Shown here one piece after another: positions 1 to 64,000 of a stretch of 64,000 bases of DNA. This DNA comes from Raja brachyura (lineage: Eukaryota). The notes below the pieces were generated by a model. The model saw only the letters and a program-made list of their open reading frames with translations. It was not told the DNA's origin and searched no databases. The translations under genes were made by a program, and so were the position numbers. The stretch lies in NCBI GenBank assembly GCA_963514005.1, contig OY740817.1, forward strand, positions 4,464,001-4,528,000, in the 5' to 3' direction. Position 1 is the first letter of the stretch; every line of letters begins with the position of its first letter.

Positions 1-842
1 TAAATGTAGCTGCTAGCCACTTAAATTTGCATTGGAAACTTAAGTGTCACCCCCTGCTGCTGCACTCATCATTACTGTTGTGAAAAACATCCCATAGGAA
101 CAATTTTCCATTTATAATGTGGGATTCAATGCGAAACAGACTTTGTGTTACAGAAAATCATGATGGAATGGTTTTCTAGGAAAACAACTCCTCAGCAACA
201 TGGAGGTCCTATTAATCAAAGATAAATACATCTCAACCAGAGTATGTATTATGTATACCACACAATTTCTGTAACTAGTTCATCGTTCACTTAAAATAAG
301 TAATTATGCAGAATATTGTTCCACTGGGTTTAAATAAACTTTTGCACACTTACTTGAGCTAAGTGGACTTGTGTCATCCTGTTCAGTGATTTCCCTAATA
401 CAGTCATTAGATATTAAAGAATGAAGGTTGTGAAGTCATTCTGGCATCAATAACTTGCCAATCACAAGGGGAGAGGAGGAATACTAGTCTGTTCTCTGAG
501 AGTCCTTGCAGACCCGAGTTTAGTGCACTAGAATTTAACTGAGATGTTAAAGTAATCCGGTTTTAGCAGATCATCTAATCAAATACTGTAATCCTCAGAT
601 TCAAAACTCAAGGTTCATTTCTCCATAGCGCACTGTGAAATCAGTTGCATGGTATTTACCCCAATATGCTCAACACTCAAGTGCAAAATTAATTTCTTAC
701 TCTTCTTAAATATACCGTAATGACAGACTTTGAATTAAAGAACAATCATGAGAATAAAAAGCTGATTTAATGTATGTTTTAATTCTGATATGTCTGGTGC
801 AAATGCAACTTCTGAAGGATCTGTTAATATCCATAATATCTG

Positions 843-900
843 CAGTGCCCTCCATAATGATTGGGACAAAGGCCCATCATTTATTTATTTGCCTCTGTGC
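843..900 (+). mobile_element. Tc1 terminal inverted repeat fragment
   Basis: cagtgccctccataatgattgggacaaaggcccatcatttatttatttgcctctgt closely matches the ITR starting at 40048. Confidence 0.75.
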
Positions 901-1361
901 CTCCGATATTCTTAATTTCTCTTTGTCAACCTGAACTCTGTAGCTGTTTCCAATCTACTACTGCAGTTAAAACTAATCACATAAACAATCTGTTCTTTTC
1001 CACTCCTAACCACCAAAACTAGTCAGACACCTAGCTTTAGCAGGAAAATTGAATGTAATTGGTCTTTGACGTTCTGCAGCATCTAACAACTATTTTCATG
1101 TATTCTACTCTACCAGTTGTGCCACACCCACTCTATTTGTGTTAATGCCAGAATGTTCTACAAATAGAAAAATGTTCCCACACACTATCTACTCAATGGA
1201 AATAAATTGCAGTGCAATACTCAATAGAAATACTTCCTCTACCAATACTGATATATAAAGGTGAGAAAACGTTGAAATTCCCCTGCCAATATAGACATAT
1301 TCCAAGATGGCGGCGCTGGCTGAATAGCTGCGGCCCGCCAGCAGTCTTTTTGTTTTGTTAA

Positions 1362-2165
1362 TTTTTTTTATTAATTAGAAGTAACTACATAATAAAAAGC
1401 AATTTGTTCGTTGTCGACATAAAAGGCATTTTGTTCTTTGTAGACATACATTATCAGTATTATTTATATTAACAATTGCATAATAATTGTACTTCTATAT
1501 ATATTTTTTCCATTTTTTATAAAGATTGAAATTAATAGAGAAAAATTAAACAAAAAAAGGAGGAAAAGTTGAGAAAGAAAGGAATGTTCTATAGATTATG
1601 CATCGTTGGAGATATATCCGCGTTTTATGAAATGTACTTCTTCATCTATTCTTTGATTCAGGTTTCAGTCGGGTTCTCGTGCCGAACCAGTTTGCCCCTT
1701 CAAATATTCAATAAATGGGGACCATATTATTTTAAATAGTTCTTGTTTGTCTATTAAGACAAATCTTAATCTTTCCAAATATAGGGTCTCCAACATTTCT
1801 GTAGTCCACATTTTAATTGTGGGGGTTATAGGGCCTATCCAAAATTTTAATATTAATTTTTCCCCAATTAGTAAATTATAATCAATAAAAGTTCTTTGAT
1901 TCGAAGTAATGAATTGATTTTGTTCCGTTATTTCTAATATTATTAATTTTGAGTCGGGGACCAGTTTGGTATTGACAACTTCCGAGATTATCTTAAAAAT
2001 TTCCATCCAAAAATTATTCATTTTTATACAACTTACGAATGTGTGTGTTAGGTTAGCCTCTAAGTGTTGACATTTATCACAAATAGGGGAAACACTTGGA
2101 AAAATTCTATTCAATTTTGTTTTTGAATAATGCAATCTATGTAATACTTTAAATTGTATTGTCAT
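1362..2165 (-). mobile_element. 5'-truncated L1/Tx1-clade LINE (ORF2 C-terminus, 3'UTR, poly-A)
   Basis: FKVLHRLHYS...CDKC...H...C zinc-knuckle region typical of the L1 ORF2 end; AATAAA and A-tail on the minus strand near 1365. Confidence 0.85.
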
Positions 2166-2759
2166 TCAGACCGAAATGACAAATAAATTCAATTCAATTC
2201 AAATAATACGCAATCCCCCGACTTTAAAGGGACTTATTTCACAAACATCCACTTCTGATCAAATGAAATGCACAGGATTGCCGAGTGGAACTCTCATAGC
2301 TTAGCTGGCCAGAACTAGACATAATACTTGTAAACGAGATCCCATTCTGGATCCCAAGGTGGATTTTTGGGGGATAAAAAGCCTCTTTACATAAAATAAA
2401 TGATGACCACAGAGGAGGAGAATAATGAAGTGTGCACTTCTCCGCGGTCTCCGCAATTATTTACATTTCATCCATTAAAAAATTGCGGAGCTTGAAATTT
2501 ATGGACCTTAAAATAACAAGAAACCCATCTTCATGTACACTGCAGTAATAACTCACAGGTGCCTGAAGATGGCACCAACAAGAGTAATGCCTCCAAAATC
2601 AACAGCACCACCTTGCGGAATTCAATACGACTACAGATGACAAGTTCTGTCCAGTCAGGCACTGATTGTTACAATTCCAAGAAAGAGTAAAGATCTCAAA
2701 TGCCATTCATGGAAGGATTACAGCAGGGAAGTTTTTACATCAACATGGATAGGACAGGT

Positions 2760-2880
2760 TTGGAAGGATATGGACCAAACGCAGGCAGGTACGATTGGTA
2801 TAGCTGGGACATGTTGGATGATGTGGGCAAATTGGGCCGAAGGGTCTGTTTCCATGCTGTATCACTATGACATAGTCTCT
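2760..2880 (+). mobile_element. CR1-type LINE 3' end fragment
   Basis: Tail ...gggccgaagggtctgtttccatgctgtat, shared with other CR1 and HE1 copies in the window. Confidence 0.75.
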
Positions 2881-3127
2881 CTGCTGGCTTTGTAGAACAA
2901 CCTGGACATTCTCATTCCTCTCCTTCCCCCAAATTCTCACTCCATAATCCTGAAAGAATTGTTTAGCTTTAAATATTTAATCAATTTCTTGATAAATCAG
3001 AGTATTTTTTTTAGAATGTAAATTACATGGTAGACTCTGCAGTAACACAAAACATTTATATATTTCAACTTTGTTTCCCTGGAGATGTCATGTCTGCAAA
3101 ACTGTAATGCCTACAAAATTTGTAATA

Positions 3128-3322
3128 GCCCTGTCCCACGGTGCAAGTTCATTCCAAGAGCTCTCCCGAGTTTAAAAAGAATCAAACTCGTGGTAAGCAC
3201 GGAGAATGAACGTAGCGGATACATCGGAGCTCGGGGACGTCTCTTAGCACTAACGGCAGGTACTCGGGAAGACTCGCTAACGGCAGGTAAGCACAGGAAG
3301 ACTCGTGAAGATTTTTCAACAT
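3128..3322. mobile_element. One-armed PIF/Harbinger-like MITE
   Basis: Highly similar to the left half of 23281-23615 (ccctgtcccac...caagagctctcccgagttt); ends inside the internal ttttcaacatg palindrome. Confidence 0.8.
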
Positions 3323-3929
3323 GATCGCATATATTCAACAACTCGCATATATTTTACCATGTTGCAGCAATGACCAAATCTACTAAAAATTGAACTCATA
3401 AGAAACAGACTCTGACATTCAACCAGTATAATGCATACTCCATACAATCCTCTTATTTACTTCACCCCTCATCAATATATCCTCTTCCTTCCTCCCTCAT
3501 GTGGTAATCAGCTTCTCCTTACATGCACTCTTGTAGGTTCCAAATAAAATGCTGTTTGGATGCCTTAGCAAAGCCCATCACAATGTTTGAATGATCATGC
3601 TAGTGATAAAAGTATTGTTATGCATTCTCTGGCAAATCAGATACAGCTTTTTTGTACATTTCCACAGCTCTTTAACGACTATAGTACAAAAATAACTAGC
3701 CATAAAATCTAATTCCATCTCATGACTTAAGTGGTCTAATATGCCCTCTTCTAATTTCAATGTTCCTTTTTAACAATCTATATTAAAATTAGAAAATATG
3801 TGTGAGCCTTAACATTTCTCTATTTCCTTATGATGAAGGAACTCTGCTGAATCCATGCTGGCTCAGAGGGCAATCCCATTTTTCCACTAGTTTGTCCTCT
3901 ATTCTTCACATTTCCATCAACTACCCCAG

Positions 3930-4105
3930 ATCCTGCCTTTTACCCCATAAGCGACAATTTCCACATTTTTGGTAGGTGTGATGAAACCAAGAACCTTGGT
4001 GAAACTCACCAGGTTATATGCAAAATGTGCAAACACCACATGAACTGTAAAGATTAGGATTGAACCCAGATTGTTGACACTGTGAGGCAGCAGATCTACT
4101 AGCTG
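3930..4105 (-). mobile_element. Degenerate tRNA-derived SINE (HE1/V-SINE type)
   Basis: The reverse complement has the HE1-like head (gtagatctgctgcctcacag...ctgggttcaatcct B-box). Confidence 0.65.
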
Positions 4106-4162
4106 TAAGTAATGATGGATCAACCATTATCAACTCAAAACAAATTTGCTTAATTATGCTTA

Positions 4163-5113
4163 AGGAGCTGTCCCACTGCGGCGACCTAATCCACGAGTTC
4201 AGAAGAGTTTGCCCTTGACTCATACTCGCAGCACGGTCGACACGAGGTCCTAGGAGGTCTTTGTAACTCTCCTTCATGCTCGAGAATTGTCCCCATGTAC
4301 TCGAGGCCTCAGCTAGGTCGTGGAGCATTTTTCAATATGCTGAAAAATGTCCGCGAGTAAAAAAAGGTCGCCATGGAAAAAAAAAAATCAATATTTTTTT
4401 ACTCGTAGGTCGGCATGTTATTCATAGGTAATCTAGGGTAGTCGAAGGTAATCAAAGGTAGTCGTACATAATCTTCAACATAGTCGAAGGGAGGTCGAAG
4501 GAGGTAGTCTTCACTCTCCACTATTCGGTGTCCCGGGATAATGGGACTGTCATATGCTGAGAGAATGAAGCAGCTGGACTTGTACACTCTGGAGTTTAGA
4601 AGGATAAGAGGGGATCTTATTGAAACATATAAGATTGTAAAGGGTTTGGACACGCAAGAGGCAGAAAAAATGTTCCTGATGTTGGGGGAGTCCAGAACGA
4701 GGGGCCACAGTTTAAGAATAAGGGGTAAGCCATTTAGAACGGAGACGAGGAAACACTTTTTCTCACAGAGAGTTGTGAGTGTGGGGAATTCTCTGCCTCA
4801 GAGGTCAGTGGAAGCAGGTTCTCTGGATGCTTTCAAGGAAGAGCCCTTCAAGAGTGCTGGATAGGGCTCTTAAAGATAGCGGAGTCAGGGGATATGGGGA
4901 AAAGGCAGGAAAGTGGTCATGATTGAGGATGATCAGCCATGATCACATTGAATGGCCTACTCCTGCACCTATTGTCTATTGTGTCCAATCTTCCCAAAGC
5001 TAGTCTTCAACGTAGTCGAAGGTCTTCCACATAGTCGAAGGTGGTCTTCAACACGACACTTTTTCAAACACTCCTAAACTCGCCAATTAGGTTGCCGCAG
5101 TGGGACAGCCCCT
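4163..5113. mobile_element. PIF/Harbinger-like MITE interrupted by a CR1 insertion
   Basis: TIRs ggagctgtcccactgcggcgacctaat and attaggttgccgcagtgggacagccc with TAA/TTA flanks; internal gtagtcgaagg repeats on both sides of the insert. Confidence 0.85.
4533..4981 (+). mobile_element. CR1 LINE 3' fragment
   Basis: GLSYAER...LEFRRIRGDLIETYKI...TRGHSLRI...FFSQRVV..NSLP, followed by an (attgtct)n tail. Confidence 0.92.
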
Positions 5114-5799
5114 TAACTAGTTTCTCCTTTCTAAAAGCCCAAGTGACCAGGTGGAGTCAATGCTCCTTGCGCATGTCTTAATCATCCACAAGGGATGCAC
5201 AAAATATTTGGTCGTTTTGCAAAAACTTGGAATAATAGTCTTTAGAAAGCTCAATAAATCCTTTGGCATTATGAAAGTCCTTGAAGATTTTAATGATATT
5301 TGAGGGTATTAACCTTCCCTCGTTGTGGTCAATTAATATGCTATTTTGACACACCACTAGTAAAGTCACGTTCTCTGTATTCTGGTATACAATTTGTACA
5401 TTAGTAGATGTGTCAGTTATTTTTAAATTTAAAAAAAGCATGGTTTGTTGAAGAAGTAATTTGAATCCTTACAAGTGGTTCCCTTTACATTTGGAATCTA
5501 TGTGTACATCTACTGCTATTCAGACATTTCACAATCAATGCATGATTAATATTTCAATTAGCATAATGCAATAATACTCCATCAGTCTTAAGCTGAAAGC
5601 TCTGCAATAACATAATTTGCTGTTATTCAATAAACAGTTCCACATTATGAAATGATAGAAACAATATAAAAATATGCAAAAGCTGTGCAATCGAACCTTT
5701 TCAACATATATAGAATCTCCACATCAAGCAATACTTCCTACAGCACTAAGGACTTCATTATAAATATTCATGTATATCAAGTGAAGTCAAACACTTTAC

Positions 5800-5971
5800 C
5801 GTTTAAGAAGGAACTGCAGATGCTGGAAAAACGAAGGTGGACAAAAATGTTGGAGAAACTCAGCGGGTGAGGCTCGAAACTTGAAGAAGGGTCTCGACCC
5901 GAAAAGTTGCCTATTTCCTTTGCTCCAAAGATGCTGCCTCACTCGCTGAGTTTCTCCAGCATTTTCGTCTA
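5800..5971. mobile_element. Penelope-derived terminal repeat in inverted (fold-back) arrangement
   Basis: tgttggagaaactcagcgggtgaggc versus gcctcactcgctgagtttctccagca; contains gaagaagggtctcgacccgaaa. Confidence 0.75.
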
Positions 5972-7906
5972 CGTTCAAACATTTTACCAGCTGCAAAGCA
6001 ACTTCAAAGTCCTGGTAGACTTTTAAATTGCTTTCAGAATCTCTCATAAGCATTAACTTCATGATTAACATAATTAAGTCTAGAGAGATTTTAGTGAATC
6101 ATGATAAAAAGACACACTTCTATCTTAGCACTGAAGTGTTAATCTGTAACTATATCAACAATTAAAATTGTCAGATTTCGCAGCAGCAATTATAAATTAA
6201 CTTCTTCACAATCTCTAATATTAAACTATAACTGTCAGATCCCACAAAGCTGCAATTAGATATTAACTTCTTCACCATCTCCAATGAAAATTATCAACAA
6301 AATATTATTTTATTGAGTGATTTTGCTCACTCGTAGGTTTAAAAAGCACCAGTAGTGAATGGCAAAAACTCTGTGTGGAGGTGCACATTTTCAGGAAGTT
6401 TGAAAAGAAAAGCAGAGGTAGAAAGATACATTATTCACAAAAATGCATCACAGAAGAATTATTCTGATACACAACTTCAATCAAATGTTATCACTTTGTG
6501 GTCCCGGATAGAGCCAGTTTAAACTTCACAACTTCCAACCGTCCCCCTTTTCCAAAAAAATAATCCTTGTCCAGCCAAAGGAATGTCAGTAGATTATTTT
6601 ATTGGGACAATCACCATAAGTAACACATTGGGTTTTTTTAAAACCATATATTGTTTTATTTGTGTGGTCAAACAACAGTCATAGGATCAACTTTTACTGT
6701 TTTATTTGTGATACCCTTTATATGTGTACGATAATGACGAATAATCCCCAAACCCAATTGAAACGAGCAATTTGCTAAAATAACCCTTATTAATTTCCCT
6801 TACATAATGACTCTCGTTAAAATAACACATTTTGAAAGTAATTAACTCGCATACGATTATTGTTCAAAAATTCTCTACTGAGGAGAGTGAACAAATTCAA
6901 ATTGTCTTGCCATCTGTGGTGCTTGCTCAGCCATTATAAATAGGGCAGGATGTGCAACAAATAGCCATAAATTGATAACAAGGAGTGTGCCACTCTAGCT
7001 GTGTTGCAGTTAATGATAGTGTGCTTCTCCTGAATGCCTGCTCCTTCATGTGCAAACTTTACTTTTAATTCCAAGACTATTAATGGCAACTTAGACCTCT
7101 GACATTTTTGAAGAAGTTCACCTCTCTATGCATTTTATGATGACATCTTTATTATTCAAATTTAATATGCCACTTGGACATTGATAAATGAATAGAACTT
7201 CCACAATATTGGAATTAGCAAAGAACTACTGAACTTGGTTTCTAAAATGGTTAATAATGGATCTCAAGTAATTTATATGTTACATTCCATACTGGAACTA
7301 CTTGCTTCAGCCTACTGTTTTAAAAAAAAACAACCCATATGTTATTTCCAAGCCATGTTTATAACATAGTAAAACATAGAAGTTTGTCATGTGGCCCTTC
7401 ATGCTTGATCCAACATTCAATATCATAGCAGATCACTCAGCTCAATACCCTGTCCTACTTTATCCCCATCTCATATTCACACCACCCAAGCTTTATATCA
7501 CCCACAAACATGAAAATATTGAATCTAACTTATTTTCTCATGTACTATACCTTGGAATACCTAGACGTATTTAACATTCCTTAGCAGACATGCGCAGCAA
7601 GAGAAGGCACAAAGGGAAACATTCTTCTCATTGTTTTAATGTCAACTGTTATAATAATAAGGGAGATCCTATCTCTGTCATTAAGAAACTTGATTTGTTT
7701 GTATATATCAGATATTTAAAGTTCAGTTGATAACCGTGTGCGCATGCAAATATGAATGTTTCAAGCAATAATTGTATTAAAATGGTACTGTTCGAGTTAA
7801 TATCACAATATTTTGTAAGAAATGGGAAAAGAGATATGGTACAAAAGACAGATGGTCTAAAGACTACTACAATTTACTCTTCACTGTAGACATATTCGGT
7901 ACTTAC

Positions 7907-7987
7907 CTCTTGTGCCTTTTTCAGGATGGAATCATTTCGAGCTTGATTTGCTGACCCCAGCCTTTTCTCTATCTGCATTAGTTTTGC
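7907..7987 (-). CDS. ATF7IP: ATF7IP exon (AKLMQIEKRLGSANQARNDSILKKAQE)
   Basis: Continues LQ|AK as in ATF7IP (LQAKIARLTKRF...). Acceptor tttgctgcag|, donor GAG|gtaagt; 81 nt, phase 0. Confidence 0.88.
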
Positions 7988-8779
7988 CTGCAGCAAATAC
8001 AAGAGCACAATTATTTAAAAAAATAAATCCAAAAATTTAGTCCAGATGCATATCAACCCAGGCCTGCTCTTCAAACACAATTCTTGGCTGACTGAACATT
8101 AAAGTTACAAAACTGTAAACACTTGCTCTTTAAAACCAATCAGAGAAAACTGAAAAAGGAGAAGATAGTTGGCATCAGAAATAGAGGCAAGAGTTTCAAG
8201 TGCAACCAGGTTTGTCCAAACAGATTACTTGTTCATTTATTTCACGGCGGTCGGTGGTATGTGCAAATGAAATACTGGAGAAAAAAAAACTGAAAAAGAT
8301 GCATATTTATAACCCCTCAAAAATAATAATGCAAGAAGCTTCTGTTACGTTTTACTTCAGGACTCAAATCAGCCAATTAGTCTGATAGCAGTCTTCATCC
8401 AGTTAATTTACGCTGATCTAAAGACTCTCACATCAGAGCAAATTAATGGAAACCAACATCAGAATTTTAATGTGGATATTTTTAGACATATTTATTATCT
8501 TGGTTTTCAAGATATTAATAAAAAGATTCTATTGGCAGACTCTGGGGGCAAGTTCTGTGCAACAGCTTCAAAGGATGTCAGCAAACTCAAAGCACAATGA
8601 TGAATTCTATGAACAAATGAATGAAGTCAGGGAAATACGGCAAAGGCTTAAATTGCTCTTGCATCCTCTTGGTAGCCAAACATATTTGCAACACATCCCC
8701 CCCAATTGCGAAGCTGTAAATCTTTTGCATCTGTCTACTGTGATGAATATTTATAACTAGACTGAGTTATATTGGATGT

Positions 8780-9200
8780 CAGTTTATTATTGTCATGTGT
8801 ACCATGATAGAGTGAAAAACGGTATGCTATCTGGTCAAATCCTACTATACATGAGTAAAATCAAGCAATATACAAGTCCATACGATAATGCAAAGAGAAA
8901 AATACCAGAATGCAAATTAAGGTGGTACAGCATTACTACCATAGAGAAAGTGCAGAGAGAATGAGGTAGGTTGGAAAATTGGGACTTTAACCTAGCTTAT
9001 GAGAGGATTATTCAGTAGTCTGAGTACCGTGGGAAAGAGATGGGATCAGATTCTGATGGCAAGCGCTTTCAAACTTTTGTGCCTTCCACCCGACAGGGGA
9101 GGGGACATGGAGGAATGACTGGGATGTAAATGGTCCTTGGCTGCTTTATGTTAACATGGAAGGAAAGGTTGTTGCCTTAACCTTGACATCAGTGTTCTGC
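8780..9200 (-). mobile_element. Rex1/Babar-type LINE 3' end (degenerate)
   Basis: Minus-strand tail ttttcactctatcatggtacacatgacaataataaa. Confidence 0.6.
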
Positions 9201-9344
9201 CCCCTATTACAATCAGACTAAAGAAGAGTTCCATTCCCAAAATGTCATCTATCCTCCACAGATGTTGATGACCCGCTGAGCAACTCCAGCACTTTGTGGT
9301 CTATACAAGATTCCAGCATTTGTAGTTCTCCATCACGTCACAAA

Positions 9345-10180
9345 GGACAAAGGACATATATTGTCACATACACCAATTGGTGTAGTGAAATTTGAGTTAC
9401 CATGCAGCACACAAAGATAAGCACAACACTATAAATTTAACATAAAACATAGAAATATCCCCCCACAACGGGATCAATGTTTCCCACTGTGAGGGAAGGC
9501 AACAAAGTTCAGTCCTCTTCCTCTTGTTCACCAGTGGTCGGGGCCTTTAAGGCTTCCGCATTTGCCGCAACGGTGGCCCGATATTTCAGGCCCTCTTGCT
9601 GGGATGATGAAACTACGACGTCGGAACGGAGAACACGCTCAGCAGCTTGGAGTTTCCAAAACGGCCGCTTCCTACCCGAGATCTCGGCTTCCGAAGTCAA
9701 CAGGCCGAGCTGGGCGGAGGTCCAACACCGGCGATCCTCAGCGAAAGATCCCAGGCCACCGCCTGTTAAAGTCAGCGCCACCCGTAGCTGGAAGCGCCGC
9801 AAACCACAGCTCCACGATGTTCAAGTCAGCAGTTCCAACACTCCGGAGTTCCAACACGGCGATCCCGGTAAGGCATCGCCCGCTCCGCGATGGCACTTCA
9901 GTGCTGTGCCGCTGCTGAAGCTCTGGCTGGTCGCCGGCAGGAAAAGCCGCGCCAATCCAGCTGGTAGACCGTGAGGAGGGGGCGAAGTTGAGCCTCGGAG
10001 AAAAGACGCATCCTCGACCAGGTAGTGACTGAGAAAAAACGGTTTCACCCTCCCCCCAACATAAAAAAGACTAAAAGACCTACAAAACAAAACTTTTAGA
10101 CAAACTAAAAATAGCAAAATGGATGAAAGGACAGGCAGCAGCTGGCGAGGCTGCCACACTCCATGGCACCACCACTCGAC
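9345..10180 (-). mobile_element. GC/CpG-rich non-coding retroposon with Rex1-like tail
   Basis: Homologous along its length to 48000-48738; minus-strand tail aatttcactacaccaattggtgtatgtgacaata. Confidence 0.8.
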
Positions 10181-10214
10181 ATCATACAGAGTTGAAAATA
10201 TATTGGTGATCCTT

Positions 10215-10345
10215 CACCACGTCCTGGAATTCCCTATCCAAAGGCACTGTGGGAGTATCTTCACCTGAAGTATTGCTGCGGTTGAAGGCAGTGGCTCATC
10301 AACATCTGAAGGTCAATAAATGGTCTTGCCAGTGATGCCCAGATT
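10215..10345 (+). mobile_element. Old CR1/L2-group LINE 3' end
   Basis: SWNSL-coding segment and tail similar to the reverse complement of 30010-30200. Confidence 0.55.
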
Positions 10346-10761
10346 TGAAAAAATGAATTATAAAATTGCTCTTTCAAAGAGTTAATGGACATACAGCCAT
10401 AAAATCAATAACAAGATTTCTAAGTAATAGGACAAATGCACACCATTTAATTTTCACTTAAACATTTGTGTTTTCAACTATTTATACTGATAAATTGGAT
10501 TTTAGAGGGACTCCAACTGCAAATGAACCTGTTTTTATGTGAAACCCAGAACCCAATTCCCTAACGTTGCTCCTTACAGCTAATATAAGATAGTGCTGTC
10601 TTTGAGGGAGTTCATAAACACTGGGGTATCCACTGCAACCATTTCATAAGATTACCATGCTGAGAAACAAGGCATTAAGGAATAGAGTGCCTCGTCATCT
10701 TTACTTGATTTTCCAAATTCCACATTTTATGCTGGAAGTGGCCATAGGTGTTCGTACTTAC

Positions 10762-10899
10762 CTGTAAGCCATTGATTAAAGATTCATGCCTTGTGTGGCA
10801 TTCTATCTTTTCTACTCTGTTTTTCAGCTCTGCCAGTTTCTTGTCGAAAACACCACTTTGTATGGAGCTTATCCGCTCTTCAATAATTTGCTGAACGAT
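10762..10899 (-). CDS. ATF7IP: ATF7IP exon in the SETDB1-binding coiled-coil region (IVQQIIEERI...VFDKKLAELKNRVEKIEC...LQ)
   Basis: Matches ATF7IP VFDKTLAELKTRVEKIEC. Acceptor tttttgcacag|, donor CAG|gtaagt; 138 nt, phase 0 to 0. Confidence 0.95.
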
Positions 10900-11589
10900 C
10901 TGTGCAAAAATAAGGAAAAACATATTTGCTTACCATTAATAAAAATAATGCTCCCATTCCCATTAATCAGCTTCAACTGAAAAATTTAGTTCAGTGTTTA
11001 TAGTTGTAATTGACCATTGTGATTTCTGGAAAAGAACACAGATGGTGTAATTCTACATGCAGCACACTTTCTGATGTACTGTACAGGAACTTGGAACACA
11101 TTGCCCAGAGGGTGCTTGTTGTAGCACATGCACAGACCAACATGATCATCATTTAGACACTGCAGATCTCCAATGTGACAGTTAAGTAAAAGTAAGGCTG
11201 GTAGATAGATTTTTGGATGGTTAATAACACAGCATTGGTGTGTGTGTGTGTTTAGGGAGGGGCGGGGGGAGTAGTGGGGGTGCATGAACAAAATGCAAAT
11301 TCAGTCTCAACACTGAATGGTTGAGCACCCTAAAAGGGTGACCTTCGCCTAGTTGATAAGAATGTGCATTTATTTTCCAGACCCGGTTCAGGAAATAACT
11401 GAATCTCTGGAAATGCGAATATCTAATATTAGAGATCTGCCAACCATGAATCTAAGTAGCAATATCAGATTGGCAAGGTCAAAAAAAGACCTGTAGAGAA
11501 AATGAGATTAAGAAAATGAAAAGAAATGCACCCAGGAAGGCCTCGATGGAGTCCGTCCATTTTATTCCAAGAATTAAAATGTGAAACTG

Positions 11590-12075
11590 TTATCAACTGT
11601 CATTAAGCTGGAAAGGGTGCAGAGAAGATTTACAAGGATGTTACTAGAGAGACTGACCTGTAGGGAGAGGTTAGGGAGACTAAGACTATACTCCTTGGAG
11701 TGCAGAATGCTGAGGGATGTTGTTGTGGAGATGTATAAAATCGTAAGGGGAATAGATAGGGTGAATGCACAGCCTTTTACCCTGGGCAGATAAATCAAAA
11801 ACTAGAGGGTTTAGATTTAAGGTGAGTGGGGCAAGATTTAATAAGAACCTGCGAAGCAATTTTATCACTCAGAAGGTGATATGAAATGAACTGCCAGAGG
11901 AGGTAGTTGGGATAACTACTGTGACATTATTTAAAACATACGAGGACAGATACATAGGCTGGAAAGGTTTAGAAGTAGGAGGGCCAAACACAAGCAAATG
12001 AGACTTGCTTAGATGGGGCACCTTGTTTGGCATGAATGAGTTAGAACGAAAGGCCTGTTTCCATGCTGTATGACT
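11590..12075 (+). mobile_element. CR1 LINE 3' fragment
   Basis: LERVQRRFTRML...ERLGRLRLYSLE...YKIVRGIDRV followed by a CR1 tail. Confidence 0.88.
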
Positions 12076-12229
12076 TAACTATTCTAAATCAAGTAACAGG
12101 AAAGACTTTCATCTGTGCAAAAACAAAAATGGCAAATGCAGCAGAGGAAGTAGTGCAGGCCAAGCTATTACAGAAATTGGAGGTGACAACATTGGCTTCT
12201 GCATGAGATGAAGCTGTTGAAGGAAGAAC

Positions 12230-12840
12230 ACTTCACTGAACACTTGCACGCTGTCCATCAATGCCTGTAGTAAGGCTACGTAGAAACTGGAGGAACAGGG
12301 CCTCATATTCCACTTAGATCGTTTACAACCTAACAGTATGAACAGTGAATTATCCAACTTCCAAGTAATACCCCCCGCCCCGTTTCCTTCCTGTGTCATT
12401 GATCGCTATCTCGGTGTGTGCCCATTCTTTTCCCAACTCCCACCCACTCTCCTCGAGTTACCCTGCTTCTTCCCCTCCATCCTATACACTGCATCTATCT
12501 CGAAACCCACCACTTCCCTTTTTCTATCGCTCCCACCCTCGTCATTCCCATCCCAGATCCCCTTCAACCCACACCCCTCCCTCCAACTTTAAATTTTACT
12601 CCTCCTCCTGTCCTCATCTTACCCCAACATCTTTTCTCTCCTTTTGACCACTGTCACTTATTCCAGCCATCTGCCAATCAAACTCCCCTCACCTATACGC
12701 ACCGAACACTTGACAGGCTTTGTCCTGCCCTCACCTCTTTACCACCTTTTATCCCCTATTCCAATTAGTCTAAAAGGTCCAGAAGAGTCTTTTCCCTCCC
12801 CAAATGCTGCCTGACTTGCGGAGTTCCTCCAGCACTTCCT
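12230..12840 (+). mobile_element. Penelope-like element 3' part (GIY-YIG endonuclease C-terminus, pyrimidine-rich UTR, terminal repeat)
   Basis: RKLEEQGLIFHLDRLQPNSMNSELSNFQ resembles the Penelope endonuclease end; it is followed by a C/T-rich tract and tgctgcctgacttgcggagttcctccagca. Confidence 0.75.
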
Positions 12841-12936
12841 CCAAAGCAGAGTTCGTATTGAACAATGACATGGTGTAAAGAATGAGCCATTGTTTGCCAA
12901 TGATGTGGTACACATACAATAGAATTGGTCATATAC

Positions 12937-13106
12937 CTTCTCCAGTGTCTCTCGAATCTCGCCTCGAGCAGTGATCTTCACTTTTAAGGCTGCTTCATAT
13001 TCATCGCCAGAATATCGACACCGCTTCGATATACTACTGTCCATGTCTTCAGACTTGGACCTTTTTCGTGGCACTACTTCATCTACAATGACGGACAAGG
13101 AGTTTT
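12937..13106 (-). CDS. ATF7IP: ATF7IP exon (RKRSKSEDMD...KVKITARGEIRETLEK)
   Basis: Matches the ATF7IP KRSKSEDMD...QVKITAKGD segment. Acceptor aaatag| at 13107, donor AAG|gtatat at 12936; 170 nt, phase 1 to 0. Confidence 0.92.
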
Positions 13107-14460
13107 CTATTTTAAGTAACACCATTCAGTCTATCAAAGTTAAATTTTATTTGTAAGCCATTTTTCACAATCAGTGATCAGATAGTTATGGTCCATACGG
13201 TGAAGAATAAAAGGAATATCACTCACAATATTACTCTTTTCTAGATCTACGATTATGGTAAAATTGGTAGGAAAGGATGGCAAGTCACATGACCAATCTG
13301 CAGAACTGTACACTGCAAATATTGTCACTGTTCTAATTTTCTCTTCTGATTCTGCAACCAACTATTTTATTTTCTAATGTAAAAACCCACTTAATTTGCA
13401 GCTGTAACAGCCCTCTAAGAATTCAGTGCAGCACTTTTTGGAAACAAACTAAGTTTACTCACCTTGTGATATTTTCTAATCATTGCCTCTTATCCCAGCA
13501 CATATCCCTTCCATTTCATGCGAGAGATCATTAATAGAAAACTTGTATTTCATGGAAGTACTTTCAGAAGTACTAGAACTTACTCAAATCATCAGCAAGC
13601 TGACAGAGGGAAAATGATAGCTTCCCGAAAAGTTTGTTAAACGAACAAAGCTAGGGAAGACATATAAAAACCATAGACGGGTGACACAAGATGCACTTGT
13701 CCTTCATCACTTAAGCAGCTTTTGCTTATGGTAATCATTAAATAAAGAGAACAGGAAATGGAAGTTTTGACCTTGTATGGCGAGGGATACTATGCAGAAA
13801 TTAATTATGGCAGAAGGTATTTATGGACAGGGTATCACTAAATATACGCCAGTTGCTAAGAGTTGTTCCATACAACAATACTGTCATGTCACACCCTAAT
13901 GAGCACCAAAAAGAAAAAAATAGTAATGTCTGACGTTTCACCACCATCCTGTCCCTATAGTTCCTACAGAAACATGGTGCTTTTAACGGAAAGCATTGAC
14001 CGCAATTTGTTTTCTATTTGACTATTCAGCACAAGCTCTGAAAAAAATGTCCACACGATATGAAGAGTCCTCAATTGCCTAATACTGTAGCTCTCCCTGT
14101 ACTGTACTCTTCCTCCAATTGTGACATTTCTAGGCTACCAAATGTGTGCTACACTTGTCAAAATCGCAGCCACTTTAATTTCAGCAAAGGCAGATGTGGA
14201 ACAGTAGAATTAGTGCTACTGACAACAGCAACAATACTTATGACTAAATGGGAACTTTAATGAAAAGACTGTTTTGTACATGTTTCAAATGGGCTACAGT
14301 TACAGAACACAGTCCAATGCACCACCTTAAGTTACGATTAGGGATACTTTAATGAGGGAAAAATCTGGAAAATGCAATATAATTGTAAAACCAAAGATAT
14401 GATGGTATCTTCAATAATCGACTTTGTGAAACATTTGCATTAAATTTAAAAAACACTTAC

Positions 14461-14511
14461 TTGGTTCTTGCTTTTGTCTTGTGTCAACTGCTTGCTCTTT
14501 GTGGACTATAT
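14461..14511 (-). CDS. ATF7IP: Candidate 51-nt symmetric ATF7IP exon (DIVHKEQAVDTRQKQEP)
   Basis: Acceptor ttttgctttgtag|, donor |gtaagt; phase 1 to phase 1 and stop-free in the required frame. Confidence 0.7.
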
Positions 14512-15183
14512 CTACAAAGCAAAATGTCAAAGCGCCAAATGAGCCAGGGATTAATTATGTGCCACAAGCATTTAATTGAAATATTGCTGTTTTCACCCTC
14601 ATGGTTCAAATTTAACCATTACTGGGAATTTGGACGTTCTCCCTGTAAACTGTGTGGGTTTTCTCCAGATGCACCCACATTCCAATAACAAAGTCAAATG
14701 GTCTGAAACAACTCACTTTGTTGGCCCTGATACCATTAATTAATATCAGAACAAAATAGCCATCAACTTTAATTAACCTGTAACTTATTTTCCATTGCCT
14801 ATCCCAGCTACACGGAAGAATTGACGGTCTGTCTTAAGCTACCTGGGTCACACTCTAGGGGGGCAAAAGAACAAACCTGAATACCTCATTGCCCAAACCC
14901 TCCCTAAACAGCTCTCTGACCAAGTTTTTGACCTACTCACCAAATCCTCTGGTTAAAATCCATTTTTTCAAAATCTGATTACATGCTTTTGAAGCACCTT
15001 CAGATTTCCTTATAATATTTAAAGGGTTTATACAAATGCTTTCACAACACCTTCACAATTATATCATTTCTCAGGCTATTTTTAAAAATCCTCATTTATG
15101 CTACAGGGTTTTGTCCATGTCCATTATCAATAGTCATAATTTGATATTACGTGAAAATGTTTTGAACCCTTCAAAAGGAAGGC

Positions 15184-15184
<1 letters not shown>

Positions 15185-15220
<36 letters not shown>

Positions 15221-15265
15221 ATATATATAGTGTATATATATATGTATGTGTATATATGTATGTGT
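15185..15265. repeat. Compound (TA)n/(TG)n microsatellite
   Basis: Directly visible in the sequence. Confidence 0.95.
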
Positions 15266-15470
15266 TTTACACATTGTGCAAGTAGCAAGTTCTTTTTGTT
15301 GAACTTCAGCAACAAGCTCGAAGGCAAGAGTTTATAACAATCTCTGTCCTAACAATCTATACCATCACGATACAAAACCCAGAATTTTTCCACGTTTATA
15401 CCGTTAGACAAATTATGATGAATCACACCCATTAGGAGAAAGAACAAAAATCCTACTTAAAAAAAAAATA

Positions 15471-15934
15471 CAGGTCAATCACTGATTTTCTGGAAACTGG
15501 TGGTCCGGCAATTGGTGGTCCACCCCAGAAGTACCCCGGAAAATATGGCTCCTAAGCAGAGTGAGCAGATCGATCTCTACTTCATCGGGACTGCCACATA
15601 CTTCAGTGGGTCAAATTTGCCCCCTGCTGCCTGTGTTCTGGAACTGCAGCCTGGTTAGAGCAGGCAGACCCACCCCCATAGCCGACTTCCACAGCTGATC
15701 GGCTGCTTGTATTTGTCCCCTGCTGCCAGGGCTCTGGAACTGCAGCCTGGCCGGAGCCGGAAAATCCATTCCCATAATTGACGCTGCAGGAAGATATCTG
15801 CGCCTCTTCGCAGCCTAGACGGACCATTCCGGTTCCGTTGGACTCCTTTCAGGGGACCTCTTTTGGTTCAGCAAAACAGATAATTCAGAAAGGTTCTGGA
15901 ACCAAGGGTGCGGGAAAAACCAATGGTCGACCTG
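15471..15934. mobile_element. Tc1/pogo(Tigger)-type MITE
   Basis: TA|caggtcaatcactgattttc ... gaaaaaccaatggtcgacctg|TA; imperfect TIRs, plus an internal ~45-bp direct repeat at about 15617 and 15712. Confidence 0.7.
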
Positions 15935-15989
15935 TACATACATTGAGCAAGTGGTAAGTAGTATAAGTGTCCAACTCGGCAATTCTTTG

Positions 15990-16200
15990 GTCGATTGCCG
16001 GCATCATTGACTGGCATATCAGGTCACATAAAATTTGCGGCGTGATGCGGCGGTGACGATGTATTACGCACGGTGTTTTTTTAAGTGTCGCAACATTTTT
16101 TTTGGTGCCGCTAGATTTTGAAATGTTCAAAATCTTTTGACGACACTGATATGACACCGACAGTCGCCTAAAAAATAAAATCGGCAAGTGAGACAGGCCC
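15990..16200. mobile_element. Harbinger-like MITE, right part
   Basis: Ends aagtgagacaggccc; CpG-rich, with an internal ttttgaaatgttcaaaa palindrome. Confidence 0.65.
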
Positions 16201-16296
16201 TAGATGAAAGTGTAACTAGCCTCTTAAAACTTCAAACTGCACCCAAATTTATTGAGCAAGACTGCACAAGATAATAATGACAATAATAAGTCATAC

Positions 16297-17392
16297 CTGG
16301 ACTATCATTTTTTGGTACCAGCTCTTCACTTTCTCTTTGTATCTCAATTACTGGCTCATCCTCATCTGATAAGACAAGAAATGCCTCTTCCGGCAAGCTG
16401 CCATTACATTCCTCTTTTGTTGGAGAACTATTGAGAAAAGTGTCCATTTGTTCTTCTTGCACTGAAATGTCCTTTGGTGTTGGGGATTCCACTTCAGGAA
16501 CATCTTCTTGCTTGTTGGATGATTCACTGTCCTTCTCTGGGGCCAATTTCTCTAAAATAGGAATTATTTCTTCGATTTCCAGTACGCAATTCCCAAATGA
16601 TCTGCACTCACCTGCTGTGTCTTTTGCTGCATTTTCACTCTCTGCACACTCCATCTTAGAGCTTTCACAATCATTTTTCTCCTGCACAGATTCTATGCTA
16701 CTTGATATAGCCTCTTCACTAATATCCATTGAACTTTCATGGTCTTCCTTTTCTCTCACAGAGGAAGAAGGAGACTTTAACTTAAGGCTATTTTCATCTG
16801 GTACATCATCGTGATCCCTGTTTTCGTCCATAGAAGGTGGTTTCCCTTCTAGTAAAAGGCTCTTGGGTTCAGTACATGATTTAACTGTAATTGGAGAATC
16901 TTCCTTCAGCACAACAATCTCTGAATTCACTGCAACATCTCCTGTGCTCTCATTATCCATTAAATCTTGGTTTTCTGCATTCTCAGTAGACGCCTGTTCA
17001 TCTTCAGCAGCCGGGCGGGTTGAGTCATTTTTTTCATCTTGGGGTCTCAAATCCTTATCATCATTTGGACATTTTTCAGCAGGACTCAGTTCAGGTGTTT
17101 GTGCAACACCAAGTTCATCAATGGAGTTGCCCTGTAGTTCCTCTGGACCTAGCCTCACATCATTAATGCTATCAATGTCTGTATCATCCATGCAGTTGGT
17201 ATTTAGAGATATTTTGCTGTCAGAATCTCCATTTTCATGTCTACCATTACACAATTTAGTTTTGTTTTCGTCATTTGATTTTAAAAGCTCCTCTTTGCTT
17301 TTATAGACGACTTCTAATTGTTGACGGTCACTTGTGCGCATGGTTTTTCTGGCCTTGAAAACTTTTCTTGGAAGCTCTTCATTGGTATCCAT
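16297..17392 (-). CDS. ATF7IP: ATF7IP/MCAF1 first coding exon (N-terminus and acidic low-complexity region); the exon starts at 17402 with 10 nt of 5'UTR
   Basis: MDTNEELPRKVFKARKTMRTSDRQQLEVVYKSKEELLK...NGRHENGD matches the vertebrate ATF7IP N-terminus; IPILEKLAP and EAFLVLSDEDE motifs are also present. Acceptor ttcctttctttttag|G at 17403; donor CCAG|gtatga at 16296; phase 1. Confidence 0.95.
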
Positions 17393-17917
17393 CTCAGAAT
17401 GCCTAAAAAGAAAGGAAGAAACTGTCAGCAGTGACTTGTTGACTCAACCAGCCAGACTATAAAGTCAGTGACTGCTGAGTATTTCATAACTTTTGATAAG
17501 GAAATATTTTCAGATGATTTATACTTATAATGACTTTCCCATGCAATTTTTTAGTATATGTAATAAATTTAGTTGAGCTACTTTTGAAAATATTAAAGAA
17601 CCTTTACCTAATTAACCAAGCAGTAAAATGAATAAATTATAATATACCAATTCAGAGCCTATTATGTACAATGTTAATCTAACAGCTAAAGACCATTGTC
17701 ATGAAATATTGATGTTTTCTTTCTGCAGATGCTACTCAACTTATTGAACATTTCTAGCATTTTCTTTATTTACATTAAAAAATTGACAAACGTTGGCCAA
17801 AATTATGCCATCAATCATAATAATACTTTATTAGCCAAGTATGTTTTGCAACATATGAGGAATTTCATTTGCCATACAGTTATACTAATAAAAAGCATCA
17901 GAAAGCACAAAATACAT

Positions 17918-18058
17918 TTTAACATAAACATCCACCAGTGACTCCTCCACATTCCTCACTATGATGGAAGGCCAAAATAAGTTAAATCTCTTCCCTTCTT
18001 TGTCCTCCCACGGTTGAGGGGCCTCGAGCCTTCCGTTGACGGGACGATCTTGGCTCCA
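17918..18058 (-). mobile_element. 3' fragment of the GC-rich retroposon family
   Basis: The reverse complement resembles 54130-54220 (agggaagagatttaacttatt...tgaggaatgtggag...ggtggatgtttatgttaa). Confidence 0.65.
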
Positions 18059-21000
18059 TAGATGGTTAACCCTGTGGCACACCACTAGTCACAGGCCTCC
18101 ATTCTGAGAAACAACCTTCCATGTAGCCAATTTGCTATCCATTTAGTTATCTCTCCTTTGATCCCAGGATTCTAACCTTCCAGAGCAGCCTGCCATGTGG
18201 CACGTTGTCCAACGCCATACTAACGTCCATGTGCACAATATCTACAGCTCTGCCTTCATCAACCTTTTTGCTCATGTCTTCAAAAATTATTTCACTAGGT
18301 CATTTATGAAATCAGAAACAGCAATGGCCCCAAAAGCCAGTTGTGAAGTTTTTATTTTCAGTTTTTTTGCAGACTCAAGGGGTTTACCTGGAGTTAGTAA
18401 CATTTCATGCAGAACTTCATTAGACCCCTTTTGATAGTCTAGGCACAATGTCATAGGATTTCCCGTAAACCACTGTAGGTATCAGCTTCTCAGACACTGA
18501 GAAGAGGATTATCTTCTTTGAAATGTGTGCTACTGCTGTGTACAATAATTGGTTATTTCTCTTAGGAAGGTTTACCCAAACTAGATCAAAAATCTAGGAA
18601 GCAAAATTAGCAGATAAATCACTGTACACCAACAGGGAGAAGCAACAAGATATTAAAATTGTAGATAGTTAGCATGCCAAGTTCTGCTTCTCAAATTTTT
18701 GAACAAAAAGGCAACACCACTCCAGATGTTAAATACAACAGCTACAAAGAGACTCAAGCTGCATTCCTTTTTTTGACAATTCCAAATTTGCCAGTCTATT
18801 TACCAAACCTATTCCATACCAATAACACGAATTATCTGATAAATCAACAAAGAATCTCTTTCACGATCTACTATGCATTTTGATGGATTTTTTAAACTCC
18901 GATAACCCAGATGAGAGAATGCTGGCTATCACAAAGAGATGACATATATAATCAAAAGTGTATTTAAGTTTTAGCAAAGTTCAATTGTCTTGGGCAACGG
19001 TTCCTGTTTCACAAATCACCAGACGTATAATACAAACTGAAAGCCTTGAGAGCTTTTTAATTTGCTGTTAATTAAAGACACTAAAAACGTACATTTTTAA
19101 TCTAGACTGAGATATTGACCCCTAAAATTATATTTTCTCTCACAATCAGAAAAGTTTAGAATGTATTAATGGGAAGTGGTATATCCTAATTATACATTTT
19201 AAATATGCACCAAGGAGATGGGAAATAATGTTTTGTAAGAAAGTAGTATCAGAGGCTTCTCGTGTGCCAATCTCGTGATCCATGGCTCTCCTTTCTCTTG
19301 TGCAGAAATCATAGTGAATCTGGTAAATTTATTTTGTCGTGGTCACCACTTGTATGAGATCTGGACATCTAAAAAAATGCTGCAAAATGGCAGTTCATCC
19401 CAATATAAAAGTAAAAATAGCCAATGATGCTACAGATTTTAAATGGATTTTTAAAACAATGTTTGCAGTCTCTTTGTATGCTGGACATTTTTTTTTAAAT
19501 CACTGATCAATTTCACCATTTTGCAACAAGCAAAATTCCAAAAGGGGTTTTAATTTTAATGATGTCTCAAAGAGGTATATTTCCGTTAGGAAAATACCGA
19601 CTCCTCAGTTTAAATGCCATGATTTAGGATCAAATAATTAGTTGTATCAAATAAATGTCTAGATTTCTCCCCACAACTCACTTAACAATTTCAGATTGAT
19701 AAATTCACAAATTTCTCAACATTGAATTTGATTGCTGGTCACGCCAAGACCTCATTAGTCACTTAATTCATGCCTGAACTGCCCTGGATTAATTTTTTCT
19801 TCTATTCGTACTATAAACTTTGTACACTTGAACTGCTCAACATCCTACAAACAACTTAATCCCTCCTCTAGTCTCCCATGAGAAAAAAGATGGATGGAAT
19901 TCTATCCACTTTATTTCTTACGGGCACAATGCATTCAGTGTTCAGTTTGGGATCTTTGTTTTTCCCCCAACAGGTGAAACAGTCAAATAAATTGCTAATA
20001 AACATTTTAAATAAAATCATTTTGAATAACTGAGCAAAATAATGTACAACATATAGAGCTGCTTTAGAGTTCAGCAGAGGCCTTTCTTGACTGAAATCCC
20101 ATTAAACACATGGAACCTCACTTTCTGGGTATATTATTACCTTTCTGAGAGAGTGTAGATAAGGGATTGTGGTAGGAGGGTGAATATTTGATTTCAACAT
20201 TAAAGTGATCTCAAAATTCAGCTGAGCCACATAAGCTGCAATTCTGGGATGAAAAGAAAATTCACAATAGGGCTTAGCTATTAAAAGGAAACTAGAATGT
20301 ATGCTGTGAAAACTACAGCCAAATTCTATTTTGAAAATCAGTTCATTTTCCCTTTATAAGTGTTAACAAATCCCGTAGTCATTACATTCTTTTAAGAGCC
20401 ACCCCTCATTATGACAGCAGAGGGCACTCTTGCTCACCCTTTAATAAATAGTTATTTGGCAAAGAGAATGCAAGCAAGAGTGCGGAGCTAATTTCATTTT
20501 TCAAAATAGCTAGAACCATTTAGGCAATAATCATGTTTCAATGCACATATCTGACTTATTGTTTAATTCAATAAACAAATCTTCTCCTTGCAACAGCTAG
20601 CACACATATACTTTTAAAATGTAACATTACTTGTCACTTCAAACTGCTTATTACAAATAAACTAATCCCTACTTGTTTTACGCTGTCAATTCTACTAAGA
20701 AAACTCATCCAATCAGCACGTTAAAGCCTTTTAAAAAGTGCATTTTCATCCATATTATAAAATGTGCTTGTGCATTCTATTTGGTGGACCTCAATCCCAA
20801 ATCTTTCTTGGTAATGAGTGGTGCAACATTGCAGGACTTGCAACAGCTCTTTCAAGATGAGTGCCATCACATTAGCGGCTGCCACCTTTTTGAAACCTTA
20901 AATATTGAACTAATGCTGTATCAATAGAAGTATTGTCTTGTTAAGTAGATAATATGGACACTCATTTGCATATGCTTGGTACTTGAGCAAACAGAAAACA

Positions 21001-21969
21001 AACTCCATTTTGTCCTTACAGAGATCCAATGACATCCTCCATCTGTAATTTCCATAACATTAACATTCCTTTCATGGAGGTCTTGTTGCACTGAAAACAA
21101 ATATTACCTTAGCTTTGACCTAGTTGCCACGTATTCTGTCATCCTGACCTTGTGATTAGGAGAGGAAATGGAAACATTTAACAGTGATCGTCCAATTTGC
21201 CCATAAGCACAGGTGTGGCTTTTCCACAGTAGACAAGATCTATCTTCTGGCCTGTTTACAGTAATAATGCAGCAATCAACAGCAATACATGCAATTTACC
21301 TTGTCGCCCAACAGCAAAATATCAGGGATACTGGAAATTTAATCTGTGTTTTCATGCAAATTAATTGTAGAGAATTTTAATGGACAGAGATGGGTGGGAG
21401 AATTTCCACTTGGCTGGGATTGAAATCCATGTTAGATCAAATTTACATACCATTTTATTTTTTCGGTTTTAGATTACAAAATTCAGACAAAATAAGATTC
21501 TTCATTCACTGGTTACTGATCAAATGCTCAAAGTAAAAAGTTAATGCAACGCATTTGAATCAGTTCTTTTTTAAATCCTGCGTCACTCAGTAAATAACGA
21601 ATCAGGATGCCTAATTAAAGTGAAACAATAGTTTTGAAAAACCCCCCACCCGTTTGCAGAAGAGGAATAACTCCAGGGACATTGGCTGCATGTAATCATG
21701 CTGCTAATCTCCCGCGAGATTTATCAAATGATCACATTGTTAGGCAATATCCTGTTTTCGCAGTTTGCAACATTGTTCCGCCTATTCAATATTAATGAAA
21801 AATGCAACCAACATTTGATTCCAATCCAATCTGATTTGCCCATCCCATAAAGCACCATGAGTGCTCCACTTTCAGACCGGCAGCTGCACTGAAACATGGT
21901 TCAATGGATAAACAATTGCTGTCCCAATCCTTTGTTGCATTTGATAAACTGTTAATTATTCAAAAATGA

Positions 21970-22060
21970 GACACAAAAAGCTGGAGTAACTCAGCGGGTC
22001 AGACAGCATCTTTGGAGAAAAGGAATAGGTGACGTTTCGGGTCGAGACTCTTCGTCAGAC
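21970..22060 (-). mobile_element. Penelope-derived mini-element with a hammerhead-like core
   Basis: Minus strand reads CTGACGA-AGAGTCTCGACCC-GAAACGTC-acctattcc...tgctgtctgacccgctgagttactccagc. Confidence 0.75.
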
Positions 22061-22302
22061 AACTTGTCCAATGTAACCAAACACGGCTTTATTTTTAAGC
22101 TTGGAAAATTCTGGTATGTCAAGAATTCCTGATTGTGTACATAATCTTTCAAATAAACCTGCAAAAAAAATTGTCATTAATTATTTTTTTTAATTTCTGC
22201 AATACAGAAAACAAGTGTAAAAATATACTGGACATACCCATGAGGCAGCCCTTGCAGCCATTTTGTAACCCAGTCTCAGCAACGGCAGAAAAAAGACCTC
22301 AC

Positions 22303-22480
22303 CTTCCTTGAAGTCAGAGCACTGGGAGGGGAGTGGGGGATGGGCGAGGGTGAAATAGCTTCAGCCCGATAGGCCTGTATAATCAGATCCAGAACTACCA
22401 ATAAAGAGCTGCTCAGAGCAGCTGAGCAATCAGCAGCCAGCACTGTAAATTCCACCCGGCAACAGATGGGGGGAGGGGGG
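22303..22480 (-). other. Candidate non-coding (alternative first) exon of ATF7IP
   Basis: Strong donor GAAG|gtgagg at 22302 in relatively GC-rich non-repeat sequence. Octamer ATGCAAAT at about 22583; YY1-like AAAATGGCTGC at about 22254-22264. The 5' boundary is unknown. Confidence 0.45.
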
Positions 22481-23280
22481 GCAAGGGAGGTGATTGTATG
22501 GCAATAATTGAAAGGAGTGGGGAAAAACAGATAGCTGAAAAGTAAAGGCAATTATCAGAAGACAATGGGCTTCTGTAAATTATGCAAATTGACTCCTTTA
22601 AATATACACAAATGAGGTTGATAAAAAAAACCTTCCTGTCCTCTTAAAAGGTTTACATGAATGCGCTTTTGTCCACTGCAGTAGAAAATGCTTCATTAAT
22701 CAATTATCTTTATGCGGGGAAGAACTGCATATCTATGCATGGGTACTCGTACTGTATGCGACAACTCTCACACTACCTTAAAATCTTCCCACGTAACAGC
22801 TTTAGGGTCTTTAAACATGACACAAGGCAGACCGTATTTGCAGAGGCTGCAGCTGATATCGCATCAGGGTTACACAGTATCATCGTGATTATACAGCTGA
22901 ATGAATGCAGGATGCAATTCAAAACACATCTGCCTCAAATACACAGCCTCTTCTCATTGCCACCCACAAATACATTAAAGATTATAGTTCTATATCCGTG
23001 CATGGGGCTGGAAAGAGAAAAAGAGGGTAGCATCATGGTTATGGAATGTTTAACAAAATAATTTATAATATAGCAACCATCCGTCACCCTCCGTCAAAAT
23101 AAAAAAGACGGCTAAAATCAGAACAATTTTTAAAAGGCATTCACTCTTTATTTGGGTGCTTCAAGTCACTCAATATGCAGCTATCAAAAGGTGATAAGCA
23201 TTCTTCTGCACATAACGACAAAGTTAATGCATTGGTCATTCCCTACATTAAAAATTACTGAAAAAAGGTTACTAAGTTAA

Positions 23281-23615
23281 AGGGCATGTCCCACTATACG
23301 AGTTTACCCAAGAGCTCTCCCGAGTTTAAAAAAAATCAAACTCGTGGTAAGAACGTAGAATGTACGTAGCTCGGTATGTCGGAGCTCGGTACGTCTCTTA
23401 GCGGCTCGTAACACTAACAGCAGGTACTCGGGCAATGCGGTAAGTTTGTGAAGTTTTTTCAACATGTTGAAAAATGGCAACATGTTTGAACATGTTGAAA
23501 AATGTCCACGAGAGCCCCGAGTACTTACGAGTGGCTATTACCGTAATTCTCTGAGTTCGAATCAGGGGAAACTCGGGAGAACTCTTGAATTACCTCGTAC
23601 AGTGGGACAGGCCCT
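23281..23615. mobile_element. Complete PIF/Harbinger-like MITE
   Basis: About 45-bp TIRs agggcatgtcccactatacgag...ctcccgagttt and aaactcgggag...ctcgtacagtgggacaggccct, with TAA flanks. Confidence 0.9.
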
Positions 23616-23734
23616 TAAGTGAGTGTGCTTGTTATAAATCTCATGGCATTTGTTTTTTTTTGCAGTATCAAGGAAAGGCAGGCTGTTCTGAAAACATTAG
23701 CCAATATTTATGGAAACTATCTAATTAACTAGTA

Positions 23735-23862
23735 AACACAAGATGCTGGAATAACTCAGCGGATAGGCAACATCCATGGAGAAAAGGAACAGGTAGCGTT
23801 TCGGGTCAAGACCCTCTTCAGACTATCTTCGGTGTAAACTAGCATCTGCAGTTCCTTCTTAC
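23735..23862 (-). mobile_element. Penelope-derived mini-element
   Basis: Minus strand CTGAAGA-GGGTCTTGACCC-GAAACG, followed on the plus strand by agcatctgcagttcctt; aattaactag occurs on both flanks (about 23723 and 23864). Confidence 0.7.
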
Positions 23863-23974
23863 CAATTAACTAGATTCGCAGAAGTATTAAAATATCAGGC
23901 AGCCAAAAAACTAAATCAAATAGCACTCTGATTTTTTATAATTTCTGGAGTGCACTGAAATTCAGATTAAATTA

Positions 23975-25700
23975 GTTTGTCATACAGATCAAGGTGCAAT
24001 TAAATTGCTTGTTCACACTAAGCTCACAGAGTAAACTGTAAATGTATTGTTGATACATACAACAAATACAATGACAAATGCAAAAGAGCAGAAGGGTACA
24101 AAGGCTGTAATGCAAATTAAAGATTAAAGTCCAGTAACAAATGAGATAGTTAGGAAAAAAAAACACGGCAGCACCTCTGGAAAAGTGATGTGAAAGGTGA
24201 TTGGTTCACAATTCTGAGCGCAGTGGGGAATAACCAATTTTTAAGACAGGACCTCCAAATTTTCAATGTCCCGTATCTTCTCCCGGAGGCAGAAAATAAA
24301 ATGGAATGGCCAAGTGGCCGACATATTTGTCGATACTTCCAGTCTTCCTGATGCAGCGCACCCTGAAGATGGATTAGGTAGAAGGGAGTGACGAGCCTGT
24401 GATGGCCTGGGCTGTGTTTACCACTCTCTTCAGGTTCAGGTGGTCAAGAGCAGAGCAGTTGCCATACCAGGCTGCGATGTATCCTGTCAGAATACTTTTT
24501 ATAGCGCAGCTATAGAAGTTTGAGAGAATCCACACAGACGTGCTGAATAGTCGCAGACACTCAAGAAAGTAAACATGCCGAGGCACTTTCTAGATCTAGA
24601 AACTTCCAAGTTCCTACGCATCCAAGTAACTTTGCCCCTTAACACCGATGCAATGATCTAGAAAATTGCCCAATTCTTTAGCAGGTTTGTCGATGAGGAC
24701 ACGGTTGAGGACAATGCAGGAACAGGGTACTGATTGGGGATGATCAGCCATGATCACATTGAATGGCAGTGCTGGCTCGAAGGGCCGAATGTCCTACTCC
24801 TGCACCTATTGTCTATTGTCATCCGCTTCCTTAGGTCAGCACCCAATTTATTTGTCTTGCTGACGTTACTAAGGGCTAGGTAGTTGTCCTTTCTGAACGC
24901 ATCCATGCTACAAAGCTACCGATTAATCCAGCAAACTTAAAAATCAAGTTGGCTTTATACTTGGCCACACTGTCATGGATGTCGAAGTGAGTAGAGCAAG
25001 GGGCCCCAAGCACAATCTTGAGGGGGACCAGTGTTGAGGGTCAGGATAGAGGAAATGTTATGGCTAGTTCTAAACAGAGGTCCGCTGGTCAGAAAAAACA
25101 AAAATCAATTGCTGATCGTGGCTACAAGGCTTTGGTCCAGAAGTTTAAGGAGGATGTTATTCCTTGTTGTGGTGTTGAAGTCCAAGTTGTGTTCAATGAA
25201 TAGCATCCTGACATGGTGCTTGTATTGTCCAGGTGATCCAGGGCTGAATGTAGAGCAAGAGAGATGACTGGCTCAGATGTAGGCTATTACAATTTATTCA
25301 AAGCAATTCATGTTGATGTAAAAAGTACAGAGTAGTAATTATTGAGAGTTTGTGAACTTGGAATATTGGAGTTTCCTTGAAGCAGATGGGGTCAGCACAG
25401 TTTAAAAGCAAAGTTGAAGATATTGGCTAAGACTGTGGCCAGTTGATCAGCACACAATTTCGGAAATGTCCAGTTACTCCATCCAGGCAAGCCTCCTTCC
25501 AAGAGTTTACCCTCACAAAAGCAGATATGCCACCAAGATATATGGGACTGAGCCAGCAGATGACGAGGGTACACGTTTAAGTGGGGCTTTGATTGCCTGC
25601 TCAAAGTCAGACATATAAGCTCATCGAGTAGAGATGCATCTTTGTCAAACTCACCCGACTTTGGCTTGAAGCACATGACAGTGTTCAGTCCCAGTCAGAA
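23975..25700 (-). mobile_element. Fragmented Rex1/Babar LINE with an internal inversion and a CR1 tail insert (about 24715-24820)
   Basis: ILSNFYSCAIKSILTGYIAAWYGNCSALD..LKRVVNTAQAITG and KLCADQLATVLANIFN. Confidence 0.8.
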
Positions 25701-25706
25701 TCACTA

Positions 25707-26565
25707 GGCAAGGCAAGGCAAGTTTATTTATATAGCACCATTCATACAAGCTGCAATTCATAGTGCTTTACAAAAGAAACAAGAGAATAACATAGTTTAA
25801 AAACATTGCAGAACCACAATACAACACAGGACAACAGAATAGCCAATAAGCCAATTGCATGAATAGTAAAACAAAATCACTAAAATATTAAGGCGATTTT
25901 AAAAGCACATAAAAGGGTTAAAACTAGAAGATTAAAATTACCCGCATGTTGGGTCATGAAAAAGCTACATCAAACAACAGTGTCTTTAGGCCTGACTTAA
26001 ATGTGGTTACAGTCTGTGCACACCTCAGGTGTTCAGGGAGCCTGTTCCACAGGTGTGGAGCATAGAAACTGAATACTGCTTCAGCCCTTTTTGTTCTGAC
26101 CCTGGGAACATGGAGTAAACCTGTCCCCGAAGACCTGAGGAGTCTAGGTGCCTCATAAACAACAAGTAAGTCAGAGATGTATTTTGGACCCAGACCATTC
26201 AGAGCCTTGTATGCCAGTAACAAAATTTTAAAATCTATCCTTTTACACACAGGGAGCCAGTGCAAAGATTTAAGGATGGGTGTAATGTGGTCCATTTTCT
26301 TGGTGTTGGTTAAGACTCTGGCAGCGGCATTCTGGATAAGCTGCAGTTGTTTAATTGATTTTTTACTGAGACCTGTAAAGATACCATTACAATAATCTAA
26401 CCTACTGAAGATATATGCATGAACAAGTTTTTCAGTGTCTTCTTTGGACAGAAATCCCTTGATTCTTGCAATGTTTTTTAGATGGTAGTAGGCAGATTTG
26501 GTAATAGTCTTTATAAGGCTGTTAAAATTCAAATCCGAGTCTATAACTACACCAAGGTTTCCAGC
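25707..26565 (-). mobile_element. 5'-truncated L2 LINE with an intact C-terminal reading frame
   Basis: NLGVVIDSDLNF...SRLDYCN...LQLIQNAAARVL...LHWLPV..RIDFKILLL; tail ataaataaacttgccttgccttgcc. Confidence 0.93.
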
Positions 26566-27199
26566 ACTATGCATCCACTAGATGCTTCCAGCTTATTTTG
26601 GAAGTCTCTCTTGGCACCCTGACAGCCTTGTGCATCTATTCACAAATTGAAGATAAATAACTACTTATGCACCTATTTAGGTTAATATCCTGAGCTATCA
26701 AGGCCTCACTATTCTCGACATGGCTCCATTAATTCTTTATAATCCTCTTTCATAACTATTCAGGTGGTGACATCAAACATAAGATTAATCAATCTAAATG
26801 AGAACCCATTCATAGGTACACTAAGAGAAGCTGCAGAATGTATTCAGCAGTTGAAATTTAAGGTTGGTTGGTCCTCAAATGCAAACAACGTTTCAATACA
26901 GCTAACCTGTTTCCGTGCACAAACAGGCAACAAGCCAAAAAGGCATGGAAAATTATTTGTTTACAGCAAATTAGAAAGCTTCAAACCGACACCAGCTAAT
27001 GATAGAAAATCAGTAACTGAAATCTGTTGAGAATGAATTTCTTAATCAAGTAATGAGATGTTCAAGTAAAGGCTTTTAAGCCATCTAACTGCATTGGCGA
27101 TCTTAAGATCACCTGATGGGCCTAACTGACTCAGCAAGTGGAGACATGGGATAGACTTCCTTTGTGCAAGAAAACTTGGTTACTGGGAAGGACTTCAGG

Positions 27200-28700
27200 T
27201 AAGACTGAAGTATCAGGGTATGCAATGTTCTTCCCCCTTCCCTAGCATCCTTCTGGTCAATGTTCAGCCACTGGAGAAAACAAGGTAGAAGACCAGAGAG
27301 TAAGACTGCTGTATCGGAGTCATACGAGGGACTGCCGTGTATTCTGTTTCGCAGAGAAATAGCTCACCCCCAACTCTACAGACACTCCGGATTTTCTTTT
27401 CCACCACATGGGCTGGATGATGGCATATTTTAAAGAGGTGGTGGCGTCTGCTTCATAATAAATCCGTCACTGTGTTTGGAAATGGTAATCATAACCCATT
27501 CCTGTTCCCTTGCCCTGGAACAACTGATTGTAACGACTATTCTACCTACTGAGTTCTCATCAGTCATACCAACTGACAGTTTACATCCGGTCTCATCAGA
27601 AATCACGCTAGCATTTGAGGGATTGAGTGCCATGATGAACAAGCATTAAATGGTTTATCCAGGTGCCTTTCAAGTCATCGCTGGGAGACTACAACCAGGC
27701 TACCTGCCAAACCAACAACACCAGCAGACCCAACGCACGACACACTGCTTCACCACCATCAGAAACGTCTATCGCTCCATTCATTGCCTTCACAGAGGAA
27801 AATCTCAGACCTCTTCCTGCCTAGACAGAGATTGAAGAGCATGGCATGGGGCTAAGAGGCCGAAGAAGTGCTTGTCAGGGAAGACAGAGAAGTAGTTGGG
27901 GACTGCTTCGAGTCTGTAGATTGGGCCACATTCAAAGATTAATCAACAGACCTGAATATGTCACAATTGTCACCCAACATCATAAAGACATTTTTAGGCA
28001 AATTTGTACCCACGAAAATATTCCCAGTCATCCCCAACCAGAAGCCATGGATGAATCAGGAAACTCAATCTGCTGAGGGCTAGACTTGTGGCATTTAAGA
28101 CTGGTGATCCATTTTCAGGCAAGTCCAGGTATGACTTACTGAAAGCCACCAAGGGACTATTTCATGCTAAGCTGGAGACACAGACGCACGCTGGCAGCAG
28201 TGACAGGGATTTTATGCCATCGCCTCATACAAGGCAAAACCACACCGCAGAAGTGACAGTGATGCATCACTTCCAGATGAGTTCAACACCTTCATGCATG
28301 CTTTGAAAGGGAGAGAAAATGACACGCCTACACAAGTCCCCGTAGCCACTAACGACCCTGTGATCTCAGTCCCTGAGATCAATGTCAGAGCATCATGCAA
28401 GAAAGTAATAAATCAATTAAAAGTATCCAGCCCAATGTGCCGAGTACTAAAAATGTGTGCAGATCAACTGACTGGTGTTTTCAATTACATCTTTGACCTT
28501 TCGCTTCCTACGGCTTCAAAAGGTTATTCAGCGGACCAGTGCCCAAAAGCAGTGACCTACCTCAATGAACACCATCCAGTAGCACTTACAGCAATCGTAA
28601 TGAAATGCTTTGAGATGTTGCTCAAATCAACACCTGCCTTAGAAATGGACTGGATCCACTTCAATTTGACAATTGTCACAACAGGTCAGCAGATGCTACC
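27200..28700 (+). mobile_element. Decayed Rex1/Babar LINE (APE endonuclease to start of RT)
   Basis: RDCRVFCFAE and GGGVCFIIN APE motifs; CADQLTGVFNYIFDLSL and PVALTAIVMKCFE. Confidence 0.8.
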
Positions 28701-29075
28701 TCACCAGGGAGGCAAGAACATGCACATCCTGCACACATGGGTTGAACGTGTACGCAGTTATCAAGCTTTCCTTCTGGCAGGAAAGGGAGAAGTGTGGCTG
28801 CAACTCCAGCAGCATCACCGTAGTTTCATTCCCCTACTCCCAGTTGTCCTGGAGCAGCTTGCTTTAAGTATTCATTGTCTGAGAAGTTCTGAGGTGGTAG
28901 ACATCCTTAGCTTCAAATTTGCAACTTTCGAATACAACCTTCTTGATGAAAAGTTCCATGGGAAAGAGGTTTCCTTTCACTGAGATCCCTCATTGTCACT
29001 CTGACCATGTTGCGAACCCCTCGTCTCCTGAAGTGAGACTGCAGTCATCCTGAAGGAGCAGGTTATAACATATTT
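28700..29075 (-). mobile_element. Tx1/L1 ORF1 (ZCCHC3-like) fragment
   Basis: Minus-strand translation across frameshifts: GVRNMVRVTM...LFIKKVVFESCKFEAKDVY...QKESLITAYTFNPCVQDVHVLASL. Confidence 0.6.
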
Positions 29076-29239
29076 TTTTTTGTGCTGGAAGGGGGTTAGA
29101 TTGGCTCCCCCAATTAGCACAAATCCAACTCTGCTTCAACAGATTAAGCTCTCATTGGGCAGCCCCTTGCCCACAAGAAGACATTGTCGTCTTCCTTCTC
29201 CTTCTGAAAGATGCTTGGCTGCAGAAATCCAACACGTAC

Positions 29240-29640
29240 AGTCATGACGTGGCTAGGGTAGTGTGGGTCTTTGATGATACTACTTTCTCGAGGCCATGCT
29301 CTCTTTGGATTCCTTCTCTAAATGGTGGGGCGGTCAGTATCCATGTTGGACCGGGCAATAGCCACCACTTTCTGCAGCAACCGTGCTATGGTACAACCAG
29401 TATGTTGACATTCAATAGCATATCCAGCAACATGCCGAATCGCTTCAAACTTTTAACGAGCTTCCTTCATAATTTATCAACATGCGAGGTCCAAGACAGA
29501 TCAGAGATTTATTTTCCCCAGAAACTTGAAGCTGTTGACTCTCTACCACTGCACTGCCAATGACGACAAATGCAATGCGGCTAGGTAACATCTCCTCCTC
29601 CCTGACCATCAACACAGGTGTACGTCACGATTGCTCTCCT
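29240..29640. mobile_element. Rex1 fragments (minus strand 29240-29575; plus strand 29580-29630)
   Basis: ERVNSFKFLG-like segment on the minus strand; NISSSLTINTG on the plus strand. Confidence 0.6.
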
Positions 29641-29644
29641 CTCC

Positions 29645-29880
29645 AAATGTCATTTATATCAACACAGCCTCCAGTTCCTTCGTCCTAACACACAAAGGAG
29701 GCGAGAACATGCACATCCAGCACATGCAGGTTGAACATCTGCAGTTATCAAGCTTTCCTTCTGGCTGGGAATGGTGAAGAATGGCGACAACATCAACAGC
29801 AGCACTGGAGCTTAATTCCTCTTTTCCCAGACGTCTGGAGCAGCTTGCTTGAAGCTGGCTTTCCCTTCCTGACGCCAACT
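29645..29880 (-). mobile_element. Second Tx1 ORF1 fragment, homologous to 28705-28865
   Basis: Shares agaacatgcacatcc...gcagttatcaagctttccttctggc...ctggagcagcttgctt. Confidence 0.65.
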
Positions 29881-30009
29881 AATCAGGTCCTTGGACTTGG
29901 TAACATTGAGAGCACGATTTTCTGTAATTTTATCGGACCGTATCGAATTGATAAGGTCTGTTTCCAAATCTCCAAATTTGGATAAACTATGTTTATTTTG
30001 AATGATTTT

Positions 30010-30650
30010 CAGATTGTGGGCATCGATGCCTAGGCCATCTTTTATTGACTGTTCCTAATTGCGCATGAGGTGGTGTGAAATGACTTCCTGAATCGCCCAA
30101 CCATTTCGTGAAGGTGCTCCCACAATGCAGCCGGGGAGGGAGTTCCAAGATTTAGACCCCACAGATGGCTGGCAATAGATTTTGATGCCAGTATGTAGGG
30201 AAACTTGCAGGTTGATAGTGTTCGGCCACTCCTGTCCTTGTTCTTCTTGACAGTGATGGTCACTGTTTTTGGAAGGCGTTGTCAAAGCAGCCTGGGTAAC
30301 TAGTAGTTGGCAAACACTGTAGTTGGCAAACACTGCTTTCACCAGTGTTAATCAAGCAGACTGCTTTGTGTTGAATGGTTTTGGACTCCACTGATCCAGG
30401 CCCGGGTAAAGCATTCTATCATACTCACGATGTGCTTTGTAGTTACACAAAAGGCTTTGAAGCTCAGTTACTCGCCACATGATACCTAAACTCTAACTTG
30501 CCCGTGACCTCCAAATTTCTGAAAGTGGTGCAGTTGAGTTTCTGGTCAGTGATCCCCAGGATGTTACTGGTAGAGGAATGGTAATGGATGTCAAGTATAG
30601 ATGATTCGACCATCTCTTGTGGGAGATGGTACGTACCTGATAAGATGGCA
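30010..30650 (-). mobile_element. Old CR1/L2-group LINE 3' region
   Basis: SKSWNSLPGCIVG and ILGITDQKLN motifs. Confidence 0.65.
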
Positions 30651-30999
30651 AGTGAAATTCCTTTTAATGAGGTTGAACATTTTAATGCACTCGGATGCTT
30701 TCCAATATTGTTTATCAAAAACTGCAGATGATGGGAATTTGAAATAAAATCAGGGCTAGGGTTCAGCAGTTAGATTTCAGAACTGATAAAATTCCAACAA
30801 AGGGTCTTCAATCTGAAATGTTCTCAGTCTCTCTTTCTATCAGAGTATTTGATATGCTGAGTGTTTCCAGCATATTTGTTTTTATTTCACAATATTGTTT
30901 GTTGTTTTGTGCTCTGAAGACTTCCAAAAATATTCTTCTCCTGGTTTTGTTTCCTTGAAACCCATACAAAGAGCAAAGGTTACAGCTGAATCATAGTCC

Positions 31000-31322
31000 T
31001 ACAAGAACAGGGCCTTTGGCCTACTACATCTGTGCTAACTATCAAGTATCCAACTACAATAATCCCAATTTTCCTCATTCCCTATCCAGATTTCCATACC
31101 CTATCCCCTCCAAATTCTTTTGCCACCGACCTACAATCAGGGTAATTTACAGTAGCCAATTCCTCTACTAACAAGCATTAAAAAGAACTGGCACGCCTGG
31201 AAGAAACACATGCAGTCAAAAGTTGAACGTGTAAAGTCCATCCTGCACTACCCAAGGTCAGGATTGAACCTGGGTGTCTGGAGTTGTGTAGCAGCAGCAT
31301 CGAATTTGCACCACTGTGCTGT
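31000..31322 (-). mobile_element. Degenerate HE1-type SINE
   Basis: The reverse complement has an A/B-box head (cacagtgg...ccaggttcaatcctgacc) and a CR1-like tail. Confidence 0.65.
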
Positions 31323-32064
31323 CCAGTCTTCACACCACTAAGTCACGCCTCAGTCTCCTTAGCGAAAGTTTGTTGTACCTTGGTAGCAAGATAAAATTCA
31401 GTTTCCATCACCAAAAATGAATTATTCACTGATTCTTTCAAATTCTGATTGCAGCAAGTAGTCTTCAGTAAAACAACTTTACAATTTTAGGGTGATTTGT
31501 CCATGTCAACAGCATACTCACAAATAAATATATTTCTCTTGCCATACGAGACTGAGCCTAGTCTGCAGTTTCAAAGTAGAAGCTGAATATTCATGAAAAA
31601 TTAAACAGAATTGGAATCATTGAAGGATTTCACAATCTGCTTTTCATAATGGCTTTCATGTTTGCAATATAATACAAATACATTCAATATCTTCCTGCAG
31701 ATAAGCCATTGTTTTAAAATTACAGGGAAATTGACCTTGATGGATTTTAATTGCGAGAGAACAATTTGGCTGTAGATGGAAACACAGGAAGGTGTGAAAC
31801 TGAAACAAATCCTTTGGCACTTCTTTCATATTAATCTCCTTGTGTATCCAACTCCTTGCATTACTTTTGCATTGTGGCAATACCAACCACAAATGAAAAT
31901 AAATCCAACACAGAAATCTAAACATTTCTTTTGTTCTGCAGCTTCACAAGCCCAAATGGACCCGCCCCATGAAGTTTCTCTCATATACAGTATTTCCATC
32001 ACAAGAATGCACATCTCTGCATTGTATATTATGGATATGTCCCCTCAAATCAATGTTATATTGC

Positions 32065-34255
32065 AGGCGTGGACGCTAAAACTGCTGACTTTATGTACGA
32101 AGAACTTTTCGATGAAAACCCATTCGCAGACAAAAAAAGATGAGATCGGGAAACAGCTCGCAGATGGATTCAATGAGGCAAAACGCAAACAATGGCAGAA
32201 GCTAATAGAAACAACAGACCTACGACACAGCAGCAGGAAGGCATGGGGACATTGAGACGTCTCGGTTATGACCCCACCCACAGTAAACCACGTGGAAATA
32301 TGACTGCTAACCAGGTTGCCCACCAGTTGTTGTTAAACGGCAATAGTGGTAAGAAACCTGCACCCCCAATGGTTGCTGATGGCAATAACCGAAACGACGG
32401 ATGGTACACTCAACCTTTCACCATGAGCGAACTTAACAAAGCCATGAATGTGATGAAACCTAAGAAAGCAGCTGGCATAGACAACATCAGAACTGAGCTG
32501 TTGAAACATCTGGGTCCCAGAGCACAAGAATGGCTGCTGGAGATGTTTAACATCTGCATAGCAACCAACTCCATTCCACGAGTCTGGCGGAAATCGAAGG
32601 TTGGTGCTTTACCAAAACCAGGCCAAGATGCCAATCTTCCCAGCAGCTACCGGCCTATATCCCTGCTGTGCCACCCATACAAACTGATGGAAAGATGCAT
32701 CTGAACCGCATCACACTGGATGTAGACGATGTCTTGATACCTGAACAGGCTGGGTTCCACCACGGAAAGTCAACAACAGGACAATTGCTGAACCTCACTC
32801 AGCCCATTGAAGATGGCTTTGAGTGAAAGCTGATCAAAGGTGCAGTATTTGTAGACATGTCTGCAGCATATGATACTGCAAACCACTGTACCATGAAAGC
32901 CAAACTGCAATAAACACTGCAGGACTCTCATCTTGTCCAGTTCATCATGACAACGATGGAGAACTGCTGCCACTTCGTATGTCTGAATGGTCAGAACAGC
33001 CGTTGGAGACGGCAAAATAATGGTCGACCACAGGGCAATGTCCTTGCCCGAACATTGTTCAATATATACGAATGACCAACCTATCACCCCGAAAACTAGG
33101 TTGTTTCTGTATGCCGATGACATGCATCACAATGCAATCCTCAGACTTCGGCCAGATTGAGACTGTACTAGAGGTTGCTCTGCAGAATATGACAACATAC
33201 TACCAACAGAACTCCCTGCAGCCAAACCCAACAAAAATGCAAAGCGCAACTTTCTACCTCCGGAACGCGAAACGTCAACTGCTGGTGCGATAGAATGATG
33301 TCCTGTTGTAACACTGCAAAGCCCCAAACTACCTAGGTGTGGTCCTCCTACTCCAATTTCAGGTAGTCCCTGCTTTCTCCCTCTTTCCCCTTCCCTTCCC
33401 AGCTTTCTCACAGCCCTCTGTCTCCGCATCTTCCTTTCTTCCACATCAGTCTGAAGAATGGTCTCGACCCAAATTGTCGCCCATTTCCTTCGCTCCATTG
33501 ATACTGCCTCACCCGCTGAGTTTCTCCAGAATTTTTGTCTACCTTAGCTGTGGACCTCGATCGCAGGTTATCATATCGCCAACATGTTGAGAAAACCAAG
33601 GCAAAGGTCAATACCCGGAACAATGTCATAAAAATAATTGGCAAACAACTCATTTGGAAGTGACCCAACAACGATTCGCACTGCAGCCCTGGCGCTCTTT
33701 CTCATTGGCAGAATATGCAAAGCCCGTCTGGAGTCGCACTAAACATGCACGCAAGGTGGACTTTGCATTGAACACTGCCTGCAGGAGGACCACAGGATGC
33801 CTGAAGCCAACAAAGGTTGAACATCTGTACGAGCTGGCTGGCATCGATGAACCATCTCGAAGACGTGATCGGTCAGCTGTAGTAGAACGCTTTAATGCGG
33901 ACCCCCATCACCCCTTGCACAATCACCAACATGCCAAGAAACGCTTGGAGAGTCGGGACAGCTTCATGGAACTAGAGGCAACCGTGCCAGACTCCAAAAC
34001 CAAACGACAGATGGCACCAGGACACCACCTGCCTTATACTACCTGGAAAGCCCTAAACCGCCTCCACACTGGAGTGGGATGTTGCGGACTCAACCTTAAG
34101 TGGGGCATCTCAGACTCTGACAAGTCCAACTGTGGAGTGGTGCAGACAATGGCCCACCTACTGACTTGCGGTGGAGACGCACGCACTGCGGACGATCTCC
34201 GCAGAGGCACTGTCGCAAAGTGATGGCAGAATGTCGTCTGACACACGAGCGAACG
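32065..34255 (+). mobile_element. Vingi/Ingi-like LINE, decayed RT, interrupted at about 33348-33538
   Basis: PFTMSEL...KAAGIDNI..ELLKHLGP...YRPISLLCHPYKLMER; FVDMSAAYDT; YAD; WKALNRLHTGVG...CGVVQTMAHL. Confidence 0.8.
33348..33540 (+). mobile_element. Penelope-derived mini-element inserted in the Vingi-like LINE
   Basis: Pyrimidine tract followed by cagtctgaagaatggtctcgaccc...ctgagtttctccag; flanked by an imperfect duplication ctacctaggtgtggtcctc / ctaccttagctgtggacctc. Confidence 0.8.
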
Positions 34256-34759
34256 AAATGCTACATTGTACATGTTAATGGTGTAAAAAAGATATCTGAT
34301 GGCATTAATTAATGCAGTACCAGGACGACAATCAGTCGAGGTCTCGGTCTGATTCGATGAATGTATTTTGACCAAAGAAATACAAAGTTAACTGCAACTC
34401 AAATTTTCCTTTCTCAAATGGTCATAACACTGACAGTCACATAACGTTCAGTAAATTAATGAATGCATATGTGTCTTTTCTATAATATTGACAAAGGAGG
34501 TCAAATTTCAAATTCCTTCAAAAAAGTTGACATGTACTTTATTGGGTTCATGACTAAAATAGTATCAACAAAAAAAATTAAAACATATTGATGGCAAGTT
34601 TCTGAAAATGGCATCAGAACACAAATACATTTTGTGTAACGGTTGTTGTATGGTGTCCACCTGTGACCCGGTATAGATTGGTGTGTCGATACTATATGTT
34701 ATCATACAGATTATGTATGCTGCACATTCCTTATGTCACACATAATGCTTGGCACAGTA

Positions 34760-35350
34760 AGCAGCGATGTTATAAAACTTACCTTCAGCGGCACTGCAGT
34801 TCTGCCACTGGCCATGTGCACGACTTTGGCTGAAGAAAAATCGATCGGACTTCCATTTGTGTTTTTTAAAAAATTTTAAACCGCGAGACAATTTAATAAT
34901 TGAATTAAAATAAAAACGACTACTAACGCCCTCAACGCCTACAACGTGACGGATCGCAAGAAGGACAAAAGAAAGGGCAAGTTGTTATTTTATAAATAAT
35001 CTTGCTTCTTGGGATGGCTTTAATCTAATTTTAAGTTGCGAAAATGTTATTTGGGCCACATACGAACCAGCAGTGTCTTTCCTGCCGATATGGAGTTCAA
35101 ATTCAGCGCAAATGCAATGTTCCAATCGATCGCATTCCAGAAACATACACTCGCAAGATGATTAAAATGCTCTTTTTTTTGGACAGTCATGTCATAAGAG
35201 CAAATAAATCGTCTACATTTTGTGTTATTGTCTATCCATATTTTTATACTAAATATCAGTTTTAGTCCCATGTATTGTGCAAAAAAAAAATAATTTTGAT
35301 TATATTGAGTGGATGTTTCCAGATTAATTTATGGGAATTAAACATTAAAT
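34760..35350. repeat. Unclassified CpG-retaining repeat-like segment
   Basis: Many CpGs in an AT-rich context with abrupt borders; no ORF or TIR recognised. Confidence 0.35.
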
Positions 35351-35351
35351 A

Positions 35352-35455
35352 CGCTGGTCGCTGATCTTGAGTACAAAACTGCGGTTGGCAAGGAATCAGT
35401 CAGGAATGGTGCGGAGGAGCTTCAAGATCAGGCCCTGGTGCCACACTGTACCATG
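35352..35455 (-). mobile_element. Short RT fragment of a second Vingi-like family
   Basis: Minus strand TVWHQGLILKLLRTIPD...LANRSFVLKISD. Confidence 0.6.
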
Positions 35456-36732
35456 GTGCAGTGTTCATGATGATATCCGGCTTGTTCAGAAGATAGTTGG
35501 GGGTTGACGTTTGGATTGAGCCGGGCCAGGAGAAGCCGTTCGAGGAATTAAATATTCATGCTAAATGTGGCAGAATTTTTTATGTCACATTTTTGGTGTC
35601 CAAATTGGTGGTAAAACGATGAAGATTTGTCTGGCATGAAATGTTTTTGACTTTCGGTCTTGAAGTTATCTAATTTATATCTGTTATTTATAAGGTTTCA
35701 CATGATGGGTAGATATTTCTTAAGAACAGTGTATTGGTGTAAAAAACAGAATAATAATCTAGTTCCTCAAAATCTCCATGATTGTAAAAAGACACATCTA
35801 CAAAGTTTTTTCATGCACCTTAGATTAAATCTTCACTTTATAGTTTCAGAATTGTAGGCATTAAGTATTGCTGCTACGATTATGATACATTTTCCAACAA
35901 ACCGGAATTTTTAGTAAAGTACATTTTAATTAAGTAGATTAGCAAACAAGATGAGCTATGTTTTGTTTTAACACTCCAACCAGTCTTCCAGCAGGATTCA
36001 ACTTCAGCAAGGATAGTGTTCATCATGTGATTAAGTGCACAGACATAAATTTGAATGATTTCACAATAATTAAAACAAACTAAGGAACACCGGTAAATGT
36101 TGAACAGGTCCGCCCTCTTGTATAATCCATTACATTCTTGACAAGGCAAATACTCTGCAGCACTTATGCAATGGCAGCAGAAAAGGCCTGGAGGGAAAGA
36201 GTTTGCAGGCATGTATGCCTGGCACAAGTCAACAACAGCCTGCTGCCAGTTAAGTCATCATCAGGGTCTTCTTCCTTAATTGCTTTCTCCTGGTGGCCGG
36301 AGATGTGCTCTCTAAACCACAATGTGGATTTTGTTAACATGAGATACATGAACTCCATTATGCCTCAAAATGACTTTGAGAAACACAGGCAGCAGTATCA
36401 ACAAAACAATCTTTCTCACCCTTTCAAAACCCTGAATATTAAACAATGACTGTGAAGAATCCTTCAATAATTTGACTCTTCTCCAATTCATTTCCACTCT
36501 ACGTCATCTACATAATAGTACGGAAACAGCAATTCAAACCGATGGATTCACCACAAACACAATCCTGGCGCAGAGCATGTTCAAAGCTGTCATCATTGCA
36601 ACACTCCAACTTTATCACTGCAACACTGTAACTTGTAACTTCAGATTCTGTACAACATCACACCTCACTAACAGGACAAATCCATGACAAGATCTGAAAA
36701 TATCATATTTTCCAAGCTTCCACATGCTGCGA

Positions 36733-36958
36733 AGGGGGGCAGTGACACAGCAGTATCGCTACAATGCCGGAAACCCGTTTGATCTTGACCACGGGTGCTG
36801 TCTGTACGGAGTTTGTACATTCTCCCTGTGACCGCATGGGTTTCCTTCCACATTCCAAAGACGTGCAGGTTTGTTGATTGTCCCTAGTGTGTGCACGGGT
36901 GATGACTGGTCGACACGGTCTTGGTGAGCCAATGGGTCTGTTTCCATGCTGTATCTCC
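36733..36958 (+). mobile_element. HE1-type SINE
   Basis: acgggtgctgtctgtacggagtttgtacattctccctgtgaccgc body and a CR1-like tail ctgtttccatgctgtatctc. Confidence 0.85.
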
Positions 36959-38634
36959 AAAGTAAAGTAATATCCTAATGAATACTACTTTGTGAGGGTG
37001 GACATCAATGATGAAATTCACTACTGTCTCCAGTGGGCCTACATTGCTTGAAAATGCCAAAATGAAATTGTAGGCAGCTATCCTCAATCAGGCACCAAGT
37101 ACATGGTATTCCTACCCCCCCTCCCCCTTCAAAACAGACTATAAATAGCATCTCAAATCGTCAGAGGAACCAGCAAAGTCTTCCAAATCCATGGACAGGA
37201 AAATGAGCTAAGATTAAGAGTTCTTTCTCAGAATAACAACCCAGGACTGAAGCTCTCATTATGCGCAGCCATCGATGAGAGGGACATATGCTTGCAGGCT
37301 CTCAAAACAGCCATAATAAATTCTGTCATGGCAAGAGATTATCAGGAGCCAAGAGGAAATGCCTGAAGCTTATTCGCAAAGCTTCCTTAGAAAAAATATT
37401 GCATCCTTAATGACTCATGGAAATCCTTATCCTATAACCAAGACAGAGGCGCATGACTGAAAATCTAGTCTCTTTATCAAAAGTACAAGGATCAGTGAAA
37501 ACTACAAAAGAACACACCATCTCCTCTACCATCCCTTCACTACAAACATCTCCTGCAGCAGAGTTTGCAGATCCAATATAAGCCTCATTAACCATCTCAA
37601 TTACAAAAATCATGGATCGGAGAGGAAACAATTCACCCTGGAAGGAATGAGCAAGATGAGAACAATGACTTCAAGATATTTTTAATGTTCCTTAATAAAA
37701 CCCAAATCAAGTTTGGCAGGCTGGTATTCCTGTTATTTTGAAGATGTATCCAGGATTTACTGAAACTGATATATGGTGGTGCTAGAGCGTTCAGATAAAA
37801 ACTCATACCAAAAACCAATAATTGGGAAAAATATGATTTTGTTTTATTACTCGCTCTCCTAAAATAATTATTTAAACAGTTGATCCAAAAGATGGCATTA
37901 TTGTTGTTTAACACCTTTTAGAAGGAGCCCATTTCCTTACCTAATTGAATTTTGAACTGCATGCTCCTTTACTGTTTTATTTGTTTTTTTTACTTCGATA
38001 TTGAAGGTTATGGTACAAAGCAGAGGGCATCAGGTAGCTTATCTACAGTCAATATTCAAAACCATGACTATAGAAGTTACAAAATGCATTCAAGTGTTGT
38101 TAAACTACATGTTCAATTTAATTAGTTCAACACGCAACCAGTTAGTCTTCAAGTACTACACATTAATGTCATAAGGTTAATTATCTAATAAATCAACAAA
38201 AAGCAAACGTGAAGGCCTGCCAACCCCTGATGCATATCACTTTAGTGTGACAGCTTTTTCATTCCAACTAATTTATTCTGTGAAAATTCATCTTCATGCC
38301 ACCTTTTAAGCATAACATGCAACTTAATTACTGATCTACTTTTAACAAGCAAAAAGCCTGCTTCTACACAAACCACAGGGCACATTGGCCACTTTGAGTC
38401 TTCTTAGTGCAAGCATTTAAATCTTACAGAAAGAGAAATTTAAAGAAGTTGTACCGTTATAGCTTTGTTGATTTTTTTTAAAACAAGTATTTATGGCAAA
38501 ATAATGTGTGTTGAAGCATTCACTTCAGTGTCAAATAATTGCAATAGTATTCAGATCTGGTAAAATAAAGCAGATTTACAAACAAAATACAAACAACCCA
38601 AAATCTCAGGATCAATTTAATGGATTACTACAAT

Positions 38635-38770
38635 TGATTAGTAAGGGTGTCAGAAGTTATGGGGCAAAGCAGGAGAATGGGGTTGAGGGAAAAATAGATC
38701 AGCAATGATTGAATGACGGAGTAGACCAGATGGGCCAGATGACCATATTCTGCTGCTAGAGTTTATGAAC
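38635..38770 (+). mobile_element. CR1 3' tail fragment
   Basis: aagggtgtcagaagttatggg...gcaggagaatggggttgagg...tgattgaatg; the same tail lies on the minus strand at 46740-46855. Confidence 0.7.
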
Positions 38771-39337
38771 TATACAGGGCCATCAAGTTCTCCATTGCAT
38801 TGTTGAATTTCAGCGAGATTTCATTGGAATATCAATTAGCTAAAAACTACTTTAAAAACCACTTGTGCGTGTTTGATACAGTGTATGTCTGGCTGCAATG
38901 ACATGTGCTGTTAACCGTACAGTGTAGTCAAATTGCAGGATAATGCCATTTCAGTTAAACATTAAAACGTGTCAAATCGCATGCATGTATGTATATGAGG
39001 TTCACTGGCTTTACAAGTAAAGCAATAAAAAGAGTGAAAGATACTCTCAATAATCCTTGTCTGCATTTTAGTCCTTAATAATATGGCCTTCCCAACTATG
39101 ATAGTAGTGCAACTGGCACAACAGCACATTAAAGACAAGGGCTGGCCAGATATCATGTGAAAGGGTGAAAAAGGCTACAACTACAACTTGAATAAATGCA
39201 TTAAATAATGGAAACTGAAATCAATGTAATTATGATTATTAAAGCAATGTTTGCCCTGGGAAAGAGCACGTAATTATTTTCTACAATGCTACCAATTGCA
39301 TTTTACCAACTTATTTTCTTGTAGCCCCGAAACATTT

Positions 39338-41480
39338 TATTATTGTCACATGCACCAAGATACAATTGAAACTTTCGATTTGCAAGCTGTCTCGGTATAC
39401 ACAAGTACATAGGTAGTGCAAAAGAGAAAATAAACAGACCGCAGGATATAGTATTACACCTACAAAGAAAAGTATTGATATAAAAAAAAACTGTAAGAGG
39501 CACAACCAGGTAGATTGGAATTCATTCTTAGCATACAAGAGGTCCATGCTAGAATCTTATAACACCAGCGAATCTGGTAGCTTTCGTGTATGTATCTTCT
39601 GCCCAAACAGGAGATGCGATGAGAGAATAACGAAGGTGTGAATGATCCTTGATTATGCAGGCTACTTTCCAGAGGAAGCATGGAATCAATTAGGCCAGAG
39701 GAAGGTTAGACTAGTTTGCATGGTGGACTTTGCTGCATTCACAATTCTGTAATTTCTTGCAGTTTAGAGCAGAGAAGTTGCCATATCAAGCTGTGATGCA
39801 TCTACTTAGGATGTTTTCTATGGTGCATATGTAGAAATTGGTAAAAGTTAATTGAGACGTGTTAAATCTTCTTAGCCTTCTGAGGAAGAAAGAGACATGG
39901 ATGGTTTCTTGGTCGCACATGTTACTCTGCTTCCCGTCTCCTTCCTGTACATCATCTCGTCATTTTTTGAGATCCAGCTCATTGCAGTAATGTCATTGTA
40001 AATGGAGTTACAGTAGAATTTGGCTGCAGAATAGTGAATGGAGAGTACAGTGCCCCCCATAATGTTTGAAACAAAGACCCATCAGTTATTTATTTGCCTC
40101 TGTACTCCACAGTTTGAGATTTGTAATAGAAAAAAAGAGTTAAAATAAACATGGTCAGATTTCATTCAAGGCTATTTTTATACATTTTGGTTTCACCATG
40201 TCGAATTTACAGCCGTGTTTATACATAGTCTCCCCATTTCATGGCATCATGTTTGCGACACATGGCTTCACAGCTGTTTGTAATTGCTCAGGTGCATTTA
40301 ATTGCCTCTTTAAACCAGGTATAAGAGAGCTCTCAGCACCTAGTCTTCCCTCCAGGATTTCCTCTACCGTTGGAAACTTTTAATGGTGTTTATCAATATG
40401 AGGACCAAAGTTTTACCAATGAAAGTTAAATAAGCCACTATGAGACTGAGAAACAAGATTAAAACTGTTGAGACATCAGCCAAACCTCAGGCTTACCAAA
40501 ATTAACTGTTTGGAACATCATTAAGAAGAAAGAGAGCACTGGTGAGTTTATTAATCGCAAAGGGACGGGCAGGCAAAGGAAGAGTTCCACAGCTGATGAC
40601 AGAAGAATTCTGTCCATAATAAAGAAAAATCTCCAAACACCTGACAGATCAGAAACACTCTTCAGGTGTTAGGTATCAACTTGTCACTGACTACTGTCCA
40701 CAGAAGACTTCATGAACAGAAATAGAGAGGCTACACTGCAAGATGAATCTACAGGTTAGCCACAAAAATAGGATGGCCAGGTTAGTTTGCCAAGAAGTAC
40801 TTAAAGGAGCAACTATAGTTCTGAACAAAGGTCTTGTGGATGGATGAGACGAAGATAACATATCAGAGTGATGGCAAGAGCAAAGTATGGAGCAGAGAAG
40901 GAGCTGCCCAAGATCCAAAGCATATCACCTCATCTGTGAAACACGGTGGTGGGAGTGTTATAGCCTGGGTATGTATGGCTGCTGAAGGTACTGGTTCACT
41001 AATCTTCATTGATGATACATCTGCTGATGGTAGTAGCATATTGAATCCTGATGTGTACAGACATATCCTATCTGCTCAAGTTCAAACAAATGCCTCAAAA
41101 CTCATTGGCCGGCGGTTCTTTCTACAGCAAGACAATGGTCCCAAACATACTGCTACAGCGACAAAGGGAGTTTTTCCAAAGCTAAAAAATGGTAAATCCT
41201 TGCAGGGTGTTGAGAATTGTCGCAGATGATTTCTTTGTCTCCTATCCTCATCGATTATGGTCTATGTGTCAGGAAGTTAAGGATCTAACTGCTGACTCCT
41301 AGGACCAGAAATTGGGAGACGAGTTTGGCTGGCATCAATAAACGCAGAACTGTAGTCTGACACAACTGTTAGTGTTATCTGGTTGTTCCAGGGATGAATG
41401 TAGAGGCAAGGAGATGCACCTGTCGTGTACTTGTTGCAGCAGTAGGCGAATTGCAATGTATCATGAGTGTCTGGGAGGTT
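39338..41480 (-). mobile_element. Decayed Rex1 LINE split by the Tc1 insertion
   Basis: Tail ...ggtgcatgtgacaataata at about 39340 and LQFAY at about 41450; the RT remnant continues on both sides of the Tc1. Confidence 0.7.
40048..41195 (+). mobile_element. Tc1 DNA transposon (IR/DR type), right end missing, transposase pseudogene
   Basis: TA|CAGTG ITR with an inner repeat at about 40245; MRTK start at about 40398; WMDETK, VKHGGGSVIAW and QQDNGPKHT motifs; stops and frameshifts. Confidence 0.92.
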
Positions 41481-41499
41481 GGGGTTGATTACTTTTATT

Positions 41500-41725
41500 C
41501 CCTCAAACTCCCATCAACTCTCCATTGATTTTGATACTTACTACATGAATGGATAGTTTGCCAATTAATCCACCAATGTATCTTTGTGATGTTCAACAGA
41601 AACTGGATGCAGTCACAGGAAGCACATGCAAATTCCACATAGGGCATCCACGATCAAGATCAGCCAAGTCCATCCAAGTTGCAAAGCAGCAGTGCTATTC
41701 TCCCCTCCCCACCCCGTGCCCATGA
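41500..41725 (-). mobile_element. Degenerate HE1-type SINE
   Basis: gcagtcacaggaagcacatgcaaattccaca is the reverse complement of the HE1 body. Confidence 0.55.
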
Positions 41726-42759
41726 GGTGTGACGATCAGTGGGCATCAATTTTTGGGCTCATCGCCTTTGACCGTCAAAAGAAGATTTTCTGAAATCAAA
41801 GGCAAAAATCATCCGCGAAATGAAAGATTGGAGATTATCAAATTTCTGTCAACCTGGGCAGGTCTTTGGTTTCTCACTACAGCAGCAAATGCAGAGATGT
41901 TTAAACAAAGGAAAAGAGCAAGGCAATTGGAGGCATGTGAGAAGCTTACCTTCCAACCCAAATTAACATGTAGAATAATATTAAACAGCATAAGAAGGGC
42001 AAATAATTAAGGACATCAAATGGAAATGTTATGATTTATAAAGTCAATACCCAATCAAGTTTGCTGAAGAATATGTCAGTGAAATAAAATATGATAGAAG
42101 GCAAGGTGAATTAGGAAAAAACAAATAGAAAAGGAGAAAGGAAACGGTCTTCCACGATCAGCAAGATACAGGTTCTGCAGACTCATTTCTTCTTACATTA
42201 CAAGTGTTGAGAATAGTAAACAAGGCCAAATCAAAAGAGTGAATGTTGTATGGTGCTCACTTAAGGAGCAGAACCAAACTGTTTCTTTTGCTATATTTGG
42301 ATTTTCATTTGGTACAGGCTCTTAAGACTGTATTTTCCTCAAAAAATGTTGCTGCATATCTTTGATGAATACTGCCAAAATGTTGGACAATAAACCCAGA
42401 AGCTCATAAATAATGATCACAAGCGTGATTTTCCAATCTTCAGTGAATGGTCCTTGAACCCTCCAGCACATCAGCAGTGATCTACATGCATGTTTAATTT
42501 TTTTTTTAGGTTATCCAATATAAATATCAGCCCCATTCCACCTAACCGCACATTGGAGAAATGAAACAAATTGGGAGATTCTGTACAAACCTAATACAGA
42601 TGCAGGAAGCATAAAAAACAATTTAGTATTTTGTTGAGAGCTGTACAAGTCAGCACCAATAATGGCAGTTAATGCGAAACACTGCTGTGAAGAGAGATCA
42701 GGAACAAAATATGATAGAGGATGGTTTAATCCCAAAAAGCAAATTTTGCAGGTGAATTT

Positions 42760-42915
42760 CAAATAAAAGCAGAAAAGACCAGAAATACTCAGGTCAGGCA
42801 GCATCTGTGGAGAGAAAAACAAAGTTAATGTTTCAAGTTAATACCTTTTCAACATTCTATTTCTCTCTCCACAGACACTGTCTGTCTTGCTGTGTATTTC
42901 CAGCACTGTTCAGTT
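42760..42915. mobile_element. Old fold-back Penelope-derived element
   Basis: Inverted arms aaatactcaggtcaggcagcatctgtggagaga and tctctccacagacactgtc...gtatttccagc; a similar element lies at 45690-45830. Confidence 0.6.
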
Positions 42916-43794
42916 TAATAGTCCAAGGGTTGCAGATGTGTTCTATCCCCAAAAGAATGATTTGTGTTTAATTCAAAACCATAAATTATTTGAAATAGTA
43001 GATGCGGCCAAGTTTACTGGAGCATGAAAGCATGATTTTATCGTTCTGTGCGTTTGGTACTTGGTGCTCACTGGAAGAACAGAAATGGTGCCATTTTTGT
43101 GATGACAATGTTCCTACAGTATAATCATGCTGAAAATTAAGGGATACTGGTGCAGTGAATGTAACCGTCCATTTAGTGTGTAATTTGAAGCAGGATTTGG
43201 AGGTACCTTATGTTTCTTGCTCTTTTGCTAATGGGATAAAGTGAAAAAAGGACATGTTTTAGGTTAAAAAATCTGATTCACTTATATGGCAAATTCACAC
43301 ACAAAATAGAAAGGTGCCCAAGTGAGATTCATATGCCCTCTATCCGACGCTACAATTTTCTTCCTCCTTTCCAGATATGCATTTATTATTCCTCGATAAG
43401 TCTAGACAAGAGTCAGCAGAATGTTTGAGAAAATCTTACCAAAGCAGGTTAAGTTCCAGGCCAATGAGCGTAACTATTTTTCTGCAGAATTCATGTCCAC
43501 AGAGATGAAGATAAATACATTGGCTGAAATTATATCAAGTCAGAATAGATCAGGAATTAAACATGTGACATCCTTGATTTTGCCATTTAACCAATGCTTC
43601 ATAATTAAATTAGTGTAACAGCATCCGGAAAGCGGATTTTATAGATATGTTTACACTTTAAAATATGGGCATGCAGATGCATTCCATTGTGTCAAGGTGC
43701 CTGGCCACTTTAATGAAAGACCAGAAGGGAGATATTTATTTTATAGTGTACTGGCACATGCTGAGGTATACTCCATTATGATAAAAGGCTTAGA

Positions 43795-44060
43795 ATGTAG
43801 AAAAGTACAGCACAAGAATAGGCCTTTTGGCCCATTAAGTGCTACACATGTCAAACATGATCTCGCTGAACTAATTGCATCTGCCTGTGATCCATATCAC
43901 TCCCTGCATATCTATGTAACTACAAAAAAAATCTCAAATACCACTTTCGCATCTGCCTCCTCCACCACCCTGGCACCACTTTAGAGGCACCGATCACCCT
44001 CTGTGTAAAGATCTGCGCTGCACATCTCCTTTAAAGTTTGCTCCTTTCACATTAAAGTTA
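43795..44060 (-). mobile_element. CR1 3' fragment
   Basis: Reverse complement of a CR1 tail (tacagcacaagaataggccttttggccc). Confidence 0.6.
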
Positions 44061-46929
44061 TACGTTTTAGACTTTGTGCCATAATTTGCATGGTGGTTCA
44101 AAAAAATAATTAAATGTATCCAATGAAATACTCTTGCGTTTGCTGCTAATGAAGTTCATCCCTCCATCAACCACACACACCCGTTCAAGAAATATATTTT
44201 AAACTAGTCTTGTGACATGGATGCAAAATTCTGTTGCAATAACACAAAAGCATTGATCTTATTTAATGATGATCTCAACATTTTTTCCCAATTTGGATAA
44301 GGAGTCATTTTGAATGTCTATATCAGTCATTTGAAAAGGAAAGAAAATACAGGAGTCTCAACTTGAACCCAATATTTCCATGTATTAATTTCTCCACCAA
44401 TTCAGTAAAACATCTGATTAAAGTAATTTTAATTTCTATAGGATTCTTACATACACTGTATGGATTCAAGTATGGAGAGTAGTTCAATTGTCTGCTTGTC
44501 CCACAACAGTCTAAAATTATTATTTAAAAAACAATGCCTTTTTTGCTTTTTACTTTTTCCTTCCTCATCTTTGTAAAATACCGTTTTGATTTCACATAGC
44601 GAATGCGTCAAAGTGGAATGGAATCCGAGTTCAGTTTGGATATAACATGAGTAAGTCAGAAGGTGGTCTACGATTCATTCCACCAGTAGCTCCTACAAAG
44701 TCATTTCAGATTACTGATCAGTAAAGTTTCCATTGCACATCACCCATACCTGCATGTTAAAAACCAAACTTCATCCACCAAGAAGATTTTGAATTTCATT
44801 TTCCTTATATATCAAATAAGCTTCTTTCCAACAATAATAACTGGGTACATACATTGACACTACCAATCCAGTTGCTGAAAAAAAAGTCCTCAAGGGTTCA
44901 CATGCAAAAGAGCACAAAAAAACAATTGCGCTCAAGATATTGCACTTGAAACTCTCCCCAGCCTTTCGCAAGTTAAGATTAACTTCAGAGCACATCTCAT
45001 TCAAATGAACATGGTGGCTCTGCACTGGCTCAGCAAATAAATATACGTATAAAGTACTCAGCCATATAGTCCATGATTTCATCTTTGATCTCAATGGTGT
45101 TATCTTGTGGAAATGTTGACCTCACATTTTTTGCAAACTGGCGAATGTCATTTAGAATTGCTACTTCTGAACACCACCCAGTAATCCATGCTGAAAAGTG
45201 AATTAGTGGGATGAGAACAGAAAGGGGCTCAGAAATGATGCCCTTATCTGGGTTCACACAAACGCCATGTGAACGGAGGCATGAAAAGGGCACAGGTATG
45301 CATAATATGAACAGCACCTTTGTGTCATCCCGAGAGAAAAACATGACACGCTTATGCAATAGCAAATTTTGATTGCTAACATAAACATAGAAATACTACC
45401 GTACCTTCTGGTTTATTTCAAGCAGACCATTCAGTGTTACACTTTGGTCCGTCCTGAAAGAAATTGGGAAATAACTTTAGACTCTAACAAAGCATTTTAA
45501 TAAGCAATAGTCAACAGAGAATAAACATGCAACATACACGTCTTATTAACACAGCAGCATCAAGAATATAGTTGAATTTTATTCAAACCACTAACTTTAC
45601 AGAGTGTTGAGAATATAAAGTTTCACTTAGTATACTGACTGAGATTCCAAAAACAAACAGCAAAATACAGAAGGATGCTAGAAGTTTAAAATTAAAACAA
45701 AAAATACTGAAAGCAAGTCAGGCAGCACATGCGGAGAGGGAAACAGTTAATCTTTCAGATCCCGAACTGCATTTCCCTCTCTCCACAGATGTGGCCAGAC
45801 CTGCTGAGTAGCTCGTGTTTTTGTTTTCGCTTGTAATTTTATAAAATCTCACCTTTCAAATTGTGTTGCTCAATACTGCACAACAACTATATAACTTAAA
45901 TTATTAGTGACTGTTTTGTCCTGTCTGTTGTGAAGAGTTTTCAGTTGTAAACTTTCATCATAGCAAATTAATTTAATTATCTAACTACAAATCACCTGTA
46001 AAGTATTTGGACAAAAATGTGGATAGCAAGAATGTGAGTTTACACAATTTGTCTAAACTTTGATAGATTAGAGCAAATAATGAAATATCGTTGTTACAAA
46101 TCTCAGGATTCATTTTAGAGATTTCACTGTATTGATCATACCTGTAAGAACATGGAGTGGAGAGTACCTTCAGGGTATTTTCAAGAATTATGTAAGACAA
46201 TGGTTAAATGTCCTTTACACATCTCAGATGCGTGTCTATAATGCTCGATATCTAATCATACTGTAGAATTAGAACGGATGTAGTTTGCTTCAGTCAGAAC
46301 CCCCCCCCCACGATAAATGCCTTATGGTTTTACTACTGCTAATTGTTAACCACCAGGGTATCACCTGGAAGTATATTTTCCAATGTGGGTATCTTAGATG
46401 TCACCAGTGGTTCCAACAGCTGCCAATATTGACACGAATTAACAGAAACCACATGGTCATAAAGACTTGAATCCTTGGAAATATAACCTAGCAAATTAGT
46501 CAACTGAGTCAGAAATAGATCAAAATTGGAGAGCACATGCAACAACAACAAAAAAATTCCAATTTAGTTGAACGACTCATTTTACATGAGCAAAATGCAT
46601 TCAATACACCTATCACTATGGATCGATTTGACTTTACATACAAGTTGAAATAATTGTTTTAAGAATGAGGTTCTTGCCCAACAGATTACATAGCCTCAAG
46701 TTTCACTCCAGAGCACATAAATCAGGTGTTCGTAAGCTCAGTGATAGGAGCAGAATTAGGTAATTTGGCGCATCAAGTCTACTCCGCCATTCAACCATGG
46801 CTGATCTATCTCGCCCTCCGAACCCCATTCTCCTGCCTTCTCCCGATAACTCCTGAACATGTTATAGAAGCACTGTAATACAGAAACTGCCCTTTTCAAA
46901 ATAATTCAATGGACATTCAATGGAGCTTG

Positions 46930-47140
46930 CATGGAGATTGCCAAAAATCCTACTGGAGACATCTTCCGCCATTTCTTCTAACTATTCTTTAGCCCTCAAA
47001 CAACTCCATCAATAATAACTTGCCCGCTTACTTGCTTGTGCAAACTGACTGCCACATTTCCTTTCATAACAGTAGCAACTTAATTACATAGTACTTCTTT
47101 GATGTAAAGTGGCTAGGAAATGTTCTTAAATCACAGAAAG
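46930..47140 (+). mobile_element. Ancient Deu-domain SINE remnant
   Basis: cttgcttgtgcaaactgactgccacatttcct...aacagt...tgtaaag resembles the SacSINE1/DeuSINE 3' part. Confidence 0.45.
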
Positions 47141-47999
47141 CATATACATTTTAGTTTGCTCTAGTAATAAATTAATGTCCATTTTGAATGCAATATCATT
47201 CTGTCCTTACCACTGCACTGTTTTCAATTATTTTGTGCTGGTCTGGGTTATGTTATTTTCGCAATAGGCAGTCATTAGTAAAATGTTTGGAGGGAAGGTA
47301 CAAAACTGGCAGGACAACATATTTTATACAAAGCTGCAGCTGATTTAATAAGGGAATATTCTTTAGCAGTTACTAGGGAGGTTTCTGAAGATAACTCATC
47401 AAATTAAAACAAATCTGGATTTAACAAATAAGCAACATTGAACAGAGACTTGAGCTTCATAGATCGAAGCAAACGGATTATTGTTGGTAAAACACAGATG
47501 TTTCCTGAGACCCCAAAACATGCATGTCAAATAATACAGAAGATTTTGTAAATAGAATTTGTTCAACTTTTAAAGTCCATACAGGTATTCAAGGTACAGG
47601 AAAGGGGGAATTCAATATTTTTATTTCTAAATTGTATACTTTGCTTCTAAATTTAATTCTTTCCAGATTGTAAATTCTGTTAAACAGTTGAAAAGTTTAG
47701 GAACAGAACCCCCCCACAAGTTTGCAATGTAAACATATTCTGGTATTTTGCTCAAATTCTTTTGAAATTTCTGTTGATCCTAGTGCAAAAAAAAAAAAAC
47801 TTGCTGGAGTAACTCAAGGGAAATGGAAGTCTCACTGAATTTCTCCAGCAGTTTGGGTTTTTTTAAATTTGCAACAGACTCCAGCATCTACGGTCTCTTG
47901 TTGGTCCTAGATTTTAAAGATGGTTTCAATATTTTTGAATTAGTTCTCAGAACATACAAATTTGCACGAAATATAATGAGTATTTTATCATTATGAACC

Positions 48000-48738
48000 A
48001 AGGACAAAGACAAATATCACATACACCAATTGGTGTAGTGAAATTTGACTTGCCATTGCAGCACACCAATAAAAATAAGACACATCAAAGAATTTAACAA
48101 TGAACATAACCCCCCCCCCCAACAATGGTTCCTACTGTGAGGGAAGGCAGCAGAGTCCAGTCCTATCCCCGTTCACCCATGGTCGGGCCTATTGAAGCCT
48201 CCGCTGTTGCCGCTACGGCAGCCCGATGCTTCAGGCCCTCTTGCCGGATGATGGAGCTCCGGCGTCGGAAGAACACTCTCAGCGGCTTAGAATGTCTGAA
48301 GCGGCCGCTCCCTCCCCGGAGACCACGGCTCCCGAAGTCCACGGGCCACACTGGTCTGAGCTCCGACACTGGCGACCTGGGCGAGAGATCCCAGGCTCCG
48401 CAGTGTTTAAAGTTCAGCGCAGCCCGCAGCCACAGGTCCTCGGATGTTGGAGTCAACGGTCTCAGCACACCACACGGCGACCCGGGTAAGGCATTGCCCG
48501 CTCCCTGACGGTGCTTCAGCGCTGTGCCGCCGCTGAAGTTCTGGCCGGTCCCGGCAGAAAGCGGCCAGAGAAAAGCCACATCTCCGACCAGGTAGGGACT
48601 GAGAAAAATAGTTTCCCCTTTCCCCCCTCCCCCACATAAAAAGACTAGAAGGCCTCCAAAACAAACACTTTTAACTCACTAAAAATAAAAAAGGGTGAAA
48701 GGACTAACAGCTGCTGGCAGGGCTGTCATACTCGACGG
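48000..48738 (-). mobile_element. GC-rich non-coding retroposon, same family as 9345-10180
   Basis: Collinear similarity, including catacaccaattggtgtagtgaaatttga, cacggcgacccgggtaaggcattgcccgctcc and gactgagaaaaa. Confidence 0.82.
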
Positions 48739-48884
48739 TAAGCAAGTTACCATACAATATCAAACATCTACCAGGAAAATGCATGGGTGTGGTTGTTCAA
48801 CAAATGCCCACCAAATGAAGTTTCTTCGAGGTCAGTAATGGACAAAGCCATTCTTAACTTCAAGTTATTCAAGATGTACTTTCC

Positions 48885-49170
48885 AGCTTACATAGCACTT
48901 CTGAAGCAGTCACCATTGCATTACATGAAATATAGCAGCAGTTTGGCACACATGATCTTAGAAAGGACACTGTGATAATGAACAGGGAATAAAGCAGTTT
49001 TAATTGATGAGTGCACATTGGGCAGGGCATCAGACATAACAAATTTGCGTGTCCTTGGAAGAGTTGTGGGATTTTCAGACATTTCTGCAGGAAGAGTTAC
49101 CGGATCTCAATTGTATACATCATTCTAAAGGCAGCACCTTCAGTGATGTATTGGAATGTCAATCTTTTAA
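48885..49170 (-). mobile_element. Ancient Deu-domain SINE remnant
   Basis: gtgataatga...gggattttcagac...catcattctaaaggcagcaccttcagtg...ggaatgtca resembles the reverse complement of the Deu domain. Confidence 0.5.
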
Positions 49171-49929
49171 ATCAGATTCAAGGACACTCTCAACTGTGCT
49201 ACAGCCGATATTTACTGATTAACATTGTGTTATATTGGGGAAAGTTTTTCAAAGTCCTGCAGAGCGAGACAGAAGTTGGGTCAATTAGTTTCTTGGATGT
49301 AGTTTCACAGTTTACTGCACATGGCCGATCTCTACTTCAGTCTCACTTACCTGCTCTTGGCCTTATCTCACAATATCCTATTCAACAAGTGACCATCAAC
49401 CTCAGTCCTCAAAACTTTCAGTTAAGCCAACACGAACTGCCTTTTCTGAGCTTATCCTAACACTGTTTGCTCACCAACCATAAAAAAAAATACTGAAGGG
49501 AATGGAAAAAACCCTCTGCTCCGACTTTTTTTTCGATGCTCCATGCCTTAGTCTAAATACATCTCCCTGAAATTGACGACATTTGTCGACCCTTGACATA
49601 AGGCTTAAAGTCGTACAAAATCAATAAGCATGATCCTGATGTTTGTCGAAGGAACACAAAAACTGCAAATTGGTATGAATACAAGGACAGACTCGAAAAC
49701 ATAGCATTGTACCAGTTGAAAGATTACAATTTTTCCAGATTCCCCACGATAATCTGAATAAACACTTAAAGCTGTGAAATAATTAATGTAATTATTTTCT
49801 GTGGCCACAAATATTACAGATGCAGGAAAGTCAGCTGAAATACCAATCTTTCAAAATTTCAAGAACTGAAGAAAAGATATGTTGCAAAATAAAACGTTTT
49901 TCACATTTATCAATAAGCGAGTTCAGTAT

Positions 49930-50400
49930 TCCAACTGCGCATGCCCAGGTCATAGGTCACTCACCAAACACATTGTCATTAGCGGATCTGCTGTGTGTTA
50001 TCAGACCTTCGTTTCATTCGTATTTTCCAGCTTTGATTCTTCTAGGTAAGAAAATACTGCTTTCAAACTATGAATTTGTTGTATTTATTGTTCCTTTGTA
50101 TAAAGCTATGATGATTTTGTCGTTTTTGTTGCTTAATGTATCGGTGAGTGCTTCCTGCTTCGTGCTGCTCCGTGTGGTCGAGGTCGGGTCTCCGGCGCTG
50201 AGGGCGCTGTTGAGTTGCTGCTGGGCCGTCCCCGTCCGGGTGTCCCGTCCCTGTTCGGAGGTGTCGAGGTTCGATCCTGGCTGCGGATGAGGTGCGGGTC
50301 TGTGCGCGTGCTCCTCCCACTCACATCTGCACCCTCTCTCTCTCTCTCTCTCTCTCTCTTTCACTGTTACACCCCGCTCTCCCGCTACCTGGCACCTCCG
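49930..50400. promoter_or_regulatory. Small CpG-rich promoter-like region
   Basis: NRF1-like TGCGCATGC at about 49936, ETS-like GCTTCCTG at about 50150, a CpG-dense stretch at 50140-50400, a (CT)n tract and consensus splice donors on both strands. Confidence 0.55.
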
Positions 50401-50559
50401 TTCCTCAGATTAAATATATTTTTACACATTAATTATGAATAAAAATAAGAACTTATACACAGTTTCTTCAGCCAACACTTTGTTTCCTTTTTCTTAAGGC
50501 ATATGACCTTTGATTCCTTGCGTTTTTTAGAATACTCGCTAACTGGTTGGTCCCAACCC

Positions 50560-51455
50560 AATTGCTTCACATTATCACCGACTCCAACTTAATTTACGAA
50601 TTCGCAGACAACATCACCATAGTGGGCCGGATATCAAATAATGACACGGAGTACAAGAAGAGGTTTGAAAAACTTGTAACCTTGTGCCAAGACAAAAACA
50701 TTTCCCTCAATGTCAGCAAGACAAAGAAGATGGTGATCGACTTCAGGAAGTGAAGTGGTACACATACCCGGTATACATCGACGGTGCCAAAGTAGACATG
50801 GAGTAGACTCTTAGGAGTAAATATCACCAGCAACTTGTCCTGGACCAGGCATACTGAAGCAATGGCCTAAAATGCACACCAACACCTCTTTTTCCCAAGA
50901 AGGCTTAGGAGGTTCGGCACACTCCCAACAACTCTCACCTATGTCTACAGATGGGCTGCAGAAAGCATTTTATGGCAATGCGTCACAGCATGGTTTGAGA
51001 TGAGCTCCATCCAAGATCGCAATAAATTGCAGAGAATTGTAGACACAGCTCAGACCATCATGCAAACCAACCTCCATCTACATGTGACACTACCTCGGCA
51101 AGGCCACCAGTGTAATTAATGTCTCCCTCTTCTCCCCTTCCCAACAAGCAAGAGGTACAGAAGTGGGAAAGTGCATACCTCCATATTCTGGGACAGGTTT
51201 TTACCAGCTGTTAACAGACAATTGAACCATTCTATTACCAACTAGAAAACGGTCCTAACCTACCATCTAGCTCATTGGAGACCCTTGGACTATCTTTAAT
51301 CAGACTTTATCTTGCACCAAACTTTATTCTCTTCATTATGTATCTGTAAACTGGAAGGCTTGATTGCAATAATGTATAGTCTTCTGCTGACTGGATACTA
51401 TGCAACAAAGAGCTTTTCACTGTACCTCGGTATACATGACAATAATAAATAAATT
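50560..51455 (+). mobile_element. Rex1/Babar LINE 3' part
   Basis: EFADNITIVGRISNNDTEY...LNVSKTKKMVIDFRK; tail ttttcactgtacctcggtatacatgacaataataaa. Confidence 0.9.
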
Positions 51456-51464
51456 GATTGACAC

Positions 51465-51990
51465 TTCATTAACATGTGACATGTCAGTGAAATTCTGTTT
51501 TGCAGACCATACACATGGTATGCGGAGTCGCCATACATAGGGTACTGACAAAGTTACAAAGTAATCATTATTTTTCATTATTCAGTCCCCAATGGCCTCT
51601 TTGTTCTCAGCAGCACTCACGTGCTGGTCCCACTTTGTTCTTGGTGGCACGTCCTTGACAGACCTCTGGCACACATTGCAGACCCATGCGACCTCCGGTA
51701 TCCACCGCGGCCCCGTCCGACCCGTGCAGTCATCGTGAGCCCGTCCTCAGCTGCCCGCCACCTGGTCCTCTCCTGGATAGCTTAGTGGTGCTCACAGGGA
51801 GCTTTCGATGGCCTTCCTCGCACCCCCAGCGGCCTTCCTCATCCCTCGTCAGCCCACCTCACTCTTGGCGGTTGCAAGCGTCTCTCTTCACTCAACAATT
51901 ATTCCCTGGCGAGCTGGGTCTACCAGGCGGGTCTGACGTCTGCACCGGGAACATTCCCGGACGGGCTGCTTGCCAGGAACTAATCTTACT
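51465..51990 (-). mobile_element. GC-rich non-coding retroposon with Rex1-like tail and structured head
   Basis: Minus-strand tail aatttcactgacatgtcacatg; GC-rich body; multi-hairpin end at 51902-51982. Confidence 0.55.
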
Positions 51991-52559
51991 TATTTTATGC
52001 CCTCAACTGACTCAGGAGGAAGATCACTATCCAGATCAGAGATGGTCTTTTTTCAATGCTTACTTTTCAGAACGATTATTTCTTACATACATCAATTCAT
52101 CTTGGCATCACTGTTCAAGATAACCTTCCACCCCTCAACCAAAAAAATCATCCATCTTGAATCTGCAAGTAATTCCTTTTCTAATTATCAAAATGACATT
52201 ACCATGTGCACATTCATCTTTAAAACATTCATCTTTTTGAATACATACAGCATTAGTATACAATGCAAAACACAACACACCCGGGAAATTGCAAATTTTT
52301 AGGCTTAATGCAAATCCATATCAGCCAGTCCAATGCATATGCAAATCAGAATTATATTGCTACTTTAGTCAGTTTAGAAAAACATACCAATTCATCTCCC
52401 TATTTAAATATTCCAATGACTTGTATAGCACACTTTAAAATACTAGTGCAGGAACTGGCAAGTCTATACGAGAGGATTATTCAACTATAATGCTGACTGT
52501 ATCCAGCTAGAACACTGTCAGTATCTGCCAATGCGTGAGAAACGTCCAGATGTTTAATC

Positions 52560-53250
52560 TGCTCAAATCTGCTTGCTTGACAAGACCATTGGCTGAATTA
52601 GCACAATAGTAAAGAACAGCAGGTTCAGCAGAACAATATGAATGGTAATTGAGAGTGATGCAGTCAGGGAGTGATGCCTTGATAATTTGGAATTAGAAAT
52701 TCTGATATGCATAACATACACATGTTCTTCAATGTTAACATGGCCATCTATGGCCCTGATTTTTGGGACATAGGTGGCCTTGACAGCAGTGAAGAACATG
52801 TGCACATCATGGATATCAGAGTTGCTAATCTCCTACACCATCTGTTCTCTAGATCTTAGGATTTTTGCTGGATCTCCATCTTCCGGTGTCTGCAGATCTG
52901 TTTTATTCACCGTGAGGTACAGTACCTTCAACTTTAGGAATGTATTACATATGCAGTTATTTAGCTCCTGGAACCTCTGGTTATTTTCCAAACAACACCA
53001 GTTATTTCACAGGTGTCGATCATGGTTGCCCTCAGGGAGGTGCGTTGGTTGTGGATACTGGGCGGTTCCTATTGGCTAGATTGAAGTTGGTTCTATTCTT
53101 CACCTATTGGTTCTTTCTTCAGACCATTTTTCTCATGGCAGCATTTTGGAGATATGTTGATGGAGATGACAGAAGAGATGTGGGAGTGATCAGTCCACCT
53201 GTCATTGTACAAGTCATGCAGAGATCCTTATGGTCCTTTACTCAATGATG
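52560..53250 (-). mobile_element. Decayed RTE-type LINE fragment
   Basis: DIHDVHMFFTAVKATYVP resembles an RTE linker motif. Confidence 0.5.
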
Positions 53251-53666
53251 TAAGCTAATAGGTGCCAGTGTCAAGACAAAGCTATTATCAAGAGATAATA
53301 TTCTCATCTTTCTAATGAAATAAGGCAATGGTTGTGACAATATTGTGCTCCAAACATTTTGCTGATCAGAAAATTGCATCTTCACGCTGAACTTATCCAG
53401 GAAGATCAGTTTTTCTCCCTTTAGCTTAAGGGCCAGACTTTCTCCTTGCTCTGTGTAGGAAGTCCACCGTAGTCATCCAGTTAATTTCATTGTTCGTATC
53501 ACTTTATCAACCCGTCCACAACCAAAAATTGTCCTTTCCTGGGTCATCGATGCCGGTTCTGATCTGTTCTCTACCCTTTCTTGCTGATGTCAAATGCAAG
53601 GCCTATTAATTACTATTCCTCAATTGAATAAGTCAATTGTGACCTGGAGTTCTGTCTCCAAATGTA

Positions 53667-53826
53667 CAGTCCTTCATAATGTTTGGGAAAAAGACCCATC
53701 ATTTACCTATTTGCCTCTGTACTCCACAATTGTTTTGTTTGTAATAGGAAAAATCACACGCGGTTAAAGTGCACAGTCAGATTTTAATAAAGGCCATGTT
53801 TATACATTTTGGTTTCACCATGTAGA
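53667..53826 (+). mobile_element. Tc1 ITR fragment
   Basis: Matches 40048-40205 (cataatgtttgg..aaagacccatc...tacattttggtttcaccatgt). Confidence 0.85.
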
Positions 53827-54308
53827 AGTTGGCGGACTCTTGCTGGGGACCAACTTTGGGAGCTCCAACCACGGGAGCCTGCAGGACTCAACATGGTGGA
53901 GCTGGCGGTCCCCGTCGGGGATCGACCTCTGAAGCTCCAACCGTGGGAGCCTGCGAACTTTAACATCGTGGAGCTCATCGTCCCTGGTTAGGGTCTGACC
54001 GGGAGTCCCAGGCCACAGGAGCTACGACCACCCCGATCGCGGGAGCTTCGACCGCCCCGACGTGGGGCTTCTTTCGCCAGTTGTGGGAGTTTCGATCGCC
54101 CAGACTGCGATGGTTCAACTGCCCCAACGCAGAAGAATAAAGAGGGAAGATTTGACTTTATTGCCTTTTATCAGTGAGGAATGTAGAATCTGCTGTGGTG
54201 GATGTTTATGTTAACTTTTATGTAGTTGTGTGTCTTGTTGCTTTTTTTAGTATGGCTGTATGGTAAATCGCATATCACTGTACCTCAATTGGTACACGTG
54301 ACAATAAA
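53827..54308 (+). mobile_element. GC-rich retroposon with internal subrepeats and Rex1-like tail
   Basis: Repeated gggagcttcgaccgccccga units; tail tcactgtacctcaattggtacacgtgacaataaa. Confidence 0.75.
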
Positions 54309-54499
54309 ATACGTTGAACATTTTCTGGAGTCACATTACGGTGAAGGTTGGCATCAGTGATGAAATACACCATCTTCAGTGTTTCAATACAACATTTGGT
54401 TGACTGAAAGGGCCTTAAAAACCAAAAATCAAGACTTCAATCATGGCACAAAAATAAATATTTACTACATATCAGTGCTCCTTGCCCTCTAATGTACCT

Positions 54500-54860
54500 C
54501 AGAGACTTGAACTACCTGCTACAGGTAATTCAAAGCACTGTCCACAGATACATATCCTTCAAATTCACTGGAAGGCTGTGGAAAATATCATCCAAGGTCA
54601 AATTCCTAGCCTTGAGCATACTCACACTCAGTTGGCTCTATCGAGCAGACTATGCAGCTTGTGTCCTTGACATCACAAAACAAATACATTATTCCCAACT
54701 CTGGCACAGAAAAGAGATTACCAAGCACACGGAATAGATTCAAGGATATTTTCAAACCCTCCTTGCAAATAAAAAGTATCAATCTATGACTCATTAGAAG
54801 CCTTCTTGATCCAGAACTGTTCAAAGAGATAAGGAGCATTTGGAGTGGCACAGAGTACCC
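54500..54860 (+). mobile_element. RTE-type LINE 3' fragment
   Basis: ILQIHW and KQIHYSQL.H.KRLP...RFKDIFK.SL motifs across frameshifts. Confidence 0.55.
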
Positions 54861-57519
54861 CAAATGACCAATATATACACCATACTCAGAAATACCATGT
54901 AAATGACGGAAAGTATACTGCTTTACAAACTATCCACTTGCCCATCCTGCAACCCTTGCTCCCTCTGTGAAAGAGTCAGCAGTTCACACATGGTACTCCT
55001 CAAATGACTCAGAACCCATGGAACTGGAATAGAAGTCTTCCACAATATCAAGGGATATTCTAAGGAAGAGTGGGCATGTTAAATGCTCTATAGTTTATAA
55101 CATTACTCTCCAAAGACAATATGGGGATGGTTGGATAATCACATGATTCCCTGAGTAACCAAAAAACTGTTGACCCATCTTCAATGAACACGACTTAAAT
55201 TCATGAAGATTCACAATTCTTAGGGAAGAATATTTCCCTCAAAGTCCTAAATAGTTAATTTGTTATTCTGAGATAAATTCTTTATTTTACTCGTCAAATG
55301 ATCAAACCTGACAAAAATACAGATACATTTATTCCCCAGACAATTTATTTTCAGAATTTCATACATCTAATTTAAATTTATTTTAGTATTGGGCTTAAAC
55401 ATTTTTTCAAAACTTTAAAATATGGATAACATACAGATTAGAGTAATATTCTAGATTTAAAGACAATTGGAAAATAGCTCATGTCAGGTGGACACGTAGC
55501 AACAATACTGTAGCTCCAATACAAGTCAAGGTTAAACAATTACTTTTCATTTATGTCTGGAAGGTAATTTAAATTAAAGTCTCTTGTTAAAAATGACCCA
55601 AAAGGAACACAATTAATGCTCATGGCATGTCCAAATTTTCTGCTTCAGATATAACTGGATGAGAACCTATGAACCTGCTGTTTTTAACCACCTGACTTCT
55701 CAAGCCTCCTCACCATTGAATAAGATCATGGTTCACCTAACTGCATAGTACACTCCACAATTCAATTTACAGCAGTAACCTTTCTTTGCCTTGCTTTTCA
55801 AGTACCTACCTCCACCTTAAAAATGTTCTGACTATGCACTGTCATGAGGAAGATAGTTTTAAAAAACTCACAACTATTGAGAAAATTTAGCCTTATCTAT
55901 GTCATATAACAGGTTTCCTCACATGAAAAAAAATTACTCGCTACATCCATCTTATCGAAACTTCTTAGGATCTTTTATGTCCCCATTACTCTTCCAAACA
56001 CAGGTGATGACAAGCCTAGCGTGTCCAACCTTTCCTCATAGGACAATACATCTCTGGAGAACATGGATAGGTGACATTTCAGGTCAGGATCCTTTTTCAG
56101 ACTGAGCAGAGATCACGGAGGGGGAGCAGTGAGGGAGAGTTTCACAGAACACCCATCAGAGAACTTCTTCAAAGTAGGCATACCTTATGCCTCTCATAAC
56201 TTTATATGCTTCTATCAGATCTTTATTTTGTCAATATTGGATACATTTCTATTCGTTGCAAATAATTCTATATTTCATTTTACGTATATTTTGTATCATC
56301 CTTTGCCAAAATGTGACTACCTATTTGGCTTCAAGATCTAACTTATCAAAGATTTTTTTCCCTCCTAATTACTTCGGCTGGGAGCCTTGGAATAACCCTT
56401 CTGCGTTGAAACATTATTAACTTCCCTATTAAAAGGTATAGGTATAAATACCATTTTTTTCAAAGCACGGCAATAAATTTGTGCAAGATAATTGCTTTAC
56501 TTCAGTAACTTGAATGCCCAAGTTGAATTTTTTTTAATACCTACAAAGATAATTACAGAATCATCTATCACCAAAAGTTCATTTTCAGAGCATTGTAAAT
56601 TCTGCTGTGCAGTATCGGAATAACATGCACTTTTATACAACAATAGTCATTCCTCCTTACTTGCTCATAGCCTTGACTCGTTTTAGCACTAAGTACTAAG
56701 CAAAAGGGCAGGACAAATACAAGAGATGCTAATCAGCATCCGATTGTTGAGTAGTACGTAAATGATCATGCACCCACAGACATTGCTCAATTCCGCAGCA
56801 TGTGCTGCAACTCCAGTTGCCATTTCTCACGCCCTACTCAGCTGCACTTCTGCTGCCCCAGGCATTAGTTCCTTTCGTTTCCAGGAGACGGCTGACAGTT
56901 GCTGAGCAACCAGACTAATAATTAGCTCAAAGTAGGCTAAAACAGTTGGGCAGAATGCCAGTATTGAACAGAATAAATTCTGTTCTCCAAATCCATTGGC
57001 AGAATAAGCGAACCAGTGTTAGCATCCTCTCCCAAGCCAAGATCTCCACTGTTGAGGTTGTAATTCACTCTTGTGAGAAAACCATGTAGTTCACATGCCT
57101 GATACCAGGCAACCAAAACAGACATGTATTTGGACTCCATTTAATTTCCTGTTGTGGTTGAGCTCAGAGAGATCTTCTCAGAGCCTCTAAGAAAATGTAA
57201 CCACTTTGATTTGAGGGAGTCACTGATAAATAACTCAGAATGGTGAACAAGCATGACATGGAGAACTTCAAGTCCATTTCTTTAAACACGCAAAGGTAAA
57301 ATGTAAATTATGAAGTGTTCCCACTCTCAAACTATCCACATGTGTGCCCATGTCGTGACAGTCTGCAGGATCAACAAAGAGGTCTGTCACCTCAGAATGT
57401 GCGATTCTCAACCCTGAGGGACAGCCTAAGTGAACAAGGGACACAAGATTCAGAAGCAAAATACGAGGAATAAATAAGTGCAAAATATATGCCACAATTA
57501 GCATTAATTGCACCGATGA

Positions 57520-58162
57520 GGAAATGTTTGAGAACTTCAAGTTCGTTGGTGTTAAATTACCAATGATCTGTCATGGACCATCCATATTAATGCGACAGTC
57601 AAGAAGGCACAGCAACGCCTCTACTTCTGTAGGTGATTGAGGAAATGCGACATGTCTCCAATGACTGTTACACCGTAGAAAGCATACTGTAAGGTTGCAT
57701 CACAACTGGGTTTGGGAACAGCTCTGCCCAAGAAATTAACAGAAAGATATTGCTGAGTTGTAAATGTAACCTAGTGCATCACAGTGTAGAATCCCCATGA
57801 TCTACGCCATCTATACTGCACAATGCTTCGAACAGTCTTGCCCAACCCATATCATTCCTTCTTCGCTAAAGGTATAGAAGTTTCAAACACATCCCATCAA
57901 ACTCAGAAACAGCTTCTTCATGTGTCACCTGCTTCCATAAGCTAGAGTACTGTCTGAGTCACCTCTACCCCATTGTAGACATTGGACTTTGTCTAAGAAA
58001 CTGTTGCGGCACAATGCCAAGAACTATATTCTGTACTTTGTATCTTCCCCTTTGCAATGCCTATTGAGGTTGAGCATTGTATTCTCTGATCTATTTGGAA
58101 AGCATGCAAAACTAAGTTTTTCACTGTACCTCAGTACATGTGACAATAATAAACCTAAACCC
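57520..58162 (+). mobile_element. Rex1 LINE 3' part
   Basis: NFKFVGV...KKAQQRLYF; tail tttcactgtacctcagtacatgtgacaataataaa. Confidence 0.85.
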
Positions 58163-59677
58163 AAGCCTCGATGGGAAGATGGAAGGTTGATTTTATAGAA
58201 ATAACGTTTGATATAGACTCCAAGTTGATTCGCCAGATAGGCTGCAAATGTGACATTTTGAACAGGGAAAGTAGGCCATCTGCCCCTTGCAGTTATAGCC
58301 AATCATCGCCATAGCACCATATCTCTGAACTATCCCCATATCCTTCATATCAAGAGATCAAAGCTTTGAATGAACTCAATGATTTAAGTTTCCAAATCCT
58401 TAAGGGCAGGAAATCCCAAAGATTCACCAGCCACTGCTTAAACAAAAATCATCCTCATCTCAGTCCTACTTGAAGACTGCAACCTCTATGTTCAAGACTC
58501 CTCAATCATATGAAACCTCATCCCCTATTAGCTGTGATCATCATGGAATAGACCATCCTAAAATAGTAGTCTTTGCTACCATACAACAATCCCAAGAAAG
58601 GGAACAAAGAAATATGCTTCTGGAATACCGGACAAGTTTGATGTCTTTTTGCTAATTTATCTAATTTTAATATTCAGGACCAAGAAAATAAATTAAGACT
58701 TTACCTCACTGGTTATATTACAAATCTGAGTAACTATTACTTGGTTCCACACACTAAATACTTGAAAAATCACGAGTTACAGCCTCCACCATCCATAGCT
58801 GTTTGACCTTAAACTGTTCTGCCAAAATCAAAGTGCCAATCATTTTCAAAACAAGAATAGATTTAACTCTGCCCATATGAGGAACACTGCAAACCATGTG
58901 CTTCATATACCATGACAGGTGAGCAGCATTTTACTGCCCCTCATCGTCAGACCAAGTGTTATAAATTCCTCAATTAAAAATAAATGAAAACACTCAGATA
59001 TCTAGAGACGCAAGAGGCTGCAGATGTTGGAATCTTGAGGAAAAACAAAATGCTGGATGAACTAAGCAGGCCAAGAATGGAAAAGGACAGCTGACGTTTC
59101 AGGTCGTAACAACGATGACTCACAGATGCTGCCTGGAAGGCCAAGCACTTTGTTTTTTTGTTCAACAGATCTCTTGCTCTTTCAAATAGTGATTGGAATT
59201 GTAGCTCAGCTGAGTGGATGAAGGAAATTACAGTCCTTCCAAACAAGTCTATTCTGAATTTTTCAAATGAGTCTTGATTTTGCTTGATGAATACATGGTT
59301 ATGCAGAAGCACAAATTAAATTAATCTCAATTCCAACGAGTTGTATTAAGAAGATGAATTAAGAAATTCCAGCATAGAAGAACACAATGTGATTCGAAGT
59401 AATATCTGTCCAGGATTTTGGGGTGGATGTAATTTTTTTTCCTGACCTTCTTCCTTAACAAAGCAAAACTATTTTGCCTACATCTTCTACATCCTCATAC
59501 ATTTTGATTGGTCTGCACTATGTTAAGCAAATTACTTTGTTCCCCAGTAGTCTCGATGATGTGAAGGAAACAGTGATGGAAGTTATGGAATCTTAAGTTC
59601 TGAAATCCTCACTGCTGACAAATGTAGTGTTAAGGATTACACCAGTGGAAGTGAAAAAGATTAATCTTATATATTAA

Positions 59678-59775
59678 AGGTAGGCAAAAATGCTGGAGAA
59701 ACTCAGCGGGTGAGGCAGCATCTAAGGAGCGAAGGAATAGGTGACGTTTTGGGTCAAGACCCTTCCTCAGACTGT
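59678..59775 (-). mobile_element. Penelope-derived mini-element
   Basis: Minus strand CTGAGGA-AGGGTCTTGACCC-AAAACGTC...gctgagtttctccagca. Confidence 0.75.
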
Positions 59776-59869
59776 CAGATATCGACATATCAGACAAAAG
59801 TTCAATTGGAGATCTAAAATCTAATTCAGTGATTAATTTCTGTAGAATATTTAATATTGGTCACTTTTC

Positions 59870-60570
59870 TTTTTAAACCAATGAAGAGTGAGTGAGTATG
59901 GTAAATGTAGAGCAGATGAATCTAGGATTATAAATACAAAGTTCCCTGAAAATGGTGCTGTAGGTAGCTAGGAAAGTCCTTTGGCACACTGGCTTTCATC
60001 AGTCGGTCAAGTGAGTATAGAAGTTGGGATGTTGTTTTACACTTGTACATGATGCTGATGAGGTGACTTTTGGAGTATTGTGTTCAGTTTTGGTAATCTA
60101 TGATGTTGGAAAGATTCTATTGAGCTGGAAAGTGTACAGCGAAGATTTATGAGATTTATGAGGATGTTGGCAGGACTCGTACTGAGCTACAGGGAGAGAT
60201 TGGCCAGGCTGGGAGGTGCATTTACCTTGGGTGCACAGGAGGCCGAGAGTTGATCTTTTAGAGATGTAAAATCAGGAGTAGATGGGGTAATTGCACTATT
60301 TTTTTTCAAGGGGAATTGAAGGTGAGAGGGGAAGATTTAATAGGAACCTGAGGGACAACATTTTCACACAGACTATGGTGAATATATGGAACGAGTTACC
60401 TGAAGTAGCCGAGCCAGATACAATTACAATGATTAAAAGACATTTTGATAGATACACGGATAGAAAAAGTTCACAGGAATATGAGCCAAATGGGACTAGC
60501 TTAGACGAGCTATCTTGGTCAGCACTGATGGACTGGGCTGATGGGCCTGTTTAGGTGCTGTGTGACTAAT
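59870..60570 (+). mobile_element. CR1 LINE 3' fragment
   Basis: LEYCVQFW and RFNRNLRDNIFTQTMVNIWNELP, followed by a CR1 tail. Confidence 0.85.
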
Positions 60571-60599
60571 ACTCCTGTGATTCAAGTTAGTTAATATAT

Positions 60600-60780
60600 A
60601 AGATTGAATGTTTAAGAAAGAACTGCAGATGCTGGAAAAATCAAACGGTAGACAAAAATGCTGAAGAAACTCAGCGGGTGAGGCAGCATCTATGGAGCGA
60701 AGGAATATGTGACGTTTTGGATCGAGACCCTTCTTCAGATTTTTCCAGCATCTGCAGTTGCTCCTTAAACATTCTATCTT
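60600..60780. mobile_element. Fold-back Penelope-derived mini-element
   Basis: About 40-bp inverted ends aagattgaatgtttaagaaagaactgcagatgctggaaaa and ttttccagcatctgcagttgctccttaaacattctatctt, enclosing a minus-strand hammerhead-like core. Confidence 0.78.
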
Positions 60781-63700
60781 TCACTGCTGTTTTCAGTGCA
60801 CGCATCTTAGAATATGACTCTATACTTTATCATTCAGGCAGCAAAGAGTAATTGGCTACTGAGTCATAGACAAAGAAAGAATGGACCATATAACATTTCT
60901 CATATTTTGCTACAAGTCAGTCATGTAATTGAAGCACTGGTTCACAATACCTCAAGAATATCAGTTTGAATGCTGGGGAGCAGCATCAATATAAGCTGGA
61001 TACTTTAAAAAATAAAGTGCAGAACTACAGGTGCTTCATAAATAAGGCTAGAAATATTCTCCAATATTAATAGAAAAAAATATTGATACAATTAAAAGTT
61101 GAAACTTCTAAATATCAATAACTGCTATAGATGCACAGTTATTATTGTCAGAAACATAGTAATATTATACAGATAAACAGATAGTATTATTATTATTACT
61201 ACTACAAAAAGCTGGAGGAACTCAGCGGGTTAGGGGACTGCTATCCTTAATCCACATAGTTTTGAGACAAGAAAGAAAAAGAAATTCAATTCCACTACTC
61301 CAAATGATCCTGACAATTTTCTCTAAAATATCTTGCTTCCAATTTGCCCATAACAAAGCATCATAATATCATTGCTTAAAATTATGAAACAACCTCCTGA
61401 TGCAAGTTTAAGATTTTAAAGTTGCTTAAGCTTTTTTTTTCTCTTTACACAAGAAAAATAAAGGCAACTCCTTAATCTAAAATTGCAATAGAGTATTTTT
61501 CCCCCCCACATTGTAGAACAGATAGGTTCTGGGGTCAAAAACAGCATGGAAATAAATGTTGCTGCTCATGGATTGGCATGTGTTATAGACATGGAAGTTT
61601 TAAATCAACATAATCTTCAAAAAGGTGTAACTTTATACGATCCAGGTGAATGAAATGGTGGTCATCAGTTTCTTTTGCCAATTAGAGATAATGTTATTAT
61701 TTAAAAAAAACATACGATTGACTTCAAAAGTGCTGTTATTTATGGTGCAGGAGTTTCCATTTTGGAAATATGATTTTTAATCATTGCAGTTGGATAAATC
61801 CATAATCGCTCATCAGGTGTACTCAAAGAACAAGCATACATATTAGCAAATCATCTGGCACTACCGAGGATAATGATCCTTTGTTAACTTGAACTGCTTT
61901 TCCTCAGGGAATTAACAAATCTACAAAAAGTTGTACATTTTGAGGTCATTCACTAGGTCAATGCAACATCTTGTAAATTCCAGGCATCTTGTTGTTTATA
62001 CTCCTGGTCACATTTTATATTACTACTGGAAAAATACATGCAGATGGGAATTTAAAAAATCCAGGAGTCGAATTAATCAATATTCTATTTTTGCATAGCG
62101 TATGATGGTAGCATTATTTCCAGAGCCACTTTGTATTTTGTTTTTTTATTGTGACATCAATAGCATACTAGTCTTAAAGTTGAAAAATGTATGAATTTCC
62201 ACCACCCCAATCGCTTAAAACGAAAAAGTTACATTAAATGTAGCATCCCAGTTCACCATTCCCACCAAAAGGAACATCATCTTTTAGCCTAACAAACTGA
62301 CATTTGACGAACATACAAATTCCATCAAATTCCTATTTATAATTTGTGAAATCATCAAAAATGTAACTGTAATACTAGTCATATTTCACCACAATTATTT
62401 TGAAGAGAGCGGTTAAACCACTTGAGGGCACTGATGACACTTCTTACACCAAAATTTGTGAAAGGCAAGGAATAGTCCCAGCACAATTTGGAGTACTGAA
62501 TCTATAAATGCTAAATCCTTTTGAATATAGAAACTGAGAATTGTGCAACGAAAACCAACAGTGATTAATTTCACAAAAACAAGTTAAATACAAGAATTAT
62601 GAATATTTAATGGCTTTATTCTTCCTTACCTGCAAGCATTACTGCACAATGCTGATGAAATTGGAAATGTTTAATTTATAATTTGAGCATACCATTTAGA
62701 TGAAAGCATCATACAAAATAAGATATGCAAGATACAAAAAGCAAGCACACTGATGTCATAAGAATATGATTTATTCTTTTTCTCAGCTCTTAATGTAGCA
62801 CAACCACACACTAAACATGCCTGTTAGGACATGCATTATTTTAGAGTGCTCACTGAGCGACCATCTTAACTTTGTAGAAAGTTTGGAAAATTAGAGAGAG
62901 AAAAAAGCTGTGGAATTTTTAGTAGTCAAAGCTTTAACACAGTAACAAAATTATCAATTAATTTGATGTGTGTGTGTGAGAGAAATAATTCAAATCAGAT
63001 GAATAGTGTATTTTTATATTTATTGTAATAATGCCATGGGAGCACACATGATACGATATATCAGCAGAGTTGGGCTTATCAGTTTATTAGAATCTATTTC
63101 CAAACATTTCGTTTTCCCTTCTTCCTCTGCGCTAATCACTACAGAAACCTCATTAACCACATCAAGAAATTCCAGTTTTATTGTGCATAAACTGGCTCAT
63201 GAGATGGTAATCTGGACACTCACTTAACCTCTTTTGCTCCTGGGCACACAGAAGGCAAGAAAAAAAATCTCTTTGCTGTATTCTATATGCATCTTGTGCC
63301 AAAAATGTAATTATAATTTCTAAAAAATAAATGAACATGAACTATGCTCATTAGATTATTTACAAAACCTGCTGCTAATGTGCATATGGCTGATTCAAAA
63401 CCTGATTATTCATCTATCTTCAAACCTTCTAGAGCTGAATTAATTAATCATTGGGTGATTTGGCTTGGAGAAAGTCAATTGAGATTGATGATGCAGGATG
63501 TTTTACACTCCTGTAGGCAAAAATCAACACTTGAAACTTTAGTCATAATTCAAACTAGATATTATACCAGGTTGTTAATACAGTGCTTAAAATTCTTTAA
63601 TTCATAACGTGTGCAGGTGAGTACAAGCGACGCATGTTAATATTTCAGATAAACACTTTAGCAAAAGGCAAATAAGAATGTAAAGTTCATTTTCTGTTAC

Positions 63701-64000
63701 AATGTTCAATAGCAAGGTATGCTATTTAAGTTATGGGAAAATTCAAATAGAGTAATAACTTTTGCAGCATTCCTAAAACATCTATTTTTAAACAAATAAG
63801 TTTGCATTTGAATAGAATCATCCAAGGATATCAGATTGCCAATTGTAACTAATGAAGTACTTCTATCTCACTTGTTTGGTCAATAATGATTCCTAGAAAA
63901 TATCACCAATTTTGTACATTTATTTAAAATCATGTGATTGAGATGCTAAAACATTGATTGTTAACACCTGGAAGTGTTACAATCACAATATATAATGTCT

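What the first reader, a model, noticed from the sequence alone, without database searches (positions are those of the whole stretch)
22031..22058. Dispersed family of Penelope-derived mini-elements carrying a minimal hammerhead-ribozyme-like core
Seen: about a dozen short (90-200 bp) copies, near 5880, 9215, 22031, 23795, 30800, 33450, 56070, 59095, 59742 and 60709, share the consensus CTGAnGA-(A)GGGTC-TC-GACCC-GAAAC-GTC. This gives the CUGANGA box, a stem II hairpin, GAAA, a palindromic ACGT minimal stem III and a GUC cleavage triplet. The 22031-22058 copy (minus strand) keeps all core nucleotides; others carry core mutations. Established: Penelope-like elements encode minimal type I hammerheads thought to act as dimers. 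Seen: related terminal sequence follows a GIY-YIG-like end at 12230-12840. Inference: a non-autonomous, retrozyme- or SINE-like family mobilised by Penelope. Many copies are sense to the ATF7IP pre-mRNA. Caveats: stem I pairing is weak and there is an extra A after CUGANGA.
Basis: partly seen in the sequence, partly recalled or inferred. Interest (0 to 1): 0.7.

Follow-up and report, generated by a model that had tools for sequence, protein, structure and literature searches.

The report
Dead Penelope hammerhead end-pieces, fixed ends
These short repeats are the hammerhead-bearing end of a known kind of jumping gene (a Penelope-like element); this copy has a broken stem and no partner and is likely inert, and the one notable point is that many copies begin at the same few bases, likely where the element's RNA starts.

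Summary
The motif is real at 22031-22058 (minus) and has every minimal-hammerhead core base. Stem II, however, has an A-C mismatch, and stem I is 2 bp. The family is the last 95-135 nt of the terminal repeat (pLTR) of a GIY-YIG Penelope-like element. A near-intact ORF and a tandem junction were found in this genome. It gave 697 hits in a 1.6-Mb sample and 49,263 exact intact motifs genome-wide. The short copies are not a separate SINE or retrozyme lineage: 1 of 324 allele tests separates them from UTR-linked copies, and the essential G12 decays like a neutral CpG. None of 19 window hits is intact. The extra A after CUGANGA is a published trait, not a caveat. 3' ends fall at two sites about 35 nt apart (the published 'tail'). 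5' ends pile up 0-5 nt before CUGA, not at the cleavage site. Best reading: short cDNAs run from an internal RT start to the RNA's 5' end. A cap-G test did not replicate. A sense bias towards ATF7IP is not shown. This scan reported the same family before, on this and other genomes.

The parts
21967..22060 (-). Solo short copy: GT, hammerhead, downstream stem region, ending at the short 3' end; no pLTR UTR upstream
   Evidence: no target-site duplication seen by eye
22031..22058 (-). Minimal hammerhead core C3-C17, complete; stem II 22050-22047/22042-22039 with A-C mismatch at 22049/22040; predicted cleavage site between 22031 and 22030
12233..12367 (+). Decayed GIY-YIG C-terminus of the element (one in-frame stop)
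12368..12837 (+). Pyrimidine-rich 3' UTR and pLTR end of that copy; hammerhead core deleted; lies in an ATF7IP intron, antisense
5801..5991 (+). Head-to-head pair: inverted long-tail arm (5801-5873) plus direct copy (5882 onward) with damaged C3 and stem III
9214..9328 (+). Heavily decayed copy
23732..23861 (-). Copy lacking one base before stem II and with a broken U16.1, plus an inverted tail arm (23822-23861)
30717..30878 (-). Old-subfamily remnant, no recognisable core; missed by the profile
33447..33556 (+). Copy with part of the UTR upstream; G12 lost
42747..42907 (-). Old-subfamily head-to-head pair, core lost
45674..45823 (-). Old-subfamily head-to-head pair, core lost
47829..47899 (+). 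3' fragment without hammerhead
56048..56104 (-). Copy with G8 lost, 3' part cut
59016..59108 (-). Copy lacking the CUGANGA box
59673..59774 (-). Short-end copy; G12 lost (CpG decay)
60610..60770 (-). Long-end copy plus short inverted tail arm; G12 lost
61203..61234 (-). Small 3' fragment
10678..17443 (-). Host context: ATF7IP coding exons (frames 16232-17443, 12739-13125, 10678-10929)
   Evidence: the first exon's identity rests on recalled similarity, the other two on Pfam ATF7IP_BD (one weak, one strong)

Best explanation
The copy at 22031 is one of very many short end-pieces of a Penelope-like retrotransposon's terminal repeat, likely inserted directly by the autonomous element's own enzymes and likely inert where it now sits. 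Shown: each piece runs from just 5' of the hammerhead to one of two fixed 3' ends, matches ORF-linked copies, and decays neutrally. Inferred from PMC11167929: the two 3' ends are the two internal RT start sites. Inferred, about 50%: the 5' pile-up marks the RNA's 5' end, an Inr-like YCAGT start just before CUGA. RT starting about 100 or 135 nt inside the RNA would then run off after one short stretch, like strong-stop DNA. Two such cDNAs primed from both target strands would give the head-to-head palindromes. Because a copy ends at the RT start site, it would lack the downstream RNA the protein needs and could not easily be copied again. The ribozyme is kept by selection on source elements, not on these copies, and uncleaved RNA is the usual template.
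For: Link to the element: GIY-YIG end, then a 90-500 nt pyrimidine-rich UTR, then the motif, in 73 of 105 GIY hits by a strict rule (includes duplicate fetches), plus 3 with shorter gaps. An 856-aa open frame with RT motifs and GIY-YIG (Pfam E 0.00047, below the curated cutoff) ends in this unit. A tandem junction from tail into ORF is seen in L074, with 98 exact copies genome-wide. Fixed ends: profile start at positions 1-8 in 290 of 463 and 139 of 239 hits. In 168 strict solos the templated signal fades from -1 to -5 and is at background by -6 to -7. 3' ends: 199 short, 165 long, 85 other of 449. No peak at the cleavage site: 5 of 463 and 2 of 239. TSDs of mostly 11-14 bp in 12 of 111 solos vs 1.3% null. 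No solo-private alleles. Neutral decay: G12 altered in 90 of 279 vs a control CpG G in 56 of 279; youngest cluster core 13/589 vs control 48/1636, p=0.46. 1,237 perfect head-to-head palindromes are centred on the same 5' edge.
Against: The RNA 5' end was never seen; only contigs were available, and they cannot show ends. The cap-G test failed to replicate: discovery 12 of 22 (p=0.004), held-out 3 of 7 (p=0.20). The genome-wide excess (G 4,404 vs A+T 5,073) is confounded: 10 of 20 sampled G copies have an adjacent inverted arm that can supply the G (8 flagged by the script, 2 by eye). Many solos keep C at -4 (0.35) and T at -5 (0.39), upstream of the proposed +1 A. Core A positions are better kept than control A positions (3.4% vs 6.6%; overall p=0.0015), which is not fully neutral-looking. 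The UTR library had only 38 entries, so some 'solos' may be diverged UTR-linked copies; about a dozen were. Most solos show no TSD.
Confidence: 0.72

Rival explanations
1. The 5' edge is a splice acceptor. The pyrimidine-rich UTR is an intron (GT at the stop codon, CAG just before UCUGA), and the short copies come from spliced or splice-site-stalled RNA.
For: In most older subfamilies the UTR begins at GTA overlapping the stop codon and ends in YCAG, over lengths of 90-500 nt. In D. virilis Penelope the intron ends at the 5' side of helix I (PMC4209133). One genomic copy joins the ORF end straight to UCUGA (L263).
Against: Only 1 such copy was found genome-wide, against about 112,000 GIY-YIG candidates. 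The same short sequence can stand at both ends of the UTR, so a deletion explains it too. Solos share no upstream exon beyond 5 nt. The youngest family has a poor donor, yet its solos keep AG. A back-splice junction motif gave 5 hits, 2 exact. No clean GT-AG joint was listed in four contig sets, with 78 joints not shown. PLEs are reported to retain introns, so genomic absence is weak evidence.
Confidence: 0.2
2. RT works on long read-through RNA and falls off, or is joined by microhomology or annealing, at the CAG-N-CTG near-palindrome or where the pyrimidine tract begins. The 5' edge then says nothing about where the RNA starts.
For: Inverted partners start mostly at the palindromic edge (65 of 146 at profile 1-5), with a second bump in stem II (21 at 16-20). 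Several TSD-resolved solos show 1-3 nt of microhomology at the junction. C-4 and T-5 are often kept. Palindromic head-to-head junctions are described in PMC3846280.
Against: 190 solos have no inverted partner to anneal with, yet end in the same window of about 15 nt, while 109 UTR-linked copies spread over about 285 nt.
Confidence: 0.25
3. One reading: a non-autonomous SINE- or retrozyme-like family that is transcribed, self-cleaves as a dimer and is remobilised in trans.
For: Uniform unit length, TSDs and very high number. Five short-period tandem arrays (125-328 nt) of the young family's tail-ORF junction exist elsewhere in the genome (not fetched). A preprint derives animal retrozymes from pLTRs and reports them in one cartilaginous fish.
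Against: No private alleles, no separate clustering and no added head. The core decays neutrally. 0 of 19 window hits are intact. 1 of 99 close same-strand pairs has both copies intact. 5' ends are not at the cleavage site. The active-like dimer fold scores -4.9 against -21.5 kcal/mol for the inactive fold.
Confidence: 0.1
4. The 22031 copy has been kept as a regulatory ribozyme in ATF7IP pre-mRNA.
For: It is the only window copy with a full core, and it lies on the gene's strand about 4.6 kb upstream of the first coding exon.
Against: 134 of 367 sampled copies keep the core, so one per window is expected. Stem II is broken, and the predicted folds do not form the hammerhead (z 0.83). Its position inside the transcript was not shown.
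Confidence: 0.02

Closest known systems
Minimal hammerheads (min-HHR) in pLTRs of metazoan Penelope-like elements (PMC4209133)
   Same: Same core, extra base before stem II, G10.1-C11.1 pair, palindromic 15.2-16.2, place in the pLTR, and mostly single or opposite-strand copies attributed to truncated elements.
   Different: Stem II is 4 bp (7-8 in Schistosoma) and stem I is 2 bp (4-5 there, 2 in D. virilis). One dominant sequence with no compensatory changes. At least 49,263 exact copies, against about 4,000 and 9,000 reported for coelacanth and Xenopus with another search method. Cartilaginous fish are not named in the parts read.
Poseidon element of green anole, PAc (PMC11167929)
   Same: Two internal RT starts bounding a 30-40 nt tail, downstream of the hammerhead. 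Uncleaved RNA is the main template, and no RNA ends were seen at the cleavage site.
   Different: Here the ORF start lies about 35 nt beyond the tail (L074), not in stem II, and the ORF has a Neptune-type linker zinc finger. A fixed 5' end of short copies is not discussed in the parts read.
Neptune-type EN+ Penelope-like elements (as described in 10.1101/2021.04.23.441226)
   Same: RT plus C-terminal GIY-YIG, CX4CxxC linker, partial tandems, inverted 5'-truncated copy, tail.
   Different: Clade not tested by a tree. Short hammerhead-to-tail pieces outnumber GIY-YIG ends about 14 to 1 (697 vs 48 hits in 1.6 Mb).
Non-LTR retrozymes (PMC7229834; 10.64898/2026.07.22.740005)
   Same: Type I hammerhead, pLTR ancestry, reliance on PLE enzymes.
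   Different: Retrozymes are tandem 150-450 bp units, in PMC7229834 with canonical hammerheads and circular RNAs. These copies are dispersed singles or head-to-head pairs, with a minimal and mostly broken motif.

Membership tests
PLE minimal hammerhead | Core CUGANGA, GAAA, UH | tested here: met
   0.93-0.96 identity at non-CpG core positions in 284 full copies
PLE minimal hammerhead | Extra base between 9 and 10.1; G10.1-C11.1; palindromic 15.2-16.2 | tested here: met
   traits listed in PMC4209133
PLE minimal hammerhead | Paired helix II | tested here: inconclusive
   4 bp in the family majority; A-C mismatch in the 22031 copy; no two-sided covariation
PLE minimal hammerhead | Helix I of 2-5 bp | tested here: met
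   2 bp only: U-A or U-G 86%, G-C 92%, third pair 4%
PLE minimal hammerhead | Located in the pLTR of a PLE | tested here: met
PLE minimal hammerhead | Self-cleavage as dimer or with protein | not testable with these tools
   predicted folds favour inactive states
EN+ Penelope-like element (source) | Single ORF with RT and C-terminal GIY-YIG | tested here: met
   856-aa frame in L063; motifs and Pfam hit below cutoff
EN+ Penelope-like element (source) | Partial tandems, inverted 5' copy, 30-40 nt tail | tested here: met
   3' ends at L063 6627 and 6662
Neptune clade | CX2-5CxxC linker | tested here: met
   residue 723 of the L063 frame
Neptune clade | RT phylogeny | not tested
   no tree built
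Non-LTR retrozyme | Tandem units each with a complete hammerhead | tested here: not met
   none in the window; 1 of 99 close pairs in 1.6 Mb; five unfetched arrays elsewhere
Non-LTR retrozyme | Self-processed linear and circular RNA | not testable with these tools
   only contigs were served
SINE-like non-autonomous family | Own lineage, distinct from the partner element | tested here: not met
   1 of 324 allele tests; nearest-neighbour identity equal
SINE-like non-autonomous family | Own pol III head | tested here: not met
   unit collinear with the pLTR from its first base; no tRNA scan run
SINE-like non-autonomous family | Defined ends and target-site duplications | tested here: met

The most novel reading that the evidence does not exclude
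Most insertions of this element are strong-stop-like cDNAs, made from an internal RT start to a capped RNA 5' end that lies three bases before the hammerhead core, with the cap copied as an extra G. Hundreds of thousands of copies would then map the promoter and both RT starts in vivo. They would show that hammerhead cleavage is off the insertion path. They would also explain why stem I is so short and why more-than-unit (tandem) RNA is needed for a full copy.
Probability: 0.35. Interest if true: 0.5.

Novelty: new member of a known kind. Interest (0 to 1): 0.27.

Why it matters
The locus itself is ordinary: one damaged copy among roughly a million fragments (697 hits in 1.6 Mb, scaled to 2.7 Gb). 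The family has modest value as a natural experiment. How PLEs make pLTRs, tails and head-to-head copies, and what their hammerhead does, is still open. A young, very abundant family with sharp 5' and 3' ends makes those questions testable with 5' RACE and a reconstituted reaction. At least 49,263 exact motifs in one genome exceed the vertebrate min-HHR counts in the paper read, though the search methods differ.

Tried and rejected
Rfam, window and intact copy: no hammerhead model hit; the minimal motif lies below these models, so this is no evidence either way. Covariation in stem II: almost all changes are one-sided or CpG decay; GC to AT at the first pair occurs in 8 of 356, about 5 expected by chance. 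Not informative. Fold z-scores: 0.83, 1.06, 0.56, 0.29 and -1.05, none significant. Pairing of the long tail with the CUGAAGA box is predicted in the young family but not in a second family, so it was not pursued. Cap-derived G: suggestive in discovery, not replicated, and confounded genome-wide. Cleavage-site 5' ends: no peak. Spliced or back-spliced copies: 28 hits for a loose junction motif, of which 1 has ORF sequence upstream; 5 hits for the back-splice motif. Sequencing runs: all 24 were contigs, and 2 of the 4 laid were flagged as probably DNA, so there is no expression evidence. RNA-level splicing stays open. Sense bias to ATF7IP: not shown. Literature: three searches showed no paper on this family in sharks or rays, judged from listings and abstract starts only. 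Repbase, Dfam and subscription journals were not searched.

Full report
Observation. The minus strand at 22058-22031 carries CUGAcGA, one extra A, a GAGU/ACCC hairpin, GAAA, CG and UC. All core bases are present, but the hairpin has an A-C mismatch at 22049/22040, and only two pairs of stem I can form. The copy runs from about 22060 to 21967. None of the 19 keeps both core and a 4-bp stem II. Reversed-sequence controls gave 0 hits. Rfam has no matching model.

What the family is. The window's genome is 2.7 Gb; that it is a shark- or ray-type genome is my inference from recalled repeats and earlier notes, not a test. The piece at 12233-12367 is a decayed GIY-YIG C-terminus. In fetched loci the same C-terminus is followed by a pyrimidine-rich UTR of 90-500 nt and then the motif (73 of 105 GIY hits by a strict rule, duplicates included; 3 more with short gaps). 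A protein search gave about 112,000 candidates, with the best 150 at 96-100% identity. L063 holds an 856-aa open frame with RT motifs, a CX4CxxC linker and GIY-YIG (Pfam E 0.00047, below cutoff), ending in UTR, hammerhead and tail. L074 shows the tandem junction from the tail into the ORF start. So the short repeat is the last 95-135 nt of a pLTR.

Abundance. I took 160 evenly spaced 10-kb stretches of large contigs. They gave 697 hits, about 1.2 million fragments if scaled, against 48 hits to the GIY-YIG end and 2-6 to the RT region. 89 of 697 keep core and stem II. An exact pattern found 49,263 intact motifs genome-wide.

Ends. 3' ends fall at two sites about 35 nt apart (199 short, 165 long, 85 other of 449). 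This is the tail that PMC11167929 (parts 1-2 of 4 read) maps to two internal RT starts. 5' ends pile up at the motif's edge: 290 of 463 and 139 of 239 hits start at profile positions 1-8. Of 445 classified copies, 190 have unrelated 5' flanks, 146 an adjacent inverted copy and 109 more UTR. In 168 strict solos the element's bases fade from -1 (T 0.71) to -5 (T 0.39), and background is reached by -6 to -7. Starts at the cleavage site are not enriched (5 of 463, 2 of 239). TSDs were found in 12 of 111 solos against 1.3% in a null. 1,237 perfect palindromes are centred on the same edge; such junctions are described in PMC3846280 (passages).

Not a separate family. Solos and inverted copies differ from UTR-linked copies in 1 of 324 allele tests at p<0.01. 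Best identity is 0.861 to other solos and 0.858 to UTR-linked copies (163 and 92 copies). Both members are intact in 1 of 99 same-strand pairs within 500 nt. Retrozymes are tandem units (PMC7229834, passages; preprint 10.64898/2026.07.22.740005, part 1, passages and Discussion). Five short-period arrays elsewhere in the genome may qualify but were not fetched.

Selection. In 284 full-length copies, subfamily variation sits outside the core, which points to selection on source elements. After insertion, the essential G12 (a CpG) is altered in 90 of 279 against 56 of 279 for a control CpG G. Core C, G and T positions change as often as controls. Core A positions change less (3.4% vs 6.6%), which gives the overall p of 0.0015 and may reflect sequence context or older source differences. 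The youngest cluster shows no difference (p=0.46). There is no two-sided covariation. Predicted folds do not form the hammerhead in the 22031 copy, and an active-like dimer is about 17 kcal/mol above the lowest fold of an intact copy. This fits the low, dimer- or protein-dependent activity reported in PMC4209133 (parts 1-2 of 4) and PMC11167929.

Mechanism. Most likely the autonomous protein primes inside its own RNA, about 100 or 135 nt from the edge, and copies to a stop just before CUGA. I put about 50% on that stop being the RNA's 5' end: YCAGT resembles an initiator (recalled consensus), the edge is sharp, and solos have no partner to anneal with. My test for a cap-copied G was 12 of 22 in discovery (p=0.004) and 3 of 7 held-out (p=0.20). 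Genome counts were G 4,404 against A+T 5,073, but 10 of 20 sampled G copies have an inverted arm. It stays unresolved. The splice-acceptor reading has a fitting GT-AG anatomy and a Drosophila precedent, but only one joined genomic copy, no shared upstream exon and no RNA evidence. Fall-off or annealing at the palindrome remains possible.

Host gene. ATF7IP lies on the minus strand. The three copies below its first coding exon are antisense. The minus-strand copies lie upstream of that exon, where the transcript was not mapped. No regulatory role is indicated.

Verdict. A new member of a known kind: PLE minimal hammerheads dispersed as truncated single or opposite-strand copies, as PMC4209133 describes for other animals, with the structure summarised in 10.1101/2021.04.23.441226 (passages). 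The scan noted the same family four times before. Three literature searches showed no paper on it in cartilaginous fish; supplements, Repbase and Dfam were not seen. Interest 0.27; the strong-stop reading would deserve 0.5 if shown.

Noticed in passing
G000 C6:81429553-81430005, C22:20179208-20180216, C6:11726034-11726267, C36:17869732-17869951, C5:77626361-77626510: Short-period tandem arrays (214, 328, 209, 195 and 125 nt) of the young element's tail-to-ORF junction; possible true retrozymes.
   Followed up: no
L074 (minus strand, about 3050-3090): A donor-like AG/GTATG overlaps the ORF's first ATG about 35 nt beyond the tail. The frame from that ATG runs 1,017 residues without a stop to the edge of the locus.
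   Followed up: partly
L063 3720-6662: A young family: the 150 best GIY-YIG matches are 96-100% identical, with open frames up to 856 aa; probably recently active.
   Followed up: partly
L017, L020, L027, L029, L030: Five loci on different contigs share flanks beyond the element's ends, so a composite unit containing it has itself been multiplied.
   Followed up: no
L263: One copy joins the ORF end directly to the hammerhead: exact intron loss or a microhomology deletion.
   Followed up: partly
window 49900-50450: CpG-richer stretch with donor-like sites on both strands and a GCGCATGCGC motif (recalled as NRF1-like); possible promoter, not assigned to ATF7IP.
   Followed up: no
window 3154-3335, 4160-5116, 23280-23616: MITE-like elements with terminal inverted repeats of about 50 nt.
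   Followed up: no
window 25954-26577, 28204-28983, 32177-34223, 40825-41229, 1665-2165: Fragments of other retroelement-like and Tc1-like ORFs (labels recalled, not tested).
   Followed up: no
window 52692-52829: 65-nt inverted repeat with an 8-nt spacer; weak miRNA-model hit only.
   Followed up: no
profile positions 53-59, 79-85 and the tail: Each of the two 3' ends lies a short way after a CCAGCAT motif that can pair with the same upstream AGATGCTG; two alternative helices may set the two RT starts.
   Followed up: no
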